Shown here: positions 1 to 36,682 of the stretch, one piece after another
Layout: every line of letters begins with the position of its first letter
How positions within the stretch are numbered: the first letter of the stretch is position 1
DNA from: a virus
Strand: one strand, 5' to 3'
DNA: 36,682 bases
Virus record (IMG/VR): IMGVR_UViG_3300006217_000225
The notes under the pieces: generated by a model
The model's input: only the letters and a program-made list of their open reading frames with translations
Databases searched by the model: none
What the model was told of the DNA's origin: nothing
Translations under genes and position numbers: made by a program

Positions 1-77
1 AGACTTGATAATCGTTGGAATCCAGCTGTTTTATGGCGTATATCATGCGGGTTCGAATCCCGCTGGGGGCACCGATG
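1..77. repeat. Terminal direct repeat copy 1 (att core or assembly overlap)
   Basis: agacttgataatcgttgg...gctgggggcaccgatg is identical base for base to 36606-36682. Confidence 0.95.
47..73 (+). other. tRNA 3'-end fragment inside the att core (T arm + 3' acceptor strand), not a complete tRNA
   Basis: GCGGG-TTCGAAT-CCCGC is a T stem-loop (47-63). It is followed by TGGGGGC (64-70), discriminator A71 and CC (72-73). No D arm or anticodon arm can be drawn upstream. Confidence 0.75.
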
Positions 78-82
78 AGACA

Positions 83-110
83 CGCTGGAAACAGCGGGTT
101 TTCCCTTTTT
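83..110 (+). terminator. Intrinsic terminator directly after the tRNA-like end
   Basis: CGCTG-gaaa-CAGCG hairpin (83-96) followed by ggTTTTcccTTTTTT. Confidence 0.6.
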
Positions 111-133
111 TCCCAACGATTTCCACTGATTGT

Positions 134-201
134 GATTTAGGTGGATTTAGGGTGTTTCTGGCTGTTTTGGGGGCAAAGTGTGGGCAAAATGTGGGCAGCA
201 T
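134..201 (+). repeat. Candidate integrase/accessory arm-type sites (P' side)
   Basis: gatttagg occurs twice, 10 bp apart (134-141, 144-151). Three phased 11-bp units follow: gggggcaaagt / gtgggcaaaat / gtgggcagcat (169-201). Confidence 0.5.
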
Positions 202-253
202 GGCATGGCTGCTAACATTGGTGGAAACATGCCATTGGTAGGAGAGTGTCAGC

Positions 254-610
254 ATGGCGAAGATCGTGATCAATACCCTGTCACGGGTCGGCGCATCCGA
301 CCTGACTTTGAGCCCAGATGGAATCGACGCGCTAAGGGACAAATTCGGTGTCACCCTGCCATCGGACTATTTCACCCGCGATCGTCGCGACGACCCGATG
401 CTGCTATGGCTGCTCGAATCATATCCCACTGAGGCGGAGTATATGAGCGATGATGCATACGAAGTCGAGCAACTGTGCCTGGAGGACATGTTTGAATCTG
501 AATCCGCCGGTTTGCGTATCGTCCAAGTCCGAGACCACTGGCTGATAGAAGATGATGGCGAGGGCGGCGAATATGTCGTCACATCGGACACTCCGATTGA
601 GATAGTTTGA
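254..610 (+). CDS. Hypothetical acidic 118-aa protein; stand-alone cargo (moron-like) gene next to att
   Basis: ATG preceded by AGGAGA. Its own bidirectional terminator follows. It is the only plus-strand gene on this side and converges on the lysis genes. No motif recognised. Confidence 0.65.
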   Translation: MAKIVINTLSRVGASDLTLSPDGIDALRDKFGVTLPSDYFTRDRRDDPMLLWLLESYPTEAEYMSDDAYEVEQLCLEDMFESESAGLRIVQVRDHWLIEDDGEGGEYVVTSDTPIEIV

Positions 611-614
611 TACT

Positions 615-661
615 AAAAAACAGCCCCGCTTCCGCGATCTACGGAAACGGGGCTTACTTTT
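615..661. terminator. Bidirectional intrinsic terminator between convergent genes
   Basis: gccccgcttccg (623-634) pairs with cggaaacggggc (642-653) with 1 mismatch. A-run lies upstream and T-rich sequence downstream, so it can act on both strands. Confidence 0.75.
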
Positions 662-670
662 AGGTCTGCA

Positions 671-946
671 TCAGACCTTGCGGCTTGGATTGTAGGCGAC
701 ACCGAATCCGGCGGCCAATAGTCCAGCGCAGGTGGCGATTGTGGCTCCGAGTGTCTCGTAGTGGTAGGCGAGGCACACGACACTGACGATCTGCGCGATC
801 AGGCATACCACGTAGATGATCGTCCGCACAGTCGGGTCGAATACCGGACGGTAAGGATCCGCGCCTCCACCGGGCAGGCTGTCTGGTAGCGGCTGGTCCG
901 CGTCGTCGTAGGTGTGGCTGGTGTCGTCAATGGTCTCGTTGCTCAT
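671..946 (-). CDS. Small membrane protein with 2 TM helices, putative holin
   Basis: The internal ATG at 946 lies 4 nt after the endolysin stop and has a GGTGAG RBS. The N-terminus is acidic. Two hydrophobic helices are present (TIIYVVCLIAQIVSVVCLAY, ATIATCAGLLAAGFGVAY). Holin-after-lysin order is common in actinophages. Confidence 0.5.
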   Translation of the reverse strand: MSNETIDDTSHTYDDADQPLPDSLPGGGADPYRPVFDPTVRTIIYVVCLIAQIVSVVCLAYHYETLGATIATCAGLLAAGFGVAYNPSRKV

Positions 947-950
947 GGTC

Positions 951-1787
951 TCACCATCCCATCTTGCGGTTGACGATGGCCTGCACGGCCGCATAATTCG
1001 CTCCCAGACGGCGCTGGCGCTCCGCACCGTTACCATATTCGCCACGGATGACCGCATCCGCGAGCGCGTTGAGGTCGACGTTCGGGCTGGGGGTGGATGC
1101 GCCGAGGAGCTGGTTGACTCGGGTCTGGACGGCGTTCGCGTCGTATCCGGCGTTCTTGAGGCGTGTCATGCGGTCGTTGCCGTTGCCCCACTGGCCGGCG
1201 ATGACCTCGCGTGCGACTGTCTCGACGCTCTTCTTCGCGGGCGTGGACGGCTTGGCCGGGGCAGACGCGGCGGGTTTGCTGCCGGTCATCTTGTCGTACC
1301 ATTCCTGGGCGCGGCGCATGTAGGCGTCACGCTGGCTGCCGGCGATGGATGCGGGGCATTCGGTGGCGGAGAAATCCTTGTGATAGAAGACATTGCGCCC
1401 GTATTCAGGTCGGCCGAGACCGTAGAATTTGCAGACGGCGGCGGTCAGGTGGGCCCCGTTGTCGAGGCAGGCGTCCGCGATTCGCCACGGGTTTGTGGAG
1501 ATGTCGGCGTGTTCGATGCCGATGCTCGTGGTGTTAGCTTCCCAGTTGCCGGCGTGCCATGCGGTGTCCGAGTCCCATACGTGCTGGCTGATGACGCCAT
1601 TGGAGTCGACCTGGTAGTGCGCGGATGCCTGACGGGTCTGCCATACGTTGTAGCAGCCCTGTCCGGTGAGGTTGCCGCCGTTGTGGTGCAGGACGACCTT
1701 GTCGATCTTCCGGCCGTCACGGCCTCCGGTGAAATGCTTGTCGAGGATAAGGTTGATGTCCGCCTCGAGCTTGTCCCAATTCTTCAT
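951..1787 (-). CDS. Endolysin: N-acetylmuramoyl-L-alanine amidase (Amidase_2/PGRP type) + two CW_7 (Cpl-7-like) cell-wall-binding repeats
   Basis: Motifs VVLHHNGG, AHY, AWHAGN, IGIEH and HKDFSATECP are present. There are two C-terminal repeats: GQWGNGNDRMTRLKNAGYDANAVQTRVNQLL and GEYGNGAERQRRLGANYAAVQAIVN. Start chosen at the ATG at 1787, which has an AAAGGAA RBS. Confidence 0.85.
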   Translation of the reverse strand: MKNWDKLEADINLILDKHFTGGRDGRKIDKVVLHHNGGNLTGQGCYNVWQTRQASAHYQVDSNGVISQHVWDSDTAWHAGNWEANTTSIGIEHADISTNPWRIADACLDNGAHLTAAVCKFYGLGRPEYGRNVFYHKDFSATECPASIAGSQRDAYMRRAQEWYDKMTGSKPAASAPAKPSTPAKKSVETVAREVIAGQWGNGNDRMTRLKNAGYDANAVQTRVNQLLGASTPSPNVDLNALADAVIRGEYGNGAERQRRLGANYAAVQAIVNRKMGW

Positions 1788-1809
1788 GGGTTTTCCTTTC
1801 TGATATGGG

Positions 1810-1838
1810 AAGAGCCACAACACACCGTTGTGGCTCTT
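1810..1838 (-). promoter_or_regulatory. Perfect 11-bp stem-loop just upstream of the endolysin RBS
   Basis: aagagccacaa (1810-1820) and ttgtggctctt (1828-1838) flank a 7-nt loop. No U-tract follows on the transcript. Confidence 0.5.
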
Positions 1839-1868
1839 GTGGTTGGGTATGCCTCAAATGGGGCACAA

Positions 1869-2300
1869 TCATTTGTTGCTCTCGGAGTTGAGCTCGTCAG
1901 GGGAGTATGAGGGCATTGTCTGTACCTCGCGGTTGAGTTCGCTGCCGGTGCCGTTGCCACCGAGCGAGTGGTACGCGTCATAAATGCGTTGCACCACACG
2001 TTTCTCGTTCGGTGTCGCCCACCCACGATGCAAGTAGCGTTCGTGCTTGTCGGCGATACGCAGATACGCGAGCTCGATGACCGCGGCACGCAGGATCCGT
2101 TGCGTGGCGCGTAGCGCATCCACCTGCGAGCGCAGTTCAGTCACCCGTCGGTCGAGCTCGTCGAACCGTTCGTCATGGACGACGATTGGGTGCTTCGACT
2201 CCCATCGGGTGAGCATGGTTTTGGCGATGAGGTAGATGATGCCGTTTGATCCGAGGATTGTCGCGACCATCGTCAGCACCTCGACGCTCAGGAATTTCAT
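1869..2300 (-). CDS. N-terminally membrane-anchored coiled-coil protein (lysis-cassette accessory or holin-like, function unknown)
   Basis: GGAGG lies 5 nt upstream of the ATG at 2300. One N-terminal TM helix (LTMVATILGSNGIIYLIA) is followed by a helical, charged region. Confidence 0.6.
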   Translation of the reverse strand: MKFLSVEVLTMVATILGSNGIIYLIAKTMLTRWESKHPIVVHDERFDELDRRVTELRSQVDALRATQRILRAAVIELAYLRIADKHERYLHRGWATPNEKRVVQRIYDAYHSLGGNGTGSELNREVQTMPSYSPDELNSESNK

Positions 2301-2318
2301 GCATACCTCCATCGACGA

Positions 2319-2792
2319 TTACTTGGGGTAGGTGTCTCCTGCGAACCATGGGTGTGGGATTTGTCCGCTCTCGACGAGGCCCGTCAACCGCTCCCAGTCG
2401 GTGGTTGTATAGCAGCCGTGTTCGAGGGGTTCGACCCATGCGGTTTCCGGCGGCCCACCCAGTTCGAGAACCGGATTGACCTCTGTGCCTGAACCGTTCA
2501 CGAGCCATGCGAGCCAATCCTCGCCACGTGCGCATTGCGTGCCACCACGGTATACTTTGAGTGATGCCGTATCCGATTTGCGATAACGCAGATAGTAGAC
2601 GCATGGATTCGCCGTATACCATTCCTTTGTCTCGCCTTGCACGGTGATGGATCTGGCGAATGTCCCCCACCGCTGGCCCTGCAGTGTGACACGCCATACC
2701 CCATTGGTCTGTTGTGTGGCCTCGGTCTTATATACCCGTGGATTACGTATTACGTGTGGGTCCGTGACAAGATTCTGGATCCGACTGTTCAT
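2319..2792 (-). CDS. Minor tail protein, jelly-roll/CBM-like (157 aa)
   Basis: N-terminal NLvtDP motif and C-terminal DWERL...WFAGDTYP motif, both shared with the 182-aa protein. Located after the tail fibre. Confidence 0.45.
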   Translation of the reverse strand: MNSRIQNLVTDPHVIRNPRVYKTEATQQTNGVWRVTLQGQRWGTFARSITVQGETKEWYTANPCVYYLRYRKSDTASLKVYRGGTQCARGEDWLAWLVNGSGTEVNPVLELGGPPETAWVEPLEHGCYTTTDWERLTGLVESGQIPHPWFAGDTYPK

Positions 2793-2826
2793 GCCGCCAC
2801 CCCCAATCGGGTGGCGGACTCGCGGC

Positions 2827-3243
2827 TTACGAATAGTATTCGTCGAAACGTTCTATTACATGGCATTCGTTCATTTCGTCGCTCATCATGAGCGCGAGAC
2901 GCTGGAGTGTGTATGATCCGGAGGTCACGTTGAGCACTAATGGTCCGCGGCCCGAACCGGCCTTGGCTGAATCCAATCGGTAGCCGGCCCTGAATTGCAC
3001 CGGCGTGATCTCGACCGGCCCCGACACCAATCCATTCACCCATACACGCAGCGACGTTTGTGTATTTGCGGTCACTCCCTGCACATAGAGGCTGATTGGC
3101 ACACCCTCCTGCAACGCATCCGAGTCCAAGGAGATGGAGAGTTCCACACGCGTGTCGATCACCAAACCCGGTTTGGGGTTGATCGCATAATTCTTGCAGC
3201 CGCGCACTTGCTGGCCGTTTGTGAGCGTGATGAGGCGGCTCAT
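2827..3243 (-). CDS. Hypothetical tail-associated protein (138 aa)
   Basis: ATG at 3243 sits in an ATGA overlap with the upstream stop. Beta-rich composition. Located in the tail-fibre cluster. Confidence 0.5.
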   Translation of the reverse strand: MSRLITLTNGQQVRGCKNYAINPKPGLVIDTRVELSISLDSDALQEGVPISLYVQGVTANTQTSLRVWVNGLVSGPVEITPVQFRAGYRLDSAKAGSGRGPLVLNVTSGSYTLQRLALMMSDEMNECHVIERFDEYYS

Positions 3244-3788
3244 GCGACCACCTCCAGCTCCAGATGGTGGCGAGCAGCCAGAATGGCAAACCACTCAGCG
3301 GGGGGGGGTGTGTCTATACGGCTGTCACCGTCGAACCATGCGATGCCAGCGTCGAGCATACGCTGCCAGTCGTCGTCAGTCATCACAAACAGCCTGCGCA
3401 CCCAAATTGCGCACCCGGTGGTTGGTCCGACCATGACACGGAATTCCAATTCCCCATCCTCAGGCAGCGTGTTTGGTGGGGTGACCACGCGCCCCGTCTG
3501 ACCGTCCCATATGGCCGGCGTTAATTCAGTGCGTGGCGGCACAACTACACGTAGCAATTTCGTGGGTGCCGCGCCCTGTGGGGCGGACACCTCCACGCCG
3601 AAACGATATTGGCCGGCCGGCAACGATACTTGCGTATACACGTACGAGTCCGCGTTGTCCGCGTTGTTGGTCAAATGCAGACGATTCCCATCGAGCATCT
3701 GCACGCGGACGTCTCTGCTTGACGGGACCACCCAATCTGACGTATCCGTCGGTTTCGGGTCGGGCAGAAGATTGCGGATGTCATTCAT
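3240..3788 (-). CDS. Minor tail protein, jelly-roll/CBM-like (182 aa)
   Basis: N-terminal NLLPDP motif and C-terminal DDDWQRML...WFDGD motif. Contains the C9 tract. Confidence 0.5.
   Translation of the reverse strand: MNDIRNLLPDPKPTDTSDWVVPSSRDVRVQMLDGNRLHLTNNADNADSYVYTQVSLPAGQYRFGVEVSAPQGAAPTKLLRVVVPPRTELTPAIWDGQTGRVVTPPNTLPEDGELEFRVMVGPTTGCAIWVRRLFVMTDDDWQRMLDAGIAWFDGDSRIDTPPPAEWFAILAARHHLELEVVA
3300..3308. repeat. G9 (C9 on the coding strand) homopolymer inside the 182-aa minor tail gene
   Basis: Nine consecutive G at 3300-3308. They encode PPP in ...DTPPPAEW... Confidence 0.9.
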
Positions 3789-3927
3789 GGTGGGCCTCCT
3801 GCAGTTGTGTTTTGAGCGCGTTGATCTGTGCGGTGTACATCGCGATCTGGATGGCCTGCGTTTTGATCTGTTCGGCCAGATTGTTGATTACGGTGTACGG
3901 GTCGAGGCCCTGCGGCTCATCGTTCAT
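3781..3927 (-). CDS. Small 48-aa coiled-coil ORF (absent from the supplied ORF track because it is under 60 aa)
   Basis: My translation: MNDEPQGLDPYTVINNLAEQIKTQAIQIAMYTAQINALKTQLQEAHHE. GAAAGGAA RBS. The stop overlaps the next start as ATGAATGA, and the start overlaps the upstream gene's end. Confidence 0.45.
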   Translation of the reverse strand: MNDEPQGLDPYTVINNLAEQIKTQAIQIAMYTAQINALKTQLQEAHHE

Positions 3928-4456
3928 TGTTGTTCCTTTCTTCGGGCATGAATTGTTGGTAAAACTGTTCCTGCGCCTGATTGAGCGCCGCGGCCGCCGT
4001 ACTGTCTTCCGCGATCGCCATGTCGAACATTGCGGCGACGCTGGTGGCGGTGCTGCGTTTGCTGCGTGCCCGTGCCGGCCGTGTGGTTGTGGTGGCTCCG
4101 AGCGCGCTCAGTGTGCGTTGCTGTGCGGCGGTGAGTGGGTCATTGAGGGACGCCTCGTCGGCGGTCAGCACCATGGTGGGGGCGGCGGTATCCGAGAGTG
4201 CCGCGTCCAATGCCTCGTAGGCGATGGTCCACGGGTTGCGCCCGTCCTCATCGACCTGTTCGGGGGTGGTGGCGGAATCCAGCATGATCTGGATCGTCTG
4301 ACCGGGGGATTGCGATCCGAGTAGTTCACCCCACGCGGCGAGCGCGTCATACGTGGTGTGCAGCACCTGCCCCATGTCCGTGGGCGCACCCTCCGCCTGT
4401 TCGCCCTCATAAGGGATGGTGACCATGATCTGCGTGGCACCGAACTCAGTGTCCAT
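3917..4456 (-). CDS. Hypothetical tail-associated protein (179 aa)
   Basis: AAGGAG RBS upstream of the ATG at 4456. The upstream extension in the ORF track overlaps the fibre gene's end and was discarded. Confidence 0.6.
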   Translation of the reverse strand: MDTEFGATQIMVTIPYEGEQAEGAPTDMGQVLHTTYDALAAWGELLGSQSPGQTIQIMLDSATTPEQVDEDGRNPWTIAYEALDAALSDTAAPTMVLTADEASLNDPLTAAQQRTLSALGATTTTRPARARSKRSTATSVAAMFDMAIAEDSTAAAALNQAQEQFYQQFMPEERNNNER

Positions 4457-4469
4457 TGGGTTCTCCTTT

Positions 4470-7400
4470 TCATGAGCTGATGAGATAGCTGAGGGTGACG
4501 AGGTTGTATCTGACCGCGTTTGATTCATCGAACAGCACGGCGTATTGGGTGGTGTTGACCATCACATGGCGTGGCATGGCGCGCACGATCACTTGGAATG
4601 AGCCGCTTTTCTCATTGCACGTGCTGGCCGACCAGTAGCAGCCGGGCTTATCCGAGTCGAGGCTGACCATGGATTTGTATCGTCCGTAGGCGGGTGGCGT
4701 GACTCCGAATGTGTGAGTGATCTTGGCGTATTCCTTGAGGGTATTTGATGAGTTTTCGCTCCAGCTGGCGACGAATGTCGCACGGCCGTCCATACCGCCG
4801 AGGTACCCACCCAAATGCAGTATCCCTGTTTGACTGTTGGCCAGTATGCCAACTGGTTTTTTGTTATCGACGCTGGCTGACATTTGTAACCATGTGGCCC
4901 CGTTGTTCTGTGCGTCGTCCGCTCGGACAAGGAGCTGTGCCCACGCGTTTGGTTTACGCGCGGCGATCTCTGCTCTACTGCCGTCGCCGCTGGTCTGTGA
5001 CAACGAAAATGAGCTGCGCCATTCACGTCGGCTGGTATCCGGGCTTTTGTGCAGGTAATCGCAGTTTGCGGTCATGTAGACGCTCGCCATCTCGGTTTTT
5101 GTCGACGCGTTGCGTGTTTGGCCGATGCGCATGAACGACCCGAACCCGGTTCCCGCACCGGCCGACCCATCGGTGCGCATACCGCCATTGATGGTGATCG
5201 TGGAGATCGCCCCATACAATGAATCATTTGATTCGGTGGCGATATACGGTGCCATCGCGTAGGTGCCCGACAAGGGGAATGAGATGCCTGAGCCGGTTTG
5301 GTATTGGTCGCTGCCGATGGTTGTTGTGCTGAATTTGGGGCTGATGACGATGCGGTCGCCACTGAGCGCGGTCTGCAATGTGCCGACAAGGATGTTCTCA
5401 TTGCCTTCGCCGTCCAGGTGCACGGTTTTGTCACCATTGGCGTTCCACATGTCGAGTGCGCCGTCACGTAGCTTGAAGCCCTTGTTGTCCTCCGTATGGG
5501 ATTGGAACACAGCGCCGGTGAACACATAGCCGACGAACTGGCCCGACTTGATCTTGTCGCTGGTGATCGTGCCGGACGCGATCTTGTCCGCCGTGATCGC
5601 GAGCGCGGCGATCTTCTCTGCCGTGATGGCGTTCGCGGCGATCTTGTCGGCGTTCACCGCGAGTGCCGCGATCTTCGCAGTGGTGACCGCGTTCGCGGCG
5701 AGCTTGTCGGCGACAACGCTGCCCGCTTTGATCTTGTCTGCGGTGACCGCATTCGCGGCGAGCTTGTCGGCGTTCACCGCATTCGCGGCTAATTTGTCCG
5801 TGGTGATGGCGAGTGCCTTGATTTTCTCCGCCGTCACCGCGTTCGCGGCAATTTTCTCCGCCGTGATGGCGTTCGCGGCCAGCTTGTCCGCGTTAACCGC
5901 GTTGGCGGCGAGCTTATCCGTCGTAATTGCGTTGGCCGCGATCTTCTCCGCCGTGATTGCGAGCGCGGCGATCTTCTCTGCCGTGATGGCGTTCGCGGCG
6001 ATCTTGTCGGCGTTCACCGCGAGCGCCGCGATCTTGGTGGCGGTGACCGCATTCGCGGAGATTTTCTCCGACGTGATGGCGTTGGCCGCGATCTTCTCCA
6101 CCGTTATCGCGTTGGCGGCGATCTTGTCTGCGACGACGCTCCCGGCTTTGATTTTGTCGGCCGTCACCGCGTTGGCCGCGATCTTGTCAGCGTTGACCGC
6201 GTTCGCGGCCAGTTTATCGGTCGTGATGGCGAGTGCCTTGATCTTCTCGGCCGTCACCGCGTTCGCGGCGAGGAGGTCGGTGCTGATGCTGCCGGTCACG
6301 GCGAGGGAGTCGAGGAACAGATAGTAGGAGGTGAATCGTGTGCCGTTCCATACGAGGGTTTCCTCGACCTCGTCAGCGTGTATGACGAGCACGCTCACGG
6401 AATCGTTGGGGGTGCCGAGCCAGTATGTTTCCGGGGACTTGGTGCTGGTGCGCCGCCACACGTCGCCCGGTGTGAGGTTGTCGTGCAATGGTTCGTCGGG
6501 TTGCGTGTAGACGGTGCTTTTCGAGTCGGCCGTGGTCTGCGCGCCAGCGGCTGCGGCCGCGGCGCTGACGGCTTTCGCGTCGGCGTTGGCGGCGTCCTTT
6601 TTGGCTTGTGCCGCCGTGGCCTGAGCTGTGTCGGCCGCCTGCTGCGCCTCCCAGGCTTCGGTGATGTCCTGCAGACGGAAATCGTCCACGTACATGTCGA
6701 CCGGCTGATTGTATGCGAGACGTGCGCGCAGCAAGGGCGTGCTGCTGGTGGCGACCAGATCGCAACTGGAGTACGCCCACCCGTCGCCCGTGGTGGCGCG
6801 TATCTCGGTTTTCGCGTTGGTGTCGGCCCAGTTTTTTCCGTCTGTGGAGTATTGCAGGCGCAGGCCACCGGCGGACGCCGTGCCCATGTTGATGAGTTTG
6901 TACCAGATGCTCAACCGGTAGCGGCGGTCGGTGACCGCGCGCACAGCCTGGGTGCCGATGAGCTCCTTGGTGCCCAGTCCACGGTTGAGGTAGGCTCGGC
7001 GCGACCCGGAGTGCGCGAACTGAGAGGTTTCGACAAACGCCGCCCCGGCCACGTTCGTCGCCCAATAGTCCGTGCCGTGCTCGAAACCGCTGTTGGGTTG
7101 CAGGTCGGCGGCCTGCTGCATGAGGATGTTCGCCGCGGTCTGCGCACTGGTCGCCGCCTGTTGGGCACTAGCCGCGGTCGCATTGGCCTGTGTGGCCACG
7201 CTGGACGCGTTGCCCGCGGTTGTCTTCGCGTCCGCCGCGTCGGTCTTGGCTGCCTCGGCGGCCTTTTTGGCGGTGTCGGCCGTGGTGGCGGCGTTCGTCG
7301 CTGTGGTGATCGCGTCACGCGCCGCGGTCTCGGCCGCCTGCGTCGCCTTGTACGCGCTCGATGTCTGCACTGGGGTCCACGAGAATTGCCCGTTGGAATA

Positions 7401-10361
7401 GTCGATACGGCTCGACGTGTATAGGCTTTTCTGCCCGTCATACGCCGGTTCGTTTGTCGACCATGGGGAGCCCGGAGTTTTCACCGTCGGGGTCTCGGGC
7501 TTGGACAGGGTGAGCGCATACCAGTTGGTGATCGCAGTCACCGAGATACCGGCCGCTCCCGGAGCGCCGTCTTTGCCGGGCGTGCCGGCCGCTCCCGGAG
7601 CGCCGGGCACACCCTGCGGGCCGGCCTCACCGGTGATGACCGCCGGCGTGGAATACTCGACCGACCCGTCACCATGCACGATACGTGTGCGGATCCACGC
7701 ATACTCGCCGTCGCCCACGGTGGGGGTGTGGGTGCTCCACACCAATTCGAGCACACTCACGCTGTTGTTTGGTTCGCCCTCCCACCATGTGCGTACCTCC
7801 GCCGGCGGTGTCTCTCGGCTATTGTTGACGGCGTATTCGATGGTTGAGGAGACCACGGTCTGTGCGGCTGAGTTCGCGGCCGATTGCGCGGCCTTGTTCG
7901 CCACATCCACCGCCGAAGCCGCCGCATCCACGGCGGTACCAGCGGTGGATACTGCGGCCCCGGCCTGCTGTGCGGCGGAGTTCGCTGCCGATACCGCGGC
8001 CCCGGCCTGTTGTGCGGCGTTGGCGGCCTGCTGTTTCGCGTTCGCCACATCGGTCTTCACCGTAGACAATTCCTGGTTCGCTGTGGCCAAAGCGCTCTTG
8101 TTCGTGGCGATATCGGTTTTCGCGGTTGCGAGCTCGGTCTGAGTCTGGCCCAGGGTCTTGTTGGTCTCCTTGAGCGCCGCGCTCGTTTCCGTGAGCTCGC
8201 TCTTCGCGGCCGTAATCGCGCTCTTGTTCGTGGCGATATCGGTTTTCGCGGTCGTGAGCTCGGTCTGGGTCTGGCTGATTTCCCGGTTCGCGGCCGCCAA
8301 TGCATCCGTGTTGGCCTTGATGCTGCTTTTCGCGGAGGCCAGATCTGTTTTCACGCCGTCGAGCTCTGTGTTCGCGGTGGCCAACGCGGTTTTGTTCGCC
8401 GCGATGTCCGTTTTCGCGTCGGCCACGTCATCCTTAACCTCGGCCAGTTCCTTGTTGGTCTGGTCGAGAACCTGCTTGTTCGCGGCGATGGTCTGATTGA
8501 TCTGGTCGAGATCTTCGGAGGAGACTGCGCCATGGCAGGTGACCTGTGCCGGTGTGCTCCAATCGCTGCGGTTGCCGGCATGGTCGACGGCGCGCAACGC
8601 GTAATAGCGGGTGTCGCCGTCGGAGAGGGTGGTGTCGAGATAGTCCCCGGCCCCGGACTGGGTAGCCGCGATCACGGCGATGTTGTTGGCACCGGTGCCG
8701 CGCCCGACCTCCACATGGTCGAAATCCAGCTCCATGCGACCACCATCGGCGGTGTTGCCGTCCCAGTGGATGGTGACGATGCCGGTCTCGCTGGCCAGCT
8801 GCGGTGTGGACGGTACGCTCGGCGGCGTCACATCCTGTGCGACATCGACAAACGTCACCGCCGACCAGTCGCCAAGCTTGTCGCTGTAGGTGGGGACCGC
8901 ACGCACACGCACCTGGATTGTGGTACCGCAGTCGAGATTGCCCCAGCTCAATGTGGTGTTGGTGGTCACGCCGGCACTGCGCCACGCCTCCCCGGCGGTG
9001 TTGGGACGCCATTCAACCCGGTACGAGTCGATCTCGATGCTGGTGTGGTTGGTCGCCTGCGTGACCCCGGCCCATTGCGCGGTGGCGAGCCCGCGCGCGT
9101 ACCCGTTCGCGTCCAGATACGCGTCGGTCTGCACCACAAGCCCGGTCGGAGCCATCGGGACACGATGGTCCTTTTCCGGTGCCGGTGCGGCCCCTGACGC
9201 GCCTCCGGCGACCGCACCGCCAGTGATGCCCTGGATGCGTTTCGCCTGCCGGGTCTGCGCATCATACAACCGGTCGTTGAGCATGAGCGCGCATTTGACA
9301 CCACCATCATTGCGGTTGGACAGTTCGACGCGCTGCACCCGCACCTTCTCGCCATGGGTGACGGTGGGCGCGGTGATCCAATCGCCCGGACGGTAGTCGA
9401 CCAACGGCAGGTGCTCGATGCCCGTGGTGAGGATCTGGCGCGTGTACTGGCCGCGCACACGGGCAGCAGCCGCGAGCTGCGTCTGCATCATCAACTGGGC
9501 GGTGTCCTTGTTGGACACGCCACCCTGCGACGAATACAGTTCCCATTTGCCCCACGGGGTGGGGGCGGCGGGGTTCTCCTGTGTGAACACCAGGCCATCG
9601 TCGCCGCGGATGAGGATGTTGCCGGCGAGCCCCTCGATGGTTTCCTCCTCGGGGGATTCCAATCCGGTCGCCAACGGGATGCGCACACGGGCGCTCAGGT
9701 CCCGGCACAATGCGGTCGAATCGGCGTTCCACATTTTGAGCATGCGTCCGTCGGTACGCCAATCGCACATGCCGTTCGCGCTCAGATTGTCGATGACCGT
9801 GTACAGGTCGATGCCGGCATCGTAGTAGAGCGTCATCTTGTACGCCCATGTGTCGCCGTTCGTGTCGCGTGCGCTGTTGAATCCGGCCGGCATGACGGTG
9901 GCCGCGCCGCCCCGCGTACGGTTCTCGTCGAGCAGCGTGTGCACGATCATGCCCGATGTCGCCGAATAGAACGGGCGTTTGCCATTGTTGCCAGTATCGG
10001 TAAGCAACGCACGCATGTTCAGGTTGAGGATTTTCTTCGTCAGCCAGATCCACGTCATGCAGTTGAGCGTGACCGTATCCGTATGGTCTTTGGCGTCCCG
10101 GGAGCGGGAGACGAGCAGGAACCGGCAATTGTACGGTTCCACCCATGTACCGTCATGTGTGGCGACCTCCATGCCGATCTCGAGGCCCTGCTCCAACCCA
10201 CGTTTGAGGATGTCCCCGTTGAGCGCAACACGCGGGTAGGTCATCGACAGGGTGCCCGCGTCATTGTGCTGCACGCTCGCCGACCACGAGCTCGGCTGCA
10301 GGAACCCTTGGAACACCCCGGCACTGTCATACGCCTTGAACCGTACATGCAGGTCGCTCAT
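4470..10361 (-). CDS. Giant tail fibre / tail-associated host-recognition protein (about 1963 aa), multi-domain
   Basis: Follows Dit. Domains read by eye, in order:
- a Tal-like N-terminal region;
- two FN3-like modules (about 8532-9161);
- a repetitive coiled coil (about 7842-8516);
- nine G-X-Y collagen triplets (7548-7631);
- a CBM/jelly-roll-like module beginning LQPNSGFEHG (about 6666-7103);
- 25 decapeptide repeats (5532-6281);
- a roughly 350-aa C-terminal domain.
Start chosen at the ATG at 10361, 4 nt after the Dit stop. Confidence 0.85.
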   Translation of the reverse strand: MSDLHVRFKAYDSAGVFQGFLQPSSWSASVQHNDAGTLSMTYPRVALNGDILKRGLEQGLEIGMEVATHDGTWVEPYNCRFLLVSRSRDAKDHTDTVTLNCMTWIWLTKKILNLNMRALLTDTGNNGKRPFYSATSGMIVHTLLDENRTRGGAATVMPAGFNSARDTNGDTWAYKMTLYYDAGIDLYTVIDNLSANGMCDWRTDGRMLKMWNADSTALCRDLSARVRIPLATGLESPEEETIEGLAGNILIRGDDGLVFTQENPAAPTPWGKWELYSSQGGVSNKDTAQLMMQTQLAAAARVRGQYTRQILTTGIEHLPLVDYRPGDWITAPTVTHGEKVRVQRVELSNRNDGGVKCALMLNDRLYDAQTRQAKRIQGITGGAVAGGASGAAPAPEKDHRVPMAPTGLVVQTDAYLDANGYARGLATAQWAGVTQATNHTSIEIDSYRVEWRPNTAGEAWRSAGVTTNTTLSWGNLDCGTTIQVRVRAVPTYSDKLGDWSAVTFVDVAQDVTPPSVPSTPQLASETGIVTIHWDGNTADGGRMELDFDHVEVGRGTGANNIAVIAATQSGAGDYLDTTLSDGDTRYYALRAVDHAGNRSDWSTPAQVTCHGAVSSEDLDQINQTIAANKQVLDQTNKELAEVKDDVADAKTDIAANKTALATANTELDGVKTDLASAKSSIKANTDALAAANREISQTQTELTTAKTDIATNKSAITAAKSELTETSAALKETNKTLGQTQTELATAKTDIATNKSALATANQELSTVKTDVANAKQQAANAAQQAGAAVSAANSAAQQAGAAVSTAGTAVDAAASAVDVANKAAQSAANSAAQTVVSSTIEYAVNNSRETPPAEVRTWWEGEPNNSVSVLELVWSTHTPTVGDGEYAWIRTRIVHGDGSVEYSTPAVITGEAGPQGVPGAPGAAGTPGKDGAPGAAGISVTAITNWYALTLSKPETPTVKTPGSPWSTNEPAYDGQKSLYTSSRIDYSNGQFSWTPVQTSSAYKATQAAETAARDAITTATNAATTADTAKKAAEAAKTDAADAKTTAGNASSVATQANATAASAQQAATSAQTAANILMQQAADLQPNSGFEHGTDYWATNVAGAAFVETSQFAHSGSRRAYLNRGLGTKELIGTQAVRAVTDRRYRLSIWYKLINMGTASAGGLRLQYSTDGKNWADTNAKTEIRATTGDGWAYSSCDLVATSSTPLLRARLAYNQPVDMYVDDFRLQDITEAWEAQQAADTAQATAAQAKKDAANADAKAVSAAAAAAGAQTTADSKSTVYTQPDEPLHDNLTPGDVWRRTSTKSPETYWLGTPNDSVSVLVIHADEVEETLVWNGTRFTSYYLFLDSLAVTGSISTDLLAANAVTAEKIKALAITTDKLAANAVNADKIAANAVTADKIKAGSVVADKIAANAITVEKIAANAITSEKISANAVTATKIAALAVNADKIAANAITAEKIAALAITAEKIAANAITTDKLAANAVNADKLAANAITAEKIAANAVTAEKIKALAITTDKLAANAVNADKLAANAVTADKIKAGSVVADKLAANAVTTAKIAALAVNADKIAANAITAEKIAALAITADKIASGTITSDKIKSGQFVGYVFTGAVFQSHTEDNKGFKLRDGALDMWNANGDKTVHLDGEGNENILVGTLQTALSGDRIVISPKFSTTTIGSDQYQTGSGISFPLSGTYAMAPYIATESNDSLYGAISTITINGGMRTDGSAGAGTGFGSFMRIGQTRNASTKTEMASVYMTANCDYLHKSPDTSRREWRSSFSLSQTSGDGSRAEIAARKPNAWAQLLVRADDAQNNGATWLQMSASVDNKKPVGILANSQTGILHLGGYLGGMDGRATFVASWSENSSNTLKEYAKITHTFGVTPPAYGRYKSMVSLDSDKPGCYWSASTCNEKSGSFQVIVRAMPRHVMVNTTQYAVLFDESNAVRYNLVTLSYLISS
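5532..6281 (-). repeat. 25 tandem in-frame 30-bp (10-aa) repeats, consensus AANA(I/V)TA(E/D)KI, within the fibre gene
   Basis: The protein splits exactly into 25 consecutive decamers (TDLLAANAVT, AEKIKALAIT, ... SDKIKSGQFV). Blocks of 4-5 units recur at offsets of 140 aa and 120 aa. Confidence 0.9.
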
Positions 10362-10365
10362 ATTA

Positions 10366-11235
10366 TCACCACCACGATTTGTAATATCTGACATAGGTTT
10401 GTTGCCCTGCAGGCACGCCATGCGTGGTCAGGGTCACACGGTATTTGCCGGCCGCGTCCGGCCAGATCTGCAATGGTCCATTCGCACCGTAGTCGAGGCC
10501 GGCCGTCACGTCCGCGCCACCGGTCCATGCGGTGGCGTTGCCACTGGTCCATGCATGCAGACGTTTTGGATCCACATACAGGTAGCCGCTCGTCGTCGTG
10601 CCGGACCATGCGATGCTCGTGCCGCTGGTCGGGTCGGTGAGCGTCATCGCGTCCACGCCCTTCGGCACACGGATGATCATGTCATCGATCGGCGCGTCGG
10701 ACTGGTAGCCATCCGGATACCCGTCCGGCGCGAGCACGCTCACGCTGTTGTTCGGTTCACCCTCCCACCATGTGGCCGGGCCGGGTATGGCAGAGGCATC
10801 CAACAGCACGCCATCGTCGGGCAGGGCGGTCAGGGTCGGGTCAGGGGCACGCCAGAACGGGCTCGTCATGGAGAACACCGCCGTGTACCGCGTATACCTG
10901 CCGAGCGTTGTGTCGTCCGCAGTCAGACTGGCCAGCACGACCTCGGCGCACCGGTCCATGAGCTGGTCCGGCATGCGACGGGTCAGGATCAGATGCGGCA
11001 TGGTGAGCAGGCGCAGCACGCGCCGCGTCTGCGCCCACCCATCACTGCCCGCGCACCCGATTTTCATGGTAAGCGTGCGCTGGCCGACCACGGGAGGGAG
11101 GGGAGGCACGGTGATGCCGTGCACGCCGGGCACCGTGACCACGTCCACGACCGGGCTGATGGGGGAGAGCCAATCGGACCCGTGCTCGATGACGCAATTG
11201 CCGTCGTCCAATACCACGCCGTTGATCAGATACAT
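10366..11235 (-). CDS. Distal tail protein (Dit)
   Basis: Lies immediately after the tape measure. GGGAGG RBS. 289 aa, a typical siphovirus Dit position and size. Confidence 0.7.
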   Translation of the reverse strand: MYLINGVVLDDGNCVIEHGSDWLSPISPVVDVVTVPGVHGITVPPLPPVVGQRTLTMKIGCAGSDGWAQTRRVLRLLTMPHLILTRRMPDQLMDRCAEVVLASLTADDTTLGRYTRYTAVFSMTSPFWRAPDPTLTALPDDGVLLDASAIPGPATWWEGEPNNSVSVLAPDGYPDGYQSDAPIDDMIIRVPKGVDAMTLTDPTSGTSIAWSGTTTSGYLYVDPKRLHAWTSGNATAWTGGADVTAGLDYGANGPLQIWPDAAGKYRVTLTTHGVPAGQQTYVRYYKSWW

Positions 11236-11247
11236 GCCACACCTCCC

Positions 11248-14200
11248 TTATGCGTCCTGGAACCTGTGGTCGGAATCATCGGCGGACTTCAACGGCCATG
11301 GTTGGGCGACCGGATTGTTGATCGTCTGGTAGATCGTCGTCGACCCAGCCGCCTTGCCATCATCGCCCTGCGGTGGCTCATACGGACGCCAACCGCCCGT
11401 ATTGACGCCGGGCATTCCCATTCCGTTGAGGCGTGCCTCCACACCGAAATCGAGGCCTTTGCCGATGACCATGCCGGTCATCTCGTCCATCGCCTTGCCG
11501 ACTCGTGAGGCGGCGTCGTCGATACCGATGGCGAGCCCCTCGTCCAGCCACTGGCCGTACTGCTTGAATATGCGCGATGGGCTGCCGATGCCGAGCACGC
11601 CCTTGGCCCAGCTCAGCACGTTCGAGCCGAGCGAGCAGATCTTGTCACGCACCCAGCCGAACATGTCACCGATACCATTGATCAGTCCTTGGATGAGGTT
11701 TCTGCCGGTGTCGCGCAACCATTCGCCGGCACCCCTGAGCGCGCCGAACACAGTGTCCTTGATGCTGCGAACCTTGTCGCCGATGAACCCGACCGCACTG
11801 CCGACCGCGTTCCGCATACCATTCCAGATGCCTGAGAAGAAACTGCTGATGCTGTTCCAGACACTCGTCCACGTGGACCGGATCGCATTGACCGCGTTCG
11901 TGATCGTGCTGCGGATCCCGTTGATGACCGGGGTGAAGAACGCGACGATACCGTTCCACACCGTCTGGAAGAAACTCGAGATCGCGCCCCACACGGAATC
12001 CCATGTCGCTTTGACCGCGTTGACGACCGTGGTGATCGTGTTCGAGATGCCCTCGATGATAGGCGTGAAGAACGCGACAATGCCGTTCCAGATGCTCTGG
12101 AAGAACCCGCTGACCGCGGTCCATACCGTGTTCCACGTCTCCGAGATGAACGTGCACACGGTCGTGATCGTGTCAGAAATGCCCTGAATGACCGGGGTGA
12201 AGAACGCGACGATCGCATTCCACACCGTCTCCCACACGGCCTTGATACCGTTCCAGATGGTCACGAACACGGCCGCGACGACGATGAAGCAGTTCTTGAT
12301 GAACTCACCAATCGGCATGATGACGTTCTGCACATATGCCTGGATGAAACCCCAGACGGCCTCGAACACCGTTTTGACACCATTCCACACCGTGTTCCAC
12401 ACGGAGGATACGCCGTCCCAAATGCCGGTGAAGAAACTCGAGATGCCACCCCACACGGATTGCGCGACGGAACTGATACCCTCCCACAATCCGGAGAAGA
12501 AGCTCGAGAGTCCCTCCCAGGCGGCCTTGCCTACCTCGCAGATCTTCTGCCACGCATCACCCAGCCACGACGTGAACGCAGCCCACGCCTTGCGCCCGAC
12601 CTCCGTTTGGGTAAAAAACCAGACGAGCGCGGCGACCACCGCCGCGATGGCGGTGATTATCGCGCCAATGGGGTTGGCGGCGATGATTGCATTGAATGCG
12701 CCCTGTACCGCGGTTGCGGCCTTGGTGGCCGCGCTCCATGCGGTCTGCGCGTTCTTGACGATGTTGAGCTGTCCGCCCATCTGCTTGAGCATTTGCACCG
12801 GTCCGCCCAGATCCATCATGAGCTGGATGCCGTTGCTGACGCCTTTCGCGGCTCCGGTGACGGTGTCCATCGTGCCTTTGAGCACCTGTAATCCGTTGTT
12901 GAGAGCCTGATACCCCTTGACACCGGCGAACGCCGTCCCGATTGTACCCAATGCGGCGACGATGACGCCGGGGTTCCGGCTGAACCAGCCGAGTACATCG
13001 TCGAGTACTTGCAATACCGGTTTGATCAGGTCAGCGATGGTTTTGAACGCGTCACCGACCGTCTGGCCGAACGATTGCGCGCCTCCGGCGGCACCGGTCA
13101 TCCGCCCGATCGCGTCGATGACGGATCCAAACACGTCCGTGGCACTGTTGATCACGTCCAATACGACGCCGAACACGTCTATCCACGCATCGAACACACC
13201 GGTGTCAGCGAACGACCGCGCGAAATCGGCCACCCACTGGATGCCATTGGAAAGCCAGTCAATGAGCTGGCTGACACGGTCCATGACGTCAGCGAGCGCC
13301 GACGCGGCTGTATTGCGTAGTTGTTCCCAGACACCGGCCGGGAGTAGGTTGCCCCAGTCGGTGTTGGAGAGTTTCGCGGTGAGCCCGTCCCACGCGGCCT
13401 TGAGAGTGTCGATGGCCCCGAGATCCTTGACGCGGTCCCACAATAGTGAGAACTGGTCTTTGGTGAACGTGACCATGCTGGCGGCCGCGTCGCCGATCTT
13501 GCCGAACTGGCTGCTGAACCCGTTGATCGCGCCGGCGATGTTCTCCACGCCGAACGCTTCGACGACCTTCTGCACGGCCTTGGCGACACGGTTCCTCACG
13601 TTCTCGATGGCGGTGCCGATGCCCTGTGTCGCGTCCTTGGCCTGCTGCGCGAACGACGCGTACTGGGCGAACCCGTTCTGGTTCAAATCGACGATGGCCT
13701 TGTTGAAATCGTCGAAGCTGTAGGTGCCGTCCTTCATGGACGCGTACAGGTCGTTGGCGTTGTGGCCGGCACCCATCATCGCCTCGGCGACCTGGTTCAA
13801 TTGGCCGGGCATGGCCGCCTGGATGGAGCGCCATGCGGCCATGTCCACCGTGCCCGCGGAGAGCATCTGCGTGTACTGGGCGAGCGCGTTCTCCTGCTCC
13901 ATCGTCGAAGCGCCACCCGCCAACATCGCGTTGTTGAACGCCAATGAGATGGTGGTAGCCTCGTCAAGGTTCGAGGTGAGTGGGGCGAGCTGTTGGACCA
14001 TGCCGGTCATCGCGCTCGATGTGGTGGGTAGACCATCGAGGGAGTCGGAGATCTTCTTGATGCTCTTGGCCGCGTCCTCAGAGGAGTACCCGAGGTTTTT
14101 CATGACCTTGGGGAAGTTGTTCATCTGGTCCGCGCGGCTGACGGCACTGGAGATGCTGGATCCGATGGTGTCCATCGCCTTGCTGGTGATGGCGCTGGCG

Positions 14201-14379
14201 GCCCCGATGACCGCGCCCATCTTGGCTTTCAGGCCGCCGGCGAACCCGCTGCCGGCGGCCTTGCCTCCCGAGAGGCCGGCCTTGCCGCTGGCACCGTCGA
14301 ACGCGGAGACGATGGCGTTGCCCACGCCCTTCATGCTGGGCACGATGGCCACGTATGCCTCGGCGAGTTTGATTGCCAT
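11248..14379 (-). CDS. Tape measure protein (1043 aa)
   Basis: Largest gene after the chaperones. Gly/Ala-rich N-terminus. Repeated W/F-rich units (...WNGIVAFFTPVI.GI..TIT..VNA...W..VW). Contains the GIGSPSRIFKQYGQWLDEGL motif. Confidence 0.9.
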   Translation of the reverse strand: MAIKLAEAYVAIVPSMKGVGNAIVSAFDGASGKAGLSGGKAAGSGFAGGLKAKMGAVIGAASAITSKAMDTIGSSISSAVSRADQMNNFPKVMKNLGYSSEDAAKSIKKISDSLDGLPTTSSAMTGMVQQLAPLTSNLDEATTISLAFNNAMLAGGASTMEQENALAQYTQMLSAGTVDMAAWRSIQAAMPGQLNQVAEAMMGAGHNANDLYASMKDGTYSFDDFNKAIVDLNQNGFAQYASFAQQAKDATQGIGTAIENVRNRVAKAVQKVVEAFGVENIAGAINGFSSQFGKIGDAAASMVTFTKDQFSLLWDRVKDLGAIDTLKAAWDGLTAKLSNTDWGNLLPAGVWEQLRNTAASALADVMDRVSQLIDWLSNGIQWVADFARSFADTGVFDAWIDVFGVVLDVINSATDVFGSVIDAIGRMTGAAGGAQSFGQTVGDAFKTIADLIKPVLQVLDDVLGWFSRNPGVIVAALGTIGTAFAGVKGYQALNNGLQVLKGTMDTVTGAAKGVSNGIQLMMDLGGPVQMLKQMGGQLNIVKNAQTAWSAATKAATAVQGAFNAIIAANPIGAIITAIAAVVAALVWFFTQTEVGRKAWAAFTSWLGDAWQKICEVGKAAWEGLSSFFSGLWEGISSVAQSVWGGISSFFTGIWDGVSSVWNTVWNGVKTVFEAVWGFIQAYVQNVIMPIGEFIKNCFIVVAAVFVTIWNGIKAVWETVWNAIVAFFTPVIQGISDTITTVCTFISETWNTVWTAVSGFFQSIWNGIVAFFTPIIEGISNTITTVVNAVKATWDSVWGAISSFFQTVWNGIVAFFTPVINGIRSTITNAVNAIRSTWTSVWNSISSFFSGIWNGMRNAVGSAVGFIGDKVRSIKDTVFGALRGAGEWLRDTGRNLIQGLINGIGDMFGWVRDKICSLGSNVLSWAKGVLGIGSPSRIFKQYGQWLDEGLAIGIDDAASRVGKAMDEMTGMVIGKGLDFGVEARLNGMGMPGVNTGGWRPYEPPQGDDGKAAGSTTIYQTINNPVAQPWPLKSADDSDHRFQDA

Positions 14380-14380
14380 G

Positions 14381-15075
14381 TCAGCCTCCCATCGTGGTGT
14401 CGGTGAATTCCTGGGCGAGGAATGCGTCGAGTGCGCCGGCGCTCATGGTGAGCGTGTCGTCACGCATGCTGTGCGTCTTGCCGTCGCCGGGCCGTGGCAA
14501 TGGGCGTGGTTTCCTGCCGCGGTGTTTCGGGTCGGATTGGCCCCACATCCACATCTGCCATTGGTCGACGAGCGTGGCGAGCAGATGCTGGTCCATGGTC
14601 CACGCGCGTGGCGTATCCAATGTGCGCCACACCATGCTGCCGTCGGGCAGGTTGGCGGCGAGTTGTGCAGCCTCCCATGCGCCGATGCTGGTGATGTCGA
14701 GCCCGTATACCCGCCGAAAGTCCGCGCGCAACGCGGCGGGGCATTTGCCGGTCAGGTATGCGAGCGTCAGGAGTTTGGGTCGATGCCTTCCATGAGGCCG
14801 GTGAGGAACCCGGTGACGGTCTCGACGGGCAGGCGTCCGTCCTCCTGTTCGAGTTCGCGCATGGCGCGCTCGTACTGGTCACGGCCGAGCAGGGTGCGCA
14901 GGAACCGTACGAGCAGTTGCGGGGACGTGTTGTCGCCGTCCTGCATGTCGGCGATCATCTCGACGATGCGCCAATCGTCGAACACGGCCGGGCTGAGCGT
15001 GACCTTCACGCCGCACGAGGTGATCGTCTTGGGCTTGTCCTGGTCGAACACCGTTGGTGTTTTCTTCGCGGTCAT
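14381..15075 (-). CDS. Tail assembly chaperone frameshift product (gpGT-like, -1 shift at 14782-14788)
   Basis: The -1 frame is open from the slippery site down to 14381. It ends 1 nt before the TMP start. Confidence 0.7.
14767..15075 (-). CDS. Tail assembly chaperone (gpG-like)
   Basis: 102 aa, located between the major tail protein and the tape measure. Contains the slippery site near its 3' end. Confidence 0.8.
   Translation of the reverse strand: MTAKKTPTVFDQDKPKTITSCGVKVTLSPAVFDDWRIVEMIADMQDGDNTSPQLLVRFLRTLLGRDQYERAMRELEQEDGRLPVETVTGFLTGLMEGIDPNS
14782..14788 (-). promoter_or_regulatory. Programmed -1 ribosomal frameshift slippery heptamer C_CCA_AAC
   Basis: The minus-strand sequence CCCAAAC has CCA and AAC in the gpG zero frame. 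The X_XXY_YYZ pattern is satisfied, 5 codons before the gpG stop. Confidence 0.7.
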
Positions 15076-15097
15076 CTAATGGGTCCTCCTATGCGAG

Positions 15098-15124
15098 GGG
15101 CCGCACGCGATGCGCATGCGGCCC
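15098..15124 (-). promoter_or_regulatory. GC-rich hairpin after the major tail gene (attenuator/terminator-like)
   Basis: gggccgca (15098-15105) pairs with tgcggccc (15117-15124) around an 11-nt loop. No U-tract. The GGAGG RBS of the chaperone gene follows. Confidence 0.4.
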
Positions 15125-15146
15125 GTTGTCTCATTGTGGTTCTGGC

Positions 15147-15743
15147 TCACTTGCCGGCGGCGGCTGTGGCTGTGCCGATGTATTCGCGGCTGGTGCCGCC
15201 GTTGATCTGGTCGGACGGGAGCGCGCCCAGGGTCACGTCGTAGCCGAGCACCTCGGTGCCCGAGAGGGTGCGGTCGCCGAATTCCTTGCGCACGGCGCGC
15301 GGGATGACGAACCGGTCCTTTTTGTTGCCGGTCAGGGCGAGCTCCACGACGAGCACGAACTCGGTGTCGTCGGGCATCGTGTGCGTGATGGAGAGCGCGC
15401 CGTCCTCGCCGGTCACGTTCTGCTCGCCGTAGCGGATCTGCGCGGCGCTTTTGCGCATCGCCTCGATGAGCACGAACTGGTACGTCTCCGAATAGCTTGT
15501 GATGATGCTCAGGACGTTCTCGCCGCCCATCTCCTTGACATCGGTGGTTTCGGAGTCCGACGCGTTCGTGATGCCGTCCTCGCCGATGTAGCCCAGTCCG
15601 ATGTATGCCGCCGGCAGCGCGGTGGCCGCGTCGGCCGGCAGGGCCGTGCCCTTGGGGGCCCAGTAGGCGTAGCCGGTGACGTTTGTCTTGCCAAGCGAAA
15701 CGTTCGCGGGATTGTTCCTCTGTGTGTCTGGTGTGGTGGCCAT
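15147..15743 (-). CDS. Major tail protein
   Basis: 198 aa from the ATG at 15743 (TAATG overlap with the upstream stop). Position between the tail terminator and the chaperones. Confidence 0.75.
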   Translation of the reverse strand: MATTPDTQRNNPANVSLGKTNVTGYAYWAPKGTALPADAATALPAAYIGLGYIGEDGITNASDSETTDVKEMGGENVLSIITSYSETYQFVLIEAMRKSAAQIRYGEQNVTGEDGALSITHTMPDDTEFVLVVELALTGNKKDRFVIPRAVRKEFGDRTLSGTEVLGYDVTLGALPSDQINGGTSREYIGTATAAAGK

Positions 15744-16123
15744 TATGGTTCGCTTTCTGTGTAGTTGGTTTTGATGGTCAATTGGCATGTGACCTGGTAG
15801 CGTGGCCGGCCGTCGGGGTCGGGGAAATCAGTGATGGAGAGGATGTCCACGTCGGCCACGTCGTCGAGGTCGGTGACATGCCGGATGCGTTCGGCGGTGC
15901 GGTTGGCGAGCTCGCTCGCCTCCCATCGGCTCTCCGCCCATGCCTGGACGGCGAACAGTGGTCGGCTCACGAACGGCGTTTCGCTGCCGCCGGTGCGTTC
16001 CACGGTCAGGTACCTGCCGGGCGACGTACTCGACGCCGTGGCCGGCAGGTTCAATGTGGCGCTCACCGGCCGTAACACGGGGCTGGTGTTGAGCCAGTCC
16101 ACCATGAGTTTCTCCGCGTTCAT
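15743..16123 (-). CDS. Tail terminator / head-tail joining protein
   Basis: About 126 aa, located directly before the major tail protein. ATGA overlap with the upstream gene. Confidence 0.55.
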   Translation of the reverse strand: MNAEKLMVDWLNTSPVLRPVSATLNLPATASSTSPGRYLTVERTGGSETPFVSRPLFAVQAWAESRWEASELANRTAERIRHVTDLDDVADVDILSITDFPDPDGRPRYQVTCQLTIKTNYTESEP

Positions 16124-16398
16124 CACGCGCCCCCGACCGCTTTGAGCAGCGTATTGTGTGCCGCGTTATCGACCCGTGCGGCGGTATTGTCGTGCGTGGA
16201 CACCAGTGCGATGGAACCCACGGACGAATTAATCGGCGAAGCGACCGAGTAGACCGGTTTTCCGGCCCTGATTGTCGTCGACGCCATGCTGTTCGCCCGT
16301 GCCGCGACCTGTTCGGCCGCCTGTTCGACCGCGCGGCGTGTGCCCGCGTCACGGCGGAACTGCGTGAACCCCTGCAGGTTGAGTTTGACACGACTCAT
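16123..16398 (-). CDS. Head-tail connector/neck protein (91 aa)
   Basis: Position within the connector cluster. No specific motif recognised. Confidence 0.5.
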   Translation of the reverse strand: MSRVKLNLQGFTQFRRDAGTRRAVEQAAEQVAARANSMASTTIRAGKPVYSVASPINSSVGSIALVSTHDNTAARVDNAAHNTLLKAVGGA

Positions 16399-16401
16399 AT
16401 G

Positions 16402-16743
16402 TCAGCCCCTTTCGTCATGCAATTGCACGGTGAGATTCCACCGTGTGGGTGTGATACCGCCCGTGTAGGGAAGCGGGTCGCCGACGACCGTGTATAGCGT
16501 GCCGTCGGCGAGCCGGATGCGGCAGCCGCGCAGACTGTGGTATGGCCATGTGCGCGGCAGGTGTATGGTGCGGTCGATGCTCACACCGTAGGCGTGGGGC
16601 GCATTCGTCTCGTTCACCTGCGCGCCGTCCTGCACGAGCACATCGTCCACGGTCTCCTCACGCTGCATCCACACCGGGTCGCCACCGGGGTCGGTGCCGG
16701 ATTGGATGGGCGTGAGGATTGTGATGGAGTGTCCGGTCAGCAT
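16402..16743 (-). CDS. Head-tail adaptor / head closure protein
   Basis: 113 aa in the connector cluster. Size and position are typical of SPP1 gp16 / HK97 gp9-like adaptors. Confidence 0.55.
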   Translation of the reverse strand: MLTGHSITILTPIQSGTDPGGDPVWMQREETVDDVLVQDGAQVNETNAPHAYGVSIDRTIHLPRTWPYHSLRGCRIRLADGTLYTVVGDPLPYTGGITPTRWNLTVQLHDERG

Positions 16744-16744
16744 G

Positions 16745-17200
16745 TCAGGTCACCGTTCCCACCGTTGGGTCGTACGCCCATGCGACGCCATCGCCGCCGA
16801 GCGACTCCTTCTCCGAACGCGTCAGATACAGGTCGCCGTCCGGGTTGCTGTAGCTGAACGATTCGGAATAGGAGCCGGCGGTCTGGGAATGTTGGGTGAC
16901 GCCGGCGATGTCGTCGGAGGCGAGCATGGCCCGTTTGACGATGGCGCACGCCACACGTTGCAACGTGAGCGGTGTGGCACGTGCCCAGTTCGGGCAGGAC
17001 GTGCGGATCAGGTCGCTCGCATCGGCGAGCAGCCGCTCCGCCCGCGTGCGTTCCTCACTGGTGAGCGCATGCCAACGCGCCTCCAGATCCGCCACGGTGG
17101 CGAACGGGCCGCAGTCGGGTGTGCTCGCATCCGGCGTCGGTGCCACCGCACGCATTCCCATGGACAGGGGCACCTGTGCCTGCGGGTATCCGTCCGTCAT
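16745..17200 (-). CDS. Head-tail connector (gp6/gp15-like DNA-packaging connector)
   Basis: First gene after the capsid gene. The motif ATVADLEARWHALTSEERTRAERLLADASDLIR resembles the N-terminal signature of this family. Confidence 0.6.
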   Translation of the reverse strand: MTDGYPQAQVPLSMGMRAVAPTPDASTPDCGPFATVADLEARWHALTSEERTRAERLLADASDLIRTSCPNWARATPLTLQRVACAIVKRAMLASDDIAGVTQHSQTAGSYSESFSYSNPDGDLYLTRSEKESLGGDGVAWAYDPTVGTVT

Positions 17201-17202
17201 GG

Positions 17203-18111
17203 CTACTTGCCGGCGGCCTTGGCGGCGGGCGCGGTCTTGAGCACGGCGATGCCCTTGGGGTCGAGGATCGCGTACGAGTAGATCGCTTCGGTACGGTAGG
17301 CGATCTGGTTGTAGCCCTTGAGGTCCTTGCCACTGCCGTCGGGATCGCCGTATTCGATGATCTCGCTCCAGATGTCACGCACCATGCCCCATTTGATGAG
17401 GCTGAAATCGCCGAGGAACGCGAGCACGTTGGTCGGGGTGTCGGTGATGAGACGGCCGTTGACGGTTCCGGATGTCGACGCCGGGATGCCATCGAGGCTG
17501 CCCACCTTCAGGTTGAGCGGAATCTCGGGGTAGAGACGCTGCATCGTGTCCTTGATGCGGATGCGACGCAGTTCGTTCGTCATCGTCTTGCTCATCGCGA
17601 TGCCGTTGATGTCATACTCGTCGTTAACGGCCTCGGCCAACGCGTCGATGTCGGCCACACGGTCGGTGGTCGCGGTGACCTGCGCCGCCGTGTCGGACAG
17701 CTTCGTGAACCCGGCGAGCGTCGTCTTCTTCTTCGGGTCGAACGCGTGGTAGACCACGTAGTCGAGCACACGGCCCAACGCCGCCGCCTGGTCGGCCTGG
17801 ATCTTGCTGATGATCTCAAGGCGCGCATCGTCGTCGGCGAAACGCAGTTCGTCGGTGACTCGTGTCGTGGTCTGCACCTTGAAGCGCTTGCCGACGACCG
17901 GGCTGAGTGTCTCCTCGTACGAGGACTTCTGCTCGCCTTCGGCGATGACCTCGGCCTCCGCGTTGCCGGAGAACACCATGTAATCCTTGTCGAGGAACAA
18001 CTGCGGTTCGCTCGGGCTGAGCGCCGCGATGGTCGACGTGTCCTTCGCCTTCTTCGTGATGACGGTCGCCACTTCCTTCGGAAGCAGCACCTTGTCGGTC
18101 TGCAATGCCAT
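17203..18111 (-). CDS. Major capsid protein (HK97-fold type)
   Basis: 302 aa after the scaffold gene. AGGAG RBS. Typical size and position. Confidence 0.8.
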   Translation of the reverse strand: MALQTDKVLLPKEVATVITKKAKDTSTIAALSPSEPQLFLDKDYMVFSGNAEAEVIAEGEQKSSYEETLSPVVGKRFKVQTTTRVTDELRFADDDARLEIISKIQADQAAALGRVLDYVVYHAFDPKKKTTLAGFTKLSDTAAQVTATTDRVADIDALAEAVNDEYDINGIAMSKTMTNELRRIRIKDTMQRLYPEIPLNLKVGSLDGIPASTSGTVNGRLITDTPTNVLAFLGDFSLIKWGMVRDIWSEIIEYGDPDGSGKDLKGYNQIAYRTEAIYSYAILDPKGIAVLKTAPAAKAAGK

Positions 18112-18144
18112 ATGGGGCTCCTAACTTGTGATGGTTGAGATGGT

Positions 18145-18630
18145 TTACTTGTCTTCGCCGAACAGTCGCGACACCCACGCCTTGGCCTCTTCGTCGGCGG
18201 TCCTGCCGGAAGGCTGCTTGGCCGGGTCGCTGACATGGGGCAGTTTCGGGTTCGGGTGCAGCAACGGTTCGAGGGACGCGGCATGCGCCTCGATCTCCTC
18301 CAGACTCGTGCCGCGTAGCACATCGGCCGGCACCCCGGTCTTCTTCGCGACCTGCGCACGCCATTGCTCCTGCTGTTGTGCGGCCTTGTATCCGGCGTTC
18401 TCCTGCTCGAGCTCGGCGATACGCTTGGCGGTCTTCTCCGCGTCGCTCATCTGCGCTTCCTTGAGCTTCTTGAGCTCCTCGGAATCAGCGAAGCTGGCCT
18501 TGGCGCGGTCCTCCCATTTGCGTGACTGGGCGACCGCCTCCCTGTATTTCGCCTCCCAGTCCGTGGGGTCGTCCTGCGTGCCCTGCGGCTCGTCGACGTT
18601 CTCGTTCTGGGGTCCTGTGTCGTCTGCCAT
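18145..18630 (-). CDS. Capsid scaffolding protein
   Basis: 161 aa, highly charged and helical (EELKKLKEAQMSDAEKTAKRIAELEQENAGYKAAQQQEQW). Lies immediately upstream of the capsid gene. Confidence 0.75.
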   Translation of the reverse strand: MADDTGPQNENVDEPQGTQDDPTDWEAKYREAVAQSRKWEDRAKASFADSEELKKLKEAQMSDAEKTAKRIAELEQENAGYKAAQQQEQWRAQVAKKTGVPADVLRGTSLEEIEAHAASLEPLLHPNPKLPHVSDPAKQPSGRTADEEAKAWVSRLFGEDK

Positions 18631-18665
18631 GTCGGCTCCTGTTCTCTTGGGCCCATGCGGGCATG

Positions 18666-18691
18666 AAAAAAGCCCGCCATGCGACGGGCTT
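18666..18691 (-). terminator. Intrinsic terminator (second of a tandem pair)
   Basis: The minus strand reads AAGCCCG-tcgcatgg-CGGGCTT followed by TTTTT. Confidence 0.75.
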
Positions 18692-18694
18692 CAG

Positions 18695-18735
18695 TGGACT
18701 GCACCGGAATCGAACCGGCATCGACCTTCCAGTCC
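18695..18735 (-). ncRNA. tRNA-like acceptor-stem + T-arm minihelix (no D or anticodon arm)
   Basis: The minus strand reads GGACTG-gaaggtcgat-GCCGG-TTCGATT-CCGGT-g-CAGTCC-A. This gives a 6-bp acceptor-like stem, a canonical T stem-loop and discriminator A. The two soluble arms of a tRNA are replaced by a linker of about 9 nt. Confidence 0.45.
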
Positions 18736-18740
18736 TATGC

Positions 18741-18766
18741 AAAAGGCCTCCGATTACGGAGGCCTT
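18741..18766 (-). terminator. Intrinsic terminator after the 83-aa ORF (first of the tandem pair)
   Basis: The minus strand reads AAGGCCTCC-gtaatc-GGAGGCCTT followed by TT. Confidence 0.7.
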
Positions 18767-18774
18767 GCGTTGTC

Positions 18775-19026
18775 TCATTGATTCGCGAGTGGATACTCGT
18801 CTTTTGATCTCCCATAGAAGATGCACCAGCAGAGCCATCGGTACAGCTCTTCATCAGAGACATCGATGGAGGTGTCCTCGATATTGAGAAACGGTTCATG
18901 AAACTTGCTGTGGTACACTATCGACGCGTTTCCGATGGCATTTTGTAACGTATTCCCGTCACGGCCATCGGCGAGAAACTGTTCAAAACTATCAGTGCGA
19001 GCAGCGTCAAGTCCAGAGTTTTTCAT
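18775..19026 (-). CDS. 83-aa AT-richer ORF translationally coupled to the MuF-zincin gene; candidate immunity/partner protein
   Basis: ATGA start/stop overlap at 19023-19026. G+C is 51/100 at 18781-18880. No motif recognised. Confidence 0.6.
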   Translation of the reverse strand: MKNSGLDAARTDSFEQFLADGRDGNTLQNAIGNASIVYHSKFHEPFLNIEDTSIDVSDEELYRWLCWCIFYGRSKDEYPLANQ

Positions 19027-20534
19027 GCCAGCATCTCCTTAACCATGGTATTGAATATTGTAACCGATTGCGGGAAGTACTGCTCTATCAGCTCATACGC
19101 CTTTGGATTCGCGAGCTGGGCGTCCATGATTTCCGCCCATGGTTCGGCGCAAGCGTGCATGAAATCGGAAAAATACTTCTTGGGATGACCGACCAATCCA
19201 GGATAGTCGTCACCCAACGCCACTTGCAGCATATCCTCGACATTCCGGTCAGTTTTCGCTGCAATCCCATTGATACGTATGGCTATATTCCGCATCGCAT
19301 CATCGTCATCAATTTCATTGCTGTTTTTCTCCCGTTCCAGAAGGCGACGTCCTTCGTTGCGGATTGATGTGCCGAACATCTGTTGGTACGAGTAGGGCAC
19401 GGCACCGCCAAGCAGCTGGTCGAGCATATGGGCGGTCTCATGGAACAGGTTCTGATATGGGCGGTGAGCGTCGTCGCCGGTGTAGATCTTCTCTAGGTCG
19501 AGGAAGATGCCTCCTTGCACTGGGGAGAAGTGCGGAGTTCCACCGAAGTTCCTGTCAAGAATCAGGTAATCCTTCGCGTACCGTGCCCATAGGCGTGCGG
19601 TGTCCGGGTGTTTTGACGCGTTGAGCATCATGTCGACGCGTAGCGCATGCTTCCTCCCTAACGTCTTGTACAGGTCACTTCCACGCGGTATGCGCAGTTC
19701 GGGATCCAGCGTGGACCCATCGGTGAGGTCGTGCGTGAACTGTTCGCGCATCCATGTTAGTACGTTCCGTGATGCTGTGCTTTCGTCGGCATCGTCGGCC
19801 ATGCGTTTCGCCGATTCGTACAGTTCCTTGTATTTGTCCGGGTCATATCCTGCGAGGGTCTGTTTGCCCCAGCTGGGGACCACACGGCAATGGCAGTCGT
19901 CATGGTATTTGTTGCCCTCGCCGCCGGCTGCCTCCTCACTGGTGTACGCGAAGCCTCGGGAAGCGAGCATGGTGCAGAACGCGCACGACTTGCCTTGTGG
20001 CACGCGCGCCCAGCTGGGCTTCGTGGGGTCACGGCGGATGCTGCGCTGTATCTGTGCGCGCAATGCGGCGGAGATCACGTCGCCGACGAACTGCTGTGCG
20101 TCGTCCACGTTGTCCATGCTTGGCCATAAATCGTCCATCGTCACGCCGAACTTGTTGCTTCCGCTCTGCACATCACGGAATTTCAGGCCGGGGTAATCGG
20201 TGTTCGCGACTCCGTGCACCGTCTGCCACAACACGCGGTCGAAATCCACCAGCCCATCGTCAGCGAACTGGGGGAACTCCGTGTCGGAGTATTCGCCCCA
20301 TGCCTGGCGCAGCAGATGGTGGTAATCCTTGGCGAGCTGGCTGGCGTCGGCCACGTATTCGCGCACGATCTCCTTGAGTGCCATATCGTGGCGGTTGATG
20401 GCGGTCTCGATCTCGTCGGTGGCCGCGTCGGTCAGGTTCTCGATGCTGTCCTGGTATTTTTTGTACGCCGCGTCGAGGATTCGCTGGAATTCATCGGCGT
20501 CGTCGGTGGGGACGGTCAGGTTGTTCAATGCCAT
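19023..20534 (-). CDS. MuF/SPP1 gp7-like head morphogenesis (minor capsid) protein fused to a C-terminal HExxH zincin-like domain
   Basis: Directly follows the portal gene. Cys/His cluster ARVPQGKSCAFC...HDDCHC (nt 19887-19985). Extra C-terminal domain (aa about 255-503) with FHETAHMLD (HExxH at 19428-19442). Confidence 0.7.
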   Translation of the reverse strand: MALNNLTVPTDDADEFQRILDAAYKKYQDSIENLTDAATDEIETAINRHDMALKEIVREYVADASQLAKDYHHLLRQAWGEYSDTEFPQFADDGLVDFDRVLWQTVHGVANTDYPGLKFRDVQSGSNKFGVTMDDLWPSMDNVDDAQQFVGDVISAALRAQIQRSIRRDPTKPSWARVPQGKSCAFCTMLASRGFAYTSEEAAGGEGNKYHDDCHCRVVPSWGKQTLAGYDPDKYKELYESAKRMADDADESTASRNVLTWMREQFTHDLTDGSTLDPELRIPRGSDLYKTLGRKHALRVDMMLNASKHPDTARLWARYAKDYLILDRNFGGTPHFSPVQGGIFLDLEKIYTGDDAHRPYQNLFHETAHMLDQLLGGAVPYSYQQMFGTSIRNEGRRLLEREKNSNEIDDDDAMRNIAIRINGIAAKTDRNVEDMLQVALGDDYPGLVGHPKKYFSDFMHACAEPWAEIMDAQLANPKAYELIEQYFPQSVTIFNTMVKEMLA

Positions 20535-20553
20535 GGCCGCCCCCTAAACGCTG

Positions 20554-22014
20554 TTATGGTTCGTTGGTTCCGCCACCGTGGTCGGTAGCGTCCTGTGGTG
20601 GTTCCTTTTGCGCATTGGTCTGCGCGCGCAGCTGGTCGAGTTGCTGTTTGGCGCGTTCGGATTGTTCCCAGGCGCGTTGCTCGCGGATCTCCTGCCAGCT
20701 CAGTCCGGCTTTGGACAGGCCCACGTCGGAGTTCGCGAAGCTTGGGTTGACTCCGGCGACCTTCGCGTAGTAATCGGCGCGTGCCGCGTCGCTGGTCTCC
20801 TTGGTCGGTGCCCACACCGGCCTGATGCGGTTGATGTCCTCGTCGGACGCGCCTTCCGCTATGAGTGCCATGCCGAGCGCGTCACGCAGCGCACGCCCGA
20901 AACGTAGGTTCTGCCGGTCGGCGGTGCGGCTGAGTTTGCGTTCTGCTTCTGCCATTGCCTCGGCCGAACCGGGGTTGTCCACCGTGATGCCCAGGTCGGT
21001 TGCGGGGATATCTGTCTCGGCGGCGACCATGAGTGCCACGGAGCGCAGCATGTCGGCGTGCGGCTGCATGCTTGCCTGCGACAATTGGCGCATCTCGGGC
21101 TTGTCGCCGTTCTTGCTGGCCGGCACACCGTTGATGACCTGCAGCAGCGAGCTCCACGTGTCGGGCGACACCTGTCCTTTGTTCGCGCCGAGGAACCAGA
21201 TGCGTGGCGCGGCGTAGAACTCGGCCGTTGCCTCCATGCGCACCAGGGTGCGCAACCCGAAATCGGTGAGCGCCATGAGCGGGCGTGTGATGCGGCTGGA
21301 ACCGAACGGGCGGTTGAGCTGCTCGTCATGGACGAACGGCACCACGGTGGGCCGGTCGAACCCGGTCTCCACCGGTTCGGCCACCCAACGGCCGAGGTAC
21401 GGGCCGGAATCACGGTGGCAATCCCACACTACATATGGCAGCCAGACACGGAACGCGGTGATGTAGCCGTGCTTGTCCTTGTCGGTGATTGTCAACGCGG
21501 CCTTGATGCGGTTATGCGTCCAATCCCATATGGCGGCCGACCAGTCCGCCGAGCGTGGTGTGATCAGCGTGCGCCCCTCATCGTCCAAGGACACTGTCAG
21601 GAACGCGCACCCATGCGTGTACGCCGACACGACGCACTGCGGCACCTTCACGTCCAGCATGCTCACATCACACAGGTCGTCTACGCGTGACTGCAACGAT
21701 TCTGGCGCATTGAATCCCTCGAACGTGGACAGGTCGGCGAGCGCGCGAACGGCCTTGTTCGGCCAGCCGATCATCGGTTTGGCCATGGCGCGCATGCTGG
21801 CGGGGATGGAGTAGGCGACGCCCTTGTACCCGTAGTGGGCCAGATAGTAGCCGGTGCGTAGCGTGTTGCGTGGGTAGTGTTTGCGCCATATGTTGAGTAA
21901 TTGCAGTGTGGTGGCCTGGCTGTCCGCGTCCATGCCTTGGATGGAGCCGATATGGGCGCTTTCCACGGCGAGGTAGCCGTTGTCCTGCGTGGTGAGGCCG
22001 GTGTCTAGTACCAT
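20554..22014 (-). CDS. Portal protein (SPP1 gp6-like)
   Basis: 486 aa from the ATG at 22014 (GGAGG RBS; overlaps the TerL end by 10 nt). The 128-aa Arg/His-rich upstream extension in the ORF track was discarded. Confidence 0.85.
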   Translation of the reverse strand: MVLDTGLTTQDNGYLAVESAHIGSIQGMDADSQATTLQLLNIWRKHYPRNTLRTGYYLAHYGYKGVAYSIPASMRAMAKPMIGWPNKAVRALADLSTFEGFNAPESLQSRVDDLCDVSMLDVKVPQCVVSAYTHGCAFLTVSLDDEGRTLITPRSADWSAAIWDWTHNRIKAALTITDKDKHGYITAFRVWLPYVVWDCHRDSGPYLGRWVAEPVETGFDRPTVVPFVHDEQLNRPFGSSRITRPLMALTDFGLRTLVRMEATAEFYAAPRIWFLGANKGQVSPDTWSSLLQVINGVPASKNGDKPEMRQLSQASMQPHADMLRSVALMVAAETDIPATDLGITVDNPGSAEAMAEAERKLSRTADRQNLRFGRALRDALGMALIAEGASDEDINRIRPVWAPTKETSDAARADYYAKVAGVNPSFANSDVGLSKAGLSWQEIREQRAWEQSERAKQQLDQLRAQTNAQKEPPQDATDHGGGTNEP

Positions 22015-23462
22015 GCCCCCTCCTCTCTGGTGGGGTCGCGTCTGCTGGTCATCGCGCCGTGCAGTGCGAGCGTGCACGCCACAAGCGGGCTGATGTCGGT
22101 GTCGTCGTCGGGGCGCTGCCAGCCGAACAATCCGTTTTTGCCGATCGCTCGTGAGGTGGCTTTGCGCGCGGCAGTCCATAATGGTTCCTGCCGTCGTTCG
22201 GGCAGGTGGGTGAGTGTGCCGTCGCGCAGCATGTCCTGGAAGCGTCCGCATGCTTTGCCCATGTCGGACGCGTTCGTCACCGTGACCGTGATGCCGGCGT
22301 CCTGCAGTTCCGGCATGAGGCTGACCGCCGGTGACTGCGCGTCCACGACCACGGCGGCTGCCTTGTCCCACACGCCGGCGAGCAGGTTGACGGCCCACAT
22401 GGTGCCGTCATGCCCGGTGTCTCGGTATTCGGCCAGTTCGATGTGCGCGGTGTCATCGTCGTAACGCATGCATGCGCCAATCGTCAACCGGGTGCGTGCC
22501 GGGTTCATGTCCAGTGCGAAGCTCATGACACCGCCGTCGCGACGCCGGTCGACAGTCGCTTCGTCCCATTTGGCTTGGTCGATGACGCTTGTCGTGCCGT
22601 GCTCGTCCCAGATTCCCAAAGCCTCACGGCGGAAATCATCCAAGGTCAGGCCGTCGTACAGTTCCAGGATCGCGTCACGGGTCGTATGCGTCGGATAGCT
22701 CGGGTTCGCCTTCGCCCACTGAGCCTCGTTCAACGGGTCGGCATCACGGTCCGCGCTGAACTCCACGTAGAAGGTCGAATGCGCGCGTCCCGCGCACGCT
22801 TTGGCCCGTTGGCGGGTGAACGCCTCGCCCATGTCATGCGGTCCGGGCGGCGTGCCCATGTAGATCGTCTGCGGATTGTAGGCGCGGTTCTGTGTGGGCA
22901 GCATGCTCGCCTTGGCCGCGTCCGACAGGATCTGCGCCTCATCGACCACGAGCAGCCCGACCTTCTTGAAACCACGCAGCGCGCCACGTTCACGGGCACG
23001 GAAGAAAATGCGGCTGCCGTTACGGAAGCGTATCTCCTCCTTGCCAGCGGCAAGGCTGATGCCATGCTCCGGGTCGACCAGATACCCCATCTCGGGGCGC
23101 AGCACACGTGAGCACATGTCCTCGAACGTGTCATGCAGGACACTGAAATGCTGCGCGGTCCACACAATACGAATGCCAGGAGCGCGGGCGGCCCGGTGGA
23201 TGGCGAGCCACTCGATATCGAACGTCTTGCCCGTCTGGCGTGGAATAGACAGCACACCGTTGCGTGCACACCAGAACCCGTCATCGTCCTTGGCCAGCAG
23301 GATCCGGTTGATCTGCCGCTGCCAGACATCGAACCGGTCACCGGCCACCCCTGCGAGCGCGTTCAGGCTCGGCTCGCCACTCGTCTTCATGCCTTCGGGC
23401 AGGATGCAACGGCTCGCACCGTCAACCAGCATCCCGCTCATCGTCATCTCCGATCGGCTCAT
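22005..23462 (-). CDS. terL: Terminase large subunit
   Basis: Walker A-like IPRQTGKTF. About 480 aa, located upstream of the portal. The true start may be the ATG at 23441, which has GGAG 6 nt upstream. Confidence 0.85.
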   Translation of the reverse strand: MSRSEMTMSGMLVDGASRCILPEGMKTSGEPSLNALAGVAGDRFDVWQRQINRILLAKDDDGFWCARNGVLSIPRQTGKTFDIEWLAIHRAARAPGIRIVWTAQHFSVLHDTFEDMCSRVLRPEMGYLVDPEHGISLAAGKEEIRFRNGSRIFFRARERGALRGFKKVGLLVVDEAQILSDAAKASMLPTQNRAYNPQTIYMGTPPGPHDMGEAFTRQRAKACAGRAHSTFYVEFSADRDADPLNEAQWAKANPSYPTHTTRDAILELYDGLTLDDFRREALGIWDEHGTTSVIDQAKWDEATVDRRRDGGVMSFALDMNPARTRLTIGACMRYDDDTAHIELAEYRDTGHDGTMWAVNLLAGVWDKAAAVVVDAQSPAVSLMPELQDAGITVTVTNASDMGKACGRFQDMLRDGTLTHLPERRQEPLWTAARKATSRAIGKNGLFGWQRPDDDTDISPLVACTLALHGAMTSRRDPTREEGAWY

Positions 23463-23736
23463 CCGCCATGTCCAACGCGTCGGCCACCGGATTGGCCTTC
23501 GACGTGCCCTTGTCGATGCGTTCGATCTCCGCGGCGATGTCCATCAGGCGTTTGGTCAACGACGCCAGGTCACGAGACGCGATCCTGCCGGCATCGAGGT
23601 CGCTGGCGATCCGGTTGCGCATCGCGACCAGCAATCGCCGCCGGTTGCCCGACTTCGCCGCATTGCTGATCGTATGCGTCTTGCGTGCTGCAGTGGTCTT
23701 GCGCCCGGAGGCGGACGCGACGCTTCTCGACGCCAT
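23422..23736 (-). CDS. terS: Terminase small subunit (putative)
   Basis: 104 aa with a basic N-terminus and acidic C-terminus. Strong AAGGAGG RBS. Lies immediately upstream of and overlapping terL. Confidence 0.6.
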   Translation of the reverse strand: MASRSVASASGRKTTAARKTHTISNAAKSGNRRRLLVAMRNRIASDLDAGRIASRDLASLTKRLMDIAAEIERIDKGTSKANPVADALDMADEPIGDDDERDAG

Positions 23737-23854
23737 GAGGGCCTCCTTGGCTCATGTGGAAAACAATCCGGGGGTAAAAGTCGGCTTTGCCCGAGGTCAT
23801 ATGGCCGGTGGGGCCGGGAGGGGGTCCTCCCCTGGGTTGTTGTTTGGTGTTGGG

Positions 23855-24202
23855 TTAGTCGAACCAGTGTGATGGTGCGATTGGTGTTGTGGTGTGGTTG
23901 TGGTCGTGTTGTGGTGCGTTGCCTTGTTGGATGAGTTCGTGTACTTTGCGGCGGGCCCATGTGAGGCTGTGGGTGCTTTTGATGCGGTTGCACCACCAGT
24001 GTGCGGGTTCTTGGTTGTCGTAGGTGAGTGTGCCGCCGTGTTTGAGGGGGATGATCTCGTCGATGACGAAGCTGTATGGGTGTGGTGCTTTGAGTGTGTA
24101 GTCGATGGCTTGCCCGCAGATGGCGCAGGGGAGTGCTTGTGCTTTCCATCGTTGGCGTTGGCGTTGCCGGTTGACGTGTTGGTAGCGGGGGTTGTTGCTC
24201 AT
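23855..24202 (-). CDS. HNH endonuclease (packaging-associated)
   Basis: Motifs CAICG, DEIIPLKHGG and PAHWWCN give the H-N-H pattern with a Cys pair. Located directly upstream of the terminase genes. Confidence 0.8.
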   Translation of the reverse strand: MSNNPRYQHVNRQRQRQRWKAQALPCAICGQAIDYTLKAPHPYSFVIDEIIPLKHGGTLTYDNQEPAHWWCNRIKSTHSLTWARRKVHELIQQGNAPQHDHNHTTTPIAPSHWFD

Positions 24203-24364
24203 GGGGGTCGCCCTGGTGGGTGGTGTGTTGTGGTCTGGTGTTCCGCCTGTGGTTGTGCCGTTTCCTGCTGTGGTCGCGAGGGTGGGCTTGCTGTAGGGGG
24301 AAGGGTGTTGTGAACTGTACCGCCCCTCTGGGGGTGTTTCGATAGGGGGAGGGGTGTGTATTGG

Positions 24365-24406
24365 GAGAGCCCATGGCCTTCGAGAGGGAAGGGGCCATGG
24401 GCTCTC
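24365..24406. promoter_or_regulatory. Perfect 14-bp inverted repeat (stem-loop) in the leader of the late/packaging operon
   Basis: gagagcccatggcc (24365-24378) pairs with ggccatgggctctc (24393-24406) around a 14-nt loop. Confidence 0.7.
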
Positions 24407-24453
24407 ATGTCATGTTGTGTGTCTTCCGTTGGAGACACCGCTGGTAATGCGTA

Positions 24454-24482
24454 AGCATAATACAAGTTTGACTTATGCGCAA
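24454..24482 (-). promoter_or_regulatory. Candidate sigma-70-type promoter for the late operon
   Basis: The minus strand reads TTGCGC-17 nt-TATGCT, in the only AT-rich patch of this intergenic region. This is a sequence match only. Confidence 0.3.
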
Positions 24483-24575
24483 CATTCCGCGGTTTTGGTT
24501 AGAACTGGTGTGTGTCGCTCCACCAGCTGACCATGATGGCGATGGCGAGCATGAGTACGATGGCGAGCACGTCTC

Positions 24576-24908
24576 TCACGTGTTGGCTGCCTGTTCTGCG
24601 GGCGCTCGCCGGTATCGGTCGATGAGGTCGTGATGTGCGCTGATGAACGCGCCCCAGTCGATGCGCTCGCCGGTGTCGACGGTGCGGCGGCCTCGGCGTG
24701 TGGTTTTGCGCATGCCGCAGCCTTTTCCGCAGCCAGAGGCGTAGCCGCGGTTGATGGCGGCGAGGAGCGCGTCGGTGCGTTTGATGATGTGGCGGCCGCA
24801 TTCGCATTCGCATTCCCATAGTCCGGTGCGGTTTCTGTGTCCAATGAGGCCGATGACGAGCAGGTGCCCGATTTGTTTGCCTGGGTGGATGATGGTTGAG
24901 TCGCTCAT
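24576..24908 (-). CDS. Zinc-ribbon protein (110 aa), function unknown, possible regulator
   Basis: WECECECG...GCGKGCG Cys clusters. Last gene before the late leader. Confidence 0.55.
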   Translation of the reverse strand: MSDSTIIHPGKQIGHLLVIGLIGHRNRTGLWECECECGRHIIKRTDALLAAINRGYASGCGKGCGMRKTTRRGRRTVDTGERIDWGAFISAHHDLIDRYRRAPAEQAANT

Positions 24909-24911
24909 CGG

Positions 24912-25094
24912 TCATCTCCCGATTTTGCGGAGGCGGTCGCGTAGCCGGCGTTCGCCTTGTGGGTCGTTGGGGCAGTCGTAGCGTTTGTCGATGGCGTGCG
25001 GGCAGCGGCCGATGCCCTGGTCGGTGCGGCCGCAGTGTTCGCAGCGGTGCATGGGGTCGGGTATGGCGAACGGCAATGGCGTGGTGTTGCTCAT
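24912..25094 (-). CDS. Small Cys-rich protein (60 aa)
   Basis: MSNTTPLPF...HRCEHCG...GRCPH...YDCP. TAATG overlap with the upstream stop. The longer upstream extension in the ORF track was rejected. Confidence 0.5.
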   Translation of the reverse strand: MSNTTPLPFAIPDPMHRCEHCGRTDQGIGRCPHAIDKRYDCPNDPQGERRLRDRLRKIGR

Positions 25095-25903
25095 TAGTGC
25101 TCCTCTCTGGTTTGTTTTCGGTTGGCTACGGCGAGTAGGTCGGTGAGGTCCCATTCCCAGTAGCGGCCCTCGATGTGGCGTGGGTGGATCCTGCCTTGTT
25201 GGCGGGCGTTCATCAGGTCGCGGCCGGTGACGTGGACGCGCAGGTTGTGGCGGATCCATTTGGCTGCAGCGCCTTGGGTGCGGGTGATGTGCAGTACGCC
25301 GGCGGAGGTCAGGTAGGCGGCGCGCACGTCGCGTAGGGTGAGGAATTCGCCGCATGCTGGGCACACGGCGTATTGCGTGTCGGGGTCGGCGAGTATCGGT
25401 GTGCGTGTCTCGGGCAGGCATGTGGGGCATACGCCGATGAGGCGGCGTTCCGCGCGGGGTTCGCTCATGGCACTGACCCGTTCATGCAGGCTGGTGAGTT
25501 GACGGTCCCAGTCCGCGATGTCGGGCAGTTTCCAGATGCGCCCCGACCAGCCGATCAGGTGGGGGATGAGCCATGCCCAGTCGTGTATGCTCACGGGTTG
25601 GCCGTCCCGGTCGTGGCCGATGGGTGTCAATCCGATGCGGCCGCCCAGGTGCTGCAGCCATTGCTCCACCTCGCGGTAGAGGTCGAGGGCGGTCTCGTCG
25701 ATGGGTGGCTGGCTGTCGGCCGTGGTGCGGGCCACACGGGTCGACGACCGGTCGAGGTTGACCTGCCGGTAGGCGACCGCCTGCAATGCGGGCAAGCCGA
25801 TGCGGTCCAACCACGCCAGACGGTCGGCGAATTCGGTGGCGCATGTCTGGCACACCGCCAGGCCGTTGCCGTTCGTGGTCTCGCAGATCGCGCAGCTGCT
25901 CAT
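25094..25903 (-). CDS. 269-aa protein with two zinc ribbons and a C-terminal excisionase/MerR-like HTH
   Basis: CAIC...CQTC at the N-terminus. CPTC...CPAC in the middle. The C-terminal ...WIRHNLRVHVTGRDL...YWEWDLTDLL resembles HTH_17. Start chosen at the ATG at 25903 (4-nt overlap). Confidence 0.6.
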   Translation of the reverse strand: MSSCAICETTNGNGLAVCQTCATEFADRLAWLDRIGLPALQAVAYRQVNLDRSSTRVARTTADSQPPIDETALDLYREVEQWLQHLGGRIGLTPIGHDRDGQPVSIHDWAWLIPHLIGWSGRIWKLPDIADWDRQLTSLHERVSAMSEPRAERRLIGVCPTCLPETRTPILADPDTQYAVCPACGEFLTLRDVRAAYLTSAGVLHITRTQGAAAKWIRHNLRVHVTGRDLMNARQQGRIHPRHIEGRYWEWDLTDLLAVANRKQTREEH

Positions 25904-26079
25904 CGGCGGCCCTTCGTGGTCGGCGGCTGGTCGGTGTGGGCGCGTTTTTGGCGGTTGATGTCGTGCATCATGCCGGTCAGCACGGCGATGCTCAACTGGG
26001 TGCGGGCGTGCACGCTCTCGATGTCGTCGCCCGCTTCGAGCATGCGCCATGCGCGTTCGCTGAGTTTGCTGCTGCTCAT
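25900..26079 (-). CDS. Small 59-aa protein (HTH-like)
   Basis: ATGA overlaps at both ends. Sequence MSSSKLSERAWRMLEAGDDIESVHARTQLSIAVLTGMM. Confidence 0.5.
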   Translation of the reverse strand: MSSSKLSERAWRMLEAGDDIESVHARTQLSIAVLTGMMHDINRQKRAHTDQPPTTKGRR

Positions 26080-27083
26080 GCGTGTTCCTCCCTGGTCTGG
26101 ATCGCGTTGTCGAGGGTCTGGCCGATGACGGTGTCTGCGGCGGTGTGCCAGTCGTCCCCGTCTCGGATGCGTTGGTTGACGTCGGGGTGCAGGCGCATGA
26201 CGGTCAGGTAGTCGATGCCGGCGTCGAGCAGGCGGGCGTCGAAATTGTTCGCGAACCAGTAGTCGCTTGGCAGTGGCACGTCCTTGGGTTTCGGAAGCCA
26301 GTCGCGCCATTGGCCGCGTTCGAGCCAGTTAGCCATCGTCGGTGTCCAGCGGGCGTCGTCACGGTTGGCGGCGGTGTGGGCGGCGTACGCGTCGACGCTC
26401 GCGCGGAGCCTTCCGGCGTCGGTGTCGGCGAGGGTGTCGCGCCAGACGCGTCTGGTCTTGGTTTTCGAGCCGGTGTGTTTGGGGTAGGCGTCCCATGCGG
26501 CGTCGAACCCGTCGTCGTCTGGGTCGTCGTGGTTGGGGGAATCATCGCTGCCCGTCCCCGTGGGGGGACTATAGGGGGGTATATCTGTTTCTATATCTGT
26601 TTCTGCTTCGTTTTGCTTCGTGTTTGCTTGAGCACTTGCTTCGGTTTTGCTTCGCTCTTGCTTCGGTTCGGCTTCGGTTGTATGTGTTTCTGCTTCGTTT
26701 TGCTTCGTGTTTGCTTGCGTCGCGCGGCTCTCACCGGACTTCCTGCCGCCCTTGCGGCCGGCGGCGGCGCGCTTGGCGCGCAGATCCTCCTGCTCGCCAC
26801 TGGATATTTGCGACTTGAGGAAGTCGTGGATTAGCCAGCCGCCGTCTACGGGGTCGATGAACCCGGCTTCCTGCAGTGCGGTGATGTCGTCGTCGGTGCC
26901 GCCGAGGAAGGTGCGCATCGCGAAGTCCTCGACATAGCCGTCGCTTTTGCGGTCGACGGCGTAGGTGATGGCGAGCACCCACAGGAACGCGGCCTGCGCG
27001 TGTTCGGCGGCGAACGAGCGCACTTTGACGTTGAGGTAGAGCTTCGCCGAGAGTTTCGCGAAGGTCGTCATGTCCTGTGCCAT
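26076..27083 (-). CDS. Putative replication initiator / replisome organiser
   Basis: The N-terminus is winged-helix-like. The central low-complexity region is encoded by an iteron-like array. Positioned between the recombination genes and the late regulators. Confidence 0.45.
   Translation of the reverse strand: MAQDMTTFAKLSAKLYLNVKVRSFAAEHAQAAFLWVLAITYAVDRKSDGYVEDFAMRTFLGGTDDDITALQEAGFIDPVDGGWLIHDFLKSQISSGEQEDLRAKRAAAGRKGGRKSGESRATQANTKQNEAETHTTEAEPKQERSKTEASAQANTKQNEAETDIETDIPPYSPPTGTGSDDSPNHDDPDDDGFDAAWDAYPKHTGSKTKTRRVWRDTLADTDAGRLRASVDAYAAHTAANRDDARWTPTMANWLERGQWRDWLPKPKDVPLPSDYWFANNFDARLLDAGIDYLTVMRLHPDVNQRIRDGDDWHTAADTVIGQTLDNAIQTREEHA
26581..26720. repeat. Iteron-like array (candidate origin of replication) inside the replication gene
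   Basis: Ten (T)TGCTT(C)G-type motif copies at 10-12 bp spacing with one 21-bp gap (8 exact GCTTCG + 2 GCTTG variants). An exact 32-nt duplication occurs at 26599-26630 and 26686-26717. atatctgtttct occurs twice at 26581-26604. The patch is locally AT-richer. Confidence 0.6.
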
Positions 27084-27108
27084 GTCTGCTCCCTGAAAAG
27101 ATGGTGAC

Positions 27109-27148
27109 CGGCATGGGGTGGAACGTGCTGTGGTCCCGTCCCATGCCG
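27109..27148 (-). promoter_or_regulatory. Intergenic stem-loop between the resolvase and replication genes
   Basis: cggcatggg (27109-27117) pairs with cccatgccg (27140-27148). The stem extends with G-U pairs to about 13 bp. Confidence 0.4.
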
Positions 27149-27156
27149 TTGGTTGG

Positions 27157-27651
27157 TTATTCCTGGTCTGGTCCCAAGGGGAGTCCGTGGTTGAGCAATC
27201 GCGCCATGTCCGCGAGGTCCATGCCGATCAGCTCGCCGTTGCGGGGGATGGCCTCGGTTTTGGCCATCAGTGCGGTGGCGGCGTCGTCATGGAGCGTGGA
27301 CACCATGGCGGCGAGCACGTCACGGCGCGTGTAGGCGAGATGCCGGCCGACCGTGTCGCGGTGTGTGATGCCGATGCCGGGGCGTTTCCAGACGACGATG
27401 CCCAGGTTCGCGTCACTGTTGGCCATCTCCACGAGGCATTCGGCCCAATGCCTGCGGTAGTGCGGGGCGCGTGTGGCCTTGCATTCGACCGTGACGCGGG
27501 CCCCGCGATGGTAGATGCCGCCGATGTCGCCCACGTCCTTGCTGCCGTGCAGCGTGAGCCGGTGGACGCGGTCGTCGCCGAGGGCCCACCGCAGGTAATC
27601 CACCACCGCGGTCTCGAAGCGCGTGCCCTTGTCTTTGCTGGGGTTGCTCAC
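27157..27651 (-). CDS. PD-(D/E)xK Holliday-junction resolvase-like nuclease
   Basis: KGTRFE ... DIGG ... VECK motif order, as in archaeal Hjc / phage resolvases. GTG start in a GTGA overlap. Confidence 0.65.
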   Translation of the reverse strand: MSNPSKDKGTRFETAVVDYLRWALGDDRVHRLTLHGSKDVGDIGGIYHRGARVTVECKATRAPHYRRHWAECLVEMANSDANLGIVVWKRPGIGITHRDTVGRHLAYTRRDVLAAMVSTLHDDAATALMAKTEAIPRNGELIGMDLADMARLLNHGLPLGPDQE

Positions 27652-27971
27652 TGGGTGGCCTCCAGTGCCGATGCGTCTCGCTGCGCCTGCCGTCTGTTGG
27701 CCAGATGCTGGTGCGGGTTGCGTAGGATCCAGTTGATCTGCGCGCCGAGCTTGATCACCTGCCGTGCGATGGTGGTCGTATCGGAGAGGACTTCGCCACG
27801 CCAGCCGAGCATGGTGTCGTCATCGAACTTCTTGCCGCTTTTGGCCAGATAGTTCGCGCCCATGTCCATGATCTTGTTGGCTGCTGGCAGCAGGTCCGCA
27901 TAGTCGAACTCGAGGTCCTCGTCGGCGTCCGGGCCGAAGAGCGCGCTCTGCACGAGATGATTGTTTGCCAT
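27648..27971 (-). CDS. Hypothetical protein (107 aa)
   Basis: Clean ATG, coupled to its downstream neighbour. No motif recognised. Confidence 0.55.
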   Translation of the reverse strand: MANNHLVQSALFGPDADEDLEFDYADLLPAANKIMDMGANYLAKSGKKFDDDTMLGWRGEVLSDTTTIARQVIKLGAQINWILRNPHQHLANRRQAQRDASALEATQ

Positions 27972-27980
27972 GGTGTGCTC

Positions 27981-28436
27981 CTAGAATTCGAAATCGTCGT
28001 TGTTGGTCGCCCACGGGTCTGTGGCCGGCTGGCCCATGTGAGGTTGTGATGCTGGTGGCTGTTGTGCGCCGGTGAACCCGCCATGCTGTCCTCCGCCCTT
28101 GGGTTTGTGGCCGAGTACGTAGAAGCGTGTGGGGTAGATGTGTTTGAACGTGCCGCCCTTGCTGACCTTGGTCTCGGTGAGCTTGCCGGCGACGAATACC
28201 TGCACGCTGTCACCGCCCTGCAGCCAGTATTCGATCTCACCGGCAGTGGCTTGCAGCCGCTGGTTGTCGGCGTGCACGGACACGTCGAAGTAGATCGTTT
28301 CCAGATCGACCCACTGGTTCTGTTGTTTGTCGAAGCGTGCCGGGGTGACGCACACGTTGATGACGGTGCCGCCGTCCTGGAAGCGTTTGACGCCGAACGC
28401 GTGGCCTTCGACCTCGATCAGTGGTTCACGCGCCAT
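27981..28436 (-). CDS. ssb: Single-stranded DNA-binding protein
   Basis: OB-fold-sized N-terminus, Gly/Gln/Pro-rich linker and acidic tail NNDDFEF. Confidence 0.8.
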   Translation of the reverse strand: MAREPLIEVEGHAFGVKRFQDGGTVINVCVTPARFDKQQNQWVDLETIYFDVSVHADNQRLQATAGEIEYWLQGGDSVQVFVAGKLTETKVSKGGTFKHIYPTRFYVLGHKPKGGGQHGGFTGAQQPPASQPHMGQPATDPWATNNDDFEF

Positions 28437-29313
28437 GGGTCACCTCACCGTCTGTCGTGGTGTCTTCCGCCGGGTCCGTTGGCGTGGTGAATTCGGCGGT
28501 GTCGACCGGCGGCTCATGCTCCTGTGGGGCGTCGGCCTCAAAGGTGGGGAACGTGGGTGTGAACACGTCGGAATAGTCCGGTGTGGTTCCGTCGGATTCG
28601 GCGGCCGTCCGGGCTTCCGTGCTCACGGGCAGGTATTTGAAGCTGCGGCGGATGACGGTCTTCAACGCCATGGCCTCGTAGTCGGTCTTCCACGGGGTGG
28701 TCTTCGCTTTGGCGCTGGAGGAGCGTCGCATGATCGCGTCGACCTCAGCGCGGGTCATGTGCTCGAACACGAACCCGCCGTTGAGCAGTTGCGCGTTGAC
28801 GTACACGTCGGTGAGCTTGTCGGGGACGTGCTCCGCTGCACGGTTCGCCTTGAATTTGAAGTGCTGGCCGGTCTCGTCCTCCCAATAGTCGAACTCGTCG
28901 CCCTCGTACACGGCCTGCGCGTGGATGCTCTTGAGGTCGCCCGAGCGTCGGGCGAGTTCGATCATGCCCTTGTAGCCGATGATGAGCGTCGCTTCGCTCT
29001 GCCCGGTGCGGTAGTTCTTGTTGCCGTAGGGCAGGATGTACGCCATGCCGAGCCCGTTCACATTCGAAGGTTCCAACCCCAGCGACGTGCAGCGCATGAA
29101 ACAGGAGAGCACGCTTTCGACGGTGCATTCGGCGAGTTTTGGTTCGCGGTTGATCGCGCTCACGAACATCTGGTAGAGGCGCTGCTCGTTCATCTCGCGC
29201 GGCATGACCGCGGCGATGCGAGACCAGGAGCGTTGCAGCACCTGCTGCAGGCCCTTGGCGGGGGATAGTGTGGTCAGTTGGCGCTGCTGCGCCTGGTGTG
29301 CGATCGCTCCCAT
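28426..29313 (-). CDS. recT: RecT-family single-strand annealing recombinase
   Basis: SVLSCFMRCTSLGLEP, AYILPYG and LIIGYKGMIELARRSG motifs. Paired with an upstream exonuclease. Confidence 0.85.
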   Translation of the reverse strand: MGAIAHQAQQRQLTTLSPAKGLQQVLQRSWSRIAAVMPREMNEQRLYQMFVSAINREPKLAECTVESVLSCFMRCTSLGLEPSNVNGLGMAYILPYGNKNYRTGQSEATLIIGYKGMIELARRSGDLKSIHAQAVYEGDEFDYWEDETGQHFKFKANRAAEHVPDKLTDVYVNAQLLNGGFVFEHMTRAEVDAIMRRSSSAKAKTTPWKTDYEAMALKTVIRRSFKYLPVSTEARTAAESDGTTPDYSDVFTPTFPTFEADAPQEHEPPVDTAEFTTPTDPAEDTTTDGEVTHGA

Positions 29314-29338
29314 GAGGGATCCTTTCGATTGTTGTTGG

Positions 29339-30310
29339 TTACAGTGGTTTGACGAAGAAGCGCCGCTGCTCGTACGCGTCCTTCGCGGGAATGGTTTTCT
29401 CTGGTTGGGCCTTGAAATGGATGGTCTTGTAGCCGACCTGACAGGTGCTGCTGATCAGGCCTGCGCGGTCCGCTCCGACCATCGTCTTGAGCTGCTCGGC
29501 GACGTGGGTCTTCTGTTTCTTGGCGGTTTTCTCGGTGTCGTCGAGCGACTGCCACAGGCTGGCGAGCCGGTCGAACTCCTGGTCATCGGCCTGCTCGAAC
29601 CCGTCGGGCTGTTCACGGGTCTGCATGTCATCGACGTCAGGGACGGTCAACGCGGGAGGCTCGTCACGTTCGACATACCCCCAGAACGATTCCGCAGCGG
29701 TGATGGCCGCCGTGATGTCGTCCTCGTCGCGTTCGAACATGATCTCGACCGGTTCCGCTTCGCCGATGTCCGCGTAGACCACGCCCCACGTCCAACCGGT
29801 GACGGACAGATAGTGCGTGACCTGTGCCATGTAATAGTCGGGAATCATCAGGTTGCCGTCCGTGTCATGCCAGTCGGTCGCCCCGCGGTGCGCGTTCGCG
29901 GTCTTGATCTCGAGCACGCCATGGCCGCGCGCCTCGTCGTAGAGGATCCCGTCGAGCGAGGCGTGCATGCATGGGTGGGTGTTGCTGACCAGGCTCTTGT
30001 CTGTGCCGTCATAGCATTCCCATTCCGGGTGCAGGCTGCGGAAGCGTGCACGCAACGCGGTTTCGAGCGCGTTGCCCTTGACGACAGCCCATTTGCCGCT
30101 GATATCCATGTGCTGTTCGCGTCCGGTCTTCTCCAACCACAGCGTGTATGGTGTCGCGTATTTGTTCAATCCGAGGATCGTGGACAGGTCGGAGCCTCCC
30201 ACGCCATGGTCGCGTTGGGTGAGCCATGCCTCATGCCGTTCGGTGGCTGTGCGCTGGTTGAACCGGATGACGTGGAATGCGTCGCAGTCCTTGAGCAGAT
30301 GCCGCGCCAT
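29339..30310 (-). CDS. YqaJ/lambda-Exo-like recombination exonuclease
   Basis: GVGGSDLSTILGLNKYATPYTLW, DG...LEIKT and YYMAQVTHYL motifs of the YqaJ PD-(D/E)xK exonuclease family. Confidence 0.85.
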   Translation of the reverse strand: MARHLLKDCDAFHVIRFNQRTATERHEAWLTQRDHGVGGSDLSTILGLNKYATPYTLWLEKTGREQHMDISGKWAVVKGNALETALRARFRSLHPEWECYDGTDKSLVSNTHPCMHASLDGILYDEARGHGVLEIKTANAHRGATDWHDTDGNLMIPDYYMAQVTHYLSVTGWTWGVVYADIGEAEPVEIMFERDEDDITAAITAAESFWGYVERDEPPALTVPDVDDMQTREQPDGFEQADDQEFDRLASLWQSLDDTEKTAKKQKTHVAEQLKTMVGADRAGLISSTCQVGYKTIHFKAQPEKTIPAKDAYEQRRFFVKPL

Positions 30311-30579
30311 CAGGCTTCCTCCTTGTCGGTGGTGACGCCAACGACGCGCGTGAACGGTGCATACCGGTCGTACCTATTCGTGGTCACCCAATACTCCGGT
30401 TCGCTAGGGTTCATCCAGATACCGTCAATCCTGATGGCGGTGGCGGTGAGGTCGTCGTTGACCAGCCAAACGTCCCCCTCGCAGTCAACCCAGAGACCTG
30501 TGCAGTCCGGCATGCTCTCGGATTCAGGATTGAACGGTTTGACATCGATTTCAATCTCAAAGTGGTATGTCTTTTTCAT
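30310..30579 (-). CDS. Hypothetical protein (89 aa)
   Basis: ATG at 30579. Overlaps the exonuclease start by 1 nt. Confidence 0.55.
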   Translation of the reverse strand: MKKTYHFEIEIDVKPFNPESESMPDCTGLWVDCEGDVWLVNDDLTATAIRIDGIWMNPSEPEYWVTTNRYDRYAPFTRVVGVTTDKEEA

Positions 30580-30609
30580 GGTCGTAAACCTTTTTCTGGT
30601 TGTTTGTTT

Positions 30610-30831
30610 TCAGGCCCGGTAGGCGATGCGGGTGAACACTCGGGCCATGAGCATGCCGCCGATGAGCGAACCCAAATGCAGCACGCTGAGCGTGCCGTGG
30701 GCGGCCGCGTCGAGGGTCCATGCGAACCCCCATAGTGCGAGCACGATGCTCGCCGCCGCGGCGGTCAGGCAGAACACGATCTTCTGTTCCTTCTGCCTGC
30801 ATGTCAGGTGCGGCGTATGTGCATGTTTCAT
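30610..30831 (-). CDS. Small membrane protein (73 aa, 2 TM)
   Basis: ATGA overlap with the upstream gene. Hydrophobic helices IVFCLTAAAASIVLALWGFAW and LHLGSLIGGMLMARVF. Confidence 0.55.
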   Translation of the reverse strand: MKHAHTPHLTCRQKEQKIVFCLTAAAASIVLALWGFAWTLDAAAHGTLSVLHLGSLIGGMLMARVFTRIAYRA

Positions 30832-31223
30832 CGGTGTTCCTCTCCTAGGTAGTCGATGCCGGCCGGGGTGATCTCGTAGCGTGCGCAACGGCGGCCTGAC
30901 GACGTGGTGCCGGTGCGGTCGACCACGCGCATCAATCCCGCGTCGCACAGTTCCTTGAGACGGCTGCGTACGGTGCTGCCGCCCAACGGGCGTGCGTTCG
31001 GGTGGGTGATGTGGTTGAGCTGGTCGGCCATGGGCCACACCACCTCAGCCGTGTACGGTGCCTCGATGCCGCATTCCTCCAACTGCAGGACCGCGCGCAA
31101 CACGGTGCGCTGCTTCTCGGTGACGTTCACGCCCTCGGCCGCCTCCTGCGAAGTGATCGGATCCGTGGCGCGCGCGAGCGCGTGGTCGGGGAGCAGTGGC
31201 TCCAATGCCATGGGCCGGGTCAT
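30828..31223 (-). CDS. Winged-helix (MarR-like) DNA-binding protein
   Basis: ST(V/I)RSRLKELCDAGL...RY..T..G motif, typical of a wHTH recognition helix plus wing. Confidence 0.55.
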   Translation of the reverse strand: MTRPMALEPLLPDHALARATDPITSQEAAEGVNVTEKQRTVLRAVLQLEECGIEAPYTAEVVWPMADQLNHITHPNARPLGGSTVRSRLKELCDAGLMRVVDRTGTTSSGRRCARYEITPAGIDYLGEEHR

Positions 31224-31465
31224 GCCATCACCTCGTCCCTGGGCAGTGTGCGCGTCATCGTCAGACTGTGCGAGGCCATGTAAGCCTCCACGTCAGCCGC
31301 CTCGTAGTACCAGAAGCGCCCGTTGGGGTATGTGTGCCATCTGGGCCCGTGGTCGCCGCACGGCACGCCATGCTCGCGGCGGCCACGGCTGCGCCAGTCA
31401 TAGAGCGTGTTCGGTGCCACGCACATCATCTGCGCCGCCTGACGGTGGGAAAGACGAGTGCTCAT
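31220..31465 (-). CDS. Excisionase-family (HTH_17/MerR-like) DNA-binding protein, candidate Xis/early regulator
   Basis: AAGGAG RBS. LSHRQAAQMMCVAPNTLYDWRSRG motif. The upstream extension in the ORF track was rejected. Confidence 0.55.
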   Translation of the reverse strand: MSTRLSHRQAAQMMCVAPNTLYDWRSRGRREHGVPCGDHGPRWHTYPNGRFWYYEAADVEAYMASHSLTMTRTLPRDEVMA

Positions 31466-31682
31466 GGTGTTCTCCTTGACGTTGGGTCCTTTCCCGCCGC
31501 CGGTAGGCTGGAGGGGTGCAGTAACAACTAGCCGCAGCGATGCGGGAAAGGAAGTATTGGTATGTCTGGGACTGAATATCGTGTGGTGACGTTCACTCAT
31601 CCGACGTCCGCGTTCTTCGGGGCCAATTCCTGTTCCGTACCGTCGAGCGCAAGGCAATCACGTATTCCTGTCGGTTTGGAAA

Positions 31683-32552
31683 TCATTGCCCGCCTCCGTC
31701 GATCAGGTCGTCGATGATGGTGCGGATCTCCTGCAGGGTGGCTTGGCGGACATCGCGTGCGATGGCGGTGTTCGGGGTGTCGAGCAGCCAGACGGGCACG
31801 TCGGTGGGGTCGACCTCATGGCAGCCACCCTTATGCGCGTCGTATGCGACGATCCGCACTGCCGTCCGCCGGCCGGGCGCGTCTGGCGTGTCGGCGTCGT
31901 CCGCATGGTCGCGGGCCGCGAAATAGGCGTCGCGCTCGGCGGCCGTGGGCTCGGCATCTTCACTGTCCTTGTCGATGGTCGTGCACATGGCGCAGGCGCA
32001 CGGAGTGCGCACGTCGTCGGCGTCCGTCTGTGCGTGGGTCCGTTCGCGCAGCGCTTCCAGCCATTTGTCGATGTGGCCGCCGTAGATGTTCACGAGCTCG
32101 TCGACCGCTTCGGCCTTGGAGATCGTGACCATCTCCTCCGTCTCCGCCGGCTCTCCGTCCTCCGCCTGGCACATGGCGCAGGTGCACGGCATAGCATCAT
32201 CGGTATCGGCTGCAACGCCCTTGCCGTCCTCGGCCTTCTGCTGTCGGTCCTCATGGAGGCGGTGGTGCCTGTGGATGGAGGTGGCCCACGCGTTGATGGC
32301 CTCCTTCCAATGGGAGAATGCCAGGGACTGTTCCATCTCGAGGTCGTCGAGGTACGAGTTCCATGCGCGCTGCCGTGGCGTGGCGATGCACGCGCGGCCG
32401 GCGGCCACGTCCTCGCGGTATTCGGCGTACGCCCGGTCGAGGGTCGCCGATGCGGCGCGCGATGCCTCCTCGGCGTCCTCGATGTTCGCTTTGAGCCGCG
32501 CGCAATTTGGGCACTCGTTCCATCCGACGGTCAGGTCACATGTGCTGCTCAT
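31683..32552 (-). CDS. Acidic Cys-motif protein (289 aa), function unknown
   Basis: CPNC followed by two PC(T/A)CAMC motifs. ATGA coupling to the cro-like gene. Confidence 0.6.
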   Translation of the reverse strand: MSSTCDLTVGWNECPNCARLKANIEDAEEASRAASATLDRAYAEYREDVAAGRACIATPRQRAWNSYLDDLEMEQSLAFSHWKEAINAWATSIHRHHRLHEDRQQKAEDGKGVAADTDDAMPCTCAMCQAEDGEPAETEEMVTISKAEAVDELVNIYGGHIDKWLEALRERTHAQTDADDVRTPCACAMCTTIDKDSEDAEPTAAERDAYFAARDHADDADTPDAPGRRTAVRIVAYDAHKGGCHEVDPTDVPVWLLDTPNTAIARDVRQATLQEIRTIIDDLIDGGGQ

Positions 32553-32806
32553 TTCGCCTCTCCTTCCTTGGACGCGAGCGCCTCCGCCTGAGCTATTAGG
32601 TCTGAAACTCTTGTGTCGAGCAGCCCGGATAGCTGCGAGAGCTCGAGCAGATTGAATGGTGAGTTTTCCGGCGAGCTGAGCCGACGCATAAGCGTGGTGC
32701 GTGGGATCCCGCTTTTTTCCGCTGCCGTGATAACGGGTAGTTCGTGCTCGGTAAGGCCTGTGGAGACTGCTGAGGCGACCGCCTCGACGAATTTCATACT
32801 GTCCAT
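32549..32806 (-). CDS. Cro-like HTH regulator (start ambiguous: ATG at 32815, 32806 or 32797)
   Basis: HTH motif AAEKSGIPRTTLMRRL. Divergent from the repressor. The ATG at 32806 lies 7 nt after a TACTAT -10 box. Confidence 0.7.
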   Translation of the reverse strand: MDSMKFVEAVASAVSTGLTEHELPVITAAEKSGIPRTTLMRRLSSPENSPFNLLELSQLSGLLDTRVSDLIAQAEALASKEGEAK

Positions 32807-32906
32807 AATTGACATAGTACTGCCCAATTGGGCAAAGTCAAGACGACACGCCGCCCAATTGGGCAGTACTCAGCCGGAAGAAGAAGTTACAATGTCCATA
32901 TGGACA
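32800..32906. promoter_or_regulatory. Genetic switch: four palindromic operators and divergent, apparently leaderless promoters
   Basis: Operators: TGCCCAATTGGGCA (32821-32834), GCCCAATTGGGC (32853-32864), TGTCCATATGGACA (32893-32906) and TGTCCATAATTGACA (32800-32814). Minus-strand promoter: TTGACT (32841-32836), 16 nt, TACTAT (32819-32814). Plus-strand -10 box: TACAAT (32888-32893). Confidence 0.65.
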
Positions 32907-33277
32907 TCAACGAAGCCACTGCGAAGGCATTATCCGCAGAACGAGCCGCATCGGGGCTGACCATAAAGGAATTAGCCGAAAAATCGGGTATCCCAGAACG
33001 TACCCTGATTCGCGTGCTCAAGGGAGAGCGCGACATCAATATGCTGCAAATCAGCAAACTCGCTCCGATTTATGGTATGCAGCCACACGAAATAATCGTT
33101 GAGGCTGAACGATATATCGCACGAGACAGGCGGAATGCAGTCATCAACGCCGGGGATCATATTATGAATGCCGAGGATCGTGAACGCGAAGCGTTAAGGC
33201 GTGCCGCGTCAGGTGATTATGATCTCGCCGCATACGATGACGGCGGCCGTTGGGGGAACGGCGATGGATACGAGTGA
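32900..33277 (+). CDS. XRE/CI-like prophage repressor
   Basis: HTH_3 motif LTIKELAEKSGIPERTLIRVLKGERDINMLQISKLAPIYG. The ATG at 32900 lies 6 nt after TACAAT. Confidence 0.8.
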   Translation: MDINEATAKALSAERAASGLTIKELAEKSGIPERTLIRVLKGERDINMLQISKLAPIYGMQPHEIIVEAERYIARDRRNAVINAGDHIMNAEDREREALRRAASGDYDLAAYDDGGRWGNGDGYE

Positions 33278-33740
33278 GCGGCGCGCCATATTCAAACGCG
33301 TAACCAGCGATTACGTGACCTATGGACCGATGAGACTCGCCCTGTACCAGCTCGCACCGAGCCTCATAGTCTCATCGTCCACGACACTCGCTGGGACACG
33401 CATGGGAGTATACGATTCGCGGCTTGAGACAATCACCATCAGGCGGGCCCTAGGGCTCGACGTCAAACGCTGCGTACTCGTCCATGAACTCGCCCACTGG
33501 GTATACGATGACGACTCGCGGCCGCCCTATGGGGCGAAGCGTGAACGTCATGCGCGCAAGGAAGCCGCAGACGCACTGATCGACGCGACACGTTATGCGC
33601 AGGCGGAACGCATGTACGAGGGCGACCTATGGCAGATCGCCGACGAACTCGGCGTCTACCCAGGAGTGGTTGACGACTATCGCAAACTCGTCATCCCGTC
33701 GACGCGACTGCAGCAGAGCACAGCCTACGGCGAATGGTGA
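33264..33740 (+). CDS. ImmA/IrrE-family zinc metallopeptidase (anti-repressor protease)
   Basis: HELAH at 33483-33497, in the context VLVHELAHWV. Overlaps the 3' end of the repressor gene by 14 nt. The gene pairing matches ImmR/ImmA modules. Confidence 0.7.
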   Translation: MDTSERRAIFKRVTSDYVTYGPMRLALYQLAPSLIVSSSTTLAGTRMGVYDSRLETITIRRALGLDVKRCVLVHELAHWVYDDDSRPPYGAKRERHARKEAADALIDATRYAQAERMYEGDLWQIADELGVYPGVVDDYRKLVIPSTRLQQSTAYGEW

Positions 33741-33767
33741 CGATCACACACAGAAAGAAGGGGAAAC

Positions 33768-35429
33768 ATGGTCTCGGATAGGCGTTTCAGGCATGGATTG
33801 AACATGCTGCGCGGGGAATACTCCGTACTCACCAGCACTGGATCCGTCATGCAGACGACGGATACCTCGTCAAAGCACATGTTCAAGAATTGCACAATCA
33901 TCGAAGTTCCGCAGCCAAACGGCAGAAAGACGCATCTAGCGGTATGTAGTGGGCGTGGCGATATCGTCTTCGAGACAAACGGGCGGCATTCCGCCATCTA
34001 TGCGCTTCTGGAACAATTCGCCGACCAACAGGTCGAAGAATTCTCATGGCGTCCATACGCGGAATCGTCAACGCCGACAATCGAATGCAAGCTATACGCG
34101 CGGCATGAGCCAAAGGCCACAGAGCCAGTCATCAACAGAATCGTGCTGGATGTGGAAACCACCGGGCTTGACCCTGAGGGCGATGAGATACTGCGCTTAT
34201 CGATCATCGATGGCGGTGGTGCCGCACTGCTCGATGAGACTTATAAGCCGGAACATACAACGTCATGGCCCGATGCGCAGAGAATCAACCGGATCAGTCC
34301 GACATCGGTCAGGAACCGCCCGCCAATCACCGACGACATCGAACGCATCCAAACGCTGCTCGACAGGGCGCAAGAGGTATGTGCGTTCAACGCCGACTTC
34401 GATCTCGCGTTCCTGGGTGAGATTGGACTGCGGCTGGATACCTCGAAGGTGCGCGACACCATGCGCGAATATGGCCGTGCATTCCATGGAAGTGATTACA
34501 TTAAACTGACCCAGGCCGCCGAAGAATGCAACTACCGGTACAACGCGCATGATTCCCTGTCGGACTGTCGGGCCACGCTCGTCGTGCAGACCCGCGTCGA
34601 CAATTATAGGGAACGCAAGGCAGCGAAAATCAATTGGGGTGATGTGTCGGAACCGACACGGCGGCCGAAGAAGCGCGAGACCAAGACCCAAGCACGAATC
34701 TACACGGCACTGACATGGATCCTACTGTTTCTATGCGCTGTGCTTATAGCGGTATGTTTTGCCGCTCCATATATGCTTATCGTTGCGATACCAACATGTT
34801 TCATCTGCCGAGCGTGCGTCAAGCACGCAAGGGGAATGCGTGAGCGTACAGGTCTATCGAAGTCATCCCACAAGGGGAAACATAGCGGACAACAGCAACG
34901 TACGGAAAACATGCCGGAGCCTGCGGCAGCGGCAGGCGCAGATGAAGCCGAGTACGAACGCCGGCTCGCGATGGAGGCGACCAAAACGGTGAGGCAGCAG
35001 GCCGAGGCGAATCCGCCGGCAGCGAGCGCGCCGGTTCCTGCGGTCCATATCGACGAGGCGTCGGTCATTCCCGGTGATGAACCGCCGATGTTCATGGTTC
35101 GTGGGTCAAAGGTCGCGAAGTTCAAGGGTGATGACGGCACTGACTTCACCCTGTACCAGCGCACCATCAAGTGCGGTCGCGAGGAACATCGGCTCGACGG
35201 TGTAGAGGCTGTGGTCGAGGAAGGATCCGCATTGCAGTCACGGTTCACGGCGACACGCATCTTCCTTCTTGGCGTCTTCGCGTTGGCGTTCAAGAAGCGT
35301 AAGGGCGGTGAGAAGTGGCTCGGCATCATGGGGCCAGACTTCGCGTGGGTCTCCAGAGCCGACCGTAAGCATATCGGCGACGCGATGAAGTTCGCCGCGA
35401 AGGTCAACGACCAGGCGCGCAAACAATGA
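33768..35429 (+). CDS. 553-aa multidomain protein: unknown N-domain + DEDDh 3'-5' exonuclease + 2-TM hairpin + unknown C-domain; candidate lysogen-expressed defence/exclusion factor
   Basis: Exo I motif LDVETTG, Exo II FNADFD and Exo III AHDSLSD. Two hydrophobic helices at aa 311-351, flanked by K/R clusters. Strong GAAGGGG RBS. G+C is 51/100 at 33801-33900. Confidence 0.75.
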   Translation: MVSDRRFRHGLNMLRGEYSVLTSTGSVMQTTDTSSKHMFKNCTIIEVPQPNGRKTHLAVCSGRGDIVFETNGRHSAIYALLEQFADQQVEEFSWRPYAESSTPTIECKLYARHEPKATEPVINRIVLDVETTGLDPEGDEILRLSIIDGGGAALLDETYKPEHTTSWPDAQRINRISPTSVRNRPPITDDIERIQTLLDRAQEVCAFNADFDLAFLGEIGLRLDTSKVRDTMREYGRAFHGSDYIKLTQAAEECNYRYNAHDSLSDCRATLVVQTRVDNYRERKAAKINWGDVSEPTRRPKKRETKTQARIYTALTWILLFLCAVLIAVCFAAPYMLIVAIPTCFICRACVKHARGMRERTGLSKSSHKGKHSGQQQRTENMPEPAAAAGADEAEYERRLAMEATKTVRQQAEANPPAASAPVPAVHIDEASVIPGDEPPMFMVRGSKVAKFKGDDGTDFTLYQRTIKCGREEHRLDGVEAVVEEGSALQSRFTATRIFLLGVFALAFKKRKGGEKWLGIMGPDFAWVSRADRKHIGDAMKFAAKVNDQARKQ

Positions 35430-35452
35430 CCACATATTAGGGGTTGTTTCGT

Positions 35453-36607
35453 ATGGTGAATATCGCGAGCTATCAGACCAAGGCCGGCAAACGGTACCGT
35501 GTGCGCTACCGCAAGCCCGACGGCTCGCAGACCGACAAGCGTGGTTTCAAGCGCAAACTGGATGCGGAGACGTGGGCTGCCGAGCATGTCACCGTCGCCA
35601 AGGCGCGCGGCGAATACATCGACCCGCGTGACGGCAATATCACCGTGCGCCCGCTCTATGAGGCGTGGATAGCGAAGAAACGGATCTCTGCGAAGGAAAG
35701 CTACTACCACACGCTCGAGGGCGCATGGGCCGCGAACGCGGCTGACATGTGGGATTCTCGCCGTGTCAACACGATCACCCGTGAGGAGGTGCAGCGGTGG
35801 GCGGCGTCCATCTCGGACGGCACCGGCACGAGGGACGGCAGGCCGCGCAGCGCCACCGTCGTCATCAGGGTCGTGGACATGCTCGCCGGGATCCTCGATG
35901 ACGCGGTGTCGGACCGGCGCATACCGTCCAATCCTGCGCGCGGCATCGCCAAGCCCCGCAAACGCAAACGGCGGCACATGTACCTGACCGCGGCCGAGTT
36001 GTATGCGGTGGCCGATGGGGCGAAGTGGCGGCGGGACATCGTGCTCACGCTCGGGTTGTGCGGCATGCGGTGGGGTGAACTCGCCGCGCTGCGCGTGCGT
36101 GACGTCGACCTCGAACGCCACCGTCTGCACATCGGCGCGAGCGCGTCCACCGTCGCCGGCAAGGTCGTCGTCTCCGACCCGAAAACCTACGATGCGCGTA
36201 GCATCATGTACCCCGAGGCGCTCGACGCCATGATGCGCCGGAGGTGCGAAGGCAAATCGGATGACGATCTATTGTTCGATGCGCCGCACCGTCCGGGCGA
36301 GTACCTGTCGCTCGCCGACTGTCCCACGAGCCATGATGGCTGGTTCTCGGTCGCATTGCGGCGCGCGGGAATCGATAGGGGTCACATGACCGTACATGAC
36401 CTGCGGCACACGGCGGCGTCACTCATGGTGAGTGCCGGGGCGAACGTGAAGGCCGTGCAAAGGCAGCTGGGCCACCGGTCGGCGGCGATGACGCTCGACA
36501 CGTACGCGGACCTCTTCGACGCTGATCTGGACGACCTGTCGGCGGCCATGTCCGACATGCTCGCCCGTGAGCATGTGGGCAAAACGTGGGCAGACGGTGG
36601 TGCCTAG
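35453..36607 (+). CDS. int: Tyrosine integrase
   Basis: The N-terminal SAM-like/arm-binding region begins YQTKAGKRYRVRYRKPDG. The catalytic motifs are R...HDLRHTAAS...LGHRSAAMTLDTYADL. Ends at the att repeat. Confidence 0.9.
   Translation: MVNIASYQTKAGKRYRVRYRKPDGSQTDKRGFKRKLDAETWAAEHVTVAKARGEYIDPRDGNITVRPLYEAWIAKKRISAKESYYHTLEGAWAANAADMWDSRRVNTITREEVQRWAASISDGTGTRDGRPRSATVVIRVVDMLAGILDDAVSDRRIPSNPARGIAKPRKRKRRHMYLTAAELYAVADGAKWRRDIVLTLGLCGMRWGELAALRVRDVDLERHRLHIGASASTVAGKVVVSDPKTYDARSIMYPEALDAMMRRRCEGKSDDDLLFDAPHRPGEYLSLADCPTSHDGWFSVALRRAGIDRGHMTVHDLRHTAASLMVSAGANVKAVQRQLGHRSAAMTLDTYADLFDADLDDLSAAMSDMLAREHVGKTWADGGA
36575..36596 (+). repeat. Candidate integrase arm-type sites (P side), inside the int 3' end
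   Basis: gtgggcaaaac / gtgggcagacg are two phased 11-bp units. They match the 180-201 units in the same orientation. Confidence 0.5.
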
Positions 36608-36682
36608 ACTTGATAATCGTTGGAATCCAGCTGTTTTATGGCGTATATCATGCGGGTTCGAATCCCGCTGGGGGCACCGATG
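36606..36682. repeat. Terminal direct repeat copy 2 (att core or assembly overlap)
   Basis: Identical to 1-77. It begins inside the integrase stop codon (TAG at 36605-36607). Confidence 0.95.
36652..36678 (+). other. Second copy of the tRNA 3'-end fragment (att core)
   Basis: Same T-arm/acceptor sequence as 47-73, lying in the right-hand repeat. Confidence 0.75.

What the first reader, a model, noticed from the sequence alone, without database searches (positions are those of the whole stretch)
18775..20534. MuF-like head protein with a C-terminal HExxH zincin-like domain, coupled to a small AT-rich ORF: candidate virion-delivered effector or toxin/immunity pair in an actinophage
Seen in sequence:
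- The 503-aa gene directly after the portal has the Cys/His cluster ARVPQGKSCAFC...HDDCHC. I associate that cluster with MuF-like minor capsid proteins.
- An additional domain of about 250 aa follows (aa about 255-503). It contains FHETAHMLD (HExxH, nt 19428-19442) and a later acidic AEPWAE motif.
- An 83-aa ORF starts in an ATGA overlap with the MuF stop codon (19023-19026). Two tandem terminators follow it.
- By hand count, G+C is 50/100 at 19027-19126 and 51/100 at 18781-18880, against 68/100 at 17201-17300 in the capsid gene. The domain plus small ORF therefore look like a foreign cassette.

Established knowledge: MuF/SPP1 gp7-family proteins are virion components. They are a known chassis for variable C-terminal toxin/effector domains followed by immunity genes (MuF polymorphic toxins, polyvalent proteins), described mostly outside Actinobacteria.

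Inference: this is such a module with an uncharacterised metallopeptidase-type warhead. It would be injected with the DNA to act on host defence or host proteins, or to act as a toxin.
Basis: partly seen in the sequence, partly recalled or inferred. Interest (0 to 1): 0.8.

Follow-up and report, generated by a model that had tools for sequence, protein, structure and literature searches.

The report
Phage head protein–protease with partner
A Bifidobacterium prophage head gene fuses a portal-associated protein to a zinc-protease-like domain and is always followed by a tiny partner gene, a known kind of phage "toxin plus antidote" module that nobody has tested experimentally.

Summary
Every sequence observation was confirmed: the 503-aa gene after the portal, its Cys/His cluster, HExxH at 19428-19442, AEPWAE, the ATGA-coupled 83-aa ORF, two terminators and the G+C dip.

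The window is a temperate Bifidobacterium (pro)phage. The N-terminal part (aa 1-273) is Pfam VG15. The rest is a confidently folded zincin-like domain (pLDDT 93.5). It has no Pfam or PDB match but belongs to a large family (961 clusters), almost always found at the C-terminus of MuF-type head proteins. HExxH, a following Asp, GH..Y and a Glu helix are invariant or nearly so.

In 134 of 136 loci examined, the zincin gene is directly followed by a member of one small acidic two-helix protein family, which includes this 83-aa ORF. The related phage PMBT6 keeps the N-domain up to "LTDG" but carries an unrelated C-domain and an unrelated downstream ORF. Orphan small ORFs also occur without any zincin.

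This fits a MuF-type polymorphic effector with a cognate inhibitor or immunity protein, a kind already catalogued in silico. It is a new member, not a new kind. Function, virion delivery and target are untested.

Side finding: kilobase-sized pieces of this phage region sit between CRISPR repeats in Bifidobacterium genomes.

The parts
19023..20534 (-). 503-aa head-module gene: a VG15 (MuF-like) N-domain fused to a zincin-like C-domain
   Evidence: ORF list, translation, Pfam VG15 at aa 9-242 with E 5e-40, PHROG 13257/193
19716..20534 (-). N-terminal VG15 domain (aa 1-273) with a CxxC...HxxCxC cluster. It ends at the 'LTDG' junction, where homology to the PMBT6 protein stops.
19026..19715 (-). 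Zincin-like metallopeptidase domain (aa 274-503). Order of elements: helices, a three-stranded sheet, the HExxH helix, a variable helical insert, a GH..Y loop, then the Glu helix.
   Evidence: AF2 pLDDT 93.5, pTM 0.90; family of 961 clusters; invariant residues
19419..19442 (-). Active-site motif HETAHMLD (H365, E366, H369, D372)
19131..19187 (-). GH(450)..Y(454) loop and the AE(464)PWAE(468) helix, the candidate third zinc ligand and transition-state residues
   Evidence: invariant or nearly invariant columns; helix 204-221 of the model
18775..19026 (-). 83-aa acidic small ORF (pI 4.5), translationally coupled by ATGA with its own AAGGAG. It belongs to the small-protein family that follows essentially every zincin gene.
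18741..18764 (-). Intrinsic terminator 1 (GGCCTCCG-TAAT-CGGAGGCC-TTTT)
18695..18735 (-). tRNA-like minihelix: an acceptor-like stem plus a canonical T-arm, with no D or anticodon arm. Probably a decayed phage tRNA.
   Evidence: PMBT6 has tRNA-Tyr in the same slot
18665..18690 (-). Intrinsic terminator 2 (AGCCCGTCGC-ATG-GCGGGCT-TTTTTT)
20554..22398 (-). Portal gene (context). The true start is probably downstream of the listed GTG.
   Evidence: Pfam SPP1_portal, PHROG 104 at aa 147-605
18145..18630 (-). Scaffolding protein gene (context)
   Evidence: PHROG 9857, E 2e-40
17203..18111 (-). Major capsid protein gene (context)
   Evidence: Pfam Phage_capsid, PHROG 10

Best explanation
The two genes form a MuF-type 'polymorphic effector plus cognate partner' module of a temperate Bifidobacterium phage.

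The N-domain (VG15, in the position of SPP1 gp7 / MuF) anchors the protein in the procapsid near the portal. A few copies would therefore be packaged and ejected with the DNA (inferred by analogy).

The C-domain is an active-looking gluzincin. After ejection it would cleave one or more host proteins in the newly infected cell, either to help establish infection or overcome a defence, or as a toxin against non-immune cells (inferred).

The 83-aa acidic two-helix protein is made in stoichiometric amounts by translational coupling. It would bind and silence or chaperone the protease in the producing cell. When present alone in a cell, it would neutralise incoming protease, which is immunity-like behaviour (inferred).

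Shown here: the domain architecture, the conserved catalytic motif, the confident fold, the obligate gene pairing, the unit-wise swap in PMBT6, and the existence of orphan partner genes.
For: - Position: the gene lies between portal and scaffold in a phage that has an integrase.
- Catalytic features: the zincin hallmarks are invariant or nearly so across 122 representatives, and the fold is confident, with a sheet, an HExxH helix and a Glu helix.
- Recurrent fusion: the same domain is fused to three different MuF-type N-domains, Phage_Mu_F in 38, Phage_min_cap2 in 18 and VG15 in 12 of 73 proteins.
- Gene pairing: a small-ORF family member lies immediately downstream in 134 of 136 loci. Seventeen of these loci were not used to build the HMM.
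- Membership of the window ORF: E 6.7e-7 on the second HMM iteration, and 37% identity (E 8e-16) to the L040 ORF.
- Swap in PMBT6 (MCP 66% identical): homologous N-domain up to LTDG, unrelated C-domain, unrelated 105-aa acidic ORF, also in an ATGA overlap.
- Other VG15 homologues in actinophages are annotated with ADP-ribosyltransferase or EndoU C-domains.
- Orphan small ORFs occur without a zincin, next to cas genes (L134) or in a prophage accessory region (L135). An orphan copy also sits beside CRISPR repeats in Bifidobacterium (L007-L009).
- Literature: MuF toxins are followed by small ORFs in 89% of cases and 20% carry metallopeptidases (PMC5576092). MPTases are hubs of injected polyvalent proteins (PMC5512222).
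Against: - There is no experimental evidence for any member: no virion mass spectrometry, proteolysis assay, toxicity test or binding assay.
- Structural similarity to solved zincins is not significant (anthrax lethal factor E 3.7-6.6). Profile hits are weak (thimet oligopeptidase E 0.026).
- VG15 could not be tied to Phage_Mu_F by hhalign.
- The small ORF sits in the late operon, so it would not obviously be expressed in a lysogen. No promoter-like site was found.
- The partner family is conserved rather than hypervariable, which also fits a chaperone or assembly factor.
- One homologue has HKSSH instead of HExxH (P0006).
Confidence: 0.55

Rival explanations
1. Morphogenetic protease. The zincin acts inside the procapsid as the head-maturation or scaffold-removing protease. 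The small protein keeps it inactive until assembly, or acts as an assembly chaperone.
For: The PHROG families matching the N-domain are named 'head maturation protease', and SEA-PHAGES-type annotations call VG15 homologues capsid maturation proteases. No other protease is recognisable among the head genes. The gene lies between portal and scaffold. The domain is a conserved rather than hypervariable partner of MuF-type proteins.
Against: PMBT6 and most VG15 or MuF homologues, with homologous scaffold and capsid genes, lack the zincin or carry unrelated domains. It therefore cannot be required for head assembly. The 302-aa MCP has no obvious delta domain to remove. The 'protease' names attach to the N-domain, which has no protease motif. 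Orphan small ORFs outside head modules are hard to explain this way.
Confidence: 0.17
2. Self-processing peptidase, as proposed for polyvalent proteins. The zincin only cleaves its own polypeptide, for example at the LTDG linker, to release or trim the head protein before packaging or after ejection. The small ORF is a folding or packaging chaperone.
For: Iyer et al. propose autoproteolysis for MPTases of packaged proteins such as P1 DdrB (PMC5512222). A low-confidence linker (pLDDT 57-67) precedes the domain. The Asp three residues after HExxH matches one of their phage MPTase clades.
Against: There is only one other domain, so nothing obvious needs releasing. The same slot holds bona fide toxin domains in homologues. 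A dedicated, tightly coupled, acidic partner and its orphan copies suggest control of a harmful activity.
Confidence: 0.13
3. Inactive or structural domain. The zincin fold is retained as a structural or DNA/protein-binding part of the head protein, and the small ORF is an unrelated moron bounded by terminators.
For: There is no significant match to characterised peptidases. One homologue has lost the catalytic Glu. The cassette has low G+C and terminators.
Against: HExxH, D, GH..Y and E are kept across hundreds of clusters. The small ORF is coupled to the zincin in 134 of 136 loci, so it is not an independent moron.
Confidence: 0.08

Closest known systems
MuF polymorphic toxins of temperate phages (Jamet et al. 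2017, PMC5576092; Zhang et al. 2012, PMC3482391)
   Same: A head-module gene next to the portal, in a temperate phage. It has an N-terminal head-protein domain plus a variable C-terminal enzymatic domain and is followed by a small ORF. A metallopeptidase domain was reported in 20% of MuF toxins.
   Different: The N-domain here is Pfam VG15, not Phage_Mu_F, and no profile link was found here. The zincin family matches no Pfam toxin model. The partner ORF belongs to one conserved family rather than being an anonymous 'small ORF'. No member has been tested.
Zincin-like MPTase domains of phage and plasmid polyvalent proteins (Iyer et al. 2017, PMC5512222)
   Same: An HExxH helix plus a downstream Glu helix, with an Asp three residues after HExxH as in one of their widespread phage clades. 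They are associated with packaged and injected proteins, including MuF.
   Different: This is a simple two-domain protein, not a 2-15-domain polyvalent protein. That paper describes no conserved small partner gene. Clade identity could not be checked because their alignments are not available here.
SPP1 gp7 / phage Mu gpF / 80alpha gp44 (portal-associated, ejected minor head proteins)
   Same: The same genome slot (portal, then X, then scaffold, then MCP), and the presumed packaging and ejection route.
   Different: Those proteins lack a zincin domain. Homology of VG15 to them was not shown here. This comparison rests on my own knowledge, not on a test.
Anthrax lethal factor / MtfA (M90) / Pro-Pro endopeptidase-type gluzincins
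   Same: They give the best, though weak, structural and profile similarities: LF TMq 0.36-0.38, ATLF and M90 Pfam hits in 3 of 73 relatives, and PPEP/Zmp1 at E 0.05.
   Different: No match is significant. The domain has a long variable helical insert between the HExxH helix and the Glu helix, plus a distinctive invariant GH..Y(W/F) motif.
Bifidobacterium phage PMBT6, 433-aa protein AXF39317 plus 105-aa AXF39318
   Same: It is the closest isolated phage (MCP 66% identical). It has the same slot, a homologous VG15 N-domain up to LTDG, and an ATGA-coupled acidic downstream ORF.
   Different: Its C-domain (about 160 aa, HILYGLDKGGAHLHGYGW) and its downstream ORF are unrelated to the zincin and the small-ORF family. 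An intact tRNA-Tyr follows, where the window has only a tRNA-like remnant.

Membership tests
MuF polymorphic toxin system | N-terminal MuF-family head-protein domain | tested here: inconclusive
   Pfam gives VG15 (E 5e-40) and no Phage_Mu_F hit. hhalign of VG15-type against Mu_F-type N-domains gives probability 0.2%. However, the same zincin is fused to Phage_Mu_F, Phage_min_cap2 and VG15 in the same slot, and depositors label VG15 homologues 'MuF-like'.
MuF polymorphic toxin system | Encoded in the head/packaging module of a temperate phage, next to the portal | tested here: met
   Gene order TerL, portal, this gene, small ORF, scaffold, MCP. Integrase at 35444-36607.
MuF polymorphic toxin system | C-terminal domain varies among homologues that share the N-domain | tested here: met
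   The PMBT6 homologue shares aa 1-273 (35% identity) and then diverges completely. Adolin (ADP-ribosyltransferase) and Juicebox (EndoU) annotations point the same way.
MuF polymorphic toxin system | A small ORF immediately downstream that changes together with the toxin domain | tested here: met
   ATGA overlap. Family-wide coupling in 134 of 136 loci. The PMBT6 ORF is unrelated (E 3.9 against 6e-7).
MuF polymorphic toxin system | Toxicity of the C-domain and its neutralisation by the downstream protein | not testable with these tools
   Needs expression experiments.
MuF polymorphic toxin system | Protein present in virions and delivered to the target cell | not testable with these tools
   Inferred only from gene position and analogy to SPP1 gp7.
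Zincin-like (gluzincin) metallopeptidase | HExxH motif on an alpha-helix | tested here: met
   H365-E366-x-x-H369 lies in model helix 107-121. H/H are invariant and E is in more than 90% of 122 sequences.
Zincin-like (gluzincin) metallopeptidase | Third ligand Glu on a downstream helix | tested here: met
   E464 is invariant and E468 nearly invariant, both on model helix 204-221. The ligand role itself is inferred.
Zincin-like (gluzincin) metallopeptidase | Beta-sheet preceding the active-site helix | tested here: met
   Three strands at model residues 71-73, 81-83 and 88-90, before the HExxH helix.
Zincin-like (gluzincin) metallopeptidase | Significant sequence or structure similarity to a characterised zincin | tested here: inconclusive
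   Foldseek against PDB gives nothing below E 1, with LF at E 3.7-6.6. The profile against PDB gives thimet oligopeptidase at 0.026, aligned on HExxH. Weak ATLF and M90 Pfam hits occur in 3 of 73 relatives.
Zincin-like (gluzincin) metallopeptidase | Zinc binding and peptide-bond hydrolysis | not testable with these tools
   Biochemistry is required.
Polyvalent-protein MPTase clade (Iyer 2017) | Asp three residues after HExxH and a conserved His at the end of strand 2 | tested here: inconclusive
   D372 is nearly invariant. The strand-2 residue is H335 in the window, but in relatives it is His or an aromatic residue (consensus A-x-Y-S-P).
Prohead (capsid maturation) protease | Membership of a known prohead protease family (S78/U35/S14/S49) | tested here: not met
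   Neither this protein nor its head-module neighbours give such a Pfam hit. The PHROG label 'head maturation protease' attaches to the motif-less N-domain.

The most novel reading that the evidence does not exclude
The small ORF family is a dedicated trans-inhibitor ('antidote') of a protease that phages inject with their DNA. Bacteria and resident prophages have captured orphan copies of it as a defence that disarms incoming phages. Some of these copies lie inside or beside CRISPR arrays, where kilobase-sized pieces of this phage region have been inserted, plausibly by spacer-protospacer recombination. This would amount to an undescribed effector/anti-effector arms race and an undescribed way for CRISPR loci to acquire phage genes.
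Probability: 0.15. Interest if true: 0.8.

Novelty: new member of a known kind. Interest (0 to 1): 0.45.

Why it matters
MuF-type head proteins carrying enzymatic C-domains are thought to be injected effectors or toxins. Only the nucleotide-pyrophosphokinase type has been studied, and no MuF-linked metallopeptidase has been characterised.

This work defines a large zincin family that is not in Pfam, with a confident model and a short list of invariant residues. It also shows that the family comes with one conserved small partner protein. Together these give a clean, testable two-gene system: co-expression, binding, catalytic mutants and substrate search.

If the protease targets host defence or regulatory proteins at the moment of DNA entry, it would be a widespread gut-phage counter-defence. 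It occurs in Bifidobacterium, Coriobacteriia, Lachnospiraceae and streptococci. The orphan partner genes would then be a matching host response.

Tried and rejected
- Direct annotation of the C-domain failed. Pfam, NCBIfam, PADLOC and PDB sequence searches gave nothing. Foldseek against PDB gave no significant match.
- Megablast of the region against phage genomes gave no match.
- The first genome-contig scan with the single protein found nothing.
- Foldseek of the small-protein model was uninformative, because a two-helix hairpin is too simple a query.
- A 'cysteine-switch' role for the conserved Cys of the small protein was rejected. Cys is replaced by Ala, Ser or other residues in about 30% of members.
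- The idea that only the C-domain is swapped among the nearest zincin-bearing relatives was rejected, because N- and C-domains are equally divergent there.
- A tRNA or att-site reading of the tRNA-like element was not supported. ARAGORN and Rfam call nothing, and there is only a single copy in the window. It did not align to PMBT6 tRNA-Tyr.
- No CRISPR repeat occurs in the window itself.
- The MAFFT alignment A8 misplaced the window ORF. It was replaced by A9 after an HMM check.
- The supplementary tables of PMC5576092 held as text did not reveal which metallopeptidase models the authors used.
Full report
**Context.** The window (61.9% G+C) is a temperate siphovirus-type (pro)phage. Read on the minus strand, it carries an endolysin, a 1983-aa tail protein, a tape-measure protein, tail and connector genes, MCP (17203-18111) and scaffold (18145-18630). 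Next come the 83-aa ORF (18775-19026), the 503-aa gene (19023-20534), portal, TerL and an HNH gene. These are followed by RecT/RecE-like and replication genes, and a tyrosine integrase at 35444-36607 on the plus strand. The closest isolated phage is Bifidobacterium phage PMBT6, with MCP 66% identical. Homologous modules occur in prophages of six other Bifidobacterium species and in Collinsella, Senegalimassilia, Dysosmobacter and Lachnospiraceae genomes.

**Observation.**
- The Cys/His cluster, FHETAHMLD (HExxH at 19442-19428) and AEPWAE are present.
- The small ORF starts in an ATGA overlap and has an AAGGAG ribosome-binding site.
- Two terminator hairpins follow it. The region folds better than all 200 shuffles.
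- The three hand G+C counts are exact.
- GC3 falls stepwise. It is about 0.8 in the flanking genes and the N-domain, 0.70 and then 0.58 across the C-domain, and 0.54 in the small ORF.
- A similar dip occurs in the same module of some related phages (L042-L045), but it is weak in others (L011).

**N-domain.** Residues 9-242 match Pfam VG15 (E 5e-40) and PHROGs labelled 'head maturation protease'. tblastn finds the N-domain, and only the N-domain, in 596 actinophage records. These are variously annotated as capsid maturation protease, MuF-like minor capsid protein, or fusions with ADP-ribosyltransferase or EndoU domains. The protein does not match Pfam Phage_Mu_F. My hhalign of VG15-type against Mu_F-type N-domains was negative. 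'MuF-like' therefore rests on position, on depositors' labels and on shared C-terminal partners.

**C-domain.** It has no Pfam, NCBIfam, PADLOC or PDB sequence match. A word-indexed search found only six relatives. A profile search of 1.84 billion representatives found 961 clusters at E ≤ 1e-3 and 411 at E ≤ 1e-10. Nearly all place the domain at the C-terminus of 500-700-aa proteins.
- Of 73 full-length members, 38 carry Phage_Mu_F, 18 Phage_min_cap2 and 12 VG15 N-domains. A few also carry ADP-ribosyltransferase domains.
- HExxH is present in nearly all members.
- Invariant or nearly invariant residues are H365, E366, H369, D372, D434, G449-H450, Y454, E464 and F466-A467-E468.
- AlphaFold2 with 122 sequences gives pLDDT 93.5 and pTM 0.90. 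The model has a three-stranded sheet, the HExxH helix, a variable helical insert and a Glu-bearing helix, which is the zincin core.
- Foldseek finds no significant solved relative. Anthrax lethal factor is the best meaningful hit at E 3.7-6.6.
- Foldseek against predicted viral structures finds two metagenomic 'minor capsid proteins' with TMq 0.62 and 0.77.
- A PDB profile search gives only weak zincin hits.
- One cluster (P0006) has HKSSH in place of HExxH.

**Small ORF.** On its own it finds only four close clusters. I therefore collected loci carrying zincin homologues from IMG/VR, GenBank phages and genomes.
- Every zincin gene is followed, within -28 to +27 nt of its stop codon (mostly ATGA), by a 49-93-aa ORF.
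- These ORFs share the motif Y-x3-F-G-E-x-F/Y-P ... D/E-E-x-I ... C-I/L-x4-P.
- An HMM built without the bifidobacterial members hits the L040, L032 and L011 ORFs at E 2e-6 to 2e-4. It also ranks the window ORF first among 490 window ORFs, at E 0.083.
- After one iteration the window ORF scores 6.7e-7. It is 37% identical (E 8e-16) to the L040 ORF.
- Overall, 134 of 136 loci have a family member directly downstream. This includes 17 loci not used in training. One of the two exceptions ends at the contig edge.
- The family is acidic (median pI 4.4) and has no Pfam or PDB relative. Its only matches are PHROG 29127, of unknown function, and spurious-looking OHCU_decarbox hits.
- Its core is predicted as a two-helix hairpin with pLDDT 85.

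**Modularity.** PMBT6 has, in the same slot, a 433-aa VG15 protein, an ATGA-coupled 105-aa acidic ORF, tRNA-Tyr, scaffold and MCP. Its protein aligns with the window protein over aa 1-273 at 35% identity, and the alignment stops at 'LTDG'. The rest of the PMBT6 protein and its 105-aa ORF are unrelated to the zincin and to the small-ORF family. Hence the C-domain and the downstream ORF are exchanged as a unit on a conserved N-domain.

Among zincin-bearing relatives with 80-82% identical MCP, the pattern differs. The N-domain (40%), zincin (40-47%) and small ORF (37-44%) are all far more divergent than their neighbours. The N-domain is actually closer (50-52%) to that of phages whose MCP is only 34% identical. 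The whole gene pair is therefore mosaic or fast-evolving.

**Orphans.** I also looked outward from the small-ORF side.
- L133, L148, L150 and L151 show the canonical arrangement.
- L134 has two tandem family members and a gp10-like fragment with no zincin, abutting a type II-A CRISPR array next to csn2-cas2-cas1-cas9.
- L135 has a lone member after the tail genes, next to an HTH regulator and a Ser/Thr kinase.
- Orphan copies are typical of immunity genes.

**Interpretation.** The best reading (confidence about 0.55) is a MuF-type packaged effector. Its warhead is an active gluzincin and its obligate partner is a small inhibitor or immunity-like protein. This kind of system has already been catalogued computationally. 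Zhang et al. 2012 described MuF-delivered toxins. Jamet et al. [quoted passage not shown] Iyer et al. 2017 identified the MPTase as the main hub domain of injected polyvalent proteins, with one phage clade carrying an Asp three residues after HExxH. I found no experimental study of any MuF-metallopeptidase.

The rivals are a morphogenetic or scaffold protease (0.17), a purely self-processing peptidase (0.13) and an inactive structural domain (0.08). The first is weakened because closely related heads are built without the zincin. The last is weakened by the conservation of the catalytic residues and by the obligate pairing.

**Novelty and score.** This is a new member of a known kind. What goes beyond the literature I could read is the delineation of this particular zincin family, which is absent from Pfam and has no solved relative. 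So do the finding that its downstream ORFs form one conserved family with orphan copies, and the LTDG swap point. Interest is 0.45. The system is worth a bench test but would not surprise a specialist.

**Side observations.** The tRNA-like minihelix between the two terminators (18695-18735) sits where PMBT6 has tRNA-Tyr, so it is probably a decayed phage tRNA.

More striking, pieces of exactly this phage region lie between CRISPR repeats (GTTTGCCCCGCATGCGCGGGGATGATCCG).
- Three independent metagenome assemblies hold a 1319-nt insert flanked by 12 and at least 4 perfect repeats. The insert comprises the zincin from KLGEAH, the small ORF and the start of the next gene.
- The isolate genome of B. 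pseudolongum subsp. globosum 2093B holds a 2170-nt insert collinear with window 19870-17884. It also holds an inverted 1040-nt insert and a third truncated small-ORF piece, each bounded by repeats.
- L007-L009 hold a roughly 355-nt piece carrying an intact small ORF, bounded by degenerate repeats.
- The phage encodes RecT/RecE-like proteins, so recombination through spacer-protospacer homology is a plausible origin.
- Assembly artefact is not fully excluded.
- My sampling is biased, because I only searched with this module.

Noticed in passing
L128 24-2253; L129; L130; L136 1099-6893 (B. pseudolongum subsp. globosum 2093B, NZ_RYUH01000014.1); L007-L010: CRISPR arrays (29-nt repeat GTTTGCCCCGCATGCGCGGGGATGATCCG, 61-nt period) contain phage inserts of 0.35-2.2 kb between repeats. 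The inserts are collinear with window 19870-17884 (MuF/zincin, small ORF, scaffold, start of MCP) at 69-87% nucleotide identity. They occur in both orientations and several times in one isolate locus. Spacer-protospacer recombination is possible, since the phage has RecT/RecE. Assembly artefact is not fully excluded.
   Followed up: partly
L134 3736-5360: Two tandem orphan small-ORF family members (69 and 59 aa) and an HK97-gp10-like fragment, with no zincin gene, abut a type II-A CRISPR array next to csn2-cas2-cas1-cas9. This is a second CRISPR type with a fragment of the same phage region at its array.
   Followed up: partly
L135 4001-4174: An orphan small-ORF family member (57 aa) lies after the tail genes, next to an HTH regulator and a Ser/Thr protein kinase gene. 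No zincin gene lies within 4 kb on either side.
   Followed up: no
window 18695-18735 (-): A tRNA-like minihelix lies between the two terminators (GGACTG...GCCGG-TTCGATT-CCGGT-gCAGTCC-A). It is conserved in L001 and L009, with an A-T replacing the G-T pair in the T-stem of L001. ARAGORN and Rfam do not call it. PMBT6 has an intact tRNA-Tyr in the same slot, so it is probably a decayed phage tRNA.
   Followed up: partly
window 19716-19727 (aa 270-273, LTDG): Homology to the PMBT6 protein stops at this conserved 'L/F-T-D-G-S' junction. It is also seen in P0002, P0006 and P0011, and may be the recombination point for swapping C-terminal cassettes, like VENN or PxxxxDPxGL in other polymorphic toxins.
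   Followed up: partly
P0006 (metagenomic homologue, 305 aa): A natural variant has HKSSH in place of HExxH, with the catalytic Glu replaced by Lys, while all other conserved residues are kept. It may be an inactivated member.
   Followed up: no
P0165, P0167, P0169-P0172, P0174, P0178, P0181: Several 57-72-aa small-ORF family members carry precomputed Pfam OHCU_decarbox (PF09349) hits, and JGI names them OHCU decarboxylase. This is almost certainly a misannotation of a short helical motif.
   Followed up: no
window 20554-22398 (-): The listed 614-aa portal ORF overlaps TerL (22005-23462) by about 390 nt. Its first 146 residues or so have no portal match, so the real start is probably well downstream of the GTG.
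   Followed up: no
window 18665-18764 (-): Two strong intrinsic terminators sit in the middle of the head-gene operon, between the small ORF and the scaffold gene. Terminator-like T-runs occupy the same place in L011-type phages. This implies read-through or antitermination, or separate transcription units.
   Followed up: no
window 19023-19334 and 18775-19026: GC3 falls in steps (0.80, 0.70, 0.58, 0.54) rather than at one sharp boundary. The most AT-rich part (the last roughly 100 codons of the zincin plus the small ORF) coincides with the piece found as an orphan beside CRISPR repeats (window 19052-18708, 81% identical to L007).
   Followed up: partly
L007 869-3125: Downstream of the CRISPR-adjacent orphan small ORF lies an array of paralogous small genes. 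There are three 77-80-aa (one longer) minus-strand ORFs sharing the motif 'F..M....L.P.T...EL..IY.KTGVYP' and two 95-aa plus-strand ORFs. They look like a cluster of further cassette or immunity-type genes.
   Followed up: no

Follow-up and report, generated by a model that had tools for sequence, protein, structure and literature searches.

A prophage-borne DEDDh exonuclease with a predicted membrane anchor in Bifidobacterium pseudolongum, possibly directed against entering phage DNA

What does a 553-aa protein carrying nuclease motifs and a pair of hydrophobic helices do between the ImmA and integrase genes of a temperate phage? The question is posed by a stretch of viral DNA of 36,682 nucleotides (IMG/VR record IMGVR_UViG_3300006217_000225), the whole of which is called the window here. 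An earlier note on this DNA, made from the sequence without database searches, proposed that the protein is a membrane-anchored DEDDh exonuclease serving in prophage defence or superinfection exclusion. The locus is defined by the following features.

1-77, no strand assigned: left 77-nt direct repeat, read as attL; holds a tRNA-3'-end-like sequence
32900-33277, + strand: CI-like repressor (HTH_3/XRE); Pfam HTH_3 8.8e-8; PHROG 'transcriptional repressor'; first gene of the putative lysogeny operon
33264-33740, + strand: ImmA/IrrE-type metalloprotease (Peptidase_M78); Pfam PF06114 1.4e-5; phrog_87 4.7e-13
33752-33763, + strand: Shine-Dalgarno-like AGAAAGAAGGGG, 4 nt before the ATG; read from the sequence
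33768-35429, + strand: exonuclease ORF, 553 aa, ATG start
35453-36607, + strand: tyrosine integrase; Pfam Phage_integrase 2.3e-19; phrog_1 2.9e-63; last gene of the putative operon
36606-36682, no strand assigned: right 77-nt direct repeat, read as attR; direct-repeat scan and sequence

The start of the repressor gene was taken from the gene call on an identical contig (L175), and the coordinates of ImmA and integrase are likewise gene calls on that contig. The two repeats (family D5) are 100% identical with a spacing of 36605, and ARAGORN detected no complete tRNA. We judged the 553-aa ORF to be real. As the earlier note held, a strong ribosome-binding site precedes it, and it lies on the same strand as the repressor, ImmA and integrase genes in the tight cluster rep-immA-exo-int. 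Given the common strand and the short gaps (27 nt to immA and 23 nt to int), the four genes look like one operon, a structure from which the exonuclease gene is probably co-transcribed with its three neighbours and hence made in the lysogen. Promoter and terminator scans gave counts equal to the shuffle expectation and were thus uninformative on transcription.

The composition of the gene sets it apart from the core of the phage. The low G+C content pointed out before for positions 33801-33900 was reproduced (0.51); the ORF as a whole has a G+C content of 57.1% against 61.9% for the whole window, and GC3 amounts to 0.66, compared with 0.82-0.85 in int, recT and yqaJ, so that the exonuclease gene can be regarded as moron-like in composition. 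The identical protein occurs on 512 contigs, and the collection lists it in 1067 blocks; the prophage that carries it is widespread in Bifidobacterium pseudolongum, a gut commensal of animals. Among the GenBank phage records, we found neither a relative at the DNA level nor a full-length protein relative.

The protein consists of four parts, namely an N-domain, a DEDDh exonuclease, a hydrophobic hairpin and a ~100-aa C-domain, the last being preceded by a linker. This overall architecture bears out the earlier note, save for one C-terminal stretch that the note took for a membrane element (see below).

33768-34127 (aa 1-120), + strand: N-domain, family-specific; AlphaFold2 pLDDT 83, pTM 0.73
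34128-34637 (aa 121-290), + strand: DEDDh (DnaQ-like) 3'-5' exonuclease domain; Pfam, PADLOC, PHROG, Foldseek
34149, 34155, 34401, 34548 and 34563, + strand: catalytic codons of D128, E130, D212, H261 and D266, respectively
34692-34823 (aa 309-352), + strand: hydrophobic helical hairpin, read as a membrane anchor; hydropathy, flank charges, two modelled helices
34824-35102 (aa 353-445), + strand: low-complexity disordered linker; pLDDT <50; contains the recombination junction
35103-35429 (aa 446-553 and the stop codon), + strand: C-domain; phrog_26783 2.7e-5; large uncharacterised family

The enzymatic part is the most readily assigned. The complete DEDDh set described previously, D128/E130 in LDVETTG, D212 in NADFD and H261/D266 in AHDSLSD, was confirmed, and the catalytic residues, far from being lost, are all five invariant in an alignment of 18 family sequences, as is N208 of Exo II (NxxFD). 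With Exo I (DxE), Exo II, Exo III (Hx4D) and the fold all in place, the domain belongs to the DEDDh superfamily. Pfam RNase_T (PF00929) matched aa 125-271 (E=6e-11, 43.5 bits vs a cut-off of 24), phrog_192, annotated as 'DNA polymerase exonuclease subunit', matched at 7e-28, and the best-scoring profile was that of CRISPR-associated DEDDh proteins (PADLOC PDLC01247, E=3.5e-24), matched over its full 139 positions. AlphaFold2 modelled the domain as an RNase H-like exonuclease fold with pLDDT mostly 89-96. Foldseek retrieved 115 PDB matches at E<=1e-3, the best 50 of the 115 all being DEDD exonucleases or proteins containing one, and gave a probability of 1.0 to DinG-exo, RNase T, the Streptococcus thermophilus DnaQ domain, PolC-exo and ISG20. 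Whether the substrate is DNA or RNA cannot be assigned from the sequence, as RNase T, ISG20 and oligoribonuclease match the modelled fold equally well.

The N-domain, in which the earlier note recognised no motif, drew a blank in sequence searches of Pfam, NCBIfam and the PDB as well, and fold searches of the PDB and BFVD returned nothing significant. The model orders its elements as a helix, four strands, a helix and two strands, and the basic loop G52-R53-K54-x-H56 is near-invariant across the family alignment. The domain is regarded as new, confidently folded in the model and with no significant relative. The best recurring weak fold match was the HIRAN domain of HLTF (E=0.1, TM 0.32). We rejected a HIRAN identity, as Foldseek gave E=0.1-0.4 and TM 0.27-0.32, hhalign against the HLTF HIRAN domain gave a probability of 0.04%, and Pfam gave no match; the similar order of secondary structures is a lead only. 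A profile search with the N-domain returned one fragment, and its alignment was too variable to yield a pattern for DNA searches.

Downstream of the exonuclease, two hydrophobic helices split by AAPY, as the earlier note described them, form a 44-residue block with Kyte-Doolittle values up to 2.8. The basic flanks are present too, with six K/R on the N-terminal and four on the C-terminal side, and AlphaFold2 places helices at 306-332 and 334-360 (pLDDT 73-82). Of 17 homologues, 14 share a comparable double hydrophobic segment, and P0016 has a single C-terminal one; the longer hairpin loops of homologues are acidic, and the family member from Alloscardovia has no membrane anchor. By the positive-inside rule, the hairpin is predicted to anchor the protein in the membrane with its two ends on the cytoplasmic side.

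The C-terminal part required a different reading. The stretch ATRIFLLGVFALAF, previously taken for another hydrophobic element, stays below the hydrophobicity threshold throughout; it forms the near-invariant core motif (TxTR...GxFAxAxKKKxGGEK) of a ~100-aa soluble domain family, in which 148 of 154 members have no TM segment. The family is large (702 representatives, ~700 clusters at 50% identity) and co-occurs with DUF4429 in 14/52 and with SHOCT in 23/52. The C-domain matched nothing in Pfam, including DUF4429 directly, nor in the PDB or PADLOC, and the AlphaFold2 model is of low confidence (pLDDT 42-59). An hhalign comparison with the DUF4429-like regions found N-terminally in these proteins gave a probability of 68% (E=4.6e-5, 89 columns), and the domain is probably PH-like and related to DUF4429, on which a literature search found no paper.

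Sister prophages encode the C-domain as a separate gene close to the integrase, whose 185-aa product (P0018) is 99% identical to that of the window and aligns with the ORF from EAEYERRLAME onward; in blastn, positions 34941-36682 of the window matched 6768-8509 of one sister prophage (L011) at 92%. For this reason, the 553-aa ORF is read as two independent modules that have been fused in frame, with the junction at about nt 34941 (aa 392). The further C-terminal domain announced in the earlier note thus exists, but as a separately evolving moron fused on to the exonuclease rather than as an integral part of it. No C-domain gene adjoins the short exonuclease genes, so the fusion did not arise by the joining of two adjacent partners. 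The two halves have dS values about tenfold apart, which shows a recent mosaic origin, and dN/dS, measured against P0002 of L006 (a homologue of 87% identity), was 0.05-0.19 in every segment, linker included, indicating purifying selection that maintains the entire fusion. Cluster members of 172 and 152 aa were considered as pseudogene fragments and rejected, being gene calls at contig ends near the mosaic junction.

Where else does such a protein occur? The combination of N-domain, exonuclease and hairpin defines a small family of 17 clusters, found only in Bifidobacteriaceae and unassigned metagenome contigs. Homologues do recur in the same slot of other prophages: seven of eight independent contexts fall in the lysogeny module of Bifidobacteriaceae prophages and six of eight place the exonuclease next to ImmA. 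In three of them (L001, L008 and L009), short forms lie between repressor and ImmA. The exception, P0012 of B. avesanii, has a MazE/PIN pair as its neighbour and a HipA gene close by, in surroundings devoid of phage genes. A scan of viral contigs returned one true member (L095), from the same Alloscardovia prophage as L005; its other matches share the exonuclease domain only. A scan of genome contigs with full-length alignment had no family member among the matches listed, and its query peptides were the generic DEDDh sequences LDTETTGL and DEILQLSIID, which renders it uninformative on the distribution of the family. The matches listed in that scan were unrelated exonucleases of Proteobacteria and Clostridia.

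The slot itself bears on function. In four sister prophages (L011-L014), the place between repressor and ImmA is taken by a phrog_4980 'superinfection exclusion' gene (E=4e-60), and the short exonuclease genes occupy this very slot in L001, L008 and L009, which speaks for a role in protecting the lysogen. The exonuclease protein would share with phrog_4980-type Sie proteins (Sie2009- and Ltp-like) the position in the lysogeny module, membrane association (by prediction) and presumed expression in the lysogen. The classical Sie proteins are, however, small non-enzymatic blockers of injection, whereas the protein studied here has a complete nuclease active site.

Known nuclease-based systems offer partial likenesses. 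The earlier note could not place the protein in any named defence family, and in our searches, too, the PADLOC matches cover the exonuclease domain only. The DEDDh domain matches PDC-S48 (E=3.5e-10), but only at positions 8-185 of 411 and 21-174 of 512, the rest of the model being absent; other members of the exonuclease family likewise match it in this part only, and a literature search on PDC-S48 found no paper. The comparison with Cap18 of CBASS had no basis, since no CBASS gene is adjacent here or at homologous loci, where the neighbours are repressor, ImmA and integrase. CRISPR-associated Cas2-DnaQ proteins supply the top profile match, and the S. thermophilus DnaQ domain, a trimmer of DNA 3' overhangs, is similar in fold (TM 0.70 normalised to target). 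Unlike Cas2-DnaQ, the exonuclease is not fused to Cas2 and has a membrane anchor and other flanking domains, and neither cas genes nor a CRISPR array were seen in the prophage gene map or the direct-repeat scan.

A close parallel in mode of action is SNIPE, a nuclease bound to the membrane that cuts phage DNA while it is being injected; its tethering prevents autoimmunity, removal of the anchor is toxic, and PH domains or a pair of TM segments occur in some homologues (Saxton et al., bioRxiv 10.1101/2025.11.03.685801). As in SNIPE, an anchor, an accessory domain and a nuclease are joined in one polypeptide, the nuclease being predicted to be cytoplasmic here. SNIPE is composed of an N-terminal single-pass TM segment, DUF4041 and a GIY-YIG endonuclease and was characterised in E. 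coli, whereas the exonuclease protein, from a prophage of a Gram-positive host, combines its new N-domain with a DEDDh exonuclease and has the hairpin on the C-terminal side. Neither GIY-YIG nor DUF4041 was detected, and the separate segments gave no Pfam match outside RNase_T even at E<=10. We regard the likeness as an analogy of mechanism only, with no sequence relationship and no membership of the SNIPE family. As a published precedent for nucleolytic attack on injected DNA at the membrane, SNIPE makes an activity of this kind less surprising.

We tentatively favour the following explanation, the case for which is nearly balanced by the doubts: the prophage encodes a nuclease directed against DNA as it enters at the membrane, and the protein is thus a counterpart of SNIPE with an exonuclease. 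Through the hairpin, both soluble parts would be kept on the cytoplasmic side, and the tethered enzyme would attack the linear DNA of a superinfecting phage at its free 3' ends. In a more specific version, 3' cohesive ends would be trimmed, such that the incoming genome could not circularise. An HNH endonuclease adjoins the terminase in the prophage, an arrangement that we take to indicate HK97-like cos packaging in this phage group, which would give 3' overhang substrates. Neither the chromosome nor the resident prophage would be attacked, since both lack free ends and the enzyme stays at the membrane, and the fused ~100-aa C-domain may contribute to targeting or regulation where the DNA enters. 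We are led to this explanation by (i) the invariant catalytic pentad, (ii) the conserved anchor, (iii) the position in the lysogeny cluster, (iv) the selection on the fusion, (v) G+C and GC3 values below those of the core phage genes and (vi) the lack of a DNA polymerase in the prophage, with SNIPE and the prophage-encoded TONDO exonucleases (see below) as precedents; DNA is preferred as the substrate because CRISPR-associated DEDDh proteins gave the best profile and the S. thermophilus DnaQ domain ranks high among the fold matches. Against it, an exonuclease is a weaker means than an endonuclease of destroying a ~40-kb genome, and both the location of P0012 outside phage genes and the anchorless Alloscardovia member speak against it.

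Alternatively, the protein may be an RNA-targeting or abortive-infection effector, which we consider improbable. It would trim RNA 3' ends, the targets being phage transcripts or host tRNA/rRNA, in the manner of TONDO/ISG20-like exonucleases, or act as a sequestered toxin whose release from the membrane leads to indiscriminate degradation of nucleic acids. The strong fold matches to RNase T, ISG20 and oligoribonuclease agree with the former, although the match to ISG20 (E=1.2e-5, TM 0.74 normalised to target) is one among many, and the best sequence profiles are CRISPR-associated DEDDh, the members of which trim DNA, and phrog_192. RNA phages, moreover, are not known to infect bifidobacteria. 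The portion of the TONDO report used here (Santos et al., PMC13344964) describes DEDDh exonucleases with variable auxiliary domains, some of them prophage-encoded, that act against RNA phages of Gram-negative hosts by trimming 3' UTRs, defence by some depending on the nuclease activity, and mentions no membrane anchor. The exonuclease protein resembles them in joining a DEDDh exonuclease to auxiliary domains and in its prophage location, and they set a precedent for prophage DEDDh enzymes that defend by trimming RNA 3' ends (PMC13344964). The toxicity of SNIPE without its anchor suggests that a tether could be a safety catch (bioRxiv 10.1101/2025.11.03.685801), and one may speculate that the disordered linker and the neighbouring ImmA protease allow release by cleavage. 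Nevertheless, the protein has no recognisable sensor domain, and nothing indicates regulated release.

It is just as improbable that the exonuclease serves the prophage's own life cycle, be it by processing DNA ends in excision, induction or replication, by producing or removing the single-stranded DNA signal for the ImmA/repressor switch, or as an accessory to proofreading or recombination. The embedding of the gene beside ImmA in most contexts, the strand shared with the integrase and the annotation of phrog_192 fit such a role, and the domain has the same fold and catalytic motifs as Pol III epsilon, PolC proofreading domains and phrog_192. Unlike epsilon or PolC, it is (by prediction) anchored in the membrane, lies in the lysogeny operon and has no polymerase partner: the prophage gene map contains no DNA polymerase gene and thus nothing to be proofread by the exonuclease, whose gene is not part of the replication module. 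The NCBIfam polymerase-exonuclease models score 24-43 bits vs cut-offs of 196-1043 (e.g., 43 vs 207), and the possibility that the homologues are ordinary host DnaQ/PolC paralogues, which the earlier note named as a refutation of its proposal, is contradicted by their own N-domain, their prophage location and the conserved catalytic residues. L011-L014 carry the same integrase and RecT/YqaJ module without the exonuclease, which indicates that it is dispensable for the life cycle. A membrane anchor is also hard to square with replication or excision, and a moron-like composition is at odds with such a role.

A lower probability still is given to a barrier against other incoming nucleic acids (transforming ssDNA or plasmid DNA), or to an anti-defence enzyme that degrades nucleotide or oligonucleotide second messengers of host immunity. 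Transforming ssDNA, which enters 3' end first, would indeed encounter a 3'-5' exonuclease at the membrane, but there is little documentation of natural competence for bifidobacteria. Some DEDD enzymes are dinucleotidases associated with genomic islands and defence loci of Actinomycetes; these are, however, NrnC-like diDNases of a different subfamily, no second-messenger system is adjacent, and an anti-defence gene would be expected in an early lytic operon, not in the lysogeny operon. Finally, a recombination accident, in which one half or neither is functional and the ORF hitch-hikes in a successful prophage, would suit a junction that falls in the disordered linker exactly at the start of the sister-prophage homology and the unequal dS of the two halves, but is very improbable in view of the reading frame kept in four diverged clusters (69-99% identity), the low dN/dS throughout, the abundance of the exact protein in the collection and the artefactual nature of the apparent truncated forms.

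Returning to the nuclease against entering DNA, it is attractive to speculate further, on rather doubtful ground, that the protein is the founding example of prophage membrane-tethered 3'-5' exonucleases that exclude superinfecting phages by degrading the 3' ends or 3' cohesive overhangs of DNA on its way across the membrane, in which the N-domain, possibly HIRAN-like, captures the 3' end and the C-domain family shares in defence at the entry site. If this is the case, the C-domain family (~700 clusters, often arranged as DUF4429-Cdom-SHOCT) would be implicated in entry-site defence. Should the favoured explanation itself be right, both this family and the N-domain would become open to study, and there would be a second, mechanistically different immunity that recognises foreign DNA by the place and manner of its entry and not by its sequence, with the need for free ends as a simple basis for telling self from non-self. 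A gene of a very common B. pseudolongum prophage would gain a function, which would help to explain which bifidophages infect which lysogens.

By both sequence and fold, the protein encoded by the 553-aa ORF belongs to the DEDDh superfamily. The complete set of catalytic residues recognised in the earlier note (D128, E130, D212, H261 and D266) is present in the expected motifs, and all five are invariant in an 18-sequence alignment. The exonuclease domain matched Pfam RNase_T (6e-11), the PADLOC model of CRISPR-associated DEDDh proteins (3.5e-24) and phrog_192 (7e-28), and its AlphaFold2 model (pLDDT mostly 89-96) superposes on the DinG exonuclease domain, RNase T, a CRISPR-linked DnaQ domain, the PolC exonuclease and ISG20. 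The strong ribosome-binding site, hydrophobic hairpin and low G+C described in that note were also recovered: a Shine-Dalgarno-like AGAAAGAAGGGG lies 4 nt 5' of the ATG, residues 309-352 form a 44-residue hydrophobic block broken by AAPY with basic residues on either side, and G+C is 0.51 at 33801-33900. The G+C content of the ORF is 57% versus 62% for the window, and its GC3 is 0.66 versus 0.82-0.85 in int, recT and yqaJ. Public databases list an identical protein under the title "3'-5' exonuclease [Bifidobacterium pseudolongum]" (ASW24551.1, THG27914.1), and the exact 553-aa protein is carried on 512 contigs.

A search of 5.8 billion proteins recovered only 17 clusters of this family, three with organism names (Bifidobacterium amazonense, B. 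avesanii and Alloscardovia) and 14 consisting of metagenome proteins. In 16 clusters, the exonuclease is preceded by the N-domain (aa 1-120); in the other, P0017, clear homology is confined to the exonuclease domain. A double hydrophobic segment was found in 14 of the 17, and a single C-terminal anchor in one more. Modelled alone, the N-domain adopts a confident fold (pLDDT 83, pTM 0.73), for which no sequence match in Pfam, NCBIfam or PDB and no significant fold match in PDB or BFVD was found. The sole recurring weak fold match was to HLTF's HIRAN domain, a module that binds DNA at 3'-OH ends; the secondary-structure elements follow a similar order, with TM ~0.3. As profile comparison lent this assignment no support and the TM score was so low, we did not adopt it, and the resemblance is a lead, not a finding.

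The C-domain had no match in Pfam, PDB or PADLOC, and we found no literature on DUF4429, a domain that accompanies it in some proteins. When 1.84 billion representative proteins were searched with its profile, 702 relatives were recovered, mostly of 100-300 aa; of 52 scanned, a SHOCT tail was present in 23 and an N-terminal DUF4429 in 14. When the C-domain profile was compared with that of DUF4429-like regions from the same proteins, the probability was 68% across the whole domain, and the low-confidence model of the C-domain comprises a run of strands with a short helix inside it and a long helix at the C terminus. Because DUF4429 is grouped with PH-like domains, these profile and model features suggest that the C-domain is probably PH-like, albeit with low certainty. 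The C-terminal stretch ATRIFLLGVFALAF, which had been read as a further hydrophobic element, falls below the transmembrane hydrophobicity threshold and is instead the motif that a family of soluble domains conserves most strongly. A transmembrane segment occurs in 6 of 154 relatives. Three stand-alone C-domain proteins (P0039, P0041 and P0049) have their own C-terminal double transmembrane segment, so membrane anchors have been attached to the C-domain independently on more than one occasion.

From residue ~392 onward, the ORF is 99% identical to P0018, a stand-alone 185-aa C-domain protein found on dozens of contigs, whose gene lies immediately upstream of the integrase in sister prophages. 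Nucleotide homology to the P0018-bearing prophages begins at window position 34941, and no C-domain gene adjoins the short exonuclease genes. Thus, the ORF arose by recombination that joined an exonuclease-hairpin module, with the reading frame preserved, to the body of a P0018-type gene. As expected for such a mosaic, dS against P0002, the 87%-identical homologue from L006, is ~0.8-1.1 in the exonuclease module versus 0.09-0.26 in the linker and C-domain. The corresponding dN/dS values are 0.15 (N-domain), 0.07 (exonuclease), 0.18 (hairpin region), 0.19 (linker) and 0.05 (C-domain), and the reading frame is retained in four clusters of 69-99% identity. We therefore rejected an assembly artefact or a dead gene; the spurious 172-aa and 152-aa 'proteins' in the cluster result from gene calling where contigs terminate beside the junction (L178-L181). 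Many metagenome contigs stop inside the ORF near the junction (~34941), an indication that exonuclease-bearing and exonuclease-less prophage variants share samples.

A perfect 77-nt direct repeat at the window ends (1-77 and 36606-36682) includes a tRNA T-arm/acceptor-like sequence (GCGGGTTCGAATCCCGC...) resembling a tRNA 3' end; ARAGORN found no complete tRNA in the window. Given this terminal repeat, the window is exactly one complete prophage (~36.6 kb), attL to attR, with integration at a tRNA gene's 3' end. The minus strand encodes lysis, tail, head, packaging and early genes, and four tightly packed genes occupy the right end of the plus strand, with gaps of 27 nt and 23 nt flanking the ORF:

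22005-23462: terminase region
23855-24202 and 24576-24908, minus strand: two HNH endonuclease genes beside the terminase region
32900-33277, plus strand: HTH_3 repressor
33264-33740, plus strand: ImmA/Peptidase_M78 protease
33768-35429, plus strand: 553-aa ORF (exonuclease fusion)
35453-36607, plus strand: tyrosine integrase

In HK97-like phages, an HNH endonuclease adjoining the terminase goes with cos packaging, and the pairing in the window suggests the same here. The gene map of the prophage contains no DNA polymerase gene. Repeats were observed in several genes. The gene for a very large tail protein (4470-10421, minus strand, 1983 aa) carries ~17 overlapping copies with a 30-nt (10-aa) period at 5490-6269 and additional 126-168-nt repeats at 8077-8443, and the presumed tape-measure gene (11248-14379, minus strand, 1043 aa) has repeats of 132-nt and 33-nt period at 11816-12490. 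Short direct repeats clustered at 26594-26717 in the replication-initiator gene (26076-27083, phrog_3926; 11 nt x3 at 26632-26675, 37 nt x2 at 26594 and 26681) resemble the iterons of an origin lying within that gene.

We examined the contexts of eight different homologues. In seven, the gene belongs to the lysogeny module of a prophage and is co-stranded with neighbouring repressor-like or ImmA genes; an integrase is directly downstream in five contexts and is co-stranded in all five. The gene order is repressor, exonuclease, ImmA, integrase in loci L001, L008 and L009 (integrase oppositely oriented in the last), repressor, ImmA, exonuclease, integrase in the window and L006, and an HTH-ImmA fusion followed by the exonuclease in L005. 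The exception, B. avesanii (L004 7247-13477), is the sole member found outside a recognisable prophage; its gene directly follows a MazE/PIN toxin-antitoxin pair, and a HipA-like kinase is encoded three genes further downstream. Four sister prophages (L011-L014), 90-96% identical to the window in nucleotide sequence across the integrase and RecT/YqaJ region, lack the exonuclease. Between their repressor and ImmA lies a gene for a 239-aa protein matching phrog_4980 "superinfection exclusion" (4e-60; L011 5540-6259), so that the exonuclease in three prophages stands where their relatives have a superinfection-exclusion gene. As these relatives also carry P0018 just upstream of the integrase, the lysogeny module offers two exchangeable slots for cargo. 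The Alloscardovia theropitheci prophage (L005 8001-10584 / L095 5905-8488) encodes a hairpin-less member, P0015 (320 aa), an ImmA joined to an HTH domain (375 aa) and, two genes 3' of P0015, a further, distinct DEDDh exonuclease (374-379 aa; RNase_T and DEDDh_C) with a stronger match to PDC-S48 (E=3e-28).

The view that no named defence family fits this architecture held for every system compared. The protein has no GIY-YIG or DUF4041 and is therefore not a SNIPE; neither a CBASS operon nor cas genes occur at the ORF, which excludes Cap18/CBASS and Cas2-DnaQ, and the PDC-S48 match is limited to the exonuclease part of that model, so the protein is not a member. Nor does it belong to the epsilon/PolC equivalogs, as it scores far under their cut-offs; with an N-domain of its own, conserved catalytic residues and prophage contexts in seven of eight cases, its family is not one of ordinary host DnaQ/PolC paralogues. 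Our literature search found no paper describing the protein, its N-domain or its C-domain. Overall, the observation of the earlier note is confirmed, with two refinements. The defence concept already has two published precedents. The membrane-bound GIY-YIG nuclease SNIPE cleaves DNA in the course of injection and becomes toxic once deprived of its anchor (bioRxiv 10.1101/2025.11.03.685801); TONDOs (PMC13344964), some of them encoded in prophages, protect against RNA phages and combine a DEDDh exonuclease with variable auxiliary domains. The mode of action is plausibly like that of SNIPE, although the chemistry would be that of an exonuclease instead of an endonuclease.

The reading we tentatively favour, at somewhat under even chances, is that a membrane-anchored exonuclease made in the lysogen attacks incoming phage DNA. 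It draws on the conserved exonuclease site and basic-flanked hairpin, placement in the lysogeny operon, positional equivalence to a superinfection-exclusion gene, moron-like composition, purifying selection and the lack of a phage polymerase partner. An RNA-directed or abortive-infection effector is unlikely, and a role in the induction or DNA processing of the prophage itself is equally so; a role in keeping out other DNA, or in anti-defence, seems less probable still. An accidental, partly non-functional fusion is very improbable, as the frame is kept in four clusters and dN/dS is 0.05-0.19 across segments. If the protein does attack incoming DNA, it would be made in the lysogen and anchored in the membrane with both soluble parts cytoplasmic, and would degrade free 3' ends of linear phage DNA at the entry site, whereas host DNA, end-free and spatially separate, would be spared. 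More specifically, as the HNH endonuclease adjoining the terminase points to cos packaging, removal of 3' cohesive overhangs may leave the incoming genome unable to circularise. The functional evidence is positional. A defensive role for this prophage protein is plausible, and its genomic context strengthens that interpretation.
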